Shown here: positions 1-58,120 of the stretch, piece by piece
Layout: every line of letters begins with the position of its first letter
Numbering within the stretch: position 1 is the first letter of the stretch
The notes under the pieces: model-generated
Database searches by the model: none
What the model was told of the DNA's origin: nothing
Seen by the model: only the letters and a program-made list of their open reading frames with translations
Origin: a virus
Lineage: Duplodnaviria > Caudoviricetes
Strand: one strand, 5' to 3'
Length of the DNA: 58,120 nucleotides
IMG/VR virus record: IMGVR_UViG_3300027969_000117
Coordinates: 1 to 58,120 of that record
Program-made: the position numbers and the translations under genes

Positions 1-2
1 GG

Positions 3-116
3 CTTGCTTCCTGCCCCGTGAAGTATGAAGTTGACGATCTTCAAGGGTTTGACGGCGTCAGCGTAGCATTTTATCCACCAACAGAGGACGAAGAAGAGGA
101 GGCTGAAGATGAGTGA
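3..116 (+). CDS. partial hypothetical protein, acidic C-terminus (5' end outside window)
   Basis: open frame from window edge reading ...YPPTEDEEEEAEDE then TGA at 114-116. Confidence 0.5.
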   Translation, partial: LASCPVKYEVDDLQGFDGVSVAFYPPTEDEEEEAEDE

Positions 117-222
117 TGTTATGACGTGGACCGTACTGTCAATGGCCAAGCTGGTCAAGCCCGTGGCTCTGCCTAGCAAGGTTAGTGCTACTATGTCGGG
201 AGGCAAAGTAGTCAAGACCTAG
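109..222 (+). CDS. small hypothetical protein (37 aa)
   Basis: ATG at 109 preceded by GAGGAGG; TAG at 220-222; not in ORF track. Confidence 0.35.
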   Translation: MSDVMTWTVLSMAKLVKPVALPSKVSATMSGGKVVKT

Positions 223-314
223 ACCGTTGTTTTCATACAACAGAGGAATAACCCGCCGGTTGTGCGGGTTTCCCATTTGTGCTATAATACACACATAGAC
301 AACAAAAGGAACTC

Positions 315-464
315 ATGTACGCAATCGTTAACACTACAACCAAAGCTATTACATTTTACAATAATTTTGCCGCCGCTTCCGAAGCGTGTCGCGCTTACAA
401 TGTGCTTCCGGGTCATAACGTATACGTTATTAACTTTGCCGTACCGGAAATCGAACAATTATAA
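315..464 (+). CDS. early hypothetical protein (49 aa, MYAIVNTTTK...)
   Basis: promoter 260-288, SD AAGGA, ATG 315, TAA 462-464; not in ORF track. Confidence 0.7.
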   Translation: MYAIVNTTTKAITFYNNFAAASEACRAYNVLPGHNVYVINFAVPEIEQL

Positions 465-539
465 AATACGTAATAACCCGCCGCAAGCGCGGGTCTTTGT
501 TTTATGTTATAATACACACTTGTTTTAAAAGGAATCAAA

Positions 540-782
540 ATGGGAATTTACGCAAGTACAGTTAACGCATTTGCAGAATCTGCCGCTCGTGCTAAAGTTT
601 ACACTATGCAAAATCGTCTGCAGAGCTACGGACAAACTGCACAGCAGTTAAATGTAAGCACAGCAAAGTTTCGCAGAGATATCGAAGCTAAAAAAGTAAA
701 GTTTATTGCAAAATTAGAAAAAGAACGTGTTGTAAAATTACAACAAGAACTCGCTAGTCTGCAAGCAAAGCATACACAATAA
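540..782 (+). CDS. early hypothetical basic, helical protein
   Basis: own promoter and AAGGA SD; 80 aa ORF. Confidence 0.75.
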   Translation: MGIYASTVNAFAESAARAKVYTMQNRLQSYGQTAQQLNVSTAKFRRDIEAKKVKFIAKLEKERVVKLQQELASLQAKHTQ

Positions 783-860
783 CACTACAGCGCACAGGGT
801 CTTTACTTGACATCTGTGCGTTTTGGAGTTATAATACACACATAGCAACAAAGGAAACAA

Positions 861-1085
861 ATGAAAAACACAATTAAACGCATTAACAAAGCATTTAGCA
901 AACTGTACGCAATGGGAGACAGCGGACTAGATTATTTGGACAAACACTATGCAGTAGATGCGGCTTTAATACAACATTTTTACGACGAGACACTTGACAC
1001 GCTAACTAAAGCACAGTTAAGCGAGCTAGCGGAGCAACTAGAGGAAGTTGCTAGCGATGCGGAATTTGACTTAGAGACAATTTGA
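861..1085 (+). CDS. early hypothetical protein with acidic C-terminal half
   Basis: promoter 807-835, AAGGA SD; no Pro; no TC/CC dinucleotides. Confidence 0.8.
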   Translation: MKNTIKRINKAFSKLYAMGDSGLDYLDKHYAVDAALIQHFYDETLDTLTKAQLSELAEQLEEVASDAEFDLETI

Positions 1086-1131
1086 AGTTATAATAAACAC
1101 TTAAACAAACAACGCAATAGGAGCGAAAACT

Positions 1132-1512
1132 ATGCAAGCAACTACATTTAATGTTAGCGACAAGCTGACACTAGCAAGTACAGACACAGACGAAGACAGC
1201 GTTAGTACAACATACAACTGCAACGTAGAAGTACAACTTGCGGGCGACAGCATATGGGACTGCGAGCTAGAGGCAGTTACAATTACAAGCATACACATTA
1301 GTGAGACAGACTGGGGCGATGGCGACACTAGCATACATATTGCAGTTTGCTATAGTGTAGACGGCTTTGACGATGGCGAAGCACTAGAGGGAAGCTGGCG
1401 TATATACACAGACAGCGGTTTTGAAGCGGCTGTTAGCGAGCTACTAGGCACAGACGTTACATTTACAGAGCAGGGAATGCAAGACGACGGCTACGCGAGC
1501 ATGGAACTGTAA
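1132..1512 (+). CDS. early highly acidic protein (candidate DNA mimic / anti-defence)
   Basis: promoter 1066-1094, SD AGGAGCGAA; many D/E, only one K and one R; no Pro; function is inference. Confidence 0.75.
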   Translation: MQATTFNVSDKLTLASTDTDEDSVSTTYNCNVEVQLAGDSIWDCELEAVTITSIHISETDWGDGDTSIHIAVCYSVDGFDDGEALEGSWRIYTDSGFEAAVSELLGTDVTFTEQGMQDDGYASMEL

Positions 1513-1593
1513 TAGTTGAGTAAAGTGGAAGGGCTTTGGTTGACACTAGAGCCCTTTTGCGTTATAATACACTTACACTAACAAGGAGCACCT

Positions 1594-1773
1594 ATGCTAA
1601 CAACTCAGGAAAAAATCGAGCGTTTACAAATGGCAATCGCTTTGCTACAGGACGCAGACGCAGGCATACAAACTGCCTTAGGGGACACCGAAGCCTGCTA
1701 CGAAATTCACTGTGCTATAGAAAGTCTAATAGACGATGTACAAGACGCAATTAACGCTAAGGAGCAGGCATGA
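1594..1773 (+). CDS. early hypothetical protein (59 aa, MLTTQEKIERLQ...)
   Basis: promoter 1540-1568, SD AAGGAGC, ATGA overlap with next gene; not in ORF track. Confidence 0.75.
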   Translation: MLTTQEKIERLQMAIALLQDADAGIQTALGDTEACYEIHCAIESLIDDVQDAINAKEQA

Positions 1774-2018
1774 TTACCCCAGACACCCTCAAAGAGCTTA
1801 TTTCCTATCATGCCCCTACGCTGACCAAGTTGGCTAGGGAAAGCGGCTACAAGGGCCCTGCGTTTAGCTCGTGTAAGTTCCTGGGCATTACAAACGGGGG
1901 ACAGTTCTGCTACATGGCAGTCTTCTTAGTAGAGGGCGGCACAGACAGCACCAAGTTGTTCTTAACCCACACAGGCAGTAGGGTTAACGTAGACTACCAC
2001 TTGACAGAAGTCTTCTAA
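1770..2018 (+). CDS. early hypothetical protein
   Basis: SD AAGGAGC, coupled ATGA start. Confidence 0.75.
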   Translation: MITPDTLKELISYHAPTLTKLARESGYKGPAFSSCKFLGITNGGQFCYMAVFLVEGGTDSTKLFLTHTGSRVNVDYHLTEVF

Positions 2019-2055
2019 GACGTTATAATACATATATCGCAACAAGGAGCACACT

Positions 2056-2325
2056 ATGTCAGCAGTCAACATCGGCGGTATTACTAAAGTTTACTCGGGC
2101 AAGGCAGGCACCTGTATGTGCGGCTGTGCCGGCAAGTACAGTTACACGTCTCACGGCGCTGTCAACGACAATCCGGGCTATGATGTAAGCGACAGCGTGA
2201 ACGAGCGCTCGGTCAAGATCATAGCAGGCAAAGTGTTGCGTAATCCCAACACTGATCACAGTGACGCAGGTTACGCAGTACTTGAGCAAAATGGTCGGGT
2301 ATTGGTTGTGTTTCTTAAAGACTGA
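2056..2325 (+). CDS. early hypothetical protein with CxCGCxG motif
   Basis: own promoter and SD; YSGKAGTCMCGCAGKY motif. Confidence 0.75.
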   Translation: MSAVNIGGITKVYSGKAGTCMCGCAGKYSYTSHGAVNDNPGYDVSDSVNERSVKIIAGKVLRNPNTDHSDAGYAVLEQNGRVLVVFLKD

Positions 2326-2360
2326 TGTTATAATACATATATCGCAACAAGGAGCAGACA

Positions 2361-2606
2361 ATGAAAGTTAAAGATCTCATCGAGCAGTTAGGCTTCCAGG
2401 ACCCAGAAGCTGAAGTTCACTTTAGCTACAACTATGGCGATCACTGGCGCTCGCAGGTAGCCCCAAAGGTCAGTCAAGTGTTTGAGGGTGTTGTAGAGTT
2501 TAGCGAGTACCACCGCATGGACAAGCTCGTAGACGAAGAAGACACTTACGACGAAGATACTGGCGACTACAAAGCAGACGTTCGCCGTGTTGTTGTTATT
2601 GACTAA
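2361..2606 (+). CDS. early hypothetical protein (MKVKDLIEQL... type)
   Basis: own promoter and SD; N-terminus resembles that of 5719..5943. Confidence 0.78.
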   Translation: MKVKDLIEQLGFQDPEAEVHFSYNYGDHWRSQVAPKVSQVFEGVVEFSEYHRMDKLVDEEDTYDEDTGDYKADVRRVVVID

Positions 2607-2617
2607 AGGAGAAAACT

Positions 2618-2827
2618 ATGTACGCAACGGTAGAAGGTCAGCAAATCAAAGTCGGCGACTATGTCTGCTTCAAGTCAGACGTAGAGCAATGTGGCAAGGT
2701 CGTGGCAATCAAGAAGAGCTACATGGGCACGGCACTCACGCTGGAGAATGAGAGTGGCTTCTCTGGGGGCTACATTGGCGGGCAGACCCGCACAGTTGAA
2801 GAAGCTAGCGACTGCTGGGTTGAATAA
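2618..2827 (+). CDS. early small beta-barrel/SH3-like hypothetical protein
   Basis: AAGGAG SD; IKVGDYV...GKVVAI pattern. Confidence 0.7.
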   Translation: MYATVEGQQIKVGDYVCFKSDVEQCGKVVAIKKSYMGTALTLENESGFSGGYIGGQTRTVEEASDCWVE

Positions 2828-2893
2828 CCCTTCGGTTGACAGGGTTTCCAAAAGACGTTATAATTAAGACTTACACACACTGGAGCACACAAA

Positions 2894-3349
2894 ATGGGTA
2901 CACGAAGCACTATCGCGCTAGAGTTTGCAGACGGCACAGTAGAACAAGTCTACTGTCATTGGGACGGTTACTTGTCGCACAACGGCCATATCCTCGCTAA
3001 ACATTACAGCGATCCGTTCAAATTGCGCGACCTTATTGACTTGGGCGATGTTAGCTCGCTCCGTCCTGAAGTGGGTTCCGGTCATCCCTTTAGTCAGTTT
3101 GACACTACAATGACTACAGAGCAATTTGATGCGCTCTACGGCAATATGTGTACATTCTACGGACGTGACCGTAAAGAGACAGGCACGGGTGCTAAGAAGT
3201 TTGTTGACTTCCAGGACTACTTAGCTCGTCATCAGTATGAGGAATACGAGTATATCCTGCGCAAAGACGGCAACTGGTATGTCAAACAGCACAGCGCAGA
3301 ATACGAGCTGTTGGCGCCAGCATTGGCCAAAGAGCTAGAAACAGCGTGA
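2894..3349 (+). CDS. conserved phage hypothetical protein (MGTRS...YCHWDGY type)
   Basis: motif recognised from large-phage early regions; promoter 2836-2864. Confidence 0.8.
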   Translation: MGTRSTIALEFADGTVEQVYCHWDGYLSHNGHILAKHYSDPFKLRDLIDLGDVSSLRPEVGSGHPFSQFDTTMTTEQFDALYGNMCTFYGRDRKETGTGAKKFVDFQDYLARHQYEEYEYILRKDGNWYVKQHSAEYELLAPALAKELETA

Positions 3350-3402
3350 CAGGGTTCAACAGCAAACGGGCTTCGGCCCTTGACAAACTCAAAGGACAAG
3401 GT

Positions 3403-3618
3403 ATGAAGACAGCAATGGTAACCACTATCCTGCGTCAAGAGATTCAAGTGCCCGATGACTGGGAGCGTGAGGATGTATTGGACTTCTTAGGCGAGTTCCA
3501 ATCGTTCCGTACAGCGTTCCAGGGTGTATCAAACGAAGACCAAACAGCCCGCATCGTTGACTTGTGCGTTGTGGAAGAAGAGATCACAGAGTTAGGCGAT
3601 GTTGCCTACGATAATTAA
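3403..3618 (+). CDS. early hypothetical acidic protein
   Basis: ATG 3403 after AAGGACAAGG (alternative GTG start at 3346). Confidence 0.6.
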   Translation: MKTAMVTTILRQEIQVPDDWEREDVLDFLGEFQSFRTAFQGVSNEDQTARIVDLCVVEEEITELGDVAYDN

Positions 3619-3627
3619 GGAGTTGAT

Positions 3628-3807
3628 ATGAGCGGTATTAAAGATTTGGCTTATGACATTGAGCAACTGTACATCGAAGGACACAGTGCCAAAATGATTT
3701 CGATCATGCTGGACTGCCCAATCGAGCAGGTGTTGGGCTTCTTGGAAGACATTGGTGTGGCAGATGCGCCACAAGAGGAGGTCTATAGTCCATATTACGG
3801 TGCTTGA
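3628..3807 (+). CDS. small hypothetical protein, possible HTH (59 aa, MSGIKDLAYDIEQL...)
   Basis: AAGGAG SD, ATG 3628, TGA 3805-3807; not in ORF track. Confidence 0.65.
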   Translation: MSGIKDLAYDIEQLYIEGHSAKMISIMLDCPIEQVLGFLEDIGVADAPQEEVYSPYYGA

Positions 3808-3908
3808 TTTCGGTTGACAGCCAATCCAAATGGTTGTATAATAGAGTTATGGTTAGGACAGTTCTTAACCATGTTAGTTAACAGACATTCACACACAAGG
3901 AGTTTTAT

Positions 3909-4322
3909 ATGTCTTCATTTTCACATGCTGGTGTTTCTAAACTGGACGGCGAATTCAAAGTTCGCTTCTGTAACGATGCTCTTCGTCAGAAGGTGCTGAT
4001 CAAGAACGGTCACACTGATATTGATATCCTTGAGCTCAAGCACCCTATGACCAAGGTCGAGGCTGTTGAGTTCCTGTTGTCAATTGACTTTGACAATGGC
4101 AATAAGGCTGTCCGTGCCGCACTTGAGCAGGCTTTGGACAAGCGTTCTGCTCCTGAGGCTGCTAATCGCGACAAGCCTAAGAAGGAAGCTAAGAAGCCCA
4201 AGGCTCCTGCTAAGCCTAAGGCCAAGGGTCCAACGATGGATGCTATCAAGGCCAAGGTTGCAGCCAAGACTGCTGTTACCAAAGCTGACGTTACGGCACA
4301 GCTGGAAGACGCTCCGTTCTAA
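3909..4322 (+). CDS. hypothetical protein with Lys/Ala/Pro-rich histone-like tail
   Basis: promoter 3814-3842, AAGGAG SD; KPKKEAKKPKAPAKPKAK segment. Confidence 0.8.
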   Translation: MSSFSHAGVSKLDGEFKVRFCNDALRQKVLIKNGHTDIDILELKHPMTKVEAVEFLLSIDFDNGNKAVRAALEQALDKRSAPEAANRDKPKKEAKKPKAPAKPKAKGPTMDAIKAKVAAKTAVTKADVTAQLEDAPF

Positions 4323-4341
4323 CCCAAAGAGGCCCGAGTGC

Positions 4342-4387
4342 CTCTTTGTAGAGCTCATTAAATAACGTGAGCTCTACAAAGAGCTTT
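4342..4387 (+). terminator. 16 bp perfect hairpin plus T tract, with TAAATA in the loop
   Basis: CTCTTTGTAGAGCTCA / TGAGCTCTACAAAGAG followed by CTTTT. Confidence 0.65.
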
Positions 4388-4397
4388 TAACCAAGGA

Positions 4398-4595
4398 GTG
4401 AATATGAAAGAACTATTAGTCATTGCCGCTGTGATCCTAGTGATCATCTTCGGACCCTTTGCTTCCATTTGGGCGCTGAATGTATTCGGTGACACCTTGT
4501 GGCCGGGCAAGCAGATACCCTACACATTCGAAACTTGGGCGGCCGCTATCATCATGGCAGGCGTCTTCAAGTCTACCATCACTAAGAAGGATTGA
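4398..4595 (+). CDS. small two-TM membrane protein
   Basis: two hydrophobic segments; AAGGAG SD (start 4398 or 4404). Confidence 0.7.
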   Translation: MNMKELLVIAAVILVIIFGPFASIWALNVFGDTLWPGKQIPYTFETWAAAIIMAGVFKSTITKKD

Positions 4596-4598
4596 TCC

Positions 4599-4817
4599 AT
4601 GAGCCGATTACAACTACACGGGCGTCCGTGGGTAGTGTTTGACGCAAAGAACAAGGATCACCGTAAATGGTTTGCGGACTTTAACCAAACGTCCATGTGG
4701 GGTCATTGCCCAGTTCGATTCGTGGTCAACGAGGATCACGGTGACTTGATCACCCAAATCCAACGTGAATTGATTGCCTATTACGTGAATCGAGAGTTTG
4801 GACAAAAAAGTTCTTGA
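4599..4817 (+). CDS. conserved phage hypothetical protein
   Basis: AAGGA SD; FDxxNKDHR...WGHCPVRF pattern. Confidence 0.72.
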   Translation: MSRLQLHGRPWVVFDAKNKDHRKWFADFNQTSMWGHCPVRFVVNEDHGDLITQIQRELIAYYVNREFGQKSS

Positions 4818-4885
4818 CGAGACCGTAATAAGGCTGTAACATAGTATTAACTGTTTAATTACAGTCTTATATAGGAAACTAAAAA

Positions 4886-5158
4886 ATGTTAAACAAAATC
4901 AATTCAGGAACTAAGACACACAAGTTGTTCACAGCCCTACAGTCAGGCGAGCGTTTGACTGCTAGCCAAGCAGAAAAGCGTTTTGGTGTTAAGAACATCA
5001 GCGCCGAAGTAAGCCGCATCCGCCAAGCAGGCTATGCCGTTTACGCCAACAAGCGTACAGCTGGCAACAACGTTGAAGTCACTGAGTATCAGATTGGTAC
5101 ACCAAGCCGCACACTCGTTGCCGCTGGTTACAAGGCTATGGCACTTGGCCTAGTCTAA
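4886..5158 (+). CDS. putative winged helix-turn-helix DNA-binding protein
   Basis: LTASQAEKRFGVKNISAEVSRIRQAGY HTH-like pattern; own promoter 4814-4842. Confidence 0.7.
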   Translation: MLNKINSGTKTHKLFTALQSGERLTASQAEKRFGVKNISAEVSRIRQAGYAVYANKRTAGNNVEVTEYQIGTPSRTLVAAGYKAMALGLV

Positions 5159-5242
5159 GAGTTCGCTCCGAAAGTCCTAGGATTCGCTCCCCTAGGCACC
5201 CTTAGCCCTCGCCTACTGTGAAGTACGCGGGGGCATCTTTTT
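5159..5242 (+). ncRNA. candidate structured 3'-UTR/small RNA ending in an intrinsic terminator
   Basis: TTCGCTCC twice (5162, 5183), the second in the loop of a CCTAGG/CCTAGG stem; GCCCTCGC/GCGGGGGC hairpin then ATCTTTTT. Confidence 0.5.
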
Positions 5243-5300
5243 GGTTGACAACTGGTAAAACCGGTGCTATAATTAACATATAGACAGCAAGGAGTAGAAG

Positions 5301-5441
5301 ATGGAATATACCGTAATTTACCCTAATGGCACTGAGCAGAAGTTCTACATCAGAGCAGTGGCAGAGATGTACGCTATGACCAACAAGGGTCGTGTTGTAG
5401 GAAAGCCACAGTTAGTTTTGGTTGACAAGAAGGCCGCTTGA
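5301..5441 (+). CDS. early hypothetical protein (46 aa, MEYTVIYPNG...)
   Basis: promoter 5245-5273, AAGGAG SD; not in ORF track. Confidence 0.7.
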   Translation: MEYTVIYPNGTEQKFYIRAVAEMYAMTNKGRVVGKPQLVLVDKKAA

Positions 5442-5456
5442 GAGTATAATACACAT

Positions 5457-5660
5457 ATGACAAAACGATATATCTACCTAGAGACTACAGAGTGGCCCGA
5501 AGGCACCGCAACCAACAACGTCTATGTCTTCGATAAGAAGCCCGAAGGACGGACTGCGACCTGTGTGGCGTATGTGCCACAAGGACATACTAAGGTACAG
5601 ATCCTACGCACACCGTTGAAACTCGACCTAAAAGGCAGGACATTCAAAGAGCTTGGTTGA
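5457..5660 (+). CDS. early hypothetical protein, probably leaderless
   Basis: ATG 6 nt after TATAAT 5445-5450; stop is the TGA inside the next TTGACA. Confidence 0.75.
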   Translation: MTKRYIYLETTEWPEGTATNNVYVFDKKPEGRTATCVAYVPQGHTKVQILRTPLKLDLKGRTFKELG

Positions 5661-5718
5661 CAAAGTGGTAAAACCGCGTTATAATACACACATGAAACAA
5701 ACAAAGAAGGAGCGAGAT

Positions 5719-5943
5719 ATGACAGCGATTACAGTTAAAGAGATGATAGAGGCATTGAGCCGTTTGCCCGGAGACGCAGAGTTGGTAGTGACCGAAAGCG
5801 GTTATTACTGCTATGGCGAATTCGCAACGATCATGTTGCCAGAAGCCTACACCATAGAAGGTGTTGGTATGGACGGAGCCGTGGCTGACGAAAATGTTGG
5901 TCGGGTGGTATACCGCATCGGTCACAGTCACCAAAGCTATTAA
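5719..5943 (+). CDS. early hypothetical protein (TVKEMIEAL... type)
   Basis: SD AAGGAGCGAG before ATG 5719 (alternative leaderless ATG at 5692). Confidence 0.72.
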   Translation: MTAITVKEMIEALSRLPGDAELVVTESGYYCYGEFATIMLPEAYTIEGVGMDGAVADENVGRVVYRIGHSHQSY

Positions 5944-5953
5944 GGAGCAAAGC

Positions 5954-6337
5954 ATGCAACTGACAATCCGTAAAACCGTTGAAGTAACCCCATGTACCTA
6001 CAAAGAGATGTGCCGAGCTATCAGCCACGGTAGCTGGGATCCAGGTTGGGATCCTGTAGTCATGCGTCGAATGAAGATGAGCAAGGCCCGGCTCTATGCC
6101 CAACTGTTGGCTGACGAAGTGGGTGCCGCCCACTTCAACAAGACGATGAAGAAGACCTTGAAGAGCGCCGAGAACACCTACTCCGTAGAGAATCCTGAGT
6201 ACTTCCGCTATACTTGGATGTGGGCCCTGCCCAAGAAGCATTGGTTCGCCCTGTGGGCAGATGCCTACGCAGAAGCCGAAGAGAACTACTGGGAAGAGTC
6301 CGATCGCAAGAACTTCCCAGAGGACTTTGAGGAATAA
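5954..6337 (+). CDS. early hypothetical Trp-rich protein
   Basis: SD AAGGAGC before ATG 5954. Confidence 0.7.
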   Translation: MQLTIRKTVEVTPCTYKEMCRAISHGSWDPGWDPVVMRRMKMSKARLYAQLLADEVGAAHFNKTMKKTLKSAENTYSVENPEYFRYTWMWALPKKHWFALWADAYAEAEENYWEESDRKNFPEDFEE

Positions 6338-6460
6338 AATAATGGTTGCCAATGTGTCAACTCCACCACTAGACCCTGCAACTCGCCTGGGTACTTCGTG
6401 GGGTTGACACTGAGGCTTTTTGGTTATATAATACACACATACACTAACAAGGAGCAAACT

Positions 6461-6700
6461 ATGAAACAGAACGAAATCGTAGACTACAAGGGCATTGGCA
6501 CCATCCAGATGACTCTTGATGAGGACGGCAAGAAAGTCTACCTCTATACTCACAATTTCTTCAAGAGGACCAATGATGAAGACACCATCAAGGGTGCCAA
6601 AGAGATGCTGGATTGGGAAGATGGCCAAGCCCGTGAGGTCCGTAATGCTATTAGCATCCTTAGTTCTAGAGGCTACAAAATCTACAGAGAAATCGCTTGA
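6461..6700 (+). CDS. early hypothetical protein
   Basis: promoter 6404-6432, SD AAGGAGC. Confidence 0.72.
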   Translation: MKQNEIVDYKGIGTIQMTLDEDGKKVYLYTHNFFKRTNDEDTIKGAKEMLDWEDGQAREVRNAISILSSRGYKIYREIA

Positions 6701-6752
6701 CAATCTGGTAAAAAGGCCGTATAATACACACTTACACTAACAAGGAGCTGAT

Positions 6753-6971
6753 ATGAAAATTCCAAAACCAGAATCAACTTACAACATCGTAGACAACCCA
6801 ATCCCAAAGAGTGGCATGTGGGCCACCTACAGCCTGGAAGAACTACAGACCCAGGTAGAGAATCTGTCAGGTGCAGAGCGAGCTCTAGCATGGCACTATG
6901 TCATGCTCACACTTAATGCCTGCAACAAGACAGTAGAGGACGAGATCTTGAGCAGAGAAGTATTTGCATAA
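6753..6971 (+). CDS. early hypothetical protein
   Basis: promoter 6697-6725, SD AAGGAGC. Confidence 0.75.
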   Translation: MKIPKPESTYNIVDNPIPKSGMWATYSLEELQTQVENLSGAERALAWHYVMLTLNACNKTVEDEILSREVFA

Positions 6972-7033
6972 TTAGGTTGACCTTTTGGTAAAACCCTGCT
7001 ATAATACACACATACACTAGATAGGAGCGAACA

Positions 7034-7408
7034 ATGGAAGACTTCAAAAGCTGGGAAGAGATGTCCGTAGTCGAGCAGTATGCCTGCCAGTTCTGGGATA
7101 TGTACAAGGATGCCTACGGTGTTCGCCCACGCGGTATTGACACTTCTGCTTGGACCGAAGCTGACTTCGAAGCCGAGTTCGTTAGCCTAAGCAAGGTCAT
7201 TGAGCAGGAAGAGATCGCTCGTAAGGCCTCCGAAGAAAAAGCTGAACACGACTTCGAAATGCGTGTCCTGGGCCTACTACAAACAGGTGCCAAGGATCGT
7301 GCTATGGCGCTCCGTTGGATCCACGAAGCAGAAGGTTCGAATGGTGACGACGAGTTCCTGTGCTATTTGGTAGGCTTGCCCTACGGTTATTTTAGAAAGG
7401 CAGCTTAA
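7034..7408 (+). CDS. conserved phage hypothetical protein (DMYKDAYGVRPR type)
   Basis: promoter 6977-7005, SD AGGAGCGAAC; recognisable motif. Confidence 0.8.
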   Translation: MEDFKSWEEMSVVEQYACQFWDMYKDAYGVRPRGIDTSAWTEADFEAEFVSLSKVIEQEEIARKASEEKAEHDFEMRVLGLLQTGAKDRAMALRWIHEAEGSNGDDEFLCYLVGLPYGYFRKAA

Positions 7409-7599
7409 TGATACATGGTAGCCCATACGATCGCGGCGCGGCCGATAGCTGGTACCGTCGTCCTAAACATCCACACAAGGGCGGCGTTGGTGGAGACTCA
7501 GGCCCCCGCATTGAAGACCTAACAGCAGAGGAGATCGCTCTGTACAACGAGGGCTACGACTGGAACGAACAGTTCGGCGACAAGAAGAACTGGGATTAA
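7408..7599 (+). CDS. conserved phage hypothetical protein (HGSPYDRGAADSWY type)
   Basis: TAATG coupling to upstream gene; recognisable motif. Confidence 0.78.
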   Translation: MIHGSPYDRGAADSWYRRPKHPHKGGVGGDSGPRIEDLTAEEIALYNEGYDWNEQFGDKKNWD

Positions 7600-7664
7600 C
7601 CCGCCGGTTGACAGGGTTACCAAATCCTGTTATAATACATACATCGCAACAAGGAGCACACACA

Positions 7665-7751
7665 ATGGAACAAGCATACATTAACCTAGCAATCATGTTG
7701 AGCCCACTGGCCATCATGCTGGTGGCAATGATCATAGCAGGAGAGTGGTAA
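7665..7751 (+). CDS. 28 aa hydrophobic peptide
   Basis: promoter 7608-7636, SD AAGGAGC; MEQAYINLAIMLSPLAIMLVAMIIAGEW. Confidence 0.6.
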   Translation: MEQAYINLAIMLSPLAIMLVAMIIAGEW

Positions 7752-7870
7752 TGGTACAGTTTATCTTTTGGGTGCTGGTCCTGTGGTTCCTTATCCACTA
7801 CGGCATCCTAAGTGCCTTCTTGTTGTTCTGTTCTAATGTCTTTTTGTTCCTAGCAGGAGTTGTAGCATGA
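7751..7870 (+). CDS. 39 aa hydrophobic membrane peptide
   Basis: TAATG and ATGA coupling on both sides; MVQFIFWVLVLWFL... Confidence 0.6.
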   Translation: MVQFIFWVLVLWFLIHYGILSAFLLFCSNVFLFLAGVVA

Positions 7871-8112
7871 TTGAATTTACCCTAGAAGGTCTTACCCAGC
7901 GTCAGCAGGTCCTAGCAGACATCATGTGGTCGTTGGAAGAATACGATCAAGTCGAACGATTCATTGCTACCTTGCCCGATCGCGAAGCCTGTGAGTGCCA
8001 GACGATCATTGAGATGATGAAGATGGCCGTTGTTGAACAATGCTATGACGGTGTCCAGAAGCTGGATGAAGCCCAGAAGGTGTTGCGAAAATACAACACC
8101 AAAAGAGGTTGA
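7867..8112 (+). CDS. early hypothetical protein
   Basis: AGGAG SD, coupled start. Confidence 0.72.
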   Translation: MIEFTLEGLTQRQQVLADIMWSLEEYDQVERFIATLPDREACECQTIIEMMKMAVVEQCYDGVQKLDEAQKVLRKYNTKRG

Positions 8113-8168
8113 CAGTCTGGTAAAACCACGCTATAATACATACTTAAACAACACACAGGAGCGAACCT

Positions 8169-8513
8169 ATGCAAGTTACTACACAAGAGCAAGTCAACGC
8201 AATCGTCAAAGAAGCACAAGCCGCCGCATACAAGGCCGCAATGGAGTTCTTCTATGACAAGCTGAACGGGCGCGATCAGTTCGCATGTGGCTTTGCCTGG
8301 ACCAACATCTACAAGGTCAAAGGCAACACCAAGCTGGGCAAGATGCTCAAAGCGGCGGGCGTCAAGCAGGACTACACCAAAGCGTTCAGCATCTGGAACC
8401 CATCGGGCATGCCAGTTCAGAACGTAGACACACTGGAGGCAGGTGCCCAAGCGGCCGCAGAGGTGTTTCGCAAGCATGGCTTCGAAGCCTACGCAGGCTC
8501 AAGACTCGATTGA
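8169..8513 (+). CDS. conserved phage hypothetical protein (CGFAW...SRLD type)
   Basis: promoter 8109-8137, SD AGGAGCGAAC; recognisable motif. Confidence 0.8.
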   Translation: MQVTTQEQVNAIVKEAQAAAYKAAMEFFYDKLNGRDQFACGFAWTNIYKVKGNTKLGKMLKAAGVKQDYTKAFSIWNPSGMPVQNVDTLEAGAQAAAEVFRKHGFEAYAGSRLD

Positions 8514-8574
8514 CACCAGCGCCGCAAGGCGCTATAATTACACACTTCAACAAACGTTTTATAAGGACACACAA

Positions 8575-9447
8575 ATGGCTACAGCAAAGAGCAAGACAGC
8601 ATCCAAGGGCACAACCGTTCTGGAATTTGATACCGATAAGATCAAGGCACGTGAAGCAGAAGTTGCTCGCGAGTCTGACGAGCAGATCTATGAGCGTTTG
8701 GCTGAACGCTTTGATATCCTCCATGAGATGACCATTGCGGTTAAGAAGGGCGATGTACGTGCTATGATTGTATCGGGCCCTCCAGGTGTGGGCAAGAGCC
8801 ACGGTGTTGAGCAGGTACTGAGCAAGGACGATCTGTTTGATACGCTGGGCAACCGTAAGCCACGCTATGAGATTGTCAAGGGTGCCATGTCTAGCATTGG
8901 ACTCTACGCCAAGTTGTACGAATACTCCGACGCTAAGAATGTTATCGTGTTCGACGACTGCGACTCAATCCTTATGGAAGACTTGAGCTTGAACATTCTC
9001 AAGGGTGCGCTTGACTCTAGCCCAAAGCGAGTTATCCAGTGGAACACGGACTCACGTTTGCTACGCTCAGAAGGCATTCCAGACAAGTTTGAGTTCAAGG
9101 GTGCGGCTATTTTTATTACCAACATCAAGTTTGAACACGTTAAGAGCAAGCGCCTCCGTGATCACTTGGATGCTTTGGAAAGCCGTTGCCACTACATTGA
9201 TCTGCAAATGGATACAGAGCGTGAGAAGATCTTGCGTATCAAGCAGGTGGTTAAGGAAGCAGACATGCTGGCCCGCTATGAGTTTACAGACGCAGTCAAG
9301 GACGAGCTTGTGGCATTCATTGACACTAACAAGAGCAAGTTGCGTGAGCTGAGTCTGCGTATGGTACTGAAGATTGCGGACTTGCGTAAGAGCTTTCCTA
9401 ACTCTTGGGTGGCTATGGCACGTACTACCTGTATGAAGCGTGTATGA
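8575..9447 (+). CDS. AAA+ family ATPase
   Basis: Walker A GPPGVGKS, Walker B VIVFDDCD, sensor FITN, ALESR arginine finger; start after AAGGA. Confidence 0.88.
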   Translation: MATAKSKTASKGTTVLEFDTDKIKAREAEVARESDEQIYERLAERFDILHEMTIAVKKGDVRAMIVSGPPGVGKSHGVEQVLSKDDLFDTLGNRKPRYEIVKGAMSSIGLYAKLYEYSDAKNVIVFDDCDSILMEDLSLNILKGALDSSPKRVIQWNTDSRLLRSEGIPDKFEFKGAAIFITNIKFEHVKSKRLRDHLDALESRCHYIDLQMDTEREKILRIKQVVKEADMLARYEFTDAVKDELVAFIDTNKSKLRELSLRMVLKIADLRKSFPNSWVAMARTTCMKRV

Positions 9448-9686
9448 TTACCAAGGTAGTACTCCTAACAGCACTGGGCCTAGTGCTCAGTGCACTGGAC
9501 ATAGAAGCCTGGGCCAGCTGGAGTATCTGTGGATGCTTCCTGGCTTGGGGCTGGCACATGCGAGCAGAAGGCTATGATGATGCTACTGAAACAGCACAGG
9601 CCGTATGGCAGGCAGCACAGCGAGCAGTGGAAGAAGTAAGAGCACACAACAACAAGCAACAAGGACAGGACACAGGCAATGACTAA
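9444..9686 (+). CDS. membrane protein
   Basis: ATGA overlap; two hydrophobic N-terminal segments. Confidence 0.6.
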   Translation: MITKVVLLTALGLVLSALDIEAWASWSICGCFLAWGWHMRAEGYDDATETAQAVWQAAQRAVEEVRAHNNKQQGQDTGND

Positions 9687-9963
9687 GCACATCAACTCTA
9701 CATGTACCTACATTGGGCACACAGGTACACAGGCTACATGCTGTGAGCGTACTGTACTAGGCTCTAGCTACTGTGCTACACACTACCCTATGATCTACGC
9801 TAGCGGCACAAAGCTAGGGCGTAGACTCAAGGATGCGGCTCGGGCAGAAGCCATACGCCAGCTGGTGTCAGACTTCAACGATGCGGTTGCTCAGTTAGAA
9901 GCAGAAGGCTACGATGTCTACGGTGATAGTGAGCGGGTAGATGGTGAGATGGACTTTACCTGA
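9679..9963 (+). CDS. hypothetical protein with C-C-C-H zinc-binding-like motif
   Basis: CTYIG...C...SYCATH. Confidence 0.65.
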   Translation: MTKHINSTCTYIGHTGTQATCCERTVLGSSYCATHYPMIYASGTKLGRRLKDAARAEAIRQLVSDFNDAVAQLEAEGYDVYGDSERVDGEMDFT

Positions 9964-10237
9964 CCCGGTGGTGGGAGGCATGGTGGGGTGGCCAGGTGTC
10001 TTCTACAAGTGCTGTTGCTTTTACGCAACAGCGCATGCCAAAAGTTTTCCAAAACCACCCCCTGTTAGAGTAAAAACCGGTAGATCTAGATCTCGAACCT
10101 CTACTTATTTTGCGCGGCAGATTTGCACTGCATGCAAGTCGGTCTGGGCTAAATCGGGATCTAAAAAATTTTTACGCAGTAAAAATTAGGTCTAGCCATA
10201 GACCTCGGGCTGTAGGCTCACTATAAATAAACCTACA

Positions 10238-10453
10238 ATGCGCCCCTTACAATACTATGTACTCACGCTGGATCCCAACATGCCCCATGTTATACACTGG
10301 ATTCATGCTAATAGTGTCAAATTTGAAGCACACTTAAATCGCACTCGTTTTTGGGTACCGCCAGGTACTCCACTTCATACAGAGTTTCTACTACGCTTTG
10401 CTCACTGCTGTCCCCTAGTTGATCCTACAGTAGATTTAGCAACAGGCTTATAA
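10238..10453 (+). CDS. hypothetical protein
   Basis: TATAAATA 8 nt upstream; 71 aa. Confidence 0.7.
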   Translation: MRPLQYYVLTLDPNMPHVIHWIHANSVKFEAHLNRTRFWVPPGTPLHTEFLLRFAHCCPLVDPTVDLATGL

Positions 10454-10464
10454 ATACTCTTACT

Positions 10465-10587
10465 ATGATGATCTTCAGACCACCTAATCCATGCGACCCA
10501 GTGCCAGAACGCTGGCAAATTCCCGGTCCTCCACAAAAATCACCTCCCCCGGATCCCATACCCGATCCAACTCCCACTCCAGAATAA
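10465..10587 (+). CDS. 40 aa proline-rich peptide
   Basis: TATAAATA 8 nt upstream; MMIFRPPNPCDPVP...PDPTPTPE; not in ORF track. Confidence 0.5.
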   Translation: MMIFRPPNPCDPVPERWQIPGPPQKSPPPDPIPDPTPTPE

Positions 10588-10615
10588 TCTACAGTTCATA
10601 ATGTAAATATACGTT

Positions 10616-10873
10616 ATGCGAATGCTTTGGGACCGTTATCCTGAAATGCCATATACGGCAGTTGTACGCTGGCCCATGGTCGAGTATCGTGGACAGTGGG
10701 ACTTTATAGCTTCAGTTGACTGTGTAGAGACATGGTTAGAGAGGCGCATAGGACCACACTGGGTACGCTGGACTTGGAACATGTGGAGTCTGCATCAAAA
10801 TGATCTCTGCGGTGTGGGCTTTAAACATGAGCAGGATGTGACACTATTCTTACTACGCTGGGATAGTATGTAG
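10616..10873 (+). CDS. hypothetical Trp-rich protein ending in F-x4-D-x2-LFLLRW
   Basis: TAAATA-N6-ATG; C-terminal pattern frequent in large phages. Confidence 0.7.
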   Translation: MRMLWDRYPEMPYTAVVRWPMVEYRGQWDFIASVDCVETWLERRIGPHWVRWTWNMWSLHQNDLCGVGFKHEQDVTLFLLRWDSM

Positions 10874-10981
10874 AGTATTAAGTTGGTGGTTAACCGAGTG
10901 TAAAAAATCTCGCGTACCGGTCGCGCTTCGCGCTCTTTCTGGCTCTTGGTTCCGAAACGGTCCTTGGTAAATACTATCACT

Positions 10982-11094
10982 ATGACACTACCAGTATCAA
11001 ACGACATTTCATTTAATGCTATCAACGTAGAGCTTGGCAGAACCGCCACAGCTCAGCTCAGCATCAACGATTCAGAACTTAGAACTCTGTTTGG
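10982..11094 (+). repeat. 113 nt direct repeat, copy 1
   Basis: 7 mismatches versus 12440-12552. Confidence 0.92.
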
Positions 11095-12025
11095 CATCGC
11101 CAGTGGTGCTATTGACATCAACACAGGGCACGGTAAATCAAACCGTGTTGTTCGAAGTGTTACTTTTACTTCAGATCGGACCGGCGACACCGTGGATCTC
11201 ATCGGGCTGAGTGGGTATGTAGCTGGCAAAACTGATTTTGTAATCACCGTGAATCCCGGAGTCTATCTCTATGGTGCCAATGTTACCGGCTACGGCCTGG
11301 TGATCAATGGCAATGGTATTGCAGCAGGAGATACAGTTAGACTAATCAATCAGGGCTATATTATGGGCTTTGGGGGAGATGGTGGCACCGGTGCCAGCTA
11401 TAGTTCACAAATAGCTGGCACCAAAGGTAATGATGGCCGCACGGCCCTTGACGTCTACTGTAACATAACCATTGATAACACCTATGCTGGAGCCTACATA
11501 GGTGGTGGAGGGGGCGGTGGTGGAGGGGGCGGATGTAGTCCTAGCGGTAGTAAATTTGCGACCAGTGGAGGGGGCGGTGGTGGAGGAGCTGGTGGCGGCC
11601 GTGGCGGAGGCTGGAGTGGAGGTAATGACGGAGGTGCTGGCGGAGGTCCAGGTCAGATAGGCGCTCAGGGAGTTGGCGGTGAAATTAGTCCCGGAAATGG
11701 CGCAGTTGCCGATGGTGGTGGAGCAGGAGGTGGCGGCGGAAACTTTATCGGAAGTGGTGGAGGAGGCGGGAGACAATTCCCAGGCAGTGGTGGTACAAAC
11801 GCGGTATCGGGTGGCAGCGCCAATAACTCAGGAACAACTCCGACTGATTACTCTAGCGCCGGTGGGAGTGGCGGTGGTTGGGGAGCTGCAGGAGGTAACG
11901 GCGGGACTGGCGGCGGCGCTATTCCAGGAGCAGGTGGTGCGGGCGGCAAGGCAGTCAATCTAAATGGCTATACTGTAACCTGGGTGTCGGGCGATACCTC
12001 TAGAATTTATGGAGCCGTATCATGA
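10982..12025 (+). CDS. glycine-rich tail-tip adhesin (T-even gp38-like)
   Basis: IMGFGGDGG, YIGGGGGGGG, GGGWGAAG, GGAGGKAV motifs and ...RIYGAVS end resembling gp38; start follows TAAATA. Confidence 0.78.
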   Translation: MTLPVSNDISFNAINVELGRTATAQLSINDSELRTLFGIASGAIDINTGHGKSNRVVRSVTFTSDRTGDTVDLIGLSGYVAGKTDFVITVNPGVYLYGANVTGYGLVINGNGIAAGDTVRLINQGYIMGFGGDGGTGASYSSQIAGTKGNDGRTALDVYCNITIDNTYAGAYIGGGGGGGGGGGCSPSGSKFATSGGGGGGGAGGGRGGGWSGGNDGGAGGGPGQIGAQGVGGEISPGNGAVADGGGAGGGGGNFIGSGGGGGRQFPGSGGTNAVSGGSANNSGTTPTDYSSAGGSGGGWGAAGGNGGTGGGAIPGAGGAGGKAVNLNGYTVTWVSGDTSRIYGAVS

Positions 12026-12435
12026 TATTAACAGAAGCGTTCCTAATTGCCGCAGATGCCTGTGCCGAAGGCATGGACATAGCAAGACAAAATAACTATA
12101 TTGGTAAAGACTATGACTGGGTCATGCGAAATCTACTGTCATTGGGCAATAGAGATTTTGCCGGATGGATGTTAGATCAAAAACGAACAGAAACTTATGT
12201 AAGACATAACGGGAGTATAATAACGATGGGAAATTTTCAAGTATTTGATCCCTTAACGGGTCAGCACACAGAATATCCAGACGAGGACAGCGCAAGATTG
12301 GCGATGATAGAAATATCAAAAAAAATACTAGACAAATATAAAATTACTCTAGTAAGATCTATAGTTAATGAGAATGGCGACACCGCTTGGACCAGCGCAC
12401 AGCTGACTAGTCCGCTGACAGTGAGTATCGTCTAG
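12022..12435 (+). CDS. hypothetical protein (adhesin-associated)
   Basis: GGAG SD, ATGA overlap, lies between the two adhesin-like genes. Confidence 0.7.
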   Translation: MILTEAFLIAADACAEGMDIARQNNYIGKDYDWVMRNLLSLGNRDFAGWMLDQKRTETYVRHNGSIITMGNFQVFDPLTGQHTEYPDEDSARLAMIEISKKILDKYKITLVRSIVNENGDTAWTSAQLTSPLTVSIV

Positions 12436-12439
12436 AAAT

Positions 12440-12552
12440 ATGACACTACCAGTATCAAACAACATTTCATTTAACGGTATCAACGTAGAGCTTGGCAGAA
12501 CTGCCACAGCTCAGCTCAGCATCAACGATTCAGAGATTAGAACGCTGTTTGG
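12440..12552 (+). repeat. 113 nt direct repeat, copy 2
   Basis: see copy 1. Confidence 0.92.
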
Positions 12553-13471
12553 ACAGCCCACTGGCCCTGTTGATCTCGGATCGGGACTGGGCAAATCATA
12601 CTCGTTGACTGTTGACATAACCCTAGTCGGGGGTGGAGGTGGTGGCGCAGGTGGGGGATTTGGTGAAGGTTCTGGCGGAGGGGGCGGAGGTGGCGCCCTA
12701 CGATATTTTTCAAGTGTTGTTGCCCCTGGAGCGTCAACTTACGACATCACAGTGGGGCTAGGGGGTACAGGTAGCAGTGGAGGTGACGCTGGCGGAGATC
12801 CAACAATATTTGACGGTGGTATTTCATCTATAGTAAAGGCCGGAGTATTATCGTACTCAGCCGCTGGAGGCGGTGGGGGTGGATCTGTTACTGGCAATGT
12901 CCCAGGCGCTGGAAGAAATGGCGGGTCTGGAGGCGGAGGGGCAGCGCAAGGAAACAATACCTCAGCAGGCGGCACGGCCAGCACGGGCGGCAACAACGGA
13001 GCAGCCGGTGTATTTTCATCTTTTTCCGGAGAATCAGTTGGAGTAGGTGGGGGTGGAGGAGGAGCAGGTGGATCCGGTAGTGTAGGAAGTACCAATGCCA
13101 TTTCGGGTTATGGCCAAGGCGGCGTCGGAGGCCCGGGCACATCGGACATTATAACTGGCACCGTTAGAGGTGGGGGAGGTTCTGCTGGCAGCTTTGGCGT
13201 AGCCACTAACTCACTGGGCGGTTCAGGTGGCGGGGGTAATGGAGATCTAAACGGAACCGATGCCGGAACTGCAGGAGCGGACGGATATGGCGGTGGCGGT
13301 GGCGGCCATTACACAGACGGGGGTTCGGGCTATGCGGGTGGGTCAGGAATTGTATTAATTAGATATCCAATGAGCGCAGGATCTAATAGAGCAACAGGTG
13401 GAACAAAAACCAACGACGGCACGTATTACATACATACATTTACGGCATCGGGCACATTTGTAATAAATTAA
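12440..13471 (+). CDS. glycine-rich domain protein (second adhesin-like paralog)
   Basis: same N-terminus as 10982; LVGGGGGG...GGSGIVLIRY...IHTFTASGTF Gly-rich domain. Confidence 0.78.
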   Translation: MTLPVSNNISFNGINVELGRTATAQLSINDSEIRTLFGQPTGPVDLGSGLGKSYSLTVDITLVGGGGGGAGGGFGEGSGGGGGGGALRYFSSVVAPGASTYDITVGLGGTGSSGGDAGGDPTIFDGGISSIVKAGVLSYSAAGGGGGGSVTGNVPGAGRNGGSGGGGAAQGNNTSAGGTASTGGNNGAAGVFSSFSGESVGVGGGGGGAGGSGSVGSTNAISGYGQGGVGGPGTSDIITGTVRGGGGSAGSFGVATNSLGGSGGGGNGDLNGTDAGTAGADGYGGGGGGHYTDGGSGYAGGSGIVLIRYPMSAGSNRATGGTKTNDGTYYIHTFTASGTFVIN

Positions 13472-13818
13472 AAATGTTGCGCCAGTACCATACAGCTTAA
13501 CCAAGCCCACATGGTATTGAATGCTACCAGGGTAGGTAGGAGTTTCTTATTGCTGGCCCAGATAAGTGTTAGGCTTGTTAGTAGTGTTAGCCAATAAAAC
13601 TGCCAAATGTTGACGCCAAATATCAATCCCGGAATAATAATCAGTGCTTTAGCAGTCCAACTGGCGGCTTCTACTAGATTATAAAAGTGTGACCAGTATT
13701 CCCGTGTAAACCACATGGCGTAGCAGTCACGAATCTTATCCCAACCTGTTTTGTGGTATGTAATGGCTACCAGGACCAGGGCGGCTGAAGTGGCCCAAAC
13801 TATCTGTTCTAATGTCAT
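13468..13818 (-). CDS. multi-pass membrane protein
   Basis: about four hydrophobic segments; TAAATA-N5-ATG supports a start at 13818. Confidence 0.72.
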   Translation of the reverse strand: MTLEQIVWATSAALVLVAITYHKTGWDKIRDCYAMWFTREYWSHFYNLVEAASWTAKALIIIPGLIFGVNIWQFYWLTLLTSLTLIWASNKKLLPTLVAFNTMWAWLSCMVLAQHF

Positions 13819-13929
13819 ACAGGTATTTAGGCTGGGCAGTTGCGGAGTGCCAAAAATTAGGTTTTCAGTTAAGGTAACTTGACTAAATACGTTACCAAAC
13901 CATATCACACGTCAAGGGAATACACTACT

Positions 13930-16900
13930 GTGGGAACAGAAAATCGTAACATTACTACATTAACAGAGTTTGTCGACGCAATTGACATTCATTTCCCAAT
14001 TGCGGGTAAAAACAACTCTAGCGAAGGCTTCCGTGAAAACTTTCGCAATATCAACGCCGCTTTAACAGAAGCAACAGACAGAATTCAAGACCTCCAAGAT
14101 AACGTTATCATTAGTGGTAAAACAGCCGCGGGTAACCCAGTTAGCAACGGACTAGGTGGCGCAGAAATTAACGATGTACAGCTAAACCAAGTTACATACC
14201 GTGTAAAGAACTGGGGCATACAATCCGGTACTATAGCGATCAGCTGGAATGATGCCGCAATACATAGAGTTACTCCGTTTGGTACGGGCACAGTTACTCT
14301 TAATATCATTGACTTACCACCAGCAAGTGAAAGCGCCTATGTTGACAGTGGTTATACAAAATTTGGTGCTGTCCGTGTTTTAGTTGACGTTAAAAATGCG
14401 GCCAGCACAATTAGTCTTGCCAATGTAAGCAAGTATGACAACTATATTCGTTTACCGAATGCTACAGGTACAAACTCGATCAAACTGGCACACACTGGTA
14501 CAATTGGATTTGACTTCTTTAGCTGGAACGGCGACAACTTCAGTATTGTTGAACTTGATCCTGCCCTATTAGGTGGTAGTGGTACAGGTTCGAGTGGTGG
14601 TGTCAGTTACTTTGGTGACTTGTTGGGTATTCCTTATGCCAGTACATCAAGTGCGGGTATTGCCCAAGCTGGACAAGGTCTAAGCGTAAGTGGCCAAGGC
14701 ATATTGGCAGTTGACTCAGCGGTTGTTACAGCCATTGCTGGCACAGTACTTGGTAACTTTACAGCCACAGGTGACACGCTATATGCGCCAACTGATGTAG
14801 ATTCAAACTTTATTACACAAGGTGACGGCAATTTATATATTCATGCTGTTGAGCCCAACTCAAGTGTTAACCTGGGTACAACTGACAACTATGTCAAAGC
14901 AACACCTACACAGATTAAAATGTTCAGTCAGGGCTCTATTGAAGTAGAAAGCCCACTGAGCTTTCCGGACGCTAGTCAACAGATCACAGCCTACTTGGGT
15001 ACAGCGACAGATGTAAGAGTTGGCGGTATTAAACTAGGCTTTGGTCTAGCAGCCGATGCTGACGGTACAGTCAGTGTTCCTGGAATTTTAGCCACAGTTG
15101 GATCAACTGGTGCTACCGGGCCTGCTATTCCTGGACCCCCTGGTCCACTAGGTGCTACTGGTTCAACTGGTCCACAAGGTCCGTTAGGACCAGAAGGCGC
15201 AACAGGTTCAACTGGTCCAGAAGGCCCCCCAGGGCCCGACGGAGCAACTGGTTCTCAGGGAGATTTGGGTGCCACTGGTGCCACAGGTCCTCGAGGTACA
15301 GATGGTACTCTTGGTGGAGACGGAGCCACGGGCTCTACAGGCCCACAAGGTGGCCCAGGTGCTACTGGCGCTACTGGTGTTCAAGGAGCAACTGGTATAA
15401 CAGCATTCGGCGGACCTCCAGGAGCAACTGGTGCTACTGGATCAGCAGGTGCTACTGGCCCACAAGGTTCTACTGGAATGGGAGCCACAGGTGCTACAGG
15501 ATCATTGGGAGCAACTGGCCCAGCGGGTGCTACAGGTGCTGGCGCAACAGGTTCTACTGGCGCAACTGGCGCAACTGGCCCACAAGGAGATTTAGGAAGC
15601 ACAGGTGCTACAGGTCCTCAAGGTGCTACAGGTCCCACAGGTTTTACAGGTAACATTGGATCAACTGGTGCTACTGGATTACGCGGAGCAACAGGCGCAG
15701 GAGCAACAGGAGCAATTGGTGCTACTGGCGCAACAGGAAGTCAAGGTTCTACTGGTGTTCCGGGATCAACAGGCGCAGGTGCTACAGGAGTTGGCGGAGC
15801 AACCGGCGCTAGCGGAGCAACCGGTCCAGCAGGTGCTACAGGAGCAGGCTCTACTGGTGCCACTGGCGCAATTGGCGCTACAGGTTTACAAGGTATTTCA
15901 GGCGCAACCGGTCCAGCAGGTGCTACAGGAGCAGGTGCTACAGGTATTCCAGGAGCAAACGGTAATCCGGGGTCAACTGGTGCTACAGGCCCACAAGGAC
16001 AAACGGGAGCAACTGGTGCTGGCGCTACAGGAGCATCTGGCCCAACAGGTGCTACAGGTATTAACGGTGTTAACGGATTAAATGGCGGGACTGGTGCTAC
16101 AGGCGCAGGCGCAACGGGTGCCGCAGGTGCTACTGGCGCAACAGGAATTGCTGGCGCAAACGGTGGTATTGGTGCTACTGGTTCAACAGGCCCACAAGGT
16201 GTTATTGGTATTCAGGGCGTTAATGGAGCAGACGGATCATCGGGTGCTACTGGTGCCACTGGTGCCACTGGACCAATTGGCGCTACTGGTGTATTAGGTG
16301 GCCCAGGTGCTACTGGCGCTACTGGTGTTGGAGCAACGGGTGCTACAGGATACACTGGAGCAACTGGAGCAGACGGACGAAATCCTGCTTCATATACCAG
16401 TACAGGTAGTGTTCTTATTAAACAAGGTTACGGACTAAAGGTAGAGAATGATGCTATAATAGGTGCCGGTTTACTATCGTTAGGTGCGTCAACACTTGAC
16501 GGGTTTACTATTAATAATGCTACTAACGCAACAACATTAGGCACCGGATCATTAGTGCTAAGTGCTGGTGGACTTAGTGTTGCTCTTGATGCACGTTTTG
16601 GCAACGACATGTTTGTAACCAGAGATTTTAAATCTGGTGGATCATCAACATTCTTTGACACCATTATTGGTAGTGTTAGATCTGCAGCTTATTCGCAAGG
16701 AGACCCCCCAACAGGCGCATTGATTGTAGAAGGCGGCGCATGGATTAAAGAAGCATTTAACGTTATAGGCACATTTACCAACTTGGCACTAGCAGGAGTA
16801 GGTAATAGAGCAATCGGTGTTAATGCCCTTGGTACTGTACAAATTCAACCATCTGATGCTAGACTAAAAACAAATATCAGACCAATTGATCAAGGACTAA

Positions 16901-17157
16901 GTCAAGTATTAGAACTTACACCAGTGTCATTTACATTCATTGACACTAAGCTGTACGGAACACATACCGAAATTGGATTCATTGCCCAAGACGTCCAAAG
17001 AATATTCCCAGAGGTTGTTGGCAGCGGTGCTGACGGTGTCCTATCACTAGATTATTCTAAATTAGTAAGTCCGTTAGCCAAGGCTATTCAAGAACTAAAT
17101 GCCATTGTTGAAGCACAGGGTCGACGCATTACTGAGCTAGAATCCAAGATACAGTAA
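13930..17157 (+). CDS. collagen-like tail fibre with C-terminal intramolecular chaperone (peptidase S74)
   Basis: long G-X-Y (GATGAT/GPQ) tract; [10 protein letters not shown]...IGFIAQDV...LDYSKL...AIQEL; GTG start after AAGGGA. Confidence 0.88.
15100..16380 (+). repeat. collagen-like GAT/GST/GPx codon repeats
   Basis: degenerate 9-nt units such as GGTGCTACT and GGAGCAACA; boundaries approximate. Confidence 0.9.
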
Positions 17158-17170
17158 TCACTTGACAACA

Positions 17171-17210
17171 GGTCCGTAAATATGTTTTAATAACATATTA
17201 CGGACTTTTT
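17171..17210 (+). terminator. hairpin plus T tract overlapping TAAATA and a possible sigma70 promoter
   Basis: GTCCGTA-A-ATATGTT / AACATAT-TACGGAC then TTTTT; TTGACA at 17162. Confidence 0.6.
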
Positions 17211-17211
17211 C

Positions 17212-17991
17212 ATGACTAATTTACAATTCAGCCATAGCGGCACATTCGGCGACATTATTTACAGTTTACAAATTGTTAAACACTTGGGCGGGGGAGATTA
17301 CTTCCTTCGCTTATATAATATTGACAATATGGCCAGAGAAACATTTGGCCCAAACGCATCAGCAGGTGATCATACCGGTGAGATGACTACCGCACAACAC
17401 GAGAGCTTGATTTCTTTTATGGAAGCACAGCCCTACATCAAGAGTTACGGAGTATGGAAAGAAGGACAACACATCGATCACGCATTAGAATACAGCGGTC
17501 GAGAAATTGTCAAACGTGAAGGTAATTATTCTTGGGGCTACGCAAAGGCCGCAGGTGTTACTCCCGATCACTACTATAAAGAGTTTATGCTTGACCCTTG
17601 GTTAACAGTACCCGATCCTATTAAGATTAAAGATAAACCTGTTGTAGTAAACTGGTTAGATAGACATCGTTATGGTTGCCAATCAAAACCCGAATCTATT
17701 AAAAATTTAATTAGTAGAGGATTGGCGGAGCAAAGTGTGTTTGTTGGAATGCCTCAACAGCATGAAGCATTTCAAAAATATTGGAGTGTTAAGATTGATT
17801 TTTATCCAACCAAAGATGTACTAGAATGTGCCCGCGTTATTGCCGGAGCAGAGCAGTTTGTTGGCACACAGAGTATGTGTTTAAGCATCGCACTAGGATT
17901 AGGTAAGACTATCCTGTGCGAGCCTAGAAAAGATTTAGCACCCCAACAAAACGAGTGCTACTACGTTAGATCAAACGCTCATTACATTTAA
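17212..17991 (+). CDS. putative glycosyltransferase (GT9/heptosyltransferase-like)
   Basis: N-terminal SGTFGDIIYSL and C-terminal AEQFVGTQSMCLSIALGLGK resemble GT9 (GD...; FIGxDSxxxHIAxALG). Confidence 0.6.
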   Translation: MTNLQFSHSGTFGDIIYSLQIVKHLGGGDYFLRLYNIDNMARETFGPNASAGDHTGEMTTAQHESLISFMEAQPYIKSYGVWKEGQHIDHALEYSGREIVKREGNYSWGYAKAAGVTPDHYYKEFMLDPWLTVPDPIKIKDKPVVVNWLDRHRYGCQSKPESIKNLISRGLAEQSVFVGMPQQHEAFQKYWSVKIDFYPTKDVLECARVIAGAEQFVGTQSMCLSIALGLGKTILCEPRKDLAPQQNECYYVRSNAHYI

Positions 17992-18527
17992 ACTGAACGC
18001 AGGGCATGAAAAATGTCCTGTAGTTCTGTCAACGCATCATCGTATCCGTTCTTCTTAACTCGAACAGCAACGCCACCTCTAGATTCCCATTGTTCACAAT
18101 TATCATAGCGGTCGTCTACCAAGATATCCCCGTCGACTAAACAATGATCTTGCTTGTCGTATGAGTAAGGACCAAAGTGAACTTCAATGCCCGGGTAGCG
18201 TTCATCCATCCATTTAATTTTATCGTGGAATACTTCAAAGCAATCGTTGCCCCGCGGAATAGCGGTAAGCATAACTAGGTTCCACCCCAACTCATCGCGG
18301 AATCGTTTGGCTAAGGCAACTAGCTCATCTGCTTTTTCCATCTTAGGCAAGTTTCGATAAAAGTGTGGTGCGTGGCGCAATTCTTCCCATAAGTGAGTTG
18401 GCCAGCGCCCTTCTGGTTTATTAGCGGCGTCGATTGGAAATTCGGAGTGGAGATATTCTGTGGCGGCGGTATCCCAATCTGCTACAACGCCGTCCATATC
18501 AAGGTGAATAGTATGTTTTGATTTCAT
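17988..18527 (-). CDS. HAD-family 5'(3')-deoxyribonucleotidase
   Basis: LDMDGVVADW, LTA, K, ILVDDR motifs. Confidence 0.88.
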   Translation of the reverse strand: MKSKHTIHLDMDGVVADWDTAATEYLHSEFPIDAANKPEGRWPTHLWEELRHAPHFYRNLPKMEKADELVALAKRFRDELGWNLVMLTAIPRGNDCFEVFHDKIKWMDERYPGIEVHFGPYSYDKQDHCLVDGDILVDDRYDNCEQWESRGGVAVRVKKNGYDDALTELQDIFHALRSV

Positions 18528-18543
18528 AAGTTATTATAACACA

Positions 18544-18567
18544 AAAGCACACCTTGGTGTGCTTTTA
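18544..18567. terminator. bidirectional-type intrinsic terminator
   Basis: AAAAGCACAC-CTTG-GTGTGCTTTT. Confidence 0.75.
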
Positions 18568-18748
18568 TGATTGCCATTTATTTCTATAAGCCTCCATTGC
18601 CTTGGCACGGGCAACGGCTAATCTCACTTTAACGTAATCTGATAATTCATCTTCATGTACTATCCTTCCAAAGTCTTCACTTCTTCTATTACGACCAAAT
18701 GTGACCTCATCATCAATAATGAGGCCATCATTATCATCAAGTTCGTTA

Positions 18749-18973
18749 TTACTTAGCGGCTGGCTTTGCGGCTGGTGTTGCTTCAGTAGTGGCTTTTGCG
18801 TCTTTCTTAGCAGGCTCACTTTTGACAGGCTTTTTTTCATCTTTCTTAACTTCTGCCTTAGCCGGTGCTGGAGCACTTGCTGTAGCGGCAGGAGTTGCTG
18901 GAGCCTTAGCTGGTTCAGCGGCGAATACTGTTGCGGCAAACATTGTTGCGATTAGAGTTGCGATCAATTTCAT
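18749..18973 (-). CDS. secreted Ala/Pro/Lys-rich small protein
   Basis: classical signal peptide MKLIATLIATMFAATVFA, AAGGA SD, low-complexity mature part. Confidence 0.78.
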   Translation of the reverse strand: MKLIATLIATMFAATVFAAEPAKAPATPAATASAPAPAKAEVKKDEKKPVKSEPAKKDAKATTEATPAAKPAAK

Positions 18974-19043
18974 GATATTTCCTTTTGGTTATATACAGAA
19001 TTATCTCTGTATGCATATATAACGCGGTAGCTCTAGGAAACGT

Positions 19044-19733
19044 TTACAAACTTAATTCTTTATCTTCCAAATGTCGAATACTTGCCATTAGTAGTCGAAT
19101 TTTATTTGAATTGCGGAGACTTTTAAATGTTAAATTAGCAATACCAAACTCGCCCTCTTTGGCAAGTCCTTCTTTACGATATCTGGCTAGCATGTCCTTA
19201 ACATGATTTAACATGTCTAAACTTCTGCTTTTAAGAGCACCGTCGATGATCCCACCCCATTTTTTAGTTTCGGATCTTACTGCTTCGACATCATAGTCCA
19301 TTGTTGGAGCTGGTGGTGATTTAAGCCATTTCTTTTCAACAAGACTGTACACAGCACTAACCGCAGGTTTATCTAAGTCTTCTACATATAACTCTACGGG
19401 GATTCCACGCATTGTAATGTTATGCTGTTCCTTCCATAACTTTCGTTTAGTATCAAAATATTCGTCAACCGGTAAGTCACAAAACACATGATTAAACGGT
19501 ATAATAAGATGTAGATCTAAATCAGACTGGTCTGTGTAGTTGTAATTACTTTGACTACCAGTAATTACTATATCTACTAGCGTAGCATCTGTTTCTAAAA
19601 AGTTATAAAACACTTTTGCTAATTTCATTAACGCAGAATGAACTTCTGGTCGTAAATTACCGTCCTCATTCCATAGTTTAGGATTTAGGTCTTTGTGTAA
19701 TTCAATTGGAGGGGAAAAGTCAAACAAGCGCAT
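19044..19733 (-). CDS. Pol-beta superfamily nucleotidyltransferase-like protein
   Basis: ITGS-x8-SDLDLH and later VELYVED motifs. Confidence 0.8.
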   Translation of the reverse strand: MRLFDFSPPIELHKDLNPKLWNEDGNLRPEVHSALMKLAKVFYNFLETDATLVDIVITGSQSNYNYTDQSDLDLHLIIPFNHVFCDLPVDEYFDTKRKLWKEQHNITMRGIPVELYVEDLDKPAVSAVYSLVEKKWLKSPPAPTMDYDVEAVRSETKKWGGIIDGALKSRSLDMLNHVKDMLARYRKEGLAKEGEFGIANLTFKSLRNSNKIRLLMASIRHLEDKELSL

Positions 19734-19763
19734 ATAATGTATTTATTGGATTAAATATTCTTT

Positions 19764-20327
19764 ATGCAAGGTTCTTTAAATCTAACGGGACATTTTTTAT
19801 GTGCCCAACCAAAATGTATTGACTCATTTTTCGCCAGAAGTGTTGTAGTTGTTGCCCAACACGACGATAAACACAGCTGGGGTGTAGTAGTTAATAAACC
19901 CCATCAGACTATTACTCTGTCGGATATCATGAGAACTGCGGGGATTGAATACTTTATCAATGATAGACCAATATACATCGGCGGCCCCGTGGATCCTGGA
20001 AGAGTTCATGTAATTCATAGTTTAGATTGGACGGGCAGTTCTACTATTGCAGTTACTCCCGAAATTGGTATTACTGGAGACATTTCAATCTTAGCTGCAA
20101 TAGCAGGCGGAGACGGGCCTAGTTTATATCGCATTGTAGCAGGTGTGTGCGTGTGGGGATCAAAACAACTAGATGGCGAATATAAAGGGTTACCGCCCTG
20201 GAAGCCAGAGCACAGATGGCTCGATGCCCCGGCTACTTTAGAGGCTGTTTTCGATCAATATGGTGACGATCAGTGGCAAAAATCAATAGAAATTATAGCA
20301 AAATCAGTCATTTCGACTTGGTTTTAA
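19764..20327 (+). CDS. YqgE/AlgH (DUF179) family protein
   Basis: FARSVV...H...GVVVNKP, YIGGPV, G-x3-W-x3-QLDGE motifs. Confidence 0.85.
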   Translation: MQGSLNLTGHFLCAQPKCIDSFFARSVVVVAQHDDKHSWGVVVNKPHQTITLSDIMRTAGIEYFINDRPIYIGGPVDPGRVHVIHSLDWTGSSTIAVTPEIGITGDISILAAIAGGDGPSLYRIVAGVCVWGSKQLDGEYKGLPPWKPEHRWLDAPATLEAVFDQYGDDQWQKSIEIIAKSVISTWF

Positions 20328-20471
20328 ATCGGGGTATACATACCCGTACTCTTTGTACATCCATTGAATAAAACGTTCAACTTCTAATTTTGGTCCTACA
20401 GTATCCTTGTAGACTTCATAGGCTTTTTGTATTCGTTTTAACATTTCTGATTCAGTAATAGTTCCGCTCAT
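20304..20471 (-). CDS. small hypothetical protein (55 aa, MSGTITESEML...)
   Basis: TAATG coupling to the helicase stop, GGAG upstream; not in ORF track. Confidence 0.55.
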   Translation of the reverse strand: MSGTITESEMLKRIQKAYEVYKDTVGPKLEVERFIQWMYKEYGYVYPDLKPSRND

Positions 20472-21925
20472 TAATCTTTCTCCGAATTTAAACTGGAAAT
20501 TAAGTCCCTAATTTTAGCATTTCCAGTAGCTTTTACTTTGGCAATTCCAATACCCTCAGTTGGGTCAGTTCTAATTTCGCCAGTTTCCTGATCGACAACT
20601 GTGCTGGTCTTTTTAAGATTTAAATTTTGATAAACTGAACTAGGGCCAGTTGTTTGTTTTGTCTGCCCACTAGGCGTATAGTTTGATTCACCTTCTTCAC
20701 CTAGGTCTGAAATACGTAATGTATCTACATCAAACTCTAAATCAACCTTTTGTCCTACACCCGAGCTAGAACGTGTTTTCATAAACTGAATTTGATAGCG
20801 TCCACGCTCTTTCATAGCACGACTTGTAAAGATACCAATAACGTTATCTGCTGTCATAATCTTTGACAAGCCACCAGAAATGTGACTGTGATCAAACTCG
20901 ATTTCTTCAACAGCACTACGATTTAATTGTGATGCTGTAACTGTAATGCATTTTGTTTCCATTGCTAAGTTACGAATTTCTTCCGATACATACTTGTCCT
21001 TAACAAACAAATCACTTGGGCTAACCTTAACGCTTAACGGCATCATTAAGTCCAAGTAGTCAATCAAAATAACATCGGGAGCAAAGCCTTTCTTAACTTG
21101 ATATTCTTTCAAATACGCACGGATGTCATTACAGTTTTTACCCGATGGCATATATTTGATCTGCATGTCGCCTGCTTTCTTTTGAAGCATCTTAACCTTA
21201 AGTTCAACATCATCAATATTCTTAAACACATCTCTAGTACCGATGCCTGTCATCATACTGTCAATACGCATCGACACCAAGCCCTCTGCCAATTCAAATG
21301 TAAGGTACAATACATTAAGTCCTGCCAGTGCCCAGTTGACACCTAAGTTTGCCAAGAACAAAGATTTACCGCCGCCTGAGCCAGCACAGAAAATGTTCAA
21401 CTCACCTCGGTTAAATCCGCCATACAGCTTCTTATCGATACTAGGCCATCCTGTACTAATCTGCCCATTCCCATCTTTTAACTTGCTCAATCGTGCTCTC
21501 GGATCTTCAAAATAATCTGTACCCATATCCTTGTTTAACGATATCTGGATAGCATCCTTGATCAACTTTTCAACAGGGTTATAGTCACCTGCTTCAATCA
21601 TGTCAGCACTTTTTAAAATTGCTCTTTCAAGTGCTTTGTGTCTACTAAACTTTTCAAAGTCGTCTAGTAACCATTCATAGTTTTCTTTAGGTACTTGTGC
21701 CGCAATAAAGTCAGTGCCGCATGTTGCGTTGACAATATTTGTCTCTGGCATAACTTTATATTCATCAACGTATTTCTTAATAAACGTTGCGCCATCTTGT
21801 AGTTTTCTATCAAAACTTTCAGGATCAAAGATGTTAGAACATCGCATATAAGTTTCGGCATCGCCTAGAAACATATCGAGATATAGTTTTTGTATTTCGC
21901 TATTATAGTTTGTTTTTTCACTCAT
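20471..21925 (-). CDS. DnaB-like replicative helicase (T4 gp41-like)
   Basis: AGSGGGKS Walker A, ILIDYLDLM, TASQLNR, KTR motifs. Confidence 0.93.
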   Translation of the reverse strand: MSEKTNYNSEIQKLYLDMFLGDAETYMRCSNIFDPESFDRKLQDGATFIKKYVDEYKVMPETNIVNATCGTDFIAAQVPKENYEWLLDDFEKFSRHKALERAILKSADMIEAGDYNPVEKLIKDAIQISLNKDMGTDYFEDPRARLSKLKDGNGQISTGWPSIDKKLYGGFNRGELNIFCAGSGGGKSLFLANLGVNWALAGLNVLYLTFELAEGLVSMRIDSMMTGIGTRDVFKNIDDVELKVKMLQKKAGDMQIKYMPSGKNCNDIRAYLKEYQVKKGFAPDVILIDYLDLMMPLSVKVSPSDLFVKDKYVSEEIRNLAMETKCITVTASQLNRSAVEEIEFDHSHISGGLSKIMTADNVIGIFTSRAMKERGRYQIQFMKTRSSSGVGQKVDLEFDVDTLRISDLGEEGESNYTPSGQTKQTTGPSSVYQNLNLKKTSTVVDQETGEIRTDPTEGIGIAKVKATGNAKIRDLISSLNSEKD

Positions 21926-22913
21926 CCATTCTCTCCAGTTTCTTTTTCTCTAGTTCTATTTTTATCTTGTTTGTTTCACGAGCACCTATGATCGTGAGCA
22001 AAGTATATACTCGGCCATATCGCTTTACAGCATCTGCTACGTCTTTAATATCATGTTCCCATTCTGGCAAACTAATTGCCCAATCGTTATCCAGTGCGGC
22101 TTTTATGAGTTTAGCACCGGGTTTATCTCTGTCAGGAACTACTATAACTTCTTTACCTAATTGACGTAATCTCATTACATGAGCTTCATTAGGTTCATTA
22201 GTCATGATGGCAACACCGTCAACAGCAATAGCGTCAAACTGACCTTCGACTACAATTACATACTGTCTACTATTGTCCTGAGCATCAATGTTAAACAGAT
22301 ATGTGCCTTGACTATCAGTTAGGTACTTTGGCTTACCGTCTTTAATTTTTCGACCAGTATATCCCACAATTTTACCATTGTTATAAAACGGAATTAATAC
22401 ACGGTCTTTATATCCAGGAGCAGGCGTCCACATCCAGTTATACCATTCTAACTTAAATCCCCGTTCAATTACATAGGTAACAGCATTAATAAAATCAGGA
22501 TCAGTACATCCTTCGTTGGCTAGTTCTGTAAAGGTTTTGCTGTCGTCTGGTAATGAGCGTTCTTGTAGTGTTAGTTCGACAACTTTTCTAACTGTTGGCA
22601 AATCTTCTCGTTCACGCATTGCAGTTAGCATTAGCTCAGACACTTTGCTATCTGGCATACCTAACCAATTAAACAACTGCTTGGTATTATTTGATAATAG
22701 TTTACCTTTAGACCAACCTGCTTTGAATCCACAATTAAAGCAATGATATTGAAAGCCTCCAATTGGATTCATTAGGACGCCGCCCCGCTTTCTATCATCG
22801 GGTTTTTCTCCTTTATGGTGGCAACACACAGCGTTGAAACTAATCCAGCCGCTGGGCGTTTGCTTTCTTTTTGGAGGTAAGAATAATTGTAGTTCTGCGT
22901 CAATGACACTCAT
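21918..22913 (-). CDS. DNA primase (T4 gp61-like)
   Basis: N-terminal Zn motif, PKY, TOPRIM VVEGQFDA and PDRD, KDVAD. Confidence 0.92.
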   Translation of the reverse strand: MSVIDAELQLFLPPKRKQTPSGWISFNAVCCHHKGEKPDDRKRGGVLMNPIGGFQYHCFNCGFKAGWSKGKLLSNNTKQLFNWLGMPDSKVSELMLTAMREREDLPTVRKVVELTLQERSLPDDSKTFTELANEGCTDPDFINAVTYVIERGFKLEWYNWMWTPAPGYKDRVLIPFYNNGKIVGYTGRKIKDGKPKYLTDSQGTYLFNIDAQDNSRQYVIVVEGQFDAIAVDGVAIMTNEPNEAHVMRLRQLGKEVIVVPDRDKPGAKLIKAALDNDWAISLPEWEHDIKDVADAVKRYGRVYTLLTIIGARETNKIKIELEKKKLERMDE

Positions 22914-22919
22914 GCTACA

Positions 22920-22948
22920 ATTTTAACTTCTATAGACTAACTTGTCAA
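22920..22948 (-). promoter_or_regulatory. sigma70 promoter for primase (leaderless)
   Basis: TTGACA-17-TAAAAT, then 6 nt to ATG 22913. Confidence 0.65.
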
Positions 22949-23774
22949 AGGTTCCGGTGTATTCAGTATTGTCGTTTTGACCTGGTAAACCAACAGGAGT
23001 ATCTGGTAAAAACATTAAGCGAACATATGTGAACGCTCCTTGGAAGTTAACGTAGTCAACTCCGGTAAATCCATTGTAGTGTCTGGCAACAACAGTGGCA
23101 AATGTACTTTGATTACCACTTGGAGGAGGATTGTTATCCAGGCTTCCCTGCATGTAGACCCAACCTTTAAATTTAGTCATGTAGTAAGCGGCAGTATGAT
23201 ATTCACCGTGACTATGAAAACTAGGATTGGCAGGAATATTACTTGTATCCCACATAAAGTTACCGGCACCTGGATCTCTATTAATATGTTTTTGGAATGC
23301 TGTGATTCCAATGCTAGGCTGCAACGCAGGTAGTAAGTCATGTACAATGTGTAATGTTCCTGCCATTCCATAATATGTATTGGCAAACGCAGGAGTATAC
23401 GTTCCGTCATCTTCTAACATACGTACACCAAACTGGTAGCTGGTACTGTCTAGTCCCCAGGTATCGCCTTCATTTAATGTTAATAAGGCAAGTCCGCGAG
23501 ATGCTAATGTAGTACCATCATCGATGACGTCGATTGTTTTTTCTATCATTAATCTTTGGTTGCGTGTATCAAACATACTGAACACAAAACTCTTACCGGC
23601 AATTGGAATTGGCTTTTGATCGCTGTTTTTAAACTGCAGTTGTATCTTATTTTTAAGTCCTTTTTGGACCTTAAGTTCGTGCTGGTACATAACGTTGTGT
23701 ATCCTTTGATTATTGTCCAGATCCAATAATAGGTCGTATGAATTCTGGTATAAATAGACTGGTAATTTAATCAT
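22923..23774 (-). CDS. hypothetical late protein, likely virion/baseplate component
   Basis: TAAATA-N6-ATG; beta-rich sequence. Confidence 0.6.
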   Translation of the reverse strand: MIKLPVYLYQNSYDLLLDLDNNQRIHNVMYQHELKVQKGLKNKIQLQFKNSDQKPIPIAGKSFVFSMFDTRNQRLMIEKTIDVIDDGTTLASRGLALLTLNEGDTWGLDSTSYQFGVRMLEDDGTYTPAFANTYYGMAGTLHIVHDLLPALQPSIGITAFQKHINRDPGAGNFMWDTSNIPANPSFHSHGEYHTAAYYMTKFKGWVYMQGSLDNNPPPSGNQSTFATVVARHYNGFTGVDYVNFQGAFTYVRLMFLPDTPVGLPGQNDNTEYTGTFDKLVYRS

Positions 23775-23790
23775 ATCATATATTTATTCA

Positions 23791-24177
23791 ATGACCACTA
23801 AGGACGAATTCCAAGCAAAATTTCCATTTATTACCTGTATAAAAATAGGTGATAGTGAATACGTGGGCATCATTATTAATTTAGATGACAATGTTGTTAG
23901 CATCTATAACTTTTCTGATATTAGATCCGAGCCCGATAAGCAATCGTTTTTAGAATTAGGTGATGTTTGGTGGTGGGAAAGTAATCGTAAGATTCCTATT
24001 AACATTTTCTTAAAACAAGAAATGACAATGTATAGAAGTTGTATTAAAACTTTTAATAGTAAAGACGTTGAGGTTGTGTTTGGACCAACAGTGAACCTTA
24101 GTGAAATTGCCGAGAAGCGTGTTAAGAGAAAATCAATTCAACTTGTTAGAACACCTAACAAACGTCCAAGTCGTTAA
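23791..24177 (+). CDS. conserved hypothetical protein (WWWESNRKIPI)
   Basis: 128 aa ORF filling the gap, divergent from 23774. Confidence 0.75.
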   Translation: MTTKDEFQAKFPFITCIKIGDSEYVGIIINLDDNVVSIYNFSDIRSEPDKQSFLELGDVWWWESNRKIPINIFLKQEMTMYRSCIKTFNSKDVEVVFGPTVNLSEIAEKRVKRKSIQLVRTPNKRPSR

Positions 24178-24755
24178 CTAAATCCGTAACTTATTTTTTC
24201 ACAGATTAAATTCATCTGTACTACAATTGCCACGGCATAAGCAACTGCGTGAGCCTTCTTAAAGAAATATTCGTCAGTAGTCGGACGGATCCATACTTCC
24301 TTCATTATCGTCTGCCAGTCCTGGCCAATCAAGTGTCTCTTTGCCGGACGGATCATAGCGAGGACCGCACTTAATTGTTCCACGGAAGTAGGGCAAGTCT
24401 TCCTCAGTACCGTCCCATGCCCGTTCAAATGAAATAACAGATTCACAAAGTCGTCTTGTAAAAGTAAATCCCATAGTGGTTCAGTCTCCATTAGTTGTTT
24501 CAGGTGTTCTTCGTTTCTTACACCTTCATAGACTCCGACATTTAGAAAGTCAATTTTAAAATAACCTCTACGTTCTGCCTCTTTATAATCTATTGTACTT
24601 ATTCCTGTCAGAGGATTGTACGGAATAGAAGTACAATATACACCGGTATTGTGCTTTTTAAAAGTTCCATCTTTATCAGTCATAGCCGCTGGGATATGCT
24701 TGATAACATCAAGTGCTTTCTTTCTGTCAGCAAAGTCGATATCAATATCAGGCAT
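24174..24755 (-). CDS. DNA polymerase III alpha (DnaE)-like catalytic fragment
   Basis: PDIDIDF, KHNTGV, FKIDFL, AMIRP, FKKAHAVAY in DnaE order, in only ~193 aa. Confidence 0.85.
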   Translation of the reverse strand: MPDIDIDFADRKKALDVIKHIPAAMTDKDGTFKKHNTGVYCTSIPYNPLTGISTIDYKEAERRGYFKIDFLNVGVYEGVRNEEHLKQLMETEPLWDLLLQDDFVNLLFHLNGHGTVLRKTCPTSVEQLSAVLAMIRPAKRHLIGQDWQTIMKEVWIRPTTDEYFFKKAHAVAYAVAIVVQMNLICEKISYGFS

Positions 24756-25149
24756 TAGGTAAATCCGATTGTCCACCGTTAGCAAGTGATAACATCAAAC
24801 TATATTGTTCGTATGCCTTTTTAACAGCTGGATATCTATCACGCAAATATTTTTCGTTTTCTTTTTGTTCCATTAGCATTTCAAACATATTGTAATGACC
24901 TTTTTTACTCATGTTGTTAAACACTTCATTTTCAAAATGAGCAATGCGTTCTAGTTCACTTTCACTAATTTCAATTGTATATAATGTTTCAGTTTCAAAG
25001 TCATTTGTTATTGAATCAATTCGATTATAATCGTTTTGATATTGAAACCATTGTACATTCATTTTAGTAAATTTGTAAGCACGTTTTCCGGAGTCTAATA
25101 CTTTAATTCCGTGTTTGTGACAAAATTCTTTTGTAGTGATATCAGTCAA
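24748..25149 (-). CDS. hypothetical protein
   Basis: 133 aa ORF within the operon. Confidence 0.72.
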   Translation of the reverse strand: MTDITTKEFCHKHGIKVLDSGKRAYKFTKMNVQWFQYQNDYNRIDSITNDFETETLYTIEISESELERIAHFENEVFNNMSKKGHYNMFEMLMEQKENEKYLRDRYPAVKKAYEQYSLMLSLANGGQSDLPNA

Positions 25150-25840
25150 TTCCAGTCTCCTTACAAACTTCTTTTACAAGAATTGCGTCAGCAGGATAAT
25201 CTTTAAATTTTGCCAACCAGTGAGGTACATCAAATGCTGGTTCAATAATGTCCATCTGTTCGTCGTTAAACTTTCCAATCATATCTCTACCAGACCTACA
25301 ATTTAATACAAGCCATGGACTAATATAACCGTTTCGAATATCATTTACGGCCCTGTTTAGATTTACATATAAGAAGTAGTGTTGAAATTCTGCGTTGTTA
25401 GCATCGGCCCATTCCATCATATGTTTTAAACTACGTTGTACTGCCGCTTCAACCGGTTCTACTTTTAACATTTCAAATAGGTATGTGTCGTATAATTCAT
25501 CACGGCACCAATGGTCTAATTTAACGCCACTTCTAATTACAAAATCCATGAACTTTTCTGGATATAAGGGCATTACATTGTTGACAAAACTTCCAAATTT
25601 AACAAACGCATTATAGTAAGGGCTCTTACAAAAATCATCGTATGTCTTGTCTTTTTTAGCACCTTGTGTTAATCTAAAGAACTTGTTAAACGCAAGGAAT
25701 CCAGCTTGTACACGCTTTTCATCTTTTTGCATTGCTCGACGTTTTGGCTCGCACATGTGAGCATACAAGGTCTTTTCTTTCATAAAGGCCTTGCCACAAT
25801 GTACGCAACCAAAAGGTTGTTCTTCTAATTTAATAATCAC
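25142..25840 (-). CDS. hypothetical protein with N-terminal zinc finger
   Basis: CVHCGKAF...LYAHMC. Confidence 0.75.
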   Translation of the reverse strand: MIIKLEEQPFGCVHCGKAFMKEKTLYAHMCEPKRRAMQKDEKRVQAGFLAFNKFFRLTQGAKKDKTYDDFCKSPYYNAFVKFGSFVNNVMPLYPEKFMDFVIRSGVKLDHWCRDELYDTYLFEMLKVEPVEAAVQRSLKHMMEWADANNAEFQHYFLYVNLNRAVNDIRNGYISPWLVLNCRSGRDMIGKFNDEQMDIIEPAFDVPHWLAKFKDYPADAILVKEVCKETGID

Positions 25841-26292
25841 TCGTATTCTTTCCGTTGCTTTTTATCAAAGCCCATTTTATCAAATAGTTCGTCTTTATCT
25901 TTCTTATCCATCATACTAGCCATTAGTTTAATATCTTCCATTTTTCTAGCAGGATAGATTTCACATAATAGTTTTTCAATCTTATTTGCTTTTTCTTTCT
26001 TACCAGCGGCTAGATATGGATGATATGCCGGAACTCCTACTCCAGTAACAGCAAACAATTTCCATAATAGTGCTTTATGATTTTTACTTAACTCCCAATG
26101 ATTTTTATTAACACACTCATTGGTCATTTCGAGGAAGTGAGCTTGAACATCATAGTCACCTTGTACGCTGGCTGTATATCTCATAAGAACAAACGGACTA
26201 AAAGATTTCTTTTCTTCATCCGTTAGATTATCATAAAAGTTATAATTTTTTGTGTCAACTGCTTTGAGTTCTCTTTTAATGTCAAGTGCCAT
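25837..26292 (-). CDS. putative clamp loader small subunit (T4 gp62-like)
   Basis: KSFSPFVLMRY...EMTNE pattern and size; replication context. Confidence 0.55.
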   Translation of the reverse strand: MALDIKRELKAVDTKNYNFYDNLTDEEKKSFSPFVLMRYTASVQGDYDVQAHFLEMTNECVNKNHWELSKNHKALLWKLFAVTGVGVPAYHPYLAAGKKEKANKIEKLLCEIYPARKMEDIKLMASMMDKKDKDELFDKMGFDKKQRKEYE

Positions 26293-26554
26293 GATCTTTA
26301 ATAGTATAATAGATTGTTAGTGCGTGGTCAAGTGCCTTGGCTAAAGATGCATTTTCTTTAGCGGCCATTCGAACATCGTGCCAAAGTTGGCTTTCTCCGG
26401 GGGTGCTCATGTAGTTTCTATGATCGAGCGGATCTCTATGTTGCGGCAAGTTATACCCTACAAGGGTTCTTTCCGATTTACCAAATTCTCTAGCGTACAC
26501 TTCTCCTCCGTTTCTTTCATAGATGTATGTTGCTCCTGGTGTTAATGATCCCAT
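26282..26554 (-). CDS. hypothetical protein
   Basis: YIYER...VYAREFG...RTLVG pattern. Confidence 0.72.
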   Translation of the reverse strand: MGSLTPGATYIYERNGGEVYAREFGKSERTLVGYNLPQHRDPLDHRNYMSTPGESQLWHDVRMAAKENASLAKALDHALTIYYTIKDHGT

Positions 26555-26555
26555 A

Positions 26556-27149
26556 TTATGCTACCTTAGTAAGTGGGGCAATGTTTGATACTACTGCCCA
26601 TCGTAGTTGCCCCTTTGTACCGGTATGTTTTTCTGTCCTGTGTTCTATCCATCCTGGAAACATTATTACATCGCCGGAGGATATAGGAACTTTATACCAT
26701 CCCTTAGATACACTTTTTTTAGGTTGTAGTCTCCAAAAAGATTCTAACGGATCTGCTAGTTCTAGATATCCTGAATTGTTTGGAACATTCATATAGGCTA
26801 TTGTAGTTAACGGAACACCCCTGTGTATATGAGATTCAGTTAAACTTCCGTAGTCTTGATAATTGACCCAGCTTGATAAACATCCAAATTGTATGTCCAT
26901 CATATTCCATTTTTTAAAGAGTATAGTGCCTATTTCTCCAGATAACCAATTGTAGTAATCTTGAAATTCTGTAGAGGTGTGCGGCTGTTCATTCTTGTTA
27001 TTAACTGAACTACCTGTATCACCTTGTCCCAACGCTGTCTTTATTGTTGATCCGTTTATAAGTCTATTACACACAGGCAACATACTTCCTAAGTCCCATT
27101 CGTATCGACTTCTCCATACAATATTAGGAAATAGGATTTCTTCAGTCAT
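26556..27149 (-). CDS. 2OG-Fe(II) oxygenase-like protein (TIGR02466-like)
   Basis: SWVN, HIH, MFPGWIEH, R-x4-SN motifs. Confidence 0.8.
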   Translation of the reverse strand: MTEEILFPNIVWRSRYEWDLGSMLPVCNRLINGSTIKTALGQGDTGSSVNNKNEQPHTSTEFQDYYNWLSGEIGTILFKKWNMMDIQFGCLSSWVNYQDYGSLTESHIHRGVPLTTIAYMNVPNNSGYLELADPLESFWRLQPKKSVSKGWYKVPISSGDVIMFPGWIEHRTEKHTGTKGQLRWAVVSNIAPLTKVA

Positions 27150-27653
27150 TTACCAACACTTAGTATAATCAACAATTTCACTCTGACGACTAACATCCTT
27201 GACAAAGAACGCACATACTGGCTTCGGTCCAGGTGTTAGTGGAGTTGTTAGTAACTGTCCAGGTTTCATTTTAGGGAAGTACCATTTAACATCTTGATAA
27301 ACATCAATAATGTCAATATCATGAAACTCGGGTCTAAAACTTGATAACGGATTAAAACAGAATGTTCTAAACCCCCGATCGTTTAAACTTGTTAAGGGCA
27401 ATACTTCCATATCGGGTCCTGTAGGATCCCCAACAATAGTACACCAGTCTAATGGCATATTAATTGTGTATGGTCCTACTTTAAGTACAGCGGCTGGTGC
27501 TGTAAATGATTCCAAGAAGATCAACGGAATAAAGAAATAGTCAGGGTTACTCGAATCACTATTATCAAGTACGCTGAATCGTAAATCTTCATCGATTTCA
27601 TCTGGAAGTTCGTTCAGATAAAATGTCTGATCGTCTAGTGTTAAAATTTGCAT
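27150..27653 (-). CDS. conserved hypothetical protein
   Basis: 167 aa ORF abutting the helicase stop. Confidence 0.75.
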   Translation of the reverse strand: MQILTLDDQTFYLNELPDEIDEDLRFSVLDNSDSSNPDYFFIPLIFLESFTAPAAVLKVGPYTINMPLDWCTIVGDPTGPDMEVLPLTSLNDRGFRTFCFNPLSSFRPEFHDIDIIDVYQDVKWYFPKMKPGQLLTTPLTPGPKPVCAFFVKDVSRQSEIVDYTKCW

Positions 27654-29111
27654 TTAGTATTTTACCTTTTCAACTGAGAACGGATATTTCGCCTCTTTAT
27701 AAAACTTCTTACGTTCTGTAAGATGTTTTTTCGCATATTTGCTACTAGCAGTTAAGTCCCAAATTTGTACAAAATCCTTGTCATCGGCTTTTCTTATCCC
27801 CCGTCCAATGCTTTGGATAACACGGACAAAACTTTTTCCGGGTTCCAAAAGAACCATATTAAAAATACGAGGGATATTAATACCCACAGCGGCAACACCA
27901 TAGGTAGCCACAATAATCTTGTTATCGCTTGTCGCCACGTCATCGTATTCTTCCTTGCGATCCTTTGTTTTTACTTCACCACTAATGAACACAGAATTTT
28001 CTATGTTACTAGTTATTATACGCCCTGATTCAATTCTGTCAACCAGTACTAGTGTATTCCCAGTTTCACCAATACCCTTAACTAAGTTACTAATAAAATT
28101 CATTCTATCTTCATTGGTAACTAGATATTTTAGTTCTTCGGGGTAACTGCCAAACTCTTTCCATTCGGCTGTTTGAATAATATTAACATGACAGGTACTT
28201 AATACTCCAGACTCTTGTAGTGTATGAGCCTTAACTTGATTAACAACTTCTCCTAGGCCGCACTTGATATTTTGAAAATCAATATCTTCTTTAGGCACAG
28301 TTCCTGTTAATCCCCAACGAATGGCACAATTTGCTAGATGATTAGTTAATAGTTTTTTAAGTACTTCGGCCTTGGCCATGTGTACTTCATCGACCATAAC
28401 AGTTTGAACACCATCAAGAAAAACTGCCAATGTTAACGCATCGTCATCAGTGGAATCTTTGGATTTTTTGTCTAAAATATTTAAACTTTGCCATGTACAT
28501 ATAGTATGTGTTTTGTCCAAGTTCTTTCTATCACCGTAGTACACTCCAACGTCTAATCCACAGTTGATAAAATCTTCTTCTGTCTGTTCAACAAGGCTTT
28601 TGTTAGGAACAATAGTTACTGTTCGACCATATTTTTCACAAATTTTTGATAACGTTGCGGTGGTAATAGTCTTACCAAATCCAGTAGCAATCTCTTGGAT
28701 ACATTGCGGGTTTTCGAGGAACATATTAACTACATCGACTTGGTCGCCTCGTAGTCTAATCTTTTCTCCGGCAAATCGATGGCCTTCTGGCCAAGTTGTA
28801 TCACCCCAAAAATCTTCAGAAACTTTGGCAAATTCTAATACCGGACTATTACGATGATCCTCAATTTCTGGGTCGTAACCTAAGCGGACAATTTCTTCAA
28901 TTACCTCTGGTAACAGACTCATGTACGTTGTACCACCTAGACCAAAAAAACTTGTACAGCCATCCCAACGGCCTAATTTGTACGCAGGAAGATATCGAGC
29001 TTTTTGGTCGAAATATTTGAATTTTTTAACCAAAGACTTGCGTGTGTCAAGATCTAAATTTTCTATCTTAACATTAACTTCATCTTTAATTACAATTTTA
29101 CAATATTTCAT
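27654..29111 (-). CDS. uvsW: SF2 DNA helicase UvsW-like
   Basis: ATGFGKT, DEVH, GLTGT, QSIGRGIR motifs. Confidence 0.9.
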   Translation of the reverse strand: MKYCKIVIKDEVNVKIENLDLDTRKSLVKKFKYFDQKARYLPAYKLGRWDGCTSFFGLGGTTYMSLLPEVIEEIVRLGYDPEIEDHRNSPVLEFAKVSEDFWGDTTWPEGHRFAGEKIRLRGDQVDVVNMFLENPQCIQEIATGFGKTITTATLSKICEKYGRTVTIVPNKSLVEQTEEDFINCGLDVGVYYGDRKNLDKTHTICTWQSLNILDKKSKDSTDDDALTLAVFLDGVQTVMVDEVHMAKAEVLKKLLTNHLANCAIRWGLTGTVPKEDIDFQNIKCGLGEVVNQVKAHTLQESGVLSTCHVNIIQTAEWKEFGSYPEELKYLVTNEDRMNFISNLVKGIGETGNTLVLVDRIESGRIITSNIENSVFISGEVKTKDRKEEYDDVATSDNKIIVATYGVAAVGINIPRIFNMVLLEPGKSFVRVIQSIGRGIRKADDKDFVQIWDLTASSKYAKKHLTERKKFYKEAKYPFSVEKVKY

Positions 29112-30306
29112 TATCTTCTAATTCGTCTACCCACATGATAGAATTGTATTTGTCATCTAGAATCTTTTTTAGTGACTGATGACTACCCAACGGATCACAA
29201 CTAATAACTAGACCAAAATCTATGCCACTTTTTACCAGTGGCTTTTTAATACGTCTACTAACAAATACAACTTTCATGTCTTTTCTAATGGGGGTGTTTA
29301 ATTTGTTATCTCTAACATAATCATTAAACGCTTTATTTGTAATATTGTCAACCCTAAACATCACCGTCATATCATTTTCAGTGTATCCCAGCGAAAATAA
29401 GTACCTGTGCCATTTTTTTAGGTGGCCTAGTTCTTGGTGTTCGGGGATAACAACCATGATAGAATCAATTGAATTAATCAATTGAGTAAAACAGGTAAGC
29501 TCGTGCTCTTTTGCCTTAACAGTCATTTCGTGACCAATTTCCTTTTTCAGGAATTTTCTGGTGATAGGCGAAATTTCCGAGGAATTTATGAAATTTTCAC
29601 ATTGTTCGTCCCACACGTCAATACCATATAGCTTGGCCAAAAACAGGGCATCGAGGATTTTGTCACTAGTAGGTAACGGCACACTAGAGTGAGCGTTCTT
29701 GAACGTTGGCTTGTTGTTTTCAATAACCATGGACGGAACATAGTCCTCCATTTTTTCCATAATTTCTTGGATTTTTTCATAAAATTCCAAAAATTGTGAA
29801 TCTGCCGAAAAACCAAGTGGAATCAGGTTATTGCCTAACCAATTGATACTACCTTCAGTGAGGCTGAACATCCATGTCTTCTCATCTGGGTTCCAGTCGG
29901 CCCAATCACCCGACTTGTCATTTTTAAATTCTCTCACTTTTTTGACCAAATTTTCGTCATATGGGAAAGATACCTTAATGTAGTGTTTAAATTTAAACTC
30001 AGAGTTCTTTACTACTTCAATGCGTTTGGTCTGTGGTGTAAATTCTCTTAGAGGCTGACCCCAAATTTCATTATCGATGATCCTATCAACATTGTGGCCG
30101 AGTTTAACAACTAACTGTTGACGATATTTTCGGCATAATTTCAAAGCCAATGACCCCTGCTTGATCGTAAGGGCTCGACCCATCATAATTTGATTGTCAA
30201 AACTTGAAATAATTTTTTCGTCTGGTTTGAAGACAGTTGCCTGTCCCCATGCCATTGATGAAATCAAGTCCTCGATAGTCTTAGGAGATTGGTTGTTGAA
30301 GATCAT
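29098..30306 (-). CDS. hypothetical protein with HARP-like segment
   Basis: VSFPYDENLVKKVR...WNPDEKTW pattern; between uvsW and uvsY. Confidence 0.6.
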   Translation of the reverse strand: MIFNNQSPKTIEDLISSMAWGQATVFKPDEKIISSFDNQIMMGRALTIKQGSLALKLCRKYRQQLVVKLGHNVDRIIDNEIWGQPLREFTPQTKRIEVVKNSEFKFKHYIKVSFPYDENLVKKVREFKNDKSGDWADWNPDEKTWMFSLTEGSINWLGNNLIPLGFSADSQFLEFYEKIQEIMEKMEDYVPSMVIENNKPTFKNAHSSVPLPTSDKILDALFLAKLYGIDVWDEQCENFINSSEISPITRKFLKKEIGHEMTVKAKEHELTCFTQLINSIDSIMVVIPEHQELGHLKKWHRYLFSLGYTENDMTVMFRVDNITNKAFNDYVRDNKLNTPIRKDMKVVFVSRRIKKPLVKSGIDFGLVISCDPLGSHQSLKKILDDKYNSIMWVDELEDNEIL

Positions 30307-30758
30307 ATTGTAATATCTTCCATGCCTGCGGTGCGAAGTTTAATAATGTTGGACAGTTGCCATTGTTTGATGTCAATTGCCTTAATGATACCGAGCCAGT
30401 GGTTACGTAGCAGGGCAAATTCGTTAATGATCTTGTCCATGTCTACAACGTCGGCTTCACCGTCAACATATTTTTCAACATCTCGACTGCTTAATGCTCG
30501 TTGGTAGTTTTCAAGGTATTTCTTAAACACCTTAGAACGTAGTCTGCGAGATTCTATGTTGAGGTACTCAAGGATTGCTTCGATCTCTTGAAGTTGATTG
30601 AACCTATGCTCAACAATACCAGGAAGAGCGGCAGAGGCTCGTTCTATGTTTCCATAGACTTTGATCTCTTTCCGCGCTTCATCTAGCTCTGTATAATAGT
30701 GGTCAATACAATCTGGGAGATGAGCAATGTCCTTGCTCACCTTTGAGTACCAACTCAT
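30303..30758 (-). CDS. uvsY: recombination mediator UvsY-like
   Basis: helical 151 aa, DVEKYVDGE...IKAIDIKQWQLSNIIKLR; near uvsX and uvsW. Confidence 0.8.
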   Translation of the reverse strand: MSWYSKVSKDIAHLPDCIDHYYTELDEARKEIKVYGNIERASAALPGIVEHRFNQLQEIEAILEYLNIESRRLRSKVFKKYLENYQRALSSRDVEKYVDGEADVVDMDKIINEFALLRNHWLGIIKAIDIKQWQLSNIIKLRTAGMEDITI

Positions 30759-31006
30759 TAATAGTCCTCGTCTTCCTCATAGAATGTGTCATCATCACCG
30801 TCGTCAAACGATTCTTCTTCGTCTTGTACGGCTTTGATAGCATCATCCAGGTGGGGATCGTATCCGGTATAAGTTGCCAGGTCTTCAATACTAATATCTT
30901 TTCCTAATAGAAAATCTACGTATTGATTTGCTGCCATCTCTCTATTTTTTTCTGGGATATACTCACGAAATGTATCCCAAATTTCCATAATTAATGATTC
31001 ATCCAT
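30758..31006 (-). CDS. small acidic hypothetical protein
   Basis: 82 aa with D/E-rich tail. Confidence 0.72.
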   Translation of the reverse strand: MDESLIMEIWDTFREYIPEKNREMAANQYVDFLLGKDISIEDLATYTGYDPHLDDAIKAVQDEEESFDDGDDDTFYEEDEDY

Positions 31007-31008
31007 TT

Positions 31009-32073
31009 TTATGCTTCCTCACTGTCCTCAGTAATTTTTGATGTAGTTAAAGATTCCGCCGCCTTAGCATCCCACTCGTTCATAATAACGTGTAGTTTGT
31101 CTTCGGTCCAATTCTTACGGAACTCAGCAACAATTTCACCAGTATCTTTACTGGTGTATGCTAATTTATTCCCAACTTTAGATAATACACCCATTTTCTC
31201 GAACATGTCAACTAAACCGGATGTAGGACTCATACCAGTTGAATATGGAATCTCAACTTGTACTGATTCGAACGGTTTGGCATAGCGAGTTTTCATAATT
31301 TTACATGCTGAACGAATACCCAATACTTCAGTTACCTTGTTGCCGTCGGCATCAACTTTAAGTTTGAGTTTTTTCATGGCAACTACAATAGAACTTGCGT
31401 AAACAAAGCCTTGTCCACCACTAATCTTGTCGTCTGGGTCAAACATATCTTGGCTTGCGTATGTGTGATTTGTACAAACCATACCTACGTTATAACTGCC
31501 AAACATGTTCACACAGTTACGAACAAGTGATGTAAGTGCTTTGGGTTTACGACCCATATCACCTTTCATTTCACCTGCTTCAAACTGATTAACGTCTGTA
31601 GGAGTTAGCAACATGCCCAAAGAATCAATTACAAACAACACCTTTGGACGTTCTTCCAACGGCATTACTTTATACTCTTTCATGAACTCTGAAATAGTTT
31701 TAGCTACATCGTCAATCATGGCCATATTAAGTTTAAGCAACTTATCTTCAGCTGTATCAACACCCAAATCTAGCAACCACTGTTTGTCCAAAGCATTTTC
31801 GCTGTCAACTAGGACAACAAAAATACCTTGTGCTTGAGCGGCTTTAATAATGTTACCGGAACAGATATATGATTTACCTGCGCCTGATTCACCCGCAAAA
31901 ACTGTTACTTTACCCAGGGGAACTCCCTTAAAGAAGTCCCCTGAGATAAGATAGTTTAGGGCGTAGTTACCGGTTGAGATCCAATCGGTTGGGTCGTTAA
32001 ACCCGATTCCCAAGCCATCAATAGATTTAGTGATAGACTTGCGGAACTTCGAAATATCGAAGGCCTTTGCCAT
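31009..32073 (-). CDS. uvsX: RecA-like recombinase UvsX
   Basis: GESGAGKS, DSENA, FVIDSLGML, SGGQG motifs. Confidence 0.93.
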   Translation of the reverse strand: MAKAFDISKFRKSITKSIDGLGIGFNDPTDWISTGNYALNYLISGDFFKGVPLGKVTVFAGESGAGKSYICSGNIIKAAQAQGIFVVLVDSENALDKQWLLDLGVDTAEDKLLKLNMAMIDDVAKTISEFMKEYKVMPLEERPKVLFVIDSLGMLLTPTDVNQFEAGEMKGDMGRKPKALTSLVRNCVNMFGSYNVGMVCTNHTYASQDMFDPDDKISGGQGFVYASSIVVAMKKLKLKVDADGNKVTEVLGIRSACKIMKTRYAKPFESVQVEIPYSTGMSPTSGLVDMFEKMGVLSKVGNKLAYTSKDTGEIVAEFRKNWTEDKLHVIMNEWDAKAAESLTTSKITEDSEEA

Positions 32074-32084
32074 AGTCTATCTCC

Positions 32085-33086
32085 TTACTCTGACTTGCTA
32101 CGATTACGGATCATTGCCAGAATGTTCTGAGCACGATCACTTGCGTCACCACCTGCGGATTCTGCTACTGGAGCAGGAGCAACCTTAGCTACTGGAGTAG
32201 CTGGTTCTTCCCACGGAGCATCTTCAGACTCGTCTGCTACCGGAGCCGGAGCTGCCTTAGCTGGAGCAGGAGTACTATTACCAGTTGCTTGACCACTACC
32301 GCCCATACCGGCTGGTTTGAAATATTGTCCCCAACGTTCCATATCAAATGCTTCACCGTCAACTGACGCTTCAAACATTTGCATCATAACTTTGAGTTCA
32401 ACGTCGCCGGGCTTCTTAGGCAAGAAGTCTTTGAGGTTAAATGGGCCGTGTTGCTTGATTGCCGCATTTTCTTCTTCACTCAAGGCACGTTCACGACGAG
32501 CCCAGTTAGAAGTAGAATAGTCTGCGTAACCACCCTTGCTTGTTTTAACAATCTTAAAATCCAAACCACGAACGTAGTCTGTTGGGATTTCTTCAATCTC
32601 AGAATCCATCAAAGCGGCTTTGATGATATTGTGAATTTGACTGCCGATAATGAAACGGCGGATTGGATTCTCAGGAGTCTTATCTTCCTGGAATTTTGTA
32701 TCTACTACAAAGCCTTGATACAAGTATGAACGCTTTTTCCAGTACTTACGACCCATATCTTCTAGGTTTTTATCCTTGAACCATGGACGTACTTCTGTTA
32801 GAATTGGACAGTTCTCGCCCCACATTTCCATACAAGGAACTTGTACAGTAACAGGTTTTGAGTTTGTTTCACCTTTGACTCCGGCGAATGGCAATTTGAT
32901 CATTGCTCGTTCGATCCAGAAAAAAGTGTTTGAAGGGTCTGCGTCAGGTAAGAATCTTACTGTTGCTGTTTGACCTTCTTGGATGTTCCAGTGTGGAAAG
33001 ATTGCGTTGTCACCACCGCCCGTGCCGCCGGTGTTTTGTTGACTTGCTTGTTGAAGTTTTGCGCGGATTTCTGCTAAAGTTGCCAT
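32085..33086 (-). CDS. single-stranded DNA-binding protein (T4 gp32-like)
   Basis: VRFLP, C-x7-CPI, GLDFKIVK...ADYSTS; acidic/Ala-Pro tail. Confidence 0.88.
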   Translation of the reverse strand: MATLAEIRAKLQQASQQNTGGTGGGDNAIFPHWNIQEGQTATVRFLPDADPSNTFFWIERAMIKLPFAGVKGETNSKPVTVQVPCMEMWGENCPILTEVRPWFKDKNLEDMGRKYWKKRSYLYQGFVVDTKFQEDKTPENPIRRFIIGSQIHNIIKAALMDSEIEEIPTDYVRGLDFKIVKTSKGGYADYSTSNWARRERALSEEENAAIKQHGPFNLKDFLPKKPGDVELKVMMQMFEASVDGEAFDMERWGQYFKPAGMGGSGQATGNSTPAPAKAAPAPVADESEDAPWEEPATPVAKVAPAPVAESAGGDASDRAQNILAMIRNRSKSE

Positions 33087-33148
33087 AATGTTTTTCCTTA
33101 ATGATTTAATTTATGTGCCATTTCTTTAAAGCCAACTGACTAAAAAGA

Positions 33149-33194
33149 AAAAGTGCATATAGTTAACTATACGCACTTTTATTTATCTTGTCAA
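33149..33194 (-). promoter_or_regulatory. nested early plus late promoter with hairpin/terminator upstream of gp32
   Basis: TTGACA(33194)-17-TATAGT with TAAATA in the spacer; AAAAGTGC...GCACTTTT inverted repeat. Confidence 0.75.
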
Positions 33195-33217
33195 CAAGAA
33201 TTGTATTTAAAACTGGT

Positions 33218-35470
33218 TTATTTTGCCAAACCTGCTAAACGTAGCATAACATCAAAACTTTCGTCTTTCTTTAATCTGCCATCAGCTTCTGCTGATTTTA
33301 ACATAGCGGCACGGTCAGCATAGCTTCCACGCTTAACATCTTTGGCTGCTTTCTTTTCACCTGGTGTTGGATTTTTTACGTGTTTTAATGGGTCAAACCC
33401 TTCGCTAGATTTCTTTTCAGTTTCACGACGAGCTTTATCGCTTAAATTAGTAACCTTTCCACGGGGCTCTTTATTTTTAGACTTTTCCCAATCGCCTTCG
33501 TGTTTCCAAGATTTAACTTTACCATCTTTATCTTTTTCTACGGTATCAGTTGCTTCTGGAACAGCAATACCGGCAAGTTTCATAACTTCGGAGAACTCGT
33601 GATTACTTTGAGATCGTTGTTGCATTCTGGTAACCATTAACTCTACAACTTTTCCAGCCCTATCTCCAAACTGTTTACCAGCCATAATTCCTAGTTCAGT
33701 TGCGCCCTTGCGCCATTCGCCTAATCCTTGCTCACGTGCGTGTGGGTTATAGAACGCACCAATAAATTCGGCTAGTTCTTTTAAGTTAGGTTTAGGATCT
33801 TCAAGGTGTTGTTCTTTGTTATCCATTTGCTCTTCTTCAGCAACTGGTTGTTCTACGCCCCCAGCTTCTGGAGCAGGCGGTGCTTCTGGAGCAGGTGCTG
33901 GCTCTTCTGCCGGTGGTGCTTCTGGAGCAGGTTGCTCTTCTTCGCCGCCACCTAATTGTGATAATACTTCTGGGTCATTTACTTTTAACCAAGCTTCAAT
34001 TGTCTCTAACGGATCTGCGGCAGGATCAACTGCGGCAAGTCCTTTTAGTGCTTGCTCCAACGCAGGATCTTCAATACCAATTCCTGCTAATGCTTCAATA
34101 GCACTTGTACCGTCTGGTCCTAGTGTTAATCCAGAACTAATTAGATCTTTAAATTGAGCAACTTGATCAGGAGTCATTGTACCTTCAGAGATAGCGTCGG
34201 CCCAGTTTTCAAAATTTTCAAAGCCAACACTTTCGCGTTCCATACGAGCATTATAATCATTTCTCATCCGTTCTTCTTTATCATTTAATGATTGTAAACG
34301 CTTTTTAGCAGAGTCGTCTCCACTCTTTGCTTTTGTTTCAAGGTCTTTCCTGTGATGGGCTTTTAACTCACGAGCATGTTCTGCGCCTGCCGAATTAGGA
34401 TTATATGCTTCATCTACATCATCACATTCACACTTGCTTTCTAACATACCGCACTCGTTGCAAGTTTCTTCTTCGCCTTCGTGTACTAGATCTTCTAGAT
34501 CAACAGTACCTGCTTCTTTCATAATAGAATGGATTAATGGAAATACACTTGCCAGTGTTTCGTCAAACTGTTTAACTGTAAACTTATTTTTGTAATCTTC
34601 CATTGTAACTGGATCTAATTCGCTGTCAATTGAAGACGGAACAAAACTTTCCATCCATGACTCATAAGACTTTTGTCCTTGAATACTGTTTAAGTTATGA
34701 CGTAGTTGTTCTAACTTTGCTCCAACACGAGCATGAATCATATTAGCATCGTCATTAAGTTGACCAGTTTTAGCATGACGTTTGAATGTTGCTAGTTGAC
34801 TAATTTGTTCACTCATTTGAATGATAGCAGTCCCACCATCATCATACGGTCGGCCTCCGTTAGCAACGTGACGTTGCATTGCCTTAGCGCCTGCTAAATG
34901 ATTGTATGGATATTTGAAACGTTCGCCGTCTGCATTTTCAATAAACAAAGCGTTAATGTGGCGACTACGATCACCTGCCTTTGCTTCGTCTACTGCTTTA
35001 CCATGTCGTATAACAAGGCGTGTATTTTCTAACTTGCGGTAGCTTGTCTTACTGCTACCATACATAGATGATTCGTTCATATCTGTTTCCTTAGATCCGT
35101 TTTGTGCTAGGTATTGAAAATCATTCTTATTCAAATTACCTTTTGTAATATCTCTAGTGTCAAATCTCATCATTCTTCGCTTGGCAAAGTAACGCATTTC
35201 TTTTAAGAAATCGTACCATAGTCCCCGAGTAATTGAGTCTGTACCTTCTGTAATTCCTTGACTATAGAAAATCTTTAGTGAACCGCGGTCATTGATGCTA
35301 AGACTTACACGGCCTAAATTATTGCCTTCGAGTACAAAATCGAAGTCGAAAAACCTAGCTTCTTTTGGATCACTAGTTACTGCGCCTTCTTCGGTACCCA
35401 TCTGTAAATTGGTAAAACGAGAGCGTACTTTATCAAACAGGTCTTGTGCAATGATTTCTATAATGTTCAT
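33218..35470 (-). CDS. large late protein, likely processed head/internal protein
   Basis: TAAATA-N5-ATG; conserved-looking N-terminal half, modular C-terminal half; function inferred. Confidence 0.6.
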   Translation of the reverse strand: MNIIEIIAQDLFDKVRSRFTNLQMGTEEGAVTSDPKEARFFDFDFVLEGNNLGRVSLSINDRGSLKIFYSQGITEGTDSITRGLWYDFLKEMRYFAKRRMMRFDTRDITKGNLNKNDFQYLAQNGSKETDMNESSMYGSSKTSYRKLENTRLVIRHGKAVDEAKAGDRSRHINALFIENADGERFKYPYNHLAGAKAMQRHVANGGRPYDDGGTAIIQMSEQISQLATFKRHAKTGQLNDDANMIHARVGAKLEQLRHNLNSIQGQKSYESWMESFVPSSIDSELDPVTMEDYKNKFTVKQFDETLASVFPLIHSIMKEAGTVDLEDLVHEGEEETCNECGMLESKCECDDVDEAYNPNSAGAEHARELKAHHRKDLETKAKSGDDSAKKRLQSLNDKEERMRNDYNARMERESVGFENFENWADAISEGTMTPDQVAQFKDLISSGLTLGPDGTSAIEALAGIGIEDPALEQALKGLAAVDPAADPLETIEAWLKVNDPEVLSQLGGGEEEQPAPEAPPAEEPAPAPEAPPAPEAGGVEQPVAEEEQMDNKEQHLEDPKPNLKELAEFIGAFYNPHAREQGLGEWRKGATELGIMAGKQFGDRAGKVVELMVTRMQQRSQSNHEFSEVMKLAGIAVPEATDTVEKDKDGKVKSWKHEGDWEKSKNKEPRGKVTNLSDKARRETEKKSSEGFDPLKHVKNPTPGEKKAAKDVKRGSYADRAAMLKSAEADGRLKKDESFDVMLRLAGLAK

Positions 35471-35478
35471 ATCTATAT

Positions 35479-37062
35479 TTAGTTAAAACTGTTGATGTAG
35501 ATGGGCATGGGTAGATCCATATCGTCCAGCAACCGGTCTTCTGTCATTTTTGCGTAAACAGCTGGATCCCAATCTCCTAGCATCATCATCATACGTATTG
35601 CTAGTAAAAACGCGGCCACTAGGTCATCATGCTGTGTTTCTTTTGCTTCAAATGTAACGCCACGAGCAATAAATGTCTTAAGTTCTGATATTAAACTACG
35701 ACTATGAATTGTAATTTGGCGCTGTTCAACCATCTGTTTTAGCTTGGCACACGCATTAATCTTGCTGGTATTTGTCGTGTTAAATCCCTTACGGAAACGT
35801 CTAACATGTCCTCTTTTGACTGGTTCGCTGAGAAACATGCCAGGAATAGTTTCTTCTCCCATTTCGCTGATAGCAACTAGCGCGGCTTCGCCCATTGTAT
35901 TATTTTCTACTGAGAAGTATAGATTAGGTGCCTGAGAGCATTCTTGATCGATATACTTACATATATCTCGTAAGATTCTAACCTGTGCCTGTACTGTGGT
36001 CATATTGTGATGCCACTCTGCTACCTGTATCATACTGGGTATTTCAAGTACTTCAATTGCGGAATAGTCTCCACCTGTTCCCATAGCTGGGTCATGGGCA
36101 ACAATGTAGATGGCAGATGGATCTATCTTTTTGTACCATCGAACTTGCCCCATTTTCATAATTGGTTCAGTTGATTCTAATCCTGCTAAACTAATAGAAC
36201 TAATAAGTGTCTCGTCGAATACTAAGAATTCACACTCGTGCTCACGACGGAACCGTTCTTCCCCAATACGTGACATTTCTTCTGCTTTCCACTTATCATC
36301 GCGATCAGGATGTTCGCTCCAATGTGCCTTGAACGGAAAGAATCCGTTCTTTCCAACTTCTTGTTCGTTACCAAACTCGTCTGTGCGTTTGTTTGCTTCG
36401 TACCATATTAGCGCAAATTGATCTTCGTCCGAGTTAGGAGTTGATGTAATAATTGCCTTACCACCAGTTGCTAGTGTAGGTGAAATAGATGTCCAGAATT
36501 CACTAGCCACGTTAGGCGGAACGAACGCAAATTCGTCGGCGTATAGTAATGATAGCGACATACCACGACCTGTTGTTTCTGTAGTTGTCTGTGCTACAAT
36601 ACGTGATCCATTATCAAATTCAATACTTTCTTTATTATAACTTGTAACACCGGGCCGTATAAAGTTAGGACATAGTTCATAAGCATAACGAATACGTGTC
36701 ATAATTTCTTTAGCACCAGTGTACTTGTGCGCGGCAATTAGAATGGTACTATCTGGAATAAACATCGCATACCATAGTAAATATCCGCCGGCTGTTGTAG
36801 TCTTGCCTGTTTGACGAGGTAACATATTAACATTAAAACGATGTCCGTGATAACTGTCAATTAGTCTTTTTTGATATTCAAAAGGAGCATACAACAACTT
36901 ACCTTTAGTAGGATGTTGGATATGGAAGAAATGATCTAAGAAATAATGTGGCCCATTAACAGGATCCATACAGTTCTTTAAATGCTCAATTTCTTCTTCA
37001 GTCCACTTTTGTGTAGAGTGGGCTTTTTTAACGAGTTGACTATCTAAGTTTTTACTTGGCAT
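35479..37062 (-). CDS. terminase large subunit (T4 gp17-like)
   Basis: PRQTGKTT, LLYADEFAF, ITSTPN, HDPAMG-GGDYS, HDDLV motifs. Confidence 0.95.
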   Translation of the reverse strand: MPSKNLDSQLVKKAHSTQKWTEEEIEHLKNCMDPVNGPHYFLDHFFHIQHPTKGKLLYAPFEYQKRLIDSYHGHRFNVNMLPRQTGKTTTAGGYLLWYAMFIPDSTILIAAHKYTGAKEIMTRIRYAYELCPNFIRPGVTSYNKESIEFDNGSRIVAQTTTETTGRGMSLSLLYADEFAFVPPNVASEFWTSISPTLATGGKAIITSTPNSDEDQFALIWYEANKRTDEFGNEQEVGKNGFFPFKAHWSEHPDRDDKWKAEEMSRIGEERFRREHECEFLVFDETLISSISLAGLESTEPIMKMGQVRWYKKIDPSAIYIVAHDPAMGTGGDYSAIEVLEIPSMIQVAEWHHNMTTVQAQVRILRDICKYIDQECSQAPNLYFSVENNTMGEAALVAISEMGEETIPGMFLSEPVKRGHVRRFRKGFNTTNTSKINACAKLKQMVEQRQITIHSRSLISELKTFIARGVTFEAKETQHDDLVAAFLLAIRMMMMLGDWDPAVYAKMTEDRLLDDMDLPMPIYINSFN

Positions 37063-37080
37063 GAGAATATTTACCGAAAA

Positions 37081-37104
37081 AAATAGCTCCCGGAGGAGCT
37101 ATTT
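37081..37104 (-). terminator. intrinsic terminator
   Basis: AAATAGCTCC-CGGA-GGAGCTATTT with A run upstream (T tract on the - strand). Confidence 0.75.
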
Positions 37105-37118
37105 GACTGTCTTACAGA

Positions 37119-38258
37119 TTAATCATACTTGTTGTATTTGTCTCTAATTTTATCTAAAGATTTTCCTTCTTTACCAGCCTTGGCCAATGCTTGCATGCCA
37201 GCCTTACCATATTTTTCATGGCCCTTGGCCGCACGACTCATAGTTTTTTCACCTTCTTTGACAGAATATTCTTTCCCGCCAACTTTGATTTTTTCGCCCT
37301 TTTGAACACCATCTGATTTAGCGTCACGTACTGCTTTTCCAAATGCGTTACCTTCTTTAGCTTTGCCTTCACCTACAAAGTTCTTATAGTCTGCAAATAG
37401 TTGTGCCTCAAATGCTGCCTGTGATTCTTCTTTCTTTTCTTCTTTGTCGTCTTCGCTTTCTTCCTCTTGGTCTTTCATTGGATTAGATCCACTACCTGGA
37501 GGTGTATATTTTTTCTCGCCCGAGTCAACTTTATCGCGTAAGTCGGCCATGCTGTTAGGATCAAACTTTGGAGGCTTTGTAGGATCGGCAGGAGTATTAC
37601 TATATTCTTCATCCTCTGGCTGCTCTTCGTCATCTCCACCAGATTTCTTAACTTCCTGGTCTGTGCTTACTTTAACTGGATTGTCTGTTGTAATCTTTAC
37701 TGGCTCGCCTGTACGGATTTTTTTGATAAGATCCATGATTTCTTGGTCGCCAGCATTGTCAACATCAACTGGGCCATTGCCAGCTGGCAACATTCCGTTT
37801 GCTGGTTCTGCGTCATGATCATCCATGTCGTGATCACCGTCGTTGTCGATGTCGCCATGTGACTTGCTAACATCATCCATTCCGCCCATTGGAGGAAGTA
37901 AACTTGGTAAATCTCCGCCCATACTTGGCATTGGCGCTCCCATACCTGGCATACCTGCTGTTGGCATATCGCCTTTTGCTAGGTCCATAATACCACGCAT
38001 CATAGCAACAATTTCGCCGGCGTTGCCTGCGCTCATGTTTAAGCTAGCTGGCAATGTTGGGGGCATTGGTGCTCCCATACCTGGCATACCACACTCAACA
38101 ATTTTAGTAGACTGTTGACCAGATAGCATTTTTAATGCTGTTGTGTCAAAGCCTTCGTCTAATTGAATAGGTGCGCTGGATTTTTTAGATTCTGTAATGA
38201 TCTTCGGTTGATTTGATTCAATTGCGTCGATCTTTTTTAATACACTATTAAAGTTCAT
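37119..38258 (-). CDS. low-complexity late protein, likely head scaffold/internal protein
   Basis: SD AAGGA before ATG 38258; acidic core, basic C-terminal modules, repeated GMPGMGAPMP. Confidence 0.6.
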   Translation of the reverse strand: MNFNSVLKKIDAIESNQPKIITESKKSSAPIQLDEGFDTTALKMLSGQQSTKIVECGMPGMGAPMPPTLPASLNMSAGNAGEIVAMMRGIMDLAKGDMPTAGMPGMGAPMPSMGGDLPSLLPPMGGMDDVSKSHGDIDNDGDHDMDDHDAEPANGMLPAGNGPVDVDNAGDQEIMDLIKKIRTGEPVKITTDNPVKVSTDQEVKKSGGDDEEQPEDEEYSNTPADPTKPPKFDPNSMADLRDKVDSGEKKYTPPGSGSNPMKDQEEESEDDKEEKKEESQAAFEAQLFADYKNFVGEGKAKEGNAFGKAVRDAKSDGVQKGEKIKVGGKEYSVKEGEKTMSRAAKGHEKYGKAGMQALAKAGKEGKSLDKIRDKYNKYD

Positions 38259-38259
38259 A

Positions 38260-38784
38260 TTATTTTCCTTCTGTAGCAGTTGGACGTACCTCACCGCGAT
38301 CTTTTTGCTGTTGCTTAAGAGTAGCGTTTAGGTCTTTTAAAAGGCCACTGTTAAATTTTTCACCATAGTAATTGCTACCATCAATCTTTTCGGCTTCTTT
38401 AAATTCACCGTCTGATAATAGTGCGCCACTACGCTTTTCTTTTTCTACTTGATATTCTTCTGTAGGCTCGTATGGGCTACGAACTACTAAATTCTGTCTA
38501 TTAAAATGTAGACCTGCTACTAGATATTCTGATAATTCGTTTGATGTTGTTGGGTAGTCTAATGTAACTTCGTATATAGAGACTTCACAGTTCTTGACTT
38601 GCGGGAAGTCTAGTGGAAGGGATTGTATTGGTGTCTTTCCAACTTTCTTGAACCCAGCCATGCTGAAACGCTCTAACATTGTCTTCATTTGCCCTTCGTG
38701 CTCTGAAGTTACATCACCCGCTACTTTGATTTTAAAAGTATAGGTTTTCTTGTTCTCAGTAAGGTATTCTGTAAAGGTTTTCAT
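38260..38784 (-). CDS. late protein with T4-like capsid-targeting N-terminus
   Basis: MKTFTEYLTE resembles T4 internal-protein CTS MKTYQEFIAE; TAAATA-N5-ATG. Confidence 0.65.
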   Translation of the reverse strand: MKTFTEYLTENKKTYTFKIKVAGDVTSEHEGQMKTMLERFSMAGFKKVGKTPIQSLPLDFPQVKNCEVSIYEVTLDYPTTSNELSEYLVAGLHFNRQNLVVRSPYEPTEEYQVEKEKRSGALLSDGEFKEAEKIDGSNYYGEKFNSGLLKDLNATLKQQQKDRGEVRPTATEGK

Positions 38785-38788
38785 ACGA

Positions 38789-39265
38789 TTATTTATCCAT
38801 ATTTTTAAGTTTTTCTAACAAACTATTGCGGTCTGATATAAGATACCCCTGTGCTTCTACTGTACTATTATCAGCATCTCCGTTCTTCTTATCAAGTCCG
38901 TACTTCTTAATTTGTAGCTCAACCATCTTTAATTTTTTGTCAATTTTGGCTGATTTAGCGTTGATTGCGGCATTTAACATGTTGCCTGCTACTTCAAACA
39001 TACGTGAACTATAGCGAGGTTCAACTTGCATTCCCAAGTCCATAATGTCGTCATATGCTTGTTCTGCCTTGGCAGCGAGTCCATCTAATTCGGCATCACT
39101 AATATCGCCAAGTCCTTTAACTCTAGGAAGGGCAGAGCTGATTTTATCAAATTCTTCAAGTTTTTCTTGTAAATTTAGGGTCGGTGTAGGTACAGTTTCC
39201 GCAGGAACAACTTTTTCTACTTTTTCTTCGGGTAGGTTAAAAACCTCTTCAAGTTTCTTTGTCAT
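38789..39265 (-). CDS. putative terminase small subunit (gp16-like)
   Basis: helical 158 aa, PRYSSRMFEVAGNML and C-terminal RNSLLEKLK; near terL. Confidence 0.55.
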   Translation of the reverse strand: MTKKLEEVFNLPEEKVEKVVPAETVPTPTLNLQEKLEEFDKISSALPRVKGLGDISDAELDGLAAKAEQAYDDIMDLGMQVEPRYSSRMFEVAGNMLNAAINAKSAKIDKKLKMVELQIKKYGLDKKNGDADNSTVEAQGYLISDRNSLLEKLKNMDK

Positions 39266-39280
39266 AGTATATTACTTATT

Positions 39281-39718
39281 TTATTTTGTACCAGATTGAA
39301 AAATATCGTTCTCGTTAATGATGCGAAATTTACAGTTATTTTGTGCAGCCCACGCATTAGCCATCTTCCATTTTACCATATTGCGTACATACTGTGCTTG
39401 GTTGTACGGATTCTTCCCTACCTTCTCAATTAGGGTTTGATTGGCTGGTTTGATTTCAATTAGCTCGGCATGCTTCTTCTGATTCTTGTCAACGTAGACC
39501 ATAAAAAAATCAGGTACATATATTGTATGCTTACCTGTTAACGGATCTCTATAGGGAATTTTTATACTTTCGCTAGCCCACTGCTGTATAGAAGGGTTGT
39601 TATCACAAAATCTCATAAAGGCCAATTCCCAGCTTGATCTGTAATATGGAGTTCCGATCCCTATATATTTTTCAGGGTTCTGTACTTTATATTGACCTTT
39701 GGCAAACTTAAAACTCAT
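39281..39718 (-). CDS. head completion nuclease (T4 gp4-like, TnsA-type)
   Basis: NPEKY, YRSSWE, WASE, YVPDF, IEIKP motifs. Confidence 0.9.
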   Translation of the reverse strand: MSFKFAKGQYKVQNPEKYIGIGTPYYRSSWELAFMRFCDNNPSIQQWASESIKIPYRDPLTGKHTIYVPDFFMVYVDKNQKKHAELIEIKPANQTLIEKVGKNPYNQAQYVRNMVKWKMANAWAAQNNCKFRIINENDIFQSGTK

Positions 39719-40086
39719 GCTAAAATGTTACGTTTGATATCTTCTACTGGACTTGTACTTTGTACAACTCCTAATGTGCTTGTCTTAAATCTATTGTAAT
39801 TTAAAATCTCTGCTACCATGCCACTTAGGGTTGCGGTATCTGTGCCTTTCAACGTTCTTAAAATTTCATAAGCATCGTAGCCATCTGTCTTAGCCTGTTT
39901 TAAAATTGTAATAGCAATAAATTCAGAACTGGGATTTTTAAAATTCCTGCTTTCTAAGAATCCAACCATGGCTGTTAGTACAGCATTGTTTAATTCTGTA
40001 GGTTTACTGTTAACACCGTCAAACACCTTTAATGTTTGATCACTGCTCGATGCTGTTTTTTCACTTGGTAAATTACTATACATTAT
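39715..40086 (-). CDS. hypothetical virion protein
   Basis: ORF in the structural operon; ATG overlapping the upstream stop chosen as start. Confidence 0.6.
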   Translation of the reverse strand: MMYSNLPSEKTASSSDQTLKVFDGVNSKPTELNNAVLTAMVGFLESRNFKNPSSEFIAITILKQAKTDGYDAYEILRTLKGTDTATLSGMVAEILNYNRFKTSTLGVVQSTSPVEDIKRNILA

Positions 40087-41861
40087 GCCCATCCATCTGT
40101 TGGCCAATTTTCATCATTCCATGCCACTTGCCCGTAATCTTCTTCTTCATCGGGATTATTAATACTAAGTTCGTTGTCGGGATTAACTGCTTTCTCTCCC
40201 TGGTCTTGGTCAACTGCATCCTGATCAGATTTTCCGTCTTCTCCTAGATTTGCTTCACTAGTGGCTGCGTCATTTGCTTCTTGAATTGCTGTAGTCAATG
40301 TTTCTAAATTAGAATTTATCAATTCTATTTTATTTGATAGTAAATCTGGATCTGTATATCCTTCCGCTTTTAATTCGTCGTACAATGAATTTAATAAATC
40401 ATCGTTGCCGTCTTGCTGTGCCTGAGCAATTTGATCAGCATATTGATCCTTTAGTCCTTGATTACGTAACACCGCATCAGTAGTTTCACTTAATAAATCT
40501 TGTTGAATTTGCTGAAGTGTTTCTAAGTCTGCTACATTATCTGGTAGTGGATCTGGCAATTCGGCATCTGTTAAATCTGGAGGATTGCTGGCATTTGCTA
40601 AAAAGCTATCCGTACCATTGCCTGCGGCGCTAGTAGATGCAGCGGCAATCGATCTAGTGCCAGCGGCTGTTGCTACCTTGGCGGCCTTTGCCGTTGTCTT
40701 GCCATCTATTGTTGCGTTGTTGCCTTTAAATAATTTAATACCAGCGCCAGCAAGGCCTGCGCCCGCTGCCGCAAGTCCACCTAAGTTTCTTCCATTGCCT
40801 AACAAGCCGAATAGCTCTCCACTAACTCCGGCACCTGAAACATTTTTTGTATTCTTTAATAAGTTTCCAGTCTTTAATGCTGTACCTAGTATACTCAATG
40901 GACTAGCATTGCCGTTAGCAATATTACTAAAGTCTCCAAAAACTTCACTTGCTCCGTCAATGATACCACCGGGGCCAAATAAACTATTATTACCACCTCC
41001 AGCAATGCTTAACGGACTAGGTGTTAAGTCGTAATGGAAAGTGGCAAAGCCGCTTGGATTATCTTTTTTAACATACCCTTCACCGTACATTACTGACTCG
41101 TATCCAATAGTTGCTTTGTTTTCAAGGACCTTTGCTCCGTTACTTTGATCTAGTCTATCATGATCCCATTGTAGAATCATTGGATTGACTAAAATAAAAC
41201 TTGTAAAACGTTTGCGGTTTAACTGATATATACAGATGCTATCAAAGAATGGTTCTACTGCCCCGTTGTTTAATCCGTAGTTTGTAGGACCAAATATACT
41301 AGAATTAGATTTGTATTTTGTATCTTTGTATGCGGCAGGTAAACTACCTACCTGAAAACTATTACCATTTCCGTAATTACTATCAGCAAAATAATACTTG
41401 TAATAATATGTCCATAACCTGTGTGTTACGTTGCTCATATCATCGTGAAAAATCATATTAACTGGATTATAAGTCATAGATTTTTGAATGTAAGTTTTTC
41501 TGTTATACTGGTTTAACACTTCGTTTTGAATTGCAAATTTAGGAAGATCTGTTGCCTTGACTAACATTCCAATTTCAGGTTGACGTCTAACTTTCCAGTC
41601 GTCTAATGTGTTTGCCACACCTTTTAATAAGTCTAATAGTCCGCCAGTCGGTCCAGTAGTTGAACCAGCATTGCTATTATTGCCTAACGCAGATTGATTA
41701 ATGTTAAACACAACATAATAAATCCATCCATTTTTTGGTGCTAGGGCAAATGTATCATCTACATATAAACGAGTTGCGTGGGCAAATGAACCAAGTTGCC
41801 CTTTCGGGTTACCTGCCCCATTGATCATTTGACCTAAGAAATTATTAAACGGATTTGACAT
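40083..41861 (-). CDS. tail tube-like baseplate protein (gp48/gp54-like) with acidic extension
   Basis: LPKF...NQYNRK...YNPVNMIFHDD tube-fold pattern; next to the tube gene. Confidence 0.6.
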   Translation of the reverse strand: MSNPFNNFLGQMINGAGNPKGQLGSFAHATRLYVDDTFALAPKNGWIYYVVFNINQSALGNNSNAGSTTGPTGGLLDLLKGVANTLDDWKVRRQPEIGMLVKATDLPKFAIQNEVLNQYNRKTYIQKSMTYNPVNMIFHDDMSNVTHRLWTYYYKYYFADSNYGNGNSFQVGSLPAAYKDTKYKSNSSIFGPTNYGLNNGAVEPFFDSICIYQLNRKRFTSFILVNPMILQWDHDRLDQSNGAKVLENKATIGYESVMYGEGYVKKDNPSGFATFHYDLTPSPLSIAGGGNNSLFGPGGIIDGASEVFGDFSNIANGNASPLSILGTALKTGNLLKNTKNVSGAGVSGELFGLLGNGRNLGGLAAAGAGLAGAGIKLFKGNNATIDGKTTAKAAKVATAAGTRSIAAASTSAAGNGTDSFLANASNPPDLTDAELPDPLPDNVADLETLQQIQQDLLSETTDAVLRNQGLKDQYADQIAQAQQDGNDDLLNSLYDELKAEGYTDPDLLSNKIELINSNLETLTTAIQEANDAATSEANLGEDGKSDQDAVDQDQGEKAVNPDNELSINNPDEEEDYGQVAWNDENWPTDGWA

Positions 41862-41877
41862 ATGAATATTTATCCGT

Positions 41878-41910
41878 AAAAAAAGACCTGGATTTTTGGT
41901 CCAGGTCTTC
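41878..41910 (-). terminator. intrinsic terminator after tail tube gene
   Basis: AAGACCTGGA-TTTTTGG-TCCAGGTCTT with adjacent A run. Confidence 0.8.
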
Positions 41911-41926
41911 CATGTCTTGCCGACTA

Positions 41927-42553
41927 TTAACCAGTGATCATTGTACCTAGTGTGCGGCCAACTGCTTGACCAACACCTAGTGGCTGACCACTAGCACCAA
42001 TTTGAATAGCATTATCGAACTTGATTGTCATAGCAATCTGTACGGGTTCGCTAGTCTTATAATCTAAACCTTGGTAGTCTACGTCACTTAAGAAACATCC
42101 GTCAACTTCCCATGTTTCTAAAACTTGTGCTTCATTAGCTCCGTTACCACCATCTAACATTTCGATTACAGTAGTAAACTTATAATCGATACCACTAGCA
42201 GCCGCTGCCTGTTCATAAAAGTCAAACTGCTTTTGTAATTGCTCTCCAACTAATTTGCTAGATGCGCCTGTGACGTCATCACGAATTGTTAGGGTCATGT
42301 CGCCCCAAGAGTGCTTACCTGCTAATTTTACACGACTATTGTAAACATCGATAACAATGTCATCGAATGTTACTTTAGGGCGTGTTACATCAACTACTTG
42401 CTTGGTAAGTTCAGTAGTTGGTTTGCTTACACCAAAATTTTGAAGTGTCACTCTGAAGCGATACTTTAGTTTTGGCATCAGCAAGCCTTGTACACTTGCT
42501 GATTGGCCTGCACCTAACGGTACTGTGAATCTGCTTAAACTTGCGATTGCCAT
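41927..42553 (-). CDS. tail tube protein (gp19-like)
   Basis: PKLKYRFRV, LAGKHSW, TIRDD, GCF pattern; directly downstream of the sheath. Confidence 0.85.
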   Translation of the reverse strand: MAIASLSRFTVPLGAGQSASVQGLLMPKLKYRFRVTLQNFGVSKPTTELTKQVVDVTRPKVTFDDIVIDVYNSRVKLAGKHSWGDMTLTIRDDVTGASSKLVGEQLQKQFDFYEQAAAASGIDYKFTTVIEMLDGGNGANEAQVLETWEVDGCFLSDVDYQGLDYKTSEPVQIAMTIKFDNAIQIGASGQPLGVGQAVGRTLGTMITG

Positions 42554-42582
42554 ATTGTTTGCTCCTGTCCTTTATATTTATA

Positions 42583-45500
42583 TTAAACGCCGGCCTTAAT
42601 TTCGCCAGTGTTTTTGAGACGTAAAGGAATGTAGATAAACTCTACTGCCTTAACTGGCTCAATCGCTACGTCTAACCATAGTTCACTACGATCAATTCTG
42701 CTTGGAGTGTTGTTAGATTCATCGCAAACTACGATGAAGTCATACAATGCTCGTTGACCTACTAGTTCTAGTAATAGGCTTTCTGCGGCACGTTTGATCT
42801 CGTTACGTGTAATTTTATCATTTGGCTCAAACAAGTATGGCTTGGCCAAGATGCCCATTTGCCTACGTAGGAATGCTACTAGACGAGCAACGTTGATACG
42901 ATCCAAGCTACTTGCGTTCTTAGCACGAGTGTATTGACCCATGTTAACAACACCAACACCTGTTAGTGTAGCAATTGGGTTAATCTTAACACTTGCTAAA
43001 ACACTACGTAGGCTTTCTGGTAAAGCTGTTGTACGGAACTCGTTGTTAGCGTCTAAGTAACCTACGCTACTTGCGTTATCAACACCGCCTCGGCGTGTAC
43101 CCGCTGGAGCAAACCATTGATAACTCTTCTGGTCGCTTGTAGCAATAGTACGTAACATCATGTGACTTGGTGGAACAACAATAAAGTTTCCTGTATTGTC
43201 TGTTGTGTAACCACTTGGGTAGAACATGGCCATGTACTCGTCATAACTTGTTCCGCCAACATCACCGTTGTCAAACGCACCGTTTACGTTAAAGCCCCAC
43301 TCACTTAATGCTGTGCCAGTTGGTGCTAAACGGAATGGTGTGTCGCCAACAACAAATGCTGTTTGTCCACGATCTGCGTTTAGTGCAATTTCATTTTGGA
43401 TGGCTTCTGGATAACCAGGAGTAGACATTAAGTTAAACACTAGAGTATCTGTGTCACGGATTGCTGAACTTGTATCAATTAGGGCTTTTAGGCCTGCTAC
43501 TACAAATCCGCGCTGTGCGTGACGACCAAATTTACCAGAACCGTTTTCATTGTTAGGTGTTACACTAACCCAACGATCTGCGTTGTATAATGTTGCGCCG
43601 CCTGAACCGTCCATGTTTTCGTTTTGATAACGAATGTTTTTACCGTCGTTAGCATCAACGTTGATATAGTTCTTAACAAACTTCTTAACGTTAAACCCAC
43701 TACGGCGTAAGTTCCATAGATGTGTACCTTTTGGATACAATGCTGGATCTGGAGCATCTGGGTCTACGTAGTTGCTTGATAACAATGTCTTAATTGATGA
43801 AGCATCTGTAGCGTAACCAGTATTTGCCCAACGAGCATTAGCAAACACCCATGCGTTTGGACTTGTCTGATCGCTCGGATCTTGTTTGATCCACTTTAAT
43901 GTTGTACCGTTCCAAACATAAATGTTCTGACCGTACTCTTCTAAAGAAGCTGTGCTGATCCAAATATCACCGTTAACTAAGTCAGTACCATCGCTGTGAC
44001 CACCGTTTAACTTAGGAGCAACTGATGCTACAATCGGACCGTTAATGTCTGTGCCTGGGAAAGCGTTTTTATAACCAACCCACTTAGAGCCATCGTGATA
44101 CATAATATCAACTTGGTCAACTACTGAGCTGTACCATAATTGTCCGTCTACTGGATCTGTAAATGGTGCTGTTTGTTTTGCTTCAAATACTAATGGCTTC
44201 CAATTAGAAGCATGGAAGTCAAACTCATCTGCATCGTAGTCGCCTTTATAGTATAGGTTCTTTGTACCTGTTTCTACACCAGACTCTGAACGTGCCCAAG
44301 CAACAAATCCCATATCTGCTAAGGGAGTACGAACATTATCAGTTAAACGAATCTCTCCGCCACCTGTGTGATTGATTGCCAATTGGAATGTTTCTGGATT
44401 ATAACTTGCGCTCAATCCATATAACGCACTTTCGGCACCTGTGTTGTTTAATAACAATTGAGCAACAGTTTCTAAAGTGTCGCCTGGTTCAACTTCAATG
44501 TTTACAACGGCTCCAAATACGCCCTGACTACTAACTTTAATATCAAAGCTAGAAGTTGATGTAAATGTCAATGCGGACGTTCTACTTGGAGTCATAACGG
44601 TTGTAAAACCAGTTGCGTTACGACGATACATCTTGAAACTTACTAGTGCCGGAGAACTAGGAGCGCCTGTACCATGATCGTAATTTTGTTCAACGTATAT
44701 CTGTCCTGCTGGAATTGCCTTGCCGTCACCAACTGGATCAATACCGTAGATTGCCGCTTCCGGGCTAGCATAGATCGGAGCCTTGCTTGTGACCCATGAC
44801 TTTGTAGTTGCGTTGTATGATTTAACTATCCAATCAGCGCCTTTGTTAGGGCTTGTTGTCTTAACGTAAACAGAACCACTTGGGTTTGTACTAAAATCTG
44901 GATACTGTGTATGCGGACCTTGGAATAAACTTACTGCTCCGTATGTACCCACTGTTAGTCCTAAAGTAGTTAATAAAGTAGCTGTTGAACCAACCTTAAT
45001 CTCAATGCGGCCATCACGAGCATCAGTATCCGCTGTACTAATAGAAACTGTAGGAATAGAAGTATATCCGCTACCGTCGTCAGTTACAGCAATACCAGTA
45101 ATTCCGCCACTAACAATAGTAACGGCGCCTAAGTGAGCGTTTCCGCCAATACTAACTGTAGGAGGAGTATTACCATCGTATTCAAAACCAGGTGCTGTTA
45201 TATTAATCATTTCTACCTTAAATCTTAAAGATAGTGCAGCATTTGTTCCTGTTCCTGTGTTGACTGTTGTAAGTGCGTTCGAAACAGAAGGAATAGTATT
45301 AGTATATTCTCCGCGATCAGCAAATGAGAACCCAGTAATAGAACCGCTAGCATTAACACCAGATACTGTAAGTGATGCAGCAGTGCCGTTTCCACCCAGT
45401 ACCGTTAAAACGTTGCCTACAGCATAATTTGTACCAGTATTAACAAATGTTGCGGTATCAACAGTCATTACGGCAATAGCTGTCGCGCCACTTGCTCCGT

Positions 45501-46419
45501 TGCTTGATGCGGTTTGGTCAGCATATAGTTCTAGAACATTACTGGTTCCTACACGAGCATTAACACCTTTTGTACGCATTGTTGCATTAATACTAGATGC
45601 CATTGCAATTATGTCAGTACCGCTCAGTGTAATTTCTTGTCCGTTGATTAGCATTGTTGCGCCATTTGGCAATGTACCTGCTGCAACAGACTTTGTTCCC
45701 TTAACTACTGGGAAGCTTGTTTGCCATGCTGTTGCGTTAAACGAACTACCAGAGCTAAATCCAGTTTCTGTATTTGACCCAACTTCAACCCAATTGCCGT
45801 CTTTGTTTTTGTACCATAGTGTAATCATGTTAGCACTTGTTGCGACAATTGCGTAAGTTCCTGCTACACCAAATGCTTGTTTTGGCATATCACCGTCAAG
45901 CAATGCAGCTTTAGTTGTGTTATCAATAACTGCTGGAATTTTGTTAACAAATTGACTTGTTGTTGCGTTCCATTCAAAAATACCCCATGAAGTATTTGAA
46001 GTTGTATCTAACCAAAATGTTCCATCAGCGGCTTCGCCAACTGGAACACCGGATGTTGGTAATAGTGATCCTAAATCAACATCAGCGCGGGTAATATAAG
46101 CACGTGAACTTACGCCCAGTAAACTATATGCGGCTTGTAGGCCGTATTCGTTTAATTCTCCGCCGTTAATCGGATTGCCGCCAGCGTCTGTATAGAACAA
46201 TGGTGTGCCGAATGTATCTGTTAAATCTCTTTGACTTGTAATCAAATATACTCGTCCAGCATTTTCTTTTATTGTACCAACTGCGGTGCCTGTGCCGCTG
46301 GCATTTTGTTTGTCTTCTGCTGAAGCGACGATAATTAGTGGAACAGTACCTGGTGCGGCTGGAGTGTAAAAACTCTCGTCGATAACAGTTACTTGTACGC
46401 CTGGTGAACTTAGTGCCAT
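42583..46419 (-). CDS. contractile tail sheath protein (gp18-like), 1278 aa
   Basis: SPGVQVTVIDES start; WFAPAG-RRG, INPI, DRINVARL, VCDESNN, PVKAVEFI motifs. Confidence 0.95.
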   Translation of the reverse strand: MALSSPGVQVTVIDESFYTPAAPGTVPLIIVASAEDKQNASGTGTAVGTIKENAGRVYLITSQRDLTDTFGTPLFYTDAGGNPINGGELNEYGLQAAYSLLGVSSRAYITRADVDLGSLLPTSGVPVGEAADGTFWLDTTSNTSWGIFEWNATTSQFVNKIPAVIDNTTKAALLDGDMPKQAFGVAGTYAIVATSANMITLWYKNKDGNWVEVGSNTETGFSSGSSFNATAWQTSFPVVKGTKSVAAGTLPNGATMLINGQEITLSGTDIIAMASSINATMRTKGVNARVGTSNVLELYADQTASSNGASGATAIAVMTVDTATFVNTGTNYAVGNVLTVLGGNGTAASLTVSGVNASGSITGFSFADRGEYTNTIPSVSNALTTVNTGTGTNAALSLRFKVEMINITAPGFEYDGNTPPTVSIGGNAHLGAVTIVSGGITGIAVTDDGSGYTSIPTVSISTADTDARDGRIEIKVGSTATLLTTLGLTVGTYGAVSLFQGPHTQYPDFSTNPSGSVYVKTTSPNKGADWIVKSYNATTKSWVTSKAPIYASPEAAIYGIDPVGDGKAIPAGQIYVEQNYDHGTGAPSSPALVSFKMYRRNATGFTTVMTPSRTSALTFTSTSSFDIKVSSQGVFGAVVNIEVEPGDTLETVAQLLLNNTGAESALYGLSASYNPETFQLAINHTGGGEIRLTDNVRTPLADMGFVAWARSESGVETGTKNLYYKGDYDADEFDFHASNWKPLVFEAKQTAPFTDPVDGQLWYSSVVDQVDIMYHDGSKWVGYKNAFPGTDINGPIVASVAPKLNGGHSDGTDLVNGDIWISTASLEEYGQNIYVWNGTTLKWIKQDPSDQTSPNAWVFANARWANTGYATDASSIKTLLSSNYVDPDAPDPALYPKGTHLWNLRRSGFNVKKFVKNYINVDANDGKNIRYQNENMDGSGGATLYNADRWVSVTPNNENGSGKFGRHAQRGFVVAGLKALIDTSSAIRDTDTLVFNLMSTPGYPEAIQNEIALNADRGQTAFVVGDTPFRLAPTGTALSEWGFNVNGAFDNGDVGGTSYDEYMAMFYPSGYTTDNTGNFIVVPPSHMMLRTIATSDQKSYQWFAPAGTRRGGVDNASSVGYLDANNEFRTTALPESLRSVLASVKINPIATLTGVGVVNMGQYTRAKNASSLDRINVARLVAFLRRQMGILAKPYLFEPNDKITRNEIKRAAESLLLELVGQRALYDFIVVCDESNNTPSRIDRSELWLDVAIEPVKAVEFIYIPLRLKNTGEIKAGV

Positions 46420-46520
46420 TTGTTAATCTCCCATAAATGGTTTTTCTTTAACATATTTAGTGACTTTGGACAAAAAGCCCCTGGTTAAATACTACCGAAA
46501 AGGGAACAAAAAGGGCGGGT

Positions 46521-46856
46521 ATGAGAGAACTATGTAAAACTTGTGGTCAACGACCAGTTGCTATTAATTATATAAAAGAAGGTAGAACATACTACAGGTC
46601 AAAGTGCGACCATTGTTCTAAAGGACGTGACACGGGTATACCAAAATGGTATTTAGACGGATATCGACAAAAAGATCAATGCGAGAAATGCGGATTTAAA
46701 AGTAAGCACAAGGAACAGTTTAATGTGTTTCACGTTGACGGAACCTTGACTAATTCCCGTCCTAACAATTTAAAAACTATTTGTGCTAACTGTCAGCGAA
46801 CACTACACCAGACAGGCGTTAAATGGCGACAAGGGGATCTGACACCTGATTTTTAA
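46521..46856 (+). CDS. HNH-like zinc-binding protein (degenerate)
   Basis: several CxxC; HVDG-x3-N-x3-NL-x3-CANC. Confidence 0.7.
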   Translation: MRELCKTCGQRPVAINYIKEGRTYYRSKCDHCSKGRDTGIPKWYLDGYRQKDQCEKCGFKSKHKEQFNVFHVDGTLTNSRPNNLKTICANCQRTLHQTGVKWRQGDLTPDF

Positions 46857-47469
46857 TAGCGTCATATAACGAATCAATAGTCCCGTCGTTTAAAATAGTA
46901 ATATCGATATTCCCGCCAACCCATGCTGTTTCGCTAGCATGGATTCCTAGCTTTTCGAGACGATTTCGTCCAGTTGCCCAACCTACGTTACCGTCTGGTC
47001 CTTTATTATAATCTAATGCGTATTGGTACCACTCGGGTTCAGGGCCTCGCTTAACACGGATTACTTTGCCACCTGCGTTGTGGATGGCTTTAATTTCATT
47101 AGGAAAGCGTACATCGCTAATAACAATATCATCTTTGGTTTTACGCATCTTATTTTCAAGTGATGCTATCCAAATATCATCATGGAAACCATTACGGCAA
47201 ACTTCAGTTCCCCAATACTGTAGCACCCATCTAGGTGTAAGTTTTGGCTTGCCTAATCTGTCTGCCCACCACGTATCAACTTCTTCGCGCCAGGCACGAG
47301 CCTCTGCTGTACGGCCCTCTAGGAGCACTCTGTCCCAACCAAATACGGCTGCGACTGCGTCTTTCAGTGTGTTAGCAAAGCTATCTCGACGGAATCCGTG
47401 AAAATTAACTAGATAATCTGCGGCAGTATCTTTGCCACTACCAATAAAGCCCACGAATCCAATAATCAT
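46819..47469 (-). CDS. deoxynucleoside monophosphate kinase (T4 gp1-like)
   Basis: GFIGSGKDT, SFA, TPRWVLQYWGTEVCR, DVRFPNE, HASE motifs. Confidence 0.92.
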   Translation of the reverse strand: MIIGFVGFIGSGKDTAADYLVNFHGFRRDSFANTLKDAVAAVFGWDRVLLEGRTAEARAWREEVDTWWADRLGKPKLTPRWVLQYWGTEVCRNGFHDDIWIASLENKMRKTKDDIVISDVRFPNEIKAIHNAGGKVIRVKRGPEPEWYQYALDYNKGPDGNVGWATGRNRLEKLGIHASETAWVGGNIDITILNDGTIDSLYDAIKNQVSDPLVAI

Positions 47470-47492
47470 AGCATCCCCCAAGTGATGTATTA

Positions 47493-47521
47493 ATTATATT
47501 ACGGGCTGATTACAATGTCAA
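47493..47521 (-). promoter_or_regulatory. sigma70 promoter for dNMP kinase
   Basis: TTGACA-17-TATAAT. Confidence 0.85.
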
Positions 47522-47529
47522 TAAGTGAT

Positions 47530-48288
47530 TTAACCAATTACAAAACTCAACGGAGTTGATCCGTCTTTGTAATTGATAAGGTCCATTTCTAATGCTTCAA
47601 TTTCGGCTTTGCCTTCTGCTTTTAGAGCAGTACCGTTTAGATTTGTACCGCCTTGTGGACTGGCAATAGTGGCAAACTTTTCACGAGCTTCGCCTAGCAT
47701 AATTTTACAATTTGCTAATGCGTAGTCTTTAATCCATACGCCTGCGTAGTTATCTTGAAACAATACAAAATCTGGTCTGTGATTGTACATCCATAACAAT
47801 ACACTTTCGTCGCCTTGAGGACGTTGACTAATACGCAACTTCTTTGTAGTTGAATTCCAGTCAAAGTTAATGTAACTACCAAACATTTTACCAACCATCT
47901 TCTGATAACCAGCAAACATAAAGTATGTTGCTAACCCGCCCATGTTACTAGATGCTAGCAAATAGGTATTTGTATAAGCCAAGTTAAACGGTTCAAACAA
48001 ACTTCCACCGTCGCCACCTCCTGATCTAGAACCAACAGAGCGTCTAAACACTTGTCGAACTTCCATTACTTCTGGTCCCAGTGTATATTCGTTCTGATTT
48101 TGCTTTAGGGTTAAAAATCCGTAGCTTTCTTCTGTGCTGTTGGTCGCACGTTGACGGTATTTTAACAGGGCACGATTAATTGCGGTGTCGTAGTGTTTAG
48201 GGTCTAATTCAACATCAACCATTCCGTCGCCGAGAAAGGTCTTAATGTATTCTACCACTTGTTGTTTTTCGTTTTCAAGATCGCTCAT
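47530..48288 (-). CDS. neck protein (T4 gp13-like)
   Basis: LG-x3-DVEL, WIKDYALA-x-CK-x2-LG, GGTNLNG motifs. Confidence 0.82.
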   Translation of the reverse strand: MSDLENEKQQVVEYIKTFLGDGMVDVELDPKHYDTAINRALLKYRQRATNSTEESYGFLTLKQNQNEYTLGPEVMEVRQVFRRSVGSRSGGGDGGSLFEPFNLAYTNTYLLASSNMGGLATYFMFAGYQKMVGKMFGSYINFDWNSTTKKLRISQRPQGDESVLLWMYNHRPDFVLFQDNYAGVWIKDYALANCKIMLGEAREKFATIASPQGGTNLNGTALKAEGKAEIEALEMDLINYKDGSTPLSFVIG

Positions 48289-48316
48289 GCTGTTATTTAC
48301 CTATAAATATACTACT

Positions 48317-49531
48317 ATGCCAAGACTATCCATGTACCGTCCTGAAAAGGGCAACGATTTCAAAATGCTCGATCGTGTAATCAACGAGCAATTTCAGGTG
48401 GGCGGGACTGATATTTTTATTCACAAATACCTAGGTCCTGTTAACCCCGAAGTAGGAACCGCAACTCCTGCGGTTCCCACAAATACTAACCCTATTCCAG
48501 AACTTGGTATCCAAGATCTAATATTTATGGAAAATAGGGATAGGCACTACGATGCCGACATTTATCAAATTCGTGGTATCTATACAATGCAAGATTTAGA
48601 TTTTAACCTAATGCAGTTTGGGTTATTTTTACACGGTGATAGTGTTATGATCACATTTCATTTACGTGGATGTGTAGAAACTCTAGGGCGTAAGTTAATG
48701 AACGGCGATGTTTTAGAACTTCCCCACTTAAAAGATGAGTATGCTCTAGGTGACGAAATAGTTGCTCTAAAAAGATTCTATGTTGTAACCGATGTAATGC
48801 GACCTGCTTCTGGATATAGTCAAACTTGGTACCCACATTTGATTCGTGCTAAATGCGAGCCACTAGTTGACAGTCAAGAATTTAAAGAAATACTTGATGC
48901 TCCTGCCGGGGATGGAGCAAAAACACTACGCGATGTTCTTAGTGTATATCAAACTAGTTTAGAAATTAACAATGCTATTGTTGCTCAAGCAGAAGCAGAT
49001 GCTCCTACAGCAGGGTATGATACTAGTAACTTGTTTGTATTGCCACTTAAAGATGATGGTACATTAGATATTCAGGATGCTAGTCGCACTGATGTTGATG
49101 CTAGTACAGAAAATCCTGCCACAGATGCCAGTGCTATTTTACAAAGTCCACAAAAAGATCTGTATGTTGGATACTTAACTGGTGACGGAATTCCTCCAAA
49201 CGGGGCTCCATATAGTTTTGGAATAGAGTTTCCTACTACCGCAGTAAAAGGTCAATTCTTTTTACGTACAGATTTCTTTCCTAACAGACTGTTTAGATAT
49301 AGCGGAGCACGTTGGTTCAAGTACGAAGACAATGTACGCATGACAATGACAAACTCATATGATGCTACTAAAGATAATTCGGACAAGACACAACCACAGA
49401 ATAATACCGCTAATCGTCAGACTCTCAAAACAGGATTTATTAACAACAATAATACTGCTACGATTGCCGGCAAGGTTATACAAGAACGTCAAGCACTAAG
49501 TAAAGCACTAAAACCCAAGGCAGATAATTAA
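48317..49531 (+). CDS. neck/head-closure protein (gp14-like)
   Basis: QFGLF...GDVLELP pattern; between gp13-like and gp15-like genes; TATAAATA before ATG 48317. Confidence 0.6.
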   Translation: MPRLSMYRPEKGNDFKMLDRVINEQFQVGGTDIFIHKYLGPVNPEVGTATPAVPTNTNPIPELGIQDLIFMENRDRHYDADIYQIRGIYTMQDLDFNLMQFGLFLHGDSVMITFHLRGCVETLGRKLMNGDVLELPHLKDEYALGDEIVALKRFYVVTDVMRPASGYSQTWYPHLIRAKCEPLVDSQEFKEILDAPAGDGAKTLRDVLSVYQTSLEINNAIVAQAEADAPTAGYDTSNLFVLPLKDDGTLDIQDASRTDVDASTENPATDASAILQSPQKDLYVGYLTGDGIPPNGAPYSFGIEFPTTAVKGQFFLRTDFFPNRLFRYSGARWFKYEDNVRMTMTNSYDATKDNSDKTQPQNNTANRQTLKTGFINNNNTATIAGKVIQERQALSKALKPKADN

Positions 49532-50916
49532 TGGAACATTTTTATGATGGTCAGGTTAAGAGATATCTTAACCAATTTATGAGACTTATGAGCGGATTTG
49601 GCTACAAAGATGCCAAAGGAAACTTAGTTCAAGTACCAGTGCGGTATGGAGATATGACTAGGCAAGTTGCCAACGTCTTGAAAAAGAACAGTGAAAACAT
49701 TGTAAACTCTGCTCCTTTTATTGCCTGCTATATTAAGGGTGTTGACTACGATAGATCACGTATACAAAATCCCTATCACATTGATAAAATGCAAATTAGA
49801 GAACGTGCTTTTGACGAACAAGGTAACGAGTACATAAATGAGCAGGGCGAAAATTATACTGTAGAGCGTATTATGCCTACTCCGTACACACTAACTTTTG
49901 CCGCAGATATATGGACAACAAACACTGATCAGAAACTACAGTTGTGGGAACAAATTGCTGTGTTGTTTAATCCGGCAATGGAGATTCAAACAACAAATAA
50001 CTTTGTTGATTGGACTAGTTTAAGTTACGTAGAATTAACTGCCACCGTGTGGTCAAGTAGAAGTATACCGCAAGGAACTGAAAATGATATTGACATTGCC
50101 AACTTAACTTTTTCAACTCCTATTTGGATTACGCCACCGGCTAAAGTTAAAAAGATGGGTATCATTACTAAAATTATTACAAACATCTTTACAGAACCAG
50201 AGGGTACTGTGTTCAGTGATAATCTATCATTTGGAAATAAAGTAGCAACAGTTAACGTAACTCCAGGGAATCTCAGCATACTTGTATTAGGTAATACAGC
50301 AAAACTTATGAAGGAATCTGACACACTAGTTGGAAATGAATATGTTCAAGTTCCTGTTAAGACAGGTGTAGATATTAACTGGTTTACTTTATTAGATCTA
50401 TATCCAGGAAAATTTAGATCGGGACTAAGTCAAATTAGATTTACAAAGCCGGATGGAAACGAAGTTGTTGGATACTTAACATTAAATCAAAATGACGACA
50501 GAGAAATGTTAATTAACTATGAAGGTGACACGTTACTTAATACTCCCATAGCAGACTTAACATCTACGTATAGTCGAGGAACAGTTAACGCAGTTATAAA
50601 TCCTCAAACATATAATCCTGGCACACCCGACACGGACACTCGTTATCTAATATTAGAAGACTTAGGCAACATTGACAATCAAGACGGCCCAGATGCTTGG
50701 AAGAATAGTGACAATACAAACTTCTTTGCCTATGCCAACGACATTATTCAGTGGGACGGCACCCACTGGAATGTTATTTTCAATTCTGCCGAACGCACAG
50801 ATGCTGTGTATATAACTAATTCATATACAGGGATACAATACAAGTGGGACGGAGAAGCTTGGAGTAAGAGCTTTGAAGGCGTGTATGATCCGGGCAACTG
50901 GCGTTTGGTACTATGA
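49531..50916 (+). CDS. tail sheath stabiliser/terminator (T4 gp15-like)
   Basis: HFYD, VPVRYG, PTPY, QLWEQI-x2-LFNP, WITPP motifs. Confidence 0.8.
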   Translation: MEHFYDGQVKRYLNQFMRLMSGFGYKDAKGNLVQVPVRYGDMTRQVANVLKKNSENIVNSAPFIACYIKGVDYDRSRIQNPYHIDKMQIRERAFDEQGNEYINEQGENYTVERIMPTPYTLTFAADIWTTNTDQKLQLWEQIAVLFNPAMEIQTTNNFVDWTSLSYVELTATVWSSRSIPQGTENDIDIANLTFSTPIWITPPAKVKKMGIITKIITNIFTEPEGTVFSDNLSFGNKVATVNVTPGNLSILVLGNTAKLMKESDTLVGNEYVQVPVKTGVDINWFTLLDLYPGKFRSGLSQIRFTKPDGNEVVGYLTLNQNDDREMLINYEGDTLLNTPIADLTSTYSRGTVNAVINPQTYNPGTPDTDTRYLILEDLGNIDNQDGPDAWKNSDNTNFFAYANDIIQWDGTHWNVIFNSAERTDAVYITNSYTGIQYKWDGEAWSKSFEGVYDPGNWRLVL

Positions 50917-51347
50917 AAATAATATGTAGTGGCGGTTTATTTCTAAGCAAAGAAACAAATAGATTTTTATTCTTACTGAGAAATCAGGGAAGAACTGCGG
51001 GTACGTGGGGACTTGTAGGCGGAAAACAAGAGCCCAATGACGCCACTGCTTATCAAGCACTTGAAAGAGAAATTCAAGAAGAAGTTGGTAAGACTCCGCC
51101 AATTAAAAAAGTAATTCCATTAGAACTATACACTAGTGAAGACCATAATTTTCAATTTAACACTTATGTATTGCTAGTTGATAAAGAATTTATTCCTACC
51201 CTTAACGAAGAACACGTAGGGTATGCCTGGTGCAATCATGAGAACTGGCCAAAACCTTTACACCAGGGTGTAAAACGTAGTTTGACCAGTAAAATTAATC
51301 GAACTAAGATTGAACTTATCTTAGAAATATTAGGTAGGGCTAGCTGA
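50913..51347 (+). CDS. NUDIX hydrolase
   Basis: GGKQE-x8-ALEREIQEEVG Nudix box. Confidence 0.92.
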   Translation: MKIICSGGLFLSKETNRFLFLLRNQGRTAGTWGLVGGKQEPNDATAYQALEREIQEEVGKTPPIKKVIPLELYTSEDHNFQFNTYVLLVDKEFIPTLNEEHVGYAWCNHENWPKPLHQGVKRSLTSKINRTKIELILEILGRAS

Positions 51348-51668
51348 CTCTTCCCAAGGCTTCCTTAGTTCTAAAACTACAGGTTCTTTTTGTCTTTGAA
51401 TCTGAGCATCAAGCATACGCTTATAATCATTTAAAGTTTCGCCTAGCGCAGACTCTACCATAATAGTAACTTGGTCTGCTGTTAGTTGTTCAAAAGTAAC
51501 AAACTCATCAGTTGGCTCATCTAGTCCTACAGTTCCAAAAACTTGGGCGGCGTGTTCCTCTCCGTCTGTTGCGTTTAAAATAAACTCAACATTGAAGACT
51601 ACTTTTTCACGCCCGTTAAGAGTAGAGTGTGCGTTAAATTTTAAAAAATCCCAGGTATATGTATTCAT
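51330..51668 (-). CDS. tail-fibre-associated small protein
   Basis: TYTW...FVTFEQLT...PW pattern; paralog of 52243..52596; TAAATA-N5-ATG. Confidence 0.7.
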   Translation of the reverse strand: MNTYTWDFLKFNAHSTLNGREKVVFNVEFILNATDGEEHAAQVFGTVGLDEPTDEFVTFEQLTADQVTIMVESALGETLNDYKRMLDAQIQRQKEPVVLELRKPWEESASPT

Positions 51669-51676
51669 AATAATAT

Positions 51677-52243
51677 TTATCTCCATTCAGGTCCTTCGTA
51701 CCACCCTACTAAACTGTATCTTTTACCCTTTGTTACTGGTGTAACTTTATGGTATGTAATACTAGGAAATATTATAGCGGTGCCCTGTGTTCGTATATTT
51801 ATAGATTTTGGGGGTAAGCCAACGTCCATAAATTCAAAATCCCCGCCCTCGTATTCATTAGGAGCACTTAATTGTACACTAATACTGAGCTTTCGATGAG
51901 GGCCAGGAAACGTTAAAAATGTATCTTTGTGTAGAGTGTATTCTCCCAAGTATGATTCGTCATACTCGGTAAACTGGAACGCATTACAGTAGTTGTAAGA
52001 TACAAAAAAATGCTCGTTATTTGCTCGAGCAATAAGAGAATCGACTTTAGAAAATAAGTCTAGCCAGGGCTCTCTACGCCTAATCCAACGTAATTTACTT
52101 CTACGAGTTGTGTCGTCTACTTTAAACTCACCGTCTTTTCCTATAACAGGATCTTCAGAGGGTAATTTTAGTGCGTCATCAATAATCTGTTGACATTGTT
52201 CAGCACTAAAATACTCTTTAAAATAGCACCACTCTGATTTCAT
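51677..52243 (-). CDS. 2OG-Fe(II) oxygenase (PKHD/prolyl-hydroxylase-like)
   Basis: HKD, RKLS, YEGG, FPS-x3-H-x-VTPVTKG-x-RYSLV-x-W. Confidence 0.9.
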   Translation of the reverse strand: MKSEWCYFKEYFSAEQCQQIIDDALKLPSEDPVIGKDGEFKVDDTTRRSKLRWIRRREPWLDLFSKVDSLIARANNEHFFVSYNYCNAFQFTEYDESYLGEYTLHKDTFLTFPGPHRKLSISVQLSAPNEYEGGDFEFMDVGLPPKSINIRTQGTAIIFPSITYHKVTPVTKGKRYSLVGWYEGPEWR

Positions 52244-52596
52244 TACTCAGGAGTTTTATCGTCTGGGTCAACGTTTACTGCTACTGTTCCGGGAATATTT
52301 GCTTGAACATAACTATGTGTTTCGACATCAGGGTGTAAACTTGACTCAATTGACTGAACTGCTACTTTAGATTTGATCCAAGTAACAATTTGTTCTTCTG
52401 TTAAGTCGTCAAAACTAACAAAAGTCTCAGGGTTTAAATTGCTTACATCTAATTCGATTACACCGTATTGTTCTACAGTTTTTCCACTAGTTCCAGTTGC
52501 CGCGCATTTCCAGAAGCACTTGTGTACTACTTTTCTAAGATCGCCGACGGGAATTAACTCTACTTGAGCTACACTCCATTCATATGTTGTTGCCAT
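52243..52596 (-). CDS. tail-fibre-associated small protein
   Basis: TYEW...FVSFDDLTEEQIVTW; GGAG SD. Confidence 0.72.
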   Translation of the reverse strand: MATTYEWSVAQVELIPVGDLRKVVHKCFWKCAATGTSGKTVEQYGVIELDVSNLNPETFVSFDDLTEEQIVTWIKSKVAVQSIESSLHPDVETHSYVQANIPGTVAVNVDPDDKTPE

Positions 52597-52620
52597 AAAA
52601 GGTCTCCGCTAAACAACTAT

Positions 52621-52806
52621 TTATTGTTCTGCGCCAGGTGCCATTGCACCGCCGCCTTGTGCTGGCTGTAGTTGCTCTTGGGCTTGTTTTGCCACTTTGT
52701 CAAATACCTGAAATACCTGCTCGTATGGTAACTTGCCTAAACCGGCTAATAGTGTGTTTAGTTCGTTAACGTCGACAGTAAGGGTAACTTTTTGAATAAC
52801 TTGCAT
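52621..52806 (-). CDS. small fibre-associated protein
   Basis: ELNTLLAGLGKLPYEQV pattern; TAAATA and GGAG upstream. Confidence 0.7.
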   Translation of the reverse strand: MQVIQKVTLTVDVNELNTLLAGLGKLPYEQVFQVFDKVAKQAQEQLQPAQGGGAMAPGAEQ

Positions 52807-52847
52807 GTTGGATCTCCAATAATAATGTACGTTTATTTACGTGTGTA

Positions 52848-53396
52848 TTATTCTGGCGGGGTCTTTCCTGGGCGATAATGCGCGGCCGGGATAGAAGTCG
52901 CTTTTGTACTCAACATTTGATCGTATCTTGCCATACCTGCTGCAACTTCTGCTTTGTGTAGAGGATTTTCTGCAGGATCAAGAGGAAGTTTAGTAGACGC
53001 ACAAAATGCCACATGTTCAATATGATCAGTAAAAGTTAAATTTACTCCAATAACTTCCATACTTCTAAGGGAAGGATTTTTTCTTGTTTCATCTTCGTCT
53101 TGGTGAGCATAGATTAAATTGCCAGTAGTGTCAATGTGTTCTTCATGAATTTCTGCTACTTTTGCGTTTAGTTCTGCTACAATACTAATAACTTCTGGAG
53201 AAACACCTGTAAGTTCCAAGTAATCCATACTTGGAACAGGATGCTGATTAGCATGATGATATTTGTCCTCGTGACACATCACTAGTCTGCCAGTTATAAA
53301 AGTACCTGGTGTTAGATAAGAAGCAGTTAACGCAGAATTTAAATTAGTCTTAATTACTTCTGCTTCTGCTATCAGTTCACTTGTTGTCTTTGCCAT
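52848..53396 (-). CDS. hypothetical protein downstream of tail fibre
   Basis: AAGGA SD; overlaps the fibre 3' end. Confidence 0.68.
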   Translation of the reverse strand: MAKTTSELIAEAEVIKTNLNSALTASYLTPGTFITGRLVMCHEDKYHHANQHPVPSMDYLELTGVSPEVISIVAELNAKVAEIHEEHIDTTGNLIYAHQDEDETRKNPSLRSMEVIGVNLTFTDHIEHVAFCASTKLPLDPAENPLHKAEVAAGMARYDQMLSTKATSIPAAHYRPGKTPPE

Positions 53397-56300
53397 TTAA
53401 TTGTCCTTTCAAGTCTGTGATTTCTGCTTTCATAGCATCCATCTCTTCTTTCATTTCACTTATATGTAGCCTCAACTGGTTAACAGCCTGAACTAAAATG
53501 GGCGTAATCTTATTGTAGTTAATTGACAGATAATCTGGTTGATCTGGACTGTCAACTGGAAGGTCTGGGTCGTTACTTGCCCTGTTTACACCAACGGCAT
53601 CAGGTAGTGCCGCCTGAACATCTTGTGCAATAAGACCAATTTCTTCTTTACCTGGAGTTAGATAATCGTATAGTACCGTTGCTTTTTCGTTCCAGTCAAA
53701 TCGATAAGTAGTCATCTTACCTAGAATTTCTAAGGCTTCATATCCAATAGGACGTAGATTTTCTTTAAGTCTACCGTCTGACCATCCTGCCATAACGTGA
53801 CCTGGACTATAGAAGTTACGTGATTCAGTATAGTACAACCAGTTGCCATACCCGTTACTATACATACCGCCAAAATAGTGGCCAGCTGTCATCCAAATAT
53901 TAGATGTGTTATAGTTATAAACTCCATACCAGCCGTTAGTAGAACCTTCTAGTCTCCATGATCCGTATGTACCAGTCTGCGGATACCAGTGTGTTCCACC
54001 ACCTGAACTAGGAGCATACAATCCCGTAGAGCCGTCGATCTGTAACCATGTGTGTACACGATAGTACGAAGTACCTTCTTGACTTAGAACAGGCGAGCCA
54101 CTGTAGGTATAAATTTGTGCGGCGGCATACATTGTTCCGCCCATGTCCAACTGCCATCTATTAGCAGCCGCAGACCAGCCACCAATACGTACTACGTTAT
54201 CAGCATCAAGACCAAAGTTAGTAGCATAGTATCCGCCTCTATGAAGACTCATTGAAGCTGTATAGTTACCTGTTGAATATGCCTGTAGAGCAAAACTGTT
54301 ACCACTGCCATTATAGTATGTAGCAAAGGTAGAGTTAGCTTGGAAATAGTTATAACTTGTCCAGGTGTTGCTTGAGCCACGGATATCACCAATAAATCCA
54401 GGTCCGTTACTCAACTGGTTTAAGTTACTTAGGCTGTTCCACCCGCCTGACGTCCAAACTGGTCCTCCTGATGCATACAGGTATGCCGCACGTAATTCTT
54501 TAGAGCCATTACCGCCTTGACCAATACGCACACCTTGTCCACGATAGTAAACAAGTTCTAATGGGTCGCCGTCATATCCAGAATCTACTGTGTCAAAGAA
54601 CGCAGAGTTGCCGTTGTAAGCAACACCAAGACCGTAGTTACCATCACTAATGCGTCTTAAGGATGTGTATGTTCCGTTGTCAACTAAGAAGCCAGAACCG
54701 TTGCTCAACTGGCTTACGCTGGTCAAGTTACTAGAGTCCCAGCTTGTAGCCTGTGTACCTCCACCGTAGTTGTTCTTGTAGATGTACATTGTACCACCTG
54801 ACCAGAAGAACTGCCATCCGTAACTTGGATTATGGAATCCAGTGTGGTTACTTGTTGGTAGAATCATCAAGTCAACTTGGCCGTTGCTTGCGTCAAATGA
54901 TAGGCCACCCCAACCGTTACGTGTTCCTGCTATTCTCCAAGAACCATATGATGCGTTATTTGGATAAAAGTGAGCACCATTCAACGAGCTGTATAGTCCA
55001 TGATAGCCAGTTGTTTGTAACCATGTGTCTAACTGATAATACGAATTACCAAACTTTCCTAAGAATCCTGGACCGTTAGTTAACTGTGATAGATTAGATA
55101 AGTTGCCGCTTGACCATAATAGATTGGAATATCGTCCTGTTCCATCCCATTGGGTTTCACTGTCTCGGGCGCTTCTATACCACATGTTATCGTTATACTG
55201 GAAATATAACTGAACAGCTGGAGTCGAGCCACCAATACCTGCTAAGTGTAACAATGCAGCAGAGTATCCTGTTTCGCCTACGGTATACCAGCCGCTTGTT
55301 AAAGCACCTTCAGTTTGACTACCGCCAGTGATAGAACCTTTGTAAACAAAAGAACTTCCACTTGTAATATATCCAGGGCCGTTAGTCAACTGTGATAAGT
55401 TGGTTAGGTTACCGCTATCCCAAACAGTATATGCGCCACCACGAGCATAAACAGGGCCACCACGATAGTAGTTTAGATAAATTGGATATCCACTACCTAA
55501 ACTTTCAAGATGTAAGTTACCGTTAGTAGTGGCAATCTGTGCGTAAGAGCCGTCAATGCCGTTACCGCCAATTTGTAAGTATTGTGTCCAACTTGAGTTA
55601 GGTCCGTATAGTGTTCTGTTATTTCCTTGAACACGCATTTGACCGTTTACATCAAGGTAATAACTCGGAGTTAATGTATTGATACCAACATAGCCGTTAA
55701 TAGGATCAATACACATACGTTCAACTGGCAAGTCGTTACCTGTACCACTTGTACCTGTACCGGGTTTTGTAGCAAATACTAAGTAGTCACGTTCAGAACC
55801 TGGAGTATCATATAATCTAGTACCAATCCATGCCTGAGGAGCGGCATTATAACTTGTGCTATCAGCATTTAATGTTCCACCGGCATAGTTTAACAAGTGG
55901 TTAAACGCAATACCACCGTAATAACTGTTGGCCGTTGTTATACGACTTGTTGCCGGTCCTACCTGAGCAGAATATGTTGTTGCATTGATTACACTAGCGC
56001 CAGTTCCACTTGAGTGTAACATGTGACTTCCGCCACGGAAATCTAACGGGCTTGTATAGTATGCTGAAACATAACCAGGTCCGTTAGTAAACTGACTCAA
56101 GTTAGTTAAGTTTTGACTATCATAGTTTGTACGAATTGGTAAGTCAATATAGTTACCAGACGGAGTAACTACAGTACAATAGTTTGTCCAGGTGCCGCCG
56201 CCTACTACCAATTCATAGAAAGATGTTGCTCCTAAAAATGCGCCAAAATAAGCGTATACATCGTAAGTACTTTGATCAACTTGTACTACACGGATAATGC

Positions 56301-58120
56301 TTGGAGCTGTAGAAGCTTCACCAAATCTTTCAGCAAAACCGTCAGCATAGTATGTTCCTGCGCCACTCGATCCAGCTTGTGCCGAACTTCCGTTACTTGT
56401 TTTAAAGTATACTTCCGTCATTTGATCTTGACCGGTGCTAGCATTGTATCCTGACATTGCCGTGATCATCATACGGAAGGCATAACCGCCTTGACCTGTG
56501 GCCCAACGACCTAAATAGATCCACTGTGCCGAGCCTGCGTTTTGTCCAATTGTATATTTTAACGCAACACTAGAACTACCAGAGCCGCCACCACCTGTAA
56601 TAAATCCAGGTCCGTTAGTTAACTGTGATAAGTTAGTTAAGTTACCAGCGTTCCAATCTACATAATAAGCACCATTATAGAAGTATGGTTGACTTCCGGT
56701 CGAACTCCAACGGTAACCAGTGTTGGTTCTATCGTTCCATAAGTATGCGTCAGTTGTTGTAAACTGTAGGTATCCGTTATTAGTGCCGCTAGTCTTCATT
56801 CTGATATAAGGACTAGTTTGTGTACTGTCTATGATTACAGAATCAGCAACACTTGTATTAAGCGTTAATCTACCAGCAGTATCAAGACCTACTCCCAATG
56901 AAGCAGAATCGCCGTTTGGACGTAGAGCAACAGTTGTACCACCAATCCTAACTGGTTGATATGCGCTTGCTCCACGATCATAACCTAATATATACGCAAT
57001 GCCTCCGCTATATCCGACTTCTAACGCCGGGCCTGTATCCTGTGAACCATTGTACCAACCAGTAGCTCGCATCATACCCGCAGAACTTACGTCTTGCGCT
57101 GAACCCAAACTTGTACTTGTTCTAGCATTACCGGTAACGTCAAGTGTATATACCGGAGTTGTTAAGCCACCGACACGCATTTTGCCGCCACCACCTGCGG
57201 CATACACTGATCCAGCAACGTATGCCTGTAGTAATACAGAACCACCTGCGGTAGCACTGTCAATTGCTATATCTCCCTGACCATAACCTTTAATGTTAGC
57301 AGTTCCAGATGCTCTATCTAGATATAACAAATCACTACGATGATCAGTTAAGTCAATAACGGTACCTGAGCAGATTTGCCAAGTTAGAGGGGCCCCGCCC
57401 GACGGAATAGGACTTCCTGATACTGAGAAAAAGTGTGTACTACTAAATGTTCCACTATCACCGCAGATTACAACGTAAACATATTCTTCCCATTTACCTG
57501 TTCCAACGTTATTTGTTGCCCAGTAGCTTTGTCCGTTTGTACCAATCGAGTTACTGTGATAGTTAAGTGTATAACCAGTTGCTAGTTTTGCCTTAAATGT
57601 TGCCACAAGAATTGCATTAGCACGAGTGCTAGTACCAAAATAGAATCCACCATAGTTAGGACTTTGTCCACTGCCTGTATGTTGAACCTGTAGTACATAT
57701 CCACTTGTAGTTGGCGTTCCGGCAGGACTAGCAATTCTAGTTACTGTTGTTTGTCCTGTTGCGTTGTTGTCATACACAGCAACACTATTAACACCACTAA
57801 AGAAATTCTCGTCCTGGAATATCTTTTTACCTTGCGTGGCAATAGAAGTAAAACTAATTGTTGGAGCACCCGACAACGAAGTATCTGCTTGATTCCAATT
57901 AAATTTACTGTTAAACTTTAGGCCACCACCAATGTTAAGATTGGATCCATCAAATGTTAAGTTAGCACTACCAGCAACGTTGTTGCCACTGTCTCGATAT
58001 AAAACTTGGTTAGCACTACCAGTCGATAATCCAACACCAGACGCACCTGCGGCGCCTGTTGCGCCTGCTGGCCCTGTTGCACCCGTTGCGCCAGTAGCAC
58101 CTTGTGGGCCTGTGGCCCCT
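53377..58120 (-). CDS. long modular tail fibre with C-terminal S74 chaperone (5' end outside window)
   Basis: frame stays open to the window edge with collagen-like GATGPQ; six NLxNLSQLTNGPG-type linkers; WSDGRLKENL...IGLIAQDV. Confidence 0.9.
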   Translation of the reverse strand, partial: GATGPQGATGATGATGPAGATGAAGASGVGLSTGSANQVLYRDSGNNVAGSANLTFDGSNLNIGGGLKFNSKFNWNQADTSLSGAPTISFTSIATQGKKIFQDENFFSGVNSVAVYDNNATGQTTVTRIASPAGTPTTSGYVLQVQHTGSGQSPNYGGFYFGTSTRANAILVATFKAKLATGYTLNYHSNSIGTNGQSYWATNNVGTGKWEEYVYVVICGDSGTFSSTHFFSVSGSPIPSGGAPLTWQICSGTVIDLTDHRSDLLYLDRASGTANIKGYGQGDIAIDSATAGGSVLLQAYVAGSVYAAGGGGKMRVGGLTTPVYTLDVTGNARTSTSLGSAQDVSSAGMMRATGWYNGSQDTGPALEVGYSGGIAYILGYDRGASAYQPVRIGGTTVALRPNGDSASLGVGLDTAGRLTLNTSVADSVIIDSTQTSPYIRMKTSGTNNGYLQFTTTDAYLWNDRTNTGYRWSSTGSQPYFYNGAYYVDWNAGNLTNLSQLTNGPGFITGGGGSGSSSVALKYTIGQNAGSAQWIYLGRWATGQGGYAFRMMITAMSGYNASTGQDQMTEVYFKTSNGSSAQAGSSGAGTYYADGFAERFGEASTAPSIIRVVQVDQSTYDVYAYFGAFLGATSFYELVVGGGTWTNYCTVVTPSGNYIDLPIRTNYDSQNLTNLSQFTNGPGYVSAYYTSPLDFRGGSHMLHSSGTGASVINATTYSAQVGPATSRITTANSYYGGIAFNHLLNYAGGTLNADSTSYNAAPQAWIGTRLYDTPGSERDYLVFATKPGTGTSGTGNDLPVERMCIDPINGYVGINTLTPSYYLDVNGQMRVQGNNRTLYGPNSSWTQYLQIGGNGIDGSYAQIATTNGNLHLESLGSGYPIYLNYYRGGPVYARGGAYTVWDSGNLTNLSQLTNGPGYITSGSSFVYKGSITGGSQTEGALTSGWYTVGETGYSAALLHLAGIGGSTPAVQLYFQYNDNMWYRSARDSETQWDGTGRYSNLLWSSGNLSNLSQLTNGPGFLGKFGNSYYQLDTWLQTTGYHGLYSSLNGAHFYPNNASYGSWRIAGTRNGWGGLSFDASNGQVDLMILPTSNHTGFHNPSYGWQFFWSGGTMYIYKNNYGGGTQATSWDSSNLTSVSQLSNGSGFLVDNGTYTSLRRISDGNYGLGVAYNGNSAFFDTVDSGYDGDPLELVYYRGQGVRIGQGGNGSKELRAAYLYASGGPVWTSGGWNSLSNLNQLSNGPGFIGDIRGSSNTWTSYNYFQANSTFATYYNGSGNSFALQAYSTGNYTASMSLHRGGYYATNFGLDADNVVRIGGWSAAANRWQLDMGGTMYAAAQIYTYSGSPVLSQEGTSYYRVHTWLQIDGSTGLYAPSSGGGTHWYPQTGTYGSWRLEGSTNGWYGVYNYNTSNIWMTAGHYFGGMYSNGYGNWLYYTESRNFYSPGHVMAGWSDGRLKENLRPIGYEALEILGKMTTYRFDWNEKATVLYDYLTPGKEEIGLIAQDVQAALPDAVGVNRASNDPDLPVDSPDQPDYLSINYNKITPILVQAVNQLRLHISEMKEEMDAMKAEITDLKGQLNGKDNK

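Follow-up and report, generated by a model that had tools for sequence, protein, structure and literature searches.

The locus considered here raises the question of what can keep an entire early transcription unit of a phage free of two otherwise frequent dinucleotides on one strand only. In the window, that is, the whole 58,120-nt stretch of viral DNA that was analyzed, the + strand between positions 815 and 1552 (738 nt) contains 138 C, of which 80 follow A and 58 follow G, but no TC and no CC (collectively YC, as opposed to RC for AC and GC). The ban and its extent are established by direct count: the interval is limited by a TC at 813-814 on the left and a CC at 1552-1553 on the right, so the first-pass annotation, which had reported a TC/CC-free segment 815..1552 with about 138 C across both ORFs and the leader, was exact to the base. 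The exclusion is also strand-specific, as had been claimed, given that the same strand of the island is rich in GA (61) and GG (36). Across the window, the + strand carries 5932 YC sites, approximately one per 9.8 nt; the second-longest YC-free gap is 100 nt and the longest GR-free gap (GA or GG) is 137 nt. In sliding windows, the YC/C ratio is about 0.3-0.5 in the surrounding early region, from which the chance of 138 consecutive non-YC C comes to about 0.62^138, or about 2e-29.

The window belongs to an uncultured giant T4-type myovirus from lake water and encodes gp32, UvsX, a gp41-type helicase, a gp61-type primase, the large terminase, the tail sheath, gp15 and a dNMP kinase; the contig is rated 16% complete. 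Its early region (positions 1-8,600) is divided into approximately 18 short cassettes, every one of them headed by a promoter close to the TTGACA-17-TATAAT consensus. All features described here lie on the + strand; promoters were located by a consensus scan and genes were taken from the ORF list. The promoter of the island cassette, P1 (807..835), matches TTGACA-17-TATAAT in 12/12 positions, and its -35 box is overlapped by the terminator hairpin of the upstream cassette (781..830; fold of 775-830, -21.0 kcal/mol, z -5.2), the 3' arm of which carries the final YC before the island, the TC at 813-814. ORF1 (861..1085, 74 aa) is followed by ORF2 (1132..1512, 126 aa), the family of which, delineated by homolog searches, is denoted family A; both ORFs are short and have good ribosome sites. 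An internal promoter, P2 (1066..1094, TTGACT-17-TATAAT, 11/12), is located in the end of ORF1, just 5' of ORF2. The cassette ends with a terminator hairpin (1520..1565; fold of 1512-1566, -23.7 kcal/mol, z -5.7), the loop of which holds the -35 box of the next promoter (1540..1568), and the first YC after the island, the CC at 1552, falls inside the paired 3' arm of this hairpin in the RNA fold. Given that the boundary YC are confined to the 3' arms of terminators, any YC of the predicted transcript would be base-paired within a stem. The annotation had also described the neighboring cassettes as using TC and CC freely, which holds for the early region at large but not for the upstream early ORF (540..782, 80 aa), where sliding windows reveal partial depletion, a 'halo' with YC/C of 0.14-0.25. 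Pieces of these early regions were found in contigs of the metatranscriptome runs X2 (862-1012, for example, identical), X9, X23 and X24, an observation that says nothing of the level, ends or cleavage of the transcripts.

The absence of YC was compared with a codon null in which the amino acids were fixed and synonymous codons were drawn from 19 neighboring early ORFs (20,000 draws). The null expects 43.1 YC (sd 5.4) and never yielded fewer than 22, against 0 observed, so composition does not reproduce the absence. When the synonymous codons of the island are permuted among themselves, codon junctions acquire 4.4 YC on average and P(0) is 0.001, and all 18 C in the 131 nt of the non-coding part of the island are in the RC context. 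The absence of YC spans the leader, the intergenic spacer, all three codon phases and the codon junctions, which places the constraint at the level of the nucleic acid rather than of the protein or tRNA. Both products lack Pro and their Ser codons are AGC (13) and AGT (4) only, as the annotation had noted.

The composition of the island bears on how the ban arose. Compared to the background, A is elevated (35.7% vs 29.4%) and T is not (20.9% vs 22.4%); C amounts to 18.6% and G to 24.8%, C is retained in the RC context (odds of 1.64 for AC and 1.68 for GC), and neither TT nor CT is avoided. Among the Thr codons, ACA occurs 16 times and ACT 3 times, and among the Ala codons, GCA, GCG and GCT occur 9, 6 and 3 times, respectively. 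Given that A, not T, substitutes for the lost C, erosion by C-to-T deamination is contradicted and selection is favored. A mutational APOBEC-like footprint, that is, conversion of YC to YT with an excess of T-ending codons, was looked for and is not seen. The YC-specific deaminase offered as one option in the annotation does not fit these codon counts if it acted by mutation, and acting by miscoding it would not explain why NTC and NCC codons are absent: NNC-to-NNU changes are synonymous, so a miscoding deaminase would spare third-position C.

Among viral contigs, 116 relatives of ORF2 were found and 80 loci were analyzed. The homolog has no YC in 44 of these, where it lies inside YC-free stretches of 352-2,078 nt, the shortest of which are clipped by the locus end; in four further loci, the homolog contains 1-4 YC, and the remaining 32, a low-GC, marine-looking group, have a normal 8-21. 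Exclusion of YC from the homologs is therefore conserved in the first group but not in the marine one, and family A as such is not tied to the ban. Over the 947 ORFs in these loci, YC/C on the coding strand is bimodal, with 106 ORFs at zero, about 80 at 0-0.2 and the main mode at 0.3-0.5. The tree of the 31 distinct YC-free homologs has a length of 6.6 substitutions per site and requires no fewer than 1,693 changes (835 at third positions); a YC would arise from about 23-24% of the changes to such a homolog, whether random or synonymous. Among the best 120 of the 2,643 database relatives of ORF2 (metagenomic and unnamed), 117 have no Pro; the HDGPW motif keeps its Pro in the marine group, and this Pro is replaced in the YC-free group. 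Judging by these sequences, the ban is kept by selection in dozens of diverged relatives, and the tests on conservation, synonymous sites, junctions and untranslated regions agree with the proposal of the annotation that selection on the nucleic acid keeps the cassette motif-free. The residual YC of low-YC ORFs are themselves informative: TC is avoided at least as strongly as CC, and TCA makes up 5 of the 48 residual TC in 41 low-YC ORFs vs 1595 of 4494 in normal ORFs (Fisher p = 1e-4), with no significant reduction of CCA.

The per-genome uniqueness of the island is established in a nearly complete relative. In G001 (353,123 bases, 98% complete), the sole YC-free stretch longer than 160 nt on either strand is a 922-nt island around the ORF2 homolog; its length is 98-fold the mean YC gap, compared with 27-fold for the runner-up among two-letter motifs. 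The halo in this genome is weak, with just two flanking ORFs that are low (YC/C of 2/26 and 5/44). In T4, of which 59 kb of 169 kb were scanned, no YC-free stretch exceeds 111 nt on either strand. The islands span whole transcription units, leaders and spacers included. Thus, the 2,078-nt island of locus L055 contains five cassettes, each with its own promoter, and the hairpins in its spacers are built without YC. Among the left boundaries listed, the last YC is in the upstream terminator, the promoter spacer or the coding sequence further upstream; none has it in the segment from the -10 box to the start codon. The ban turns with the gene: one island gene of L055 has a homolog in L052 that lies in inverted orientation, and there the (-) strand, which codes for it, is the one devoid of YC, so it is the coding strand that is constrained. 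The length and gene content of the islands vary, with at least 10 unnamed small-protein families found within them. The family encoded at 1594-1773, for example, is outside the island in the window and inside it in L007, L029, L030, L031 and L038. Among the YC-free relatives, the ORF2 family is always inside the island and accordingly represents its constant core.

The proteins themselves offer few leads. ORF1 has relatives in three viral contigs, where it contains a few YC. No Pfam or PHROG family was found for ORF1, ORF2 or the scanned representatives of the other island proteins, ORF2 had no usable match in the ESM Atlas, and no relative was detected among 50,697 records of isolated phages, which were searched both for near matches and at the protein level with the region, ORF2 and a marine homolog as queries. 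The AlphaFold model of ORF2 (45 sequences; pLDDT 87.3, pTM 0.83) predicts a four-stranded antiparallel sheet followed by short helices. Foldseek comparison of this model with the PDB gave no match at E<=0.001 (the best, at E 0.27, has an unrelated fold), the best VIA-wide match (Z 5.4) is also an unrelated fold, and the matches in BFVD are uncharacterized proteins only (best M1HTR4, E 8e-4). A resemblance to coat proteins of ssRNA phages (Z of about 4) is weak and we distrust it. The annotation had likened ORF2 to DNA mimics; the protein is indeed very acidic (27 D+E, 2 K+R), a charge it has in common with Ocr, Arn and ArdA, but there is no fold match to any mimic, so the label is a guess from charge.

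The pattern calls for an agent that acts at YC on the RNA-like strand or at GR on the template, for which single sites matter, and which concerns one product per genome. A UC/CC-specific RNase is the simplest, if unproven, reading, and we tentatively place first the possibility that the agent is a YC-specific single-strand RNase which the island mRNA, as a self-immunized early transcription unit, escapes. This reading ranks first because RNA alone exists solely as the constrained strand, and because the limits of the constraint coincide with those of the transcript and YC in stems is tolerated; on these grounds we infer RNA as the level of action, a nuclease as the agent and a corresponding role for ORF2. 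Under this scenario, the island mRNA would be purged of all single-stranded UC and CC from its start site to the terminator stem, and an endoribonuclease would cut single-stranded RNA at pyrimidine-C steps, with UCA as the most sensitive context. The RNase could come from the host, as an abortive-infection, toxin or CRISPR-accessory enzyme, or from the phage, as a shut-off enzyme; HEPN RNases, such as some Cas13b and Csx1, have dinucleotide preferences of this kind (UC, C-C). Given an uncuttable message, ORF2 would be made under attack, still being produced while other messages undergo degradation, and might either neutralize the RNase or provide a function that cannot wait. One cassette would suffice, because the message of an antidote must survive the poison, and a single island per genome with a weak halo fits a single product needed under attack. 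It is also possible, though somewhat doubtful, that freshwater bacteria possess an immune effector, not described so far, which targets pyrimidine-C steps in single-stranded nucleic acid, that the island is its footprint, and that family A is the phage inhibitor, produced from an effector-proof message. A precedent comes from T4: RNase LS (RnlA), a host enzyme that restricts this phage, cleaves single-stranded RNA mostly 3' of pyrimidines, and the small early protein Dmd counteracts it (PMC3014915).

Several observations count against an RNase. The difference between YC and RC in the unpaired fraction is -0.087±0.041 in low-YC ORFs and -0.067±0.011 in normal genes, so the residual YC are no more base-paired than RC and give no positive sign of structural shielding. 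No Y-C-specific RNase was named in PHROG scans of 297 G001 ORFs, nor in Pfam and NCBIfam scans of G001, and the marine homologs have normal YC. The specificity of purified RnlA is broad (PMC8266594), and TCA, the context avoided most, is the site favored by an enzyme specific for single-stranded DNA, T4 EndoIV (PMC1635256).

Given that the pattern can equally be stated as a ban on GR in the template, action on DNA has to be weighed. A modification of G, or a G-directed lesion, glycosylase or ADP-ribosylation, at GA/GG might stall the host RNA polymerase, with the cassette keeping its template clean for first transcription; we consider this rather unlikely. The strand rule and the extent of the transcription unit fit equally well, phage DpdA enzymes are reported to act at GA and GGC, template GA/GG is the mirror image of the ban, and genes of the preQ0 pathway are present in relatives: G001 encodes GTP cyclohydrolase I (FolE), QueD, a QueE-like radical-SAM enzyme, a purine-type phosphoribosyltransferase and an HhH-GPD protein, along with a QueC-like PP-loop protein detected through a weak N-terminal match (25-30 bits), and FolE or QueD occurs in four of the five related records. 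With respect to the DpdA-type modification considered in the annotation, FolE, QueD and the QueE-like gene are clear, but the transglycosylase is missing from what was searched: PF01702 has no match in any of the five records (two of them >=98% complete), with controls matching in 14/14 genomes, and NCBIfam has none among 108 G001 ORFs, where a very divergent DpdA could escape. A 367-aa ORF adjoining FolE (P0001), tried as a TGT, is not TGT-like by Pfam or NCBIfam. Moreover, the early promoters keep TTGACA, with GA on the + strand, and GGAG-type ribosome sites; GR occurs at normal frequency on the templates of the approximately 18 other early cassettes, which share these promoters and show no avoidance of the motif, so templates of this kind are evidently readable by the polymerase; the preQ0 genes of G001 are equally present in G002, where no full island exists; and 7-deazaguanine is not known to block RNA polymerase. 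A DarT2-like agent, another option of the annotation, fails on its motif, TNTC, which cannot account for the ban on CC. The displaced, non-template strand is an unlikely target as well. Here, a single-strand-specific, C-directed enzyme, either a nuclease resembling EndoIV/DenB or a deaminase of the APOBEC type coupled with uracil excision (APOBEC3A also prefers TCA), would hit the coding strand where transcription bubbles expose it or where an R-loop persists, as might be the case at a replication origin of the T4 type. One island per 353-kb genome suits a unique cis element such as an origin, and the phage is T4-like (gp32, UvsX, gp41, gp61, gp17 and gp18); T4 EndoIV is likewise a T4-family, single-strand-specific and dC-directed enzyme, which cuts ssDNA 5' of dC with a preference for TCA, the context most avoided in the halo genes, and spares ssRNA (PMC1635256). 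However, it cuts DNA, not RNA, and also after purines, with ACA cut just 3.6-fold less well than TCA (PMC1635256), so the 138 RC sites left in the island are still targets and the dC contexts of EndoIV are not all avoided. A search for DenB in the five records, made with a single sequence and no positive control genome, gave no homolog at E<=1. Furthermore, a nick in the non-template strand should not halt expression, and all transcribed genes would be equally exposed; the cumulative GC skew of G001 tracks gene orientation and has no origin signal at the island; the length and gene content of the island vary while the family A gene is constant; and the codon use contradicts erosion by deamination.

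Evasion of transcription termination by Rho matches the motif exactly and yet appears quite unlikely. A YC-free transcript would offer Rho no loading site and so escape premature termination: the clefts of the Rho primary binding site bind 5'-YC dinucleotides on nascent single-stranded RNA (PMC12360218). Rho is nearly universal, YC in terminator stems would be invisible to it, and the T4 gene goF is annotated 'overcomes rho mutant effects'. The difficulty lies in the absoluteness of the ban. Loading of Rho needs several YC over tens of nucleotides, and a rut site many, so hardly any selection would be expected to act against one last YC, and an absolute ban across a translated 0.7-kb unit is not predicted; the observed value is exactly zero in 44 of the 80 homologs, with Pro gone from nearly all of the best relatives. 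Given that both ORFs are short and have good ribosome sites, translation should already shield them from Rho; the need of just one among about 18 similar cassettes is left unexplained; and C in the RC context is not reduced. A cyanobacterial host would presumably exclude Rho altogether, but psbA is absent from the five records, so such a host is not indicated. Proofing against sunlight, whereby one strand of the cassette would be cleared of hot spots for oxidation or photoproducts, is very improbable. The most easily oxidized context is the 5' G of GG and GA, and the main sites of (6-4) photoproducts are TC and CC; the lake-water habitat and several genes of G001 (UvsE, two DenV-like genes with a weak third match, and a superoxide dismutase-like gene) speak in its favor. 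With respect to UV, however, the wrong strand is protected, the template retains about 97 TC/CC, and TT and CT are not avoided; with respect to oxidation, the benefit per site is tiny for one 0.7-kb unit in a 350-kb genome, nothing singles this gene out, and the avoidance of TC, which is GA on the template, is no weaker than that of CC, which is GG there, whereas oxidation would predict the reverse order. Finally, chance or base or amino acid composition alone can be given practically no weight, being refuted by the codon nulls, the conservation across relatives and the 98-fold gap in G001.

A message that escapes a YC-cutting RNase, the reading we prefer, would have partial counterparts in known systems. 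The closest likeness is to ACA-less mRNAs, which resist the mRNA interferase MazF: in both cases, the message lacks every copy of the nuclease word and the constraint is on the RNA strand in all codon phases. The island differs in being natural, phage-borne and conserved, its word is a degenerate dinucleotide that costs Pro and four Ser codons, and its nuclease is hypothetical. T7 Ocr and T4 Arn are early-expressed anti-restriction mimics, and the island, with its early, very acidic small protein and a gene shaped by avoidance of a host weapon, is reminiscent of these mimics and of restriction avoidance, with the differences that the latter involves longer, mostly palindromic words on both strands and that the ORF2 model matches none of the mimics. 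The Dmd/RNase LS pair of T4 provides another likeness, a T4-type phage with a small early protein directed against a single-strand endoribonuclease of the host (PMC3014915), but ORF2 has no sequence or fold relation to Dmd, and purified RnlA is broad in specificity (PMC8266594). We found no description of a site-free design of dmd, or of such a YC ban, in open-access papers or bioRxiv.

The known motif avoidance of phages concerns restriction sites, and a total, strand-specific ban on a degenerate dinucleotide over a transcription unit is a different phenomenon. Its price is the loss of all Pro and of four Ser codons, and yet it has persisted over more than 1600 substitutions. From the finding, the specificity of an unnamed factor can be stated precisely, as YC on the coding strand or else GR on the template, and one gene family, family A, is marked as the likely antagonist or beneficiary of this factor. 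Should this hold true in general, such 'forbidden-word islands' could be mined in viral metagenomes to pair defense specificities with counter-defense genes.

Some further features of these phages deserve mention. In L043 and L051, GA, GG, TC and CC are all missing from some leaders, but not from other leaders. Among the genes of the 353-kb relative are about 32 for tRNAs and one for a permuted tmRNA, a hint that attack at the RNA level matters to these phages. The permuted tmRNA, together with the 5-aminolevulinate synthase encoded in G001, also hints at an alphaproteobacterial host, going by the usual distributions of these genes.

One contig of the metatranscriptome run X2 joins positions 800 and 1561 of the window, with 28 other nucleotides between them; therefore, a close relative exists that lacks the whole ORF1-ORF2 cassette (ORF1, 861..1085; ORF2, 1132..1512) at this place, and the cassette thus behaves as a movable module. 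In the early cassettes (window 1-8600) and in the related locus L055 (1860-3700), the promoter of the following unit has its -35 box (TTGACA) in the loop or arm of the preceding unit's terminator hairpin, as exemplified by the junction at window 1520-1568, and this module of hairpin and promoter is repeated at each cassette junction. Such repeated modules may drive cassette shuffling. A sub-group of the relatives (L043 3365-3436; L051 2115-2165; L083 2340-2410) possesses a -35 box of TTGCAA or TTTACA, not TTGACA, and some promoter-leader stretches are devoid of GA, GG, TC and CC altogether.

The marine low-GC homologs of ORF2 (family A; L040, L050, L059, L062 and L065) display normal content of YC (TC or CC on the coding strand), retain the Pro of the HDGPW motif and carry long additional N- or C-terminal extensions, reaching a total of up to 380 aa. 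On the + strand of the window, a second dip in YC/C (0.19), much weaker than the island, is located at 9451-9900, where the early region ends.

In the related 353-kb phage genome G001, genes for QueD (L091 17661-18164), GTP cyclohydrolase I (L094 8273-9013), a QueE-like protein (L094 13483-14343) and a weakly QueC-like protein (L090 10930-11859) are dispersed over the genome, and next to FolE lie genes for a phosphoribosyltransferase of the purine type and for a small HhH-GPD protein (L094 9748-11129). No TGT/DpdA was detected in G001; this gene set could encode a deazapurine route without a transglycosylase.

The same genome carries approximately 32 tRNA genes, which together serve almost every amino acid, and a permuted (two-piece) tmRNA (L089 18125 to L090 6330; L088 4882-5318; L103 7481-7765). 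Its investment in light-damage repair is heavy, with genes for a UvsE-type UV endonuclease (L092 313-1335), two DenV-like proteins (L091 10904-11449 and L102 7859-8446) and a superoxide dismutase-like protein (L092 1665-2222). A 5-aminolevulinate synthase gene is also present (L104 5350-6579).

Follow-up and report, generated by a model that had tools for sequence, protein, structure and literature searches.

The stretch of DNA analysed (58,120 nt, hereafter referred to as the window) is a virus contig encoding a large terminase with 58% identity to those of PA5oct-like Pseudomonas giant phages, together with a sheath-like protein and fibre proteins with collagen repeats and an S74 chaperone domain. 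A near-identity DNA search of a phage collection with positions 4000-8000 identified no near relative, and a tRNA/tmRNA search of the window found none. The + strand early region corresponds to bases 1-9 kb. G+C content is 44-51% in this region and the fibre genes (1-17000) and 35-44% in the - strand structural region (18000-58120), and GC skew changes sign near 18 kb. Three large proteins are encoded: one of 1092 aa with collagen repeats and an S74 chaperone domain (13879-17157), a second of 1278 aa with a sheath domain only in its C-terminal part (42583-46419), and a third, exceeding 1499 aa and also bearing an S74 domain, which runs past the contig end (53377-58119).

Positions 5159-5242 lie within the early region, immediately past the stop codon of a winged-helix gene (hereafter referred to as the HTH gene). 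The features of this locus, and of the leaders with which it may interact, are as follows:

807-8538, + strand: 15 sigma-70 promoters in an array, all close to the consensus (TTGACA-17-TATAAT, perfect in 13 cases and near-perfect in two), with homologous AC-rich leaders (promoter scan)
1120-1127, + strand: candidate target Shine-Dalgarno (SD) region GGAGCGAA of gene 1132-1512, 8-nt complement (sequence match)
4814-4842, + strand: promoter-like site of the HTH/RNA unit, TTGACG-17-TAACAT, 9/12 (promoter scan)
4850-4865, + strand: hairpin ACTGT-TTAATT-ACAGT at the 5' end of the predicted HTH transcript (sequence, relatives)
4886-5158, + strand: winged-helix gene, 90 aa, Pfam HTH_39 (E 6.3e-7), phrog_4973 (Pfam and PHROGs matches)
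5161-5169, + strand: unpaired motif 1, GUUCGCUCC (DNA GTTCGCTCC), right after the HTH stop (sequence and fold)
5176-5196, + strand: hairpin CCUAGG (5176-5181)/CCUAGG (5191-5196) (MFE and centroid folds)
5205-5242, + strand: intrinsic terminator, composed of a GC-rich hairpin (5205-5234) and a T-run (5238-5242) (fold)
5709-5715, + strand: candidate target SD region GGAGCGA of gene 5719-5943, 7-nt complement (sequence match)
7024-7032, + strand: candidate target SD region GGAGCGAAC of gene 7034-7408, 9-nt complement (sequence match)
8158-8166, + strand: candidate target SD region GGAGCGAAC of gene 8169-8513, 9-nt complement (sequence match)

Promoter-like sites detected by the scan numbered 30, for an expected 15.0 +/- 3.4. 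The early leaders reproduce a single AC-rich cassette ending in (A)AGGAGC(A/G), a few bases and ATG, and the SD is GGAGC in 10 of the 15 units of the array. Among the + strand genes of at least 40 aa in the 1-10.5 kb interval, 20 have a GGAG SD; this is GGAGC in 12 cases, four of which are GGAGCGA. The SD of the HTH gene is AGGAAA, not GGAGC, and the leader of this gene is devoid of GGAGC in 19 of 20 lineages. At the position of the HTH promoter, relatives have TTGACC-17 and an imperfect -10 box. The stem of the 5' hairpin co-varies in relatives (ACTGC/GCAGT, ACTGA/TCAGT, GCTGT/ACAGC, with the arms swapped in L098), and this hairpin could serve to stabilise the RNA or as an operator. A protein search of phage records with the HTH sequence yielded only three distant records, uninformative on function, and PHROGs placed the HTH protein and two of the candidate target proteins in families of unknown function only.

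The HTH ORF ends with a TAA codon (5156-5158), and motif 1 is followed by a second motif, AUUCGCUCC (DNA ATTCGCTCC), which constitutes the 9-nt loop (5182-5190) of the CCTAGG hairpin. The two copies form an imperfect tandem unit composed of TTCGCTCC, 0 or 6 nt, and CCTAGG. The last hairpin has 12 predicted pairs (8 + 4 around an internal loop) and is followed by CAUCUUUUU, so that a U-run comes directly after a GC-rich hairpin, as in intrinsic terminators. A simple scan missed this terminator, the loop of which is probably beyond the limits of the scan. The element (hereafter referred to as the module) is thus located between the HTH stop codon and the terminator of the HTH mRNA, which it uses as its own; the next feature downstream is a perfect TTGACA-17-TATAAT promoter at 5245. 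An earlier note on this DNA, based on the sequence alone, had placed the motifs at 5161-5169 and 5182-5190, with the second in the loop of a CCTAGG/CCTAGG stem upstream from a terminator, and had reported their reverse complement GGAGCGAAC at 7024-7032 and 8158-8166, with shorter matches of 8 nt at 1120 and 7 nt at 5709. The sequence and its predicted fold bear out all these statements, and the four leader matches lie 9-12 nt upstream of a start codon. The count of “about nine more” early genes with GGAGC, also given in that note, was roughly right, judging from the 12 GGAGC genes among the 20 described above.

A second hairpin with a GCUCC loop (4303-4321), kept in relatives, was rejected as a further copy, as it corresponds to the coding C-terminus (LEDAPF) of ORF 3909-4322; the LEDAPF codons yield the hairpin-like word GACGCTCCG. 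This ORF encodes a 137-aa early protein with a middle part rich in lysine, alanine and proline (KPKA-type) and adjoins the HTH unit in relatives. Gene 5457-5660, downstream from the locus, starts 6 nt past a perfect -10 box (TATAAT-acacat-ATG; 5422-5459), and its mRNA is therefore probably leaderless. The same layout is found in L001 (promoter at 3393), and in many module-less HTH loci, the gene following HTH begins 5-6 nt past a -10 box.

The window was first considered in isolation. The word TTCGCTCC is present in six copies on the two strands, whereas 0.66 +/- 0.83 are expected, and none of 100 shuffles reached six. This excess is partly due to the early leaders being copies of one cassette and the two copies in the untranslated region (UTR) forming an imperfect tandem unit; because the leaders are paralogous, a single match gives several hits. 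The fold energy of the UTR is unremarkable (z -1.74; 14 of 200 shuffles equally stable). Duplex energies were calculated for positions 5159-5204 (46 nt) against 14 leaders, with 380 46-mer windows and 300 shuffles as controls. The mean energy was equalled or beaten by 13% of the control windows and 8.7% of the shuffles, and the best energy by 4.5% and 2.7%, respectively. On the window alone, predicted pairing is only marginally better than chance and is, by itself, a weak lead.

Relatives of the HTH gene were found in viral contigs (151) and metagenome contigs (260), and 80 loci of each kind were examined. A subset of these loci keeps a non-coding block immediately past the stop codon. The succession of stop codon, module and terminator was the same in all 14 aligned relatives, in which the block UCGCUCC-G-A(A)AG-UCC-stem was almost invariant; UCGCUCC itself was invariant and unpaired in 14/14 sequences, followed by a hairpin and the terminator. 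The third-codon identity of the HTH gene between the window and L003-L043, L014 and L027 (the near-identical L001 being excluded) ranged from 43 to 66%, and such low identity beside a conserved block indicates that the block is under selection of its own. The motif is kept across HTH proteins with identities as low as 58%, for which synonymous sites are near saturation. The unpaired motifs are, then, more constrained than the third-codon positions of the adjacent gene, as expected of the seed of a 3' UTR-derived small RNA (sRNA).

The hairpins surrounding these motifs vary greatly. The AUUCGCUCC loop is carried by different stems in L001/L002, L094, L078, L047, L050/L051 and L150, and in most other relatives UCGCUCC is unpaired and lies 5' of a hairpin with a GGUAGUGU loop, homologous to the window hairpin. 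Loops of the GCUCC type were found on at least eight unrelated stems, including that of the terminator itself in L150. Overall, the module consists of one to four hairpins (three or four in some relatives: L014, L027, L095, L110, L159 and L168) with unrelated, compensating stems and invariant loops. Stem covariation was assessed on 17 distinct GGUAGUGU hairpins, selected by their loop alone, all of which contain GUAGUGU. In this set, 96.1% of the stem cells were paired, versus 66.8% in shuffles; all six pairs had changed on both sides, with 31 compensatory cells, a result matched by none of 500 shuffles. The terminator also co-varies, with double changes in 7 of its 16 predicted pairs. The pair types of the stems include wobble pairs; as these would become A-C mismatches in the complementary strand, they point to a + strand RNA. 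The earlier note had suggested covariation analysis downstream of HTH homologues and had made the conservation of the loops in relatives a test of its proposal: compensatory stems were found in the 17 hairpins, and the TTCGCTCC loops recur, on different stems.

No Rfam family matched the window at gathering score, and permissive scans of the window, L014 and L230 returned noise only. Comparative sequence evidence thus argues that positions 5159-5242 correspond to a real structured + strand RNA element ending in the terminator of the HTH mRNA, and the existence of a modular RNA family, absent from Rfam and widespread in lake viromes, is well supported; its carriers are uncultured myovirus-like giant phages from freshwater. 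HTH loci without the module (e.g. L006, L009, L013, L021, L022, L030 and L035) have a different 3' element, composed of ‘aCTCGCTG’, a co-varying stem with a variable loop, and a terminator, which may be an older or a different form. Extra TAGTGT ‘hairpins’ in the L014 contig were rejected as further copies, as they lie in a repeat-rich region, apparently next to a tRNA gene, and in a coding region. In the same contig, L085 1780-2480 is an ORF-free stretch of ‘aaaaccccgctgta’ units and TATAGTGT repeats, followed by what we take, on reading the sequence, to be a tRNA-like gene with a CAU anticodon. Upstream of a module copy, a stretch of about 120 nt is conserved between L247 (3670-3790) and L203 (3360-3475), with no reading frame longer than 34 aa; it may be another structured RNA.

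The association of the module with the HTH gene is frequent but not obligatory. A pattern scan of viral contigs gave at least 119 stretches, and the 80 loci examined contained 81 matches, 28 of which lay within 250 nt past an HTH gene. A stem of at least five pairs was present in 38 matches, 25 of them following an HTH gene and 13 without such a gene. Among the 43 matches with fewer than five stem pairs, three followed an HTH gene; the remaining 40 lacked both features and appear to be chance occurrences. The module is located downstream of a homologue of window ORF 4599-4817 in L196/L231, and follows other genes in L214/L235 and, as a second copy, in L220. L230 has no HTH ORF; its ORF-less unit of about 120 nt (fold z -4.36) contains a promoter, the 5' hairpin, an unpaired UUGCUCC, a GGUAGUGU hairpin, a hairpin with a UUGCUCC loop and a terminator, so that the RNA is maintained in its own right.

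Contigs identical to parts of window 3800-6800 were identified in two lake metatranscriptome libraries from two studies, one of them spanning 4872-5207, that is, the HTH gene and the module up to the terminator, without a difference. A third library contained the module of a relative, with a further compensated stem. These data are assembled contigs with a depth of about 5, from a type of library that can hold DNA, and the uncovered parts of 3800-6800 are uninformative; they provide a hint that the 4872-5207 region is transcribed. Two RNA-library contigs (X2 and X7, from two studies) both stop at 4323, one base past the stop codon of ORF 3909-4322, and two hairpins (4330-4380) lie just beyond these ends, which could reflect a transcript end or a strain break.

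The motifs were then compared with the early leaders of the module-bearing loci. Thirty such loci yielded 240 unique leaders, each taken from the promoter to the start codon. The three unpaired motifs of the module (GCUCC-type, GGUAGUGU and UGUUAGUG) proved to be the reverse complements of the commonest words in this set:

GGAGC, complement of module motif GCUCC: 173/240 leaders, rank 2 of 1024 5-mers
ACACTA, complement of module motif UAGUGU: 129/240 leaders, rank 2 of 4096 6-mers
CACTAA, complement of module motif UUAGUG: 90/240 leaders, rank 6 of 4096
CACTAACA, complement of module motif UGUUAGUG: 28/240 leaders, rank 27 of 65536 8-mers

The other words of the module served as an internal control: for its 1157 distinct 6-mers, the number of leader complements had a median of 0 and reached about 42 at the 99th percentile. 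Among the 21 6-mers present in at least half the modules, those with the most leader complements were TAGTGT (129), CGCTCC (37) and TCGCTC (34), all in unpaired parts, whereas stem words had 0-8. Along the module, the motifs are arranged as 5'-GCUCC...UAGUGU-3', an order consistent with antiparallel pairing to 5'-ACACUA-A-GGAGC-3'. Complementarity is nevertheless incomplete. The invariant UCGCUCCG of the most frequent module form is complementary to only 5 nt of the majority leader AAGGAGCA, its invariant C and the following G remaining unpaired (GGAGCG is found in just 37/240 leaders), and the invariant G preceding UAGUGU is not complementary (ACACTAC in 1/240 leaders). The anti-leader match put forward in the earlier note therefore stands in a modified form: the motifs complement the consensus early leader, SD included, but the exact 9-mer match is specific to the lineage of the window rather than a property of the family.

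The module and this type of leader tend to occur together. In 36 HTH loci with the module, GGAGC was found in 155 of 245 unique leaders, ACACTA in 123 and both in 101, versus 29, 11 and 0, respectively, of 203 unique leaders in 124 HTH loci without it; GGAGC accounted for 155 of 180 GGAG leaders in the presence of the module and 29 of 87 in its absence. The C after GGAG adds no pairing with the canonical 16S anti-Shine-Dalgarno sequence. These counts, like the seed-leader classes described below, are confounded by shared descent, and the tree of the 90-aa HTH protein is mostly unresolved (16 of 27 inner branches open), such that the frequency of changes in module type cannot be read from it.

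We also considered whether seed and leader vary together. A loop-exposed (A/U)UCGCUCC accompanies GGAGCG-rich leaders in five lineages (GGAGCG:GGAGCA of 4:5 in the window, 9:2 in L051, 7:5 in L078, 2:0 in L150 and 5:0 in L219), and the ratio was 0:17 for the UUGCUCC loci of this first sample. The match in these lineages is that of loop-exposed UUCGCUCC to GGAGCGA leaders, and the exact 9-mer complement of the locus's own loop is present in L047 and L050. By contrast, L014 (1:15) and L192 (1:10) combine a loop-exposed CGCUCC with GGAGCA leaders, and in a second, independent sample the ratios were 11:105 for UCGCUCC-type loci and 7:28 for UUGCUCC loci, so that co-variation failed. The GGAGCG leaders do not mark orthologous target genes, with the exception of one cluster of three members. 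Cognate modules and leaders did cofold slightly better than non-cognate sets (double-centred diagonal of -0.43 kcal/mol versus 0 +/- 0.16, with 0.5% of 5000 permutations as low), in a matrix that is noisy because the modules were cut at unequal lengths (80-170 nt). As far as the sequences can tell, the case for seed-to-leader co-variation is mixed.

Given these patterns, the module is probably an anti-leader regulator that would pair with early mRNA leaders and cover their SD, a reading to which we assign a probability of about one half. The RNA would be a + strand product, forming the 3' end of the HTH mRNA or, in some relatives, lying behind another gene or arising from an ORF-less unit. It would begin with a short unpaired stretch, continue with one to four hairpins and finish with an intrinsic terminator, the stems being free to drift and compensate. 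Its conserved unpaired motifs, (U/C)GCUCC, GGUAGUGU and UGUUAGUG, would act as antisense to the leader boxes ACACUA(AC) and (A)GGAGC. The RNA would pair in trans with the leaders of early mRNAs, contact beginning at a loop and extending over the SD, and the duplex would block ribosome binding or mark the RNA for RNase cleavage. As the exposed loops are complementary to leaders shared by the early genes, the module may switch these genes off together, the early regulon being damped or shut off post-transcriptionally. In the window, where both motifs are of the GCUCC type, the best predicted pairing (7-9 nt) is with the leaders of genes 1132, 5719, 7034 and 8169. A stable RNA, its pairing in vivo, and the direction and timing of its effect are what we infer from these patterns, and repression of the early genes would be the outcome by analogy with known antisense regulators. 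The absence of GGAGC from the leader of the HTH transcript itself, in 19 of 20 lineages, is in keeping with this reading.

The module comes from an early-type promoter, so a delayed shut-off would need an extra assumption, such as higher stability; the 5'-terminal hairpin of the HTH transcript could conceivably allow the RNA to outlast its targets. A broader version of the anti-leader reading, possible but put forward only tentatively, is that of a regulon-wide RNA in which antisense words displayed in loops would co-evolve with tags common to dozens of early mRNAs (the C of GGAGC and the ACACUA box), in a global early-to-middle switch operating in a large clade of freshwater giant phages. The tags would then be mainly docking sites, and the 5' hairpin would let the RNA outlive the early mRNAs.

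The same loops would be accounted for differently if the module bound a protein (a phage protein, possibly HTH, or a host protein), with the invariant loops as recognition hairpins of a sponge, an autoregulatory site or a platform, and the complementarity to leaders being incidental. The presence of identical loops, one to four times, on unrelated stems is typical of protein-titrating RNAs, the invariant bases that do not pair (GG before UAGUGU; C and G flanking GCUCC in the common form) suggest other constraints, and the link with one protein gene is usual (28/81 matches, 25/38 with a stem of at least five pairs). We nonetheless consider a protein-binding role rather unlikely, as it leaves unexplained the complementarity of three motifs, in the right order, to the top leader words, and the restriction of the module to the GGAGC/ACACTA type of leader. 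The module also persists without the HTH gene, and its loops, GGUAGUGU and (U/C)GCUCC, lack GGA, the loop motif by which Csr/Rsm sponges are recognised, and yielded no Rfam match. The constant position of the module, always between a stop codon and an intrinsic terminator and directly before the next early promoter, would suit a cis-acting 3'-end element, with hairpins protecting the upstream mRNA from 3' exonucleases or tuning termination and read-through. At the same place, module-less HTH loci have ‘CTCGCTG’, a variable-loop hairpin and a terminator, so that conservation of the position reaches beyond that of the antisense motifs. Protection, however, calls for stable stems rather than invariant loops, whereas it is the loops that are invariant here and the stems that vary, and L230 has no upstream ORF to protect; a purely cis-acting role is thus distinctly unlikely.

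It is very improbable that the words are operators in DNA, with GGAGCGAA/TTCGCTCC and ACACTA/TAGTGT as double-stranded sites for a DNA-binding protein, such as HTH. A winged-helix protein is indeed encoded by the adjacent gene, the window copies begin 21 bp apart, or about two helical turns, and a duplex site reads alike on both strands, which would give an appearance of complementarity. But compensatory stems, wobble pairs on the + strand and display in loops would be meaningless for duplex DNA, the spacing between motifs varies widely among relatives, and the motifs persist where the HTH gene is absent. Chance, together with local tandem duplication, in which a GCUCC word was doubled beside a terminator and happened to match a repeated leader cassette, would be in keeping with the weak statistics of the window alone (pairing controls; fold z -1.74), the imperfect tandem unit holding the two copies, and the paralogy of the leaders, through which one match becomes several hits. 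This explanation is hardly credible in light of the conservation of the motif down to 58% HTH identity with synonymous sites near saturation, the covariation of the hairpins and the family-wide complementarity.

Base-pairing RNAs that occlude ribosome-binding sites are already known as a kind of mechanism. Like the c4 antisense RNA of P1/P7 (immI), the module is a small structured RNA encoded by a phage and co-transcribed with protein genes, and in both cases two exposed segments would pair with two leader sites, one of them over the ribosome-binding site. However, c4, which is cut out of a precursor, has one target operon (icd-ant) in a temperate phage, whereas the RNA described here uses the terminator of an mRNA, may have dozens of targets with a shared leader, and belongs to a phage that is probably virulent and giant; the C4 family of Rfam did not match the window at gathering score and was not listed in the permissive scans of the window, L014 and L230. 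The position downstream of a stop codon and ahead of an intrinsic terminator, the U-rich 3' end, and a seed better conserved than its surroundings are features shared with CpxQ, DapZ, SroC and MicL. Those are host sRNAs, usually Hfq-dependent and with a few unrelated targets each, whereas the putative targets here are the paralogous leaders of the phage itself; the similarity of a relative to Rfam DapZ (E 8.1, 13.6 bits for a gathering score of 56) is noise. RsaE/RoxS and RNAIII also have a short pyrimidine-rich motif repeated in loops or unpaired stretches and directed against the SDs of many mRNAs, but this motif is UCCC/CCCC, against GGGA/GGGG, in Firmicutes, and GCUCC here, where a second loop motif, GGUAGUGU, would target a box upstream of the SD; a hit to Rfam RsaC (16 bits for a gathering score of 100) is likewise noise.

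Whatever the mechanism, the module adds a structured RNA family outside Rfam, with concrete candidate seed/target pairs, from a phage and a host neither of which is cultured. Temporal control in virulent phages is usually attributed to proteins, such as sigma and anti-sigma factors, RNA polymerase modifiers and nucleases. The outcome proposed here resembles that of T4 RegB, with early mRNAs inactivated post-transcriptionally via their GGAG SD, but RegB is a protein nuclease, whereas the agent here would be an RNA. In the parts of the literature that were searched, we found no description of an RNA aimed at the shared leader of the whole early regulon of a virulent phage. If correct, the anti-leader reading would explain two odd conserved features of the leaders, the C after GGAG and the ACACUA box, and would imply that RNA regulators acting in trans are able to organise a lytic programme; a single RNA addressing the whole early regulon through its shared leader would be a different, and very economical, solution.
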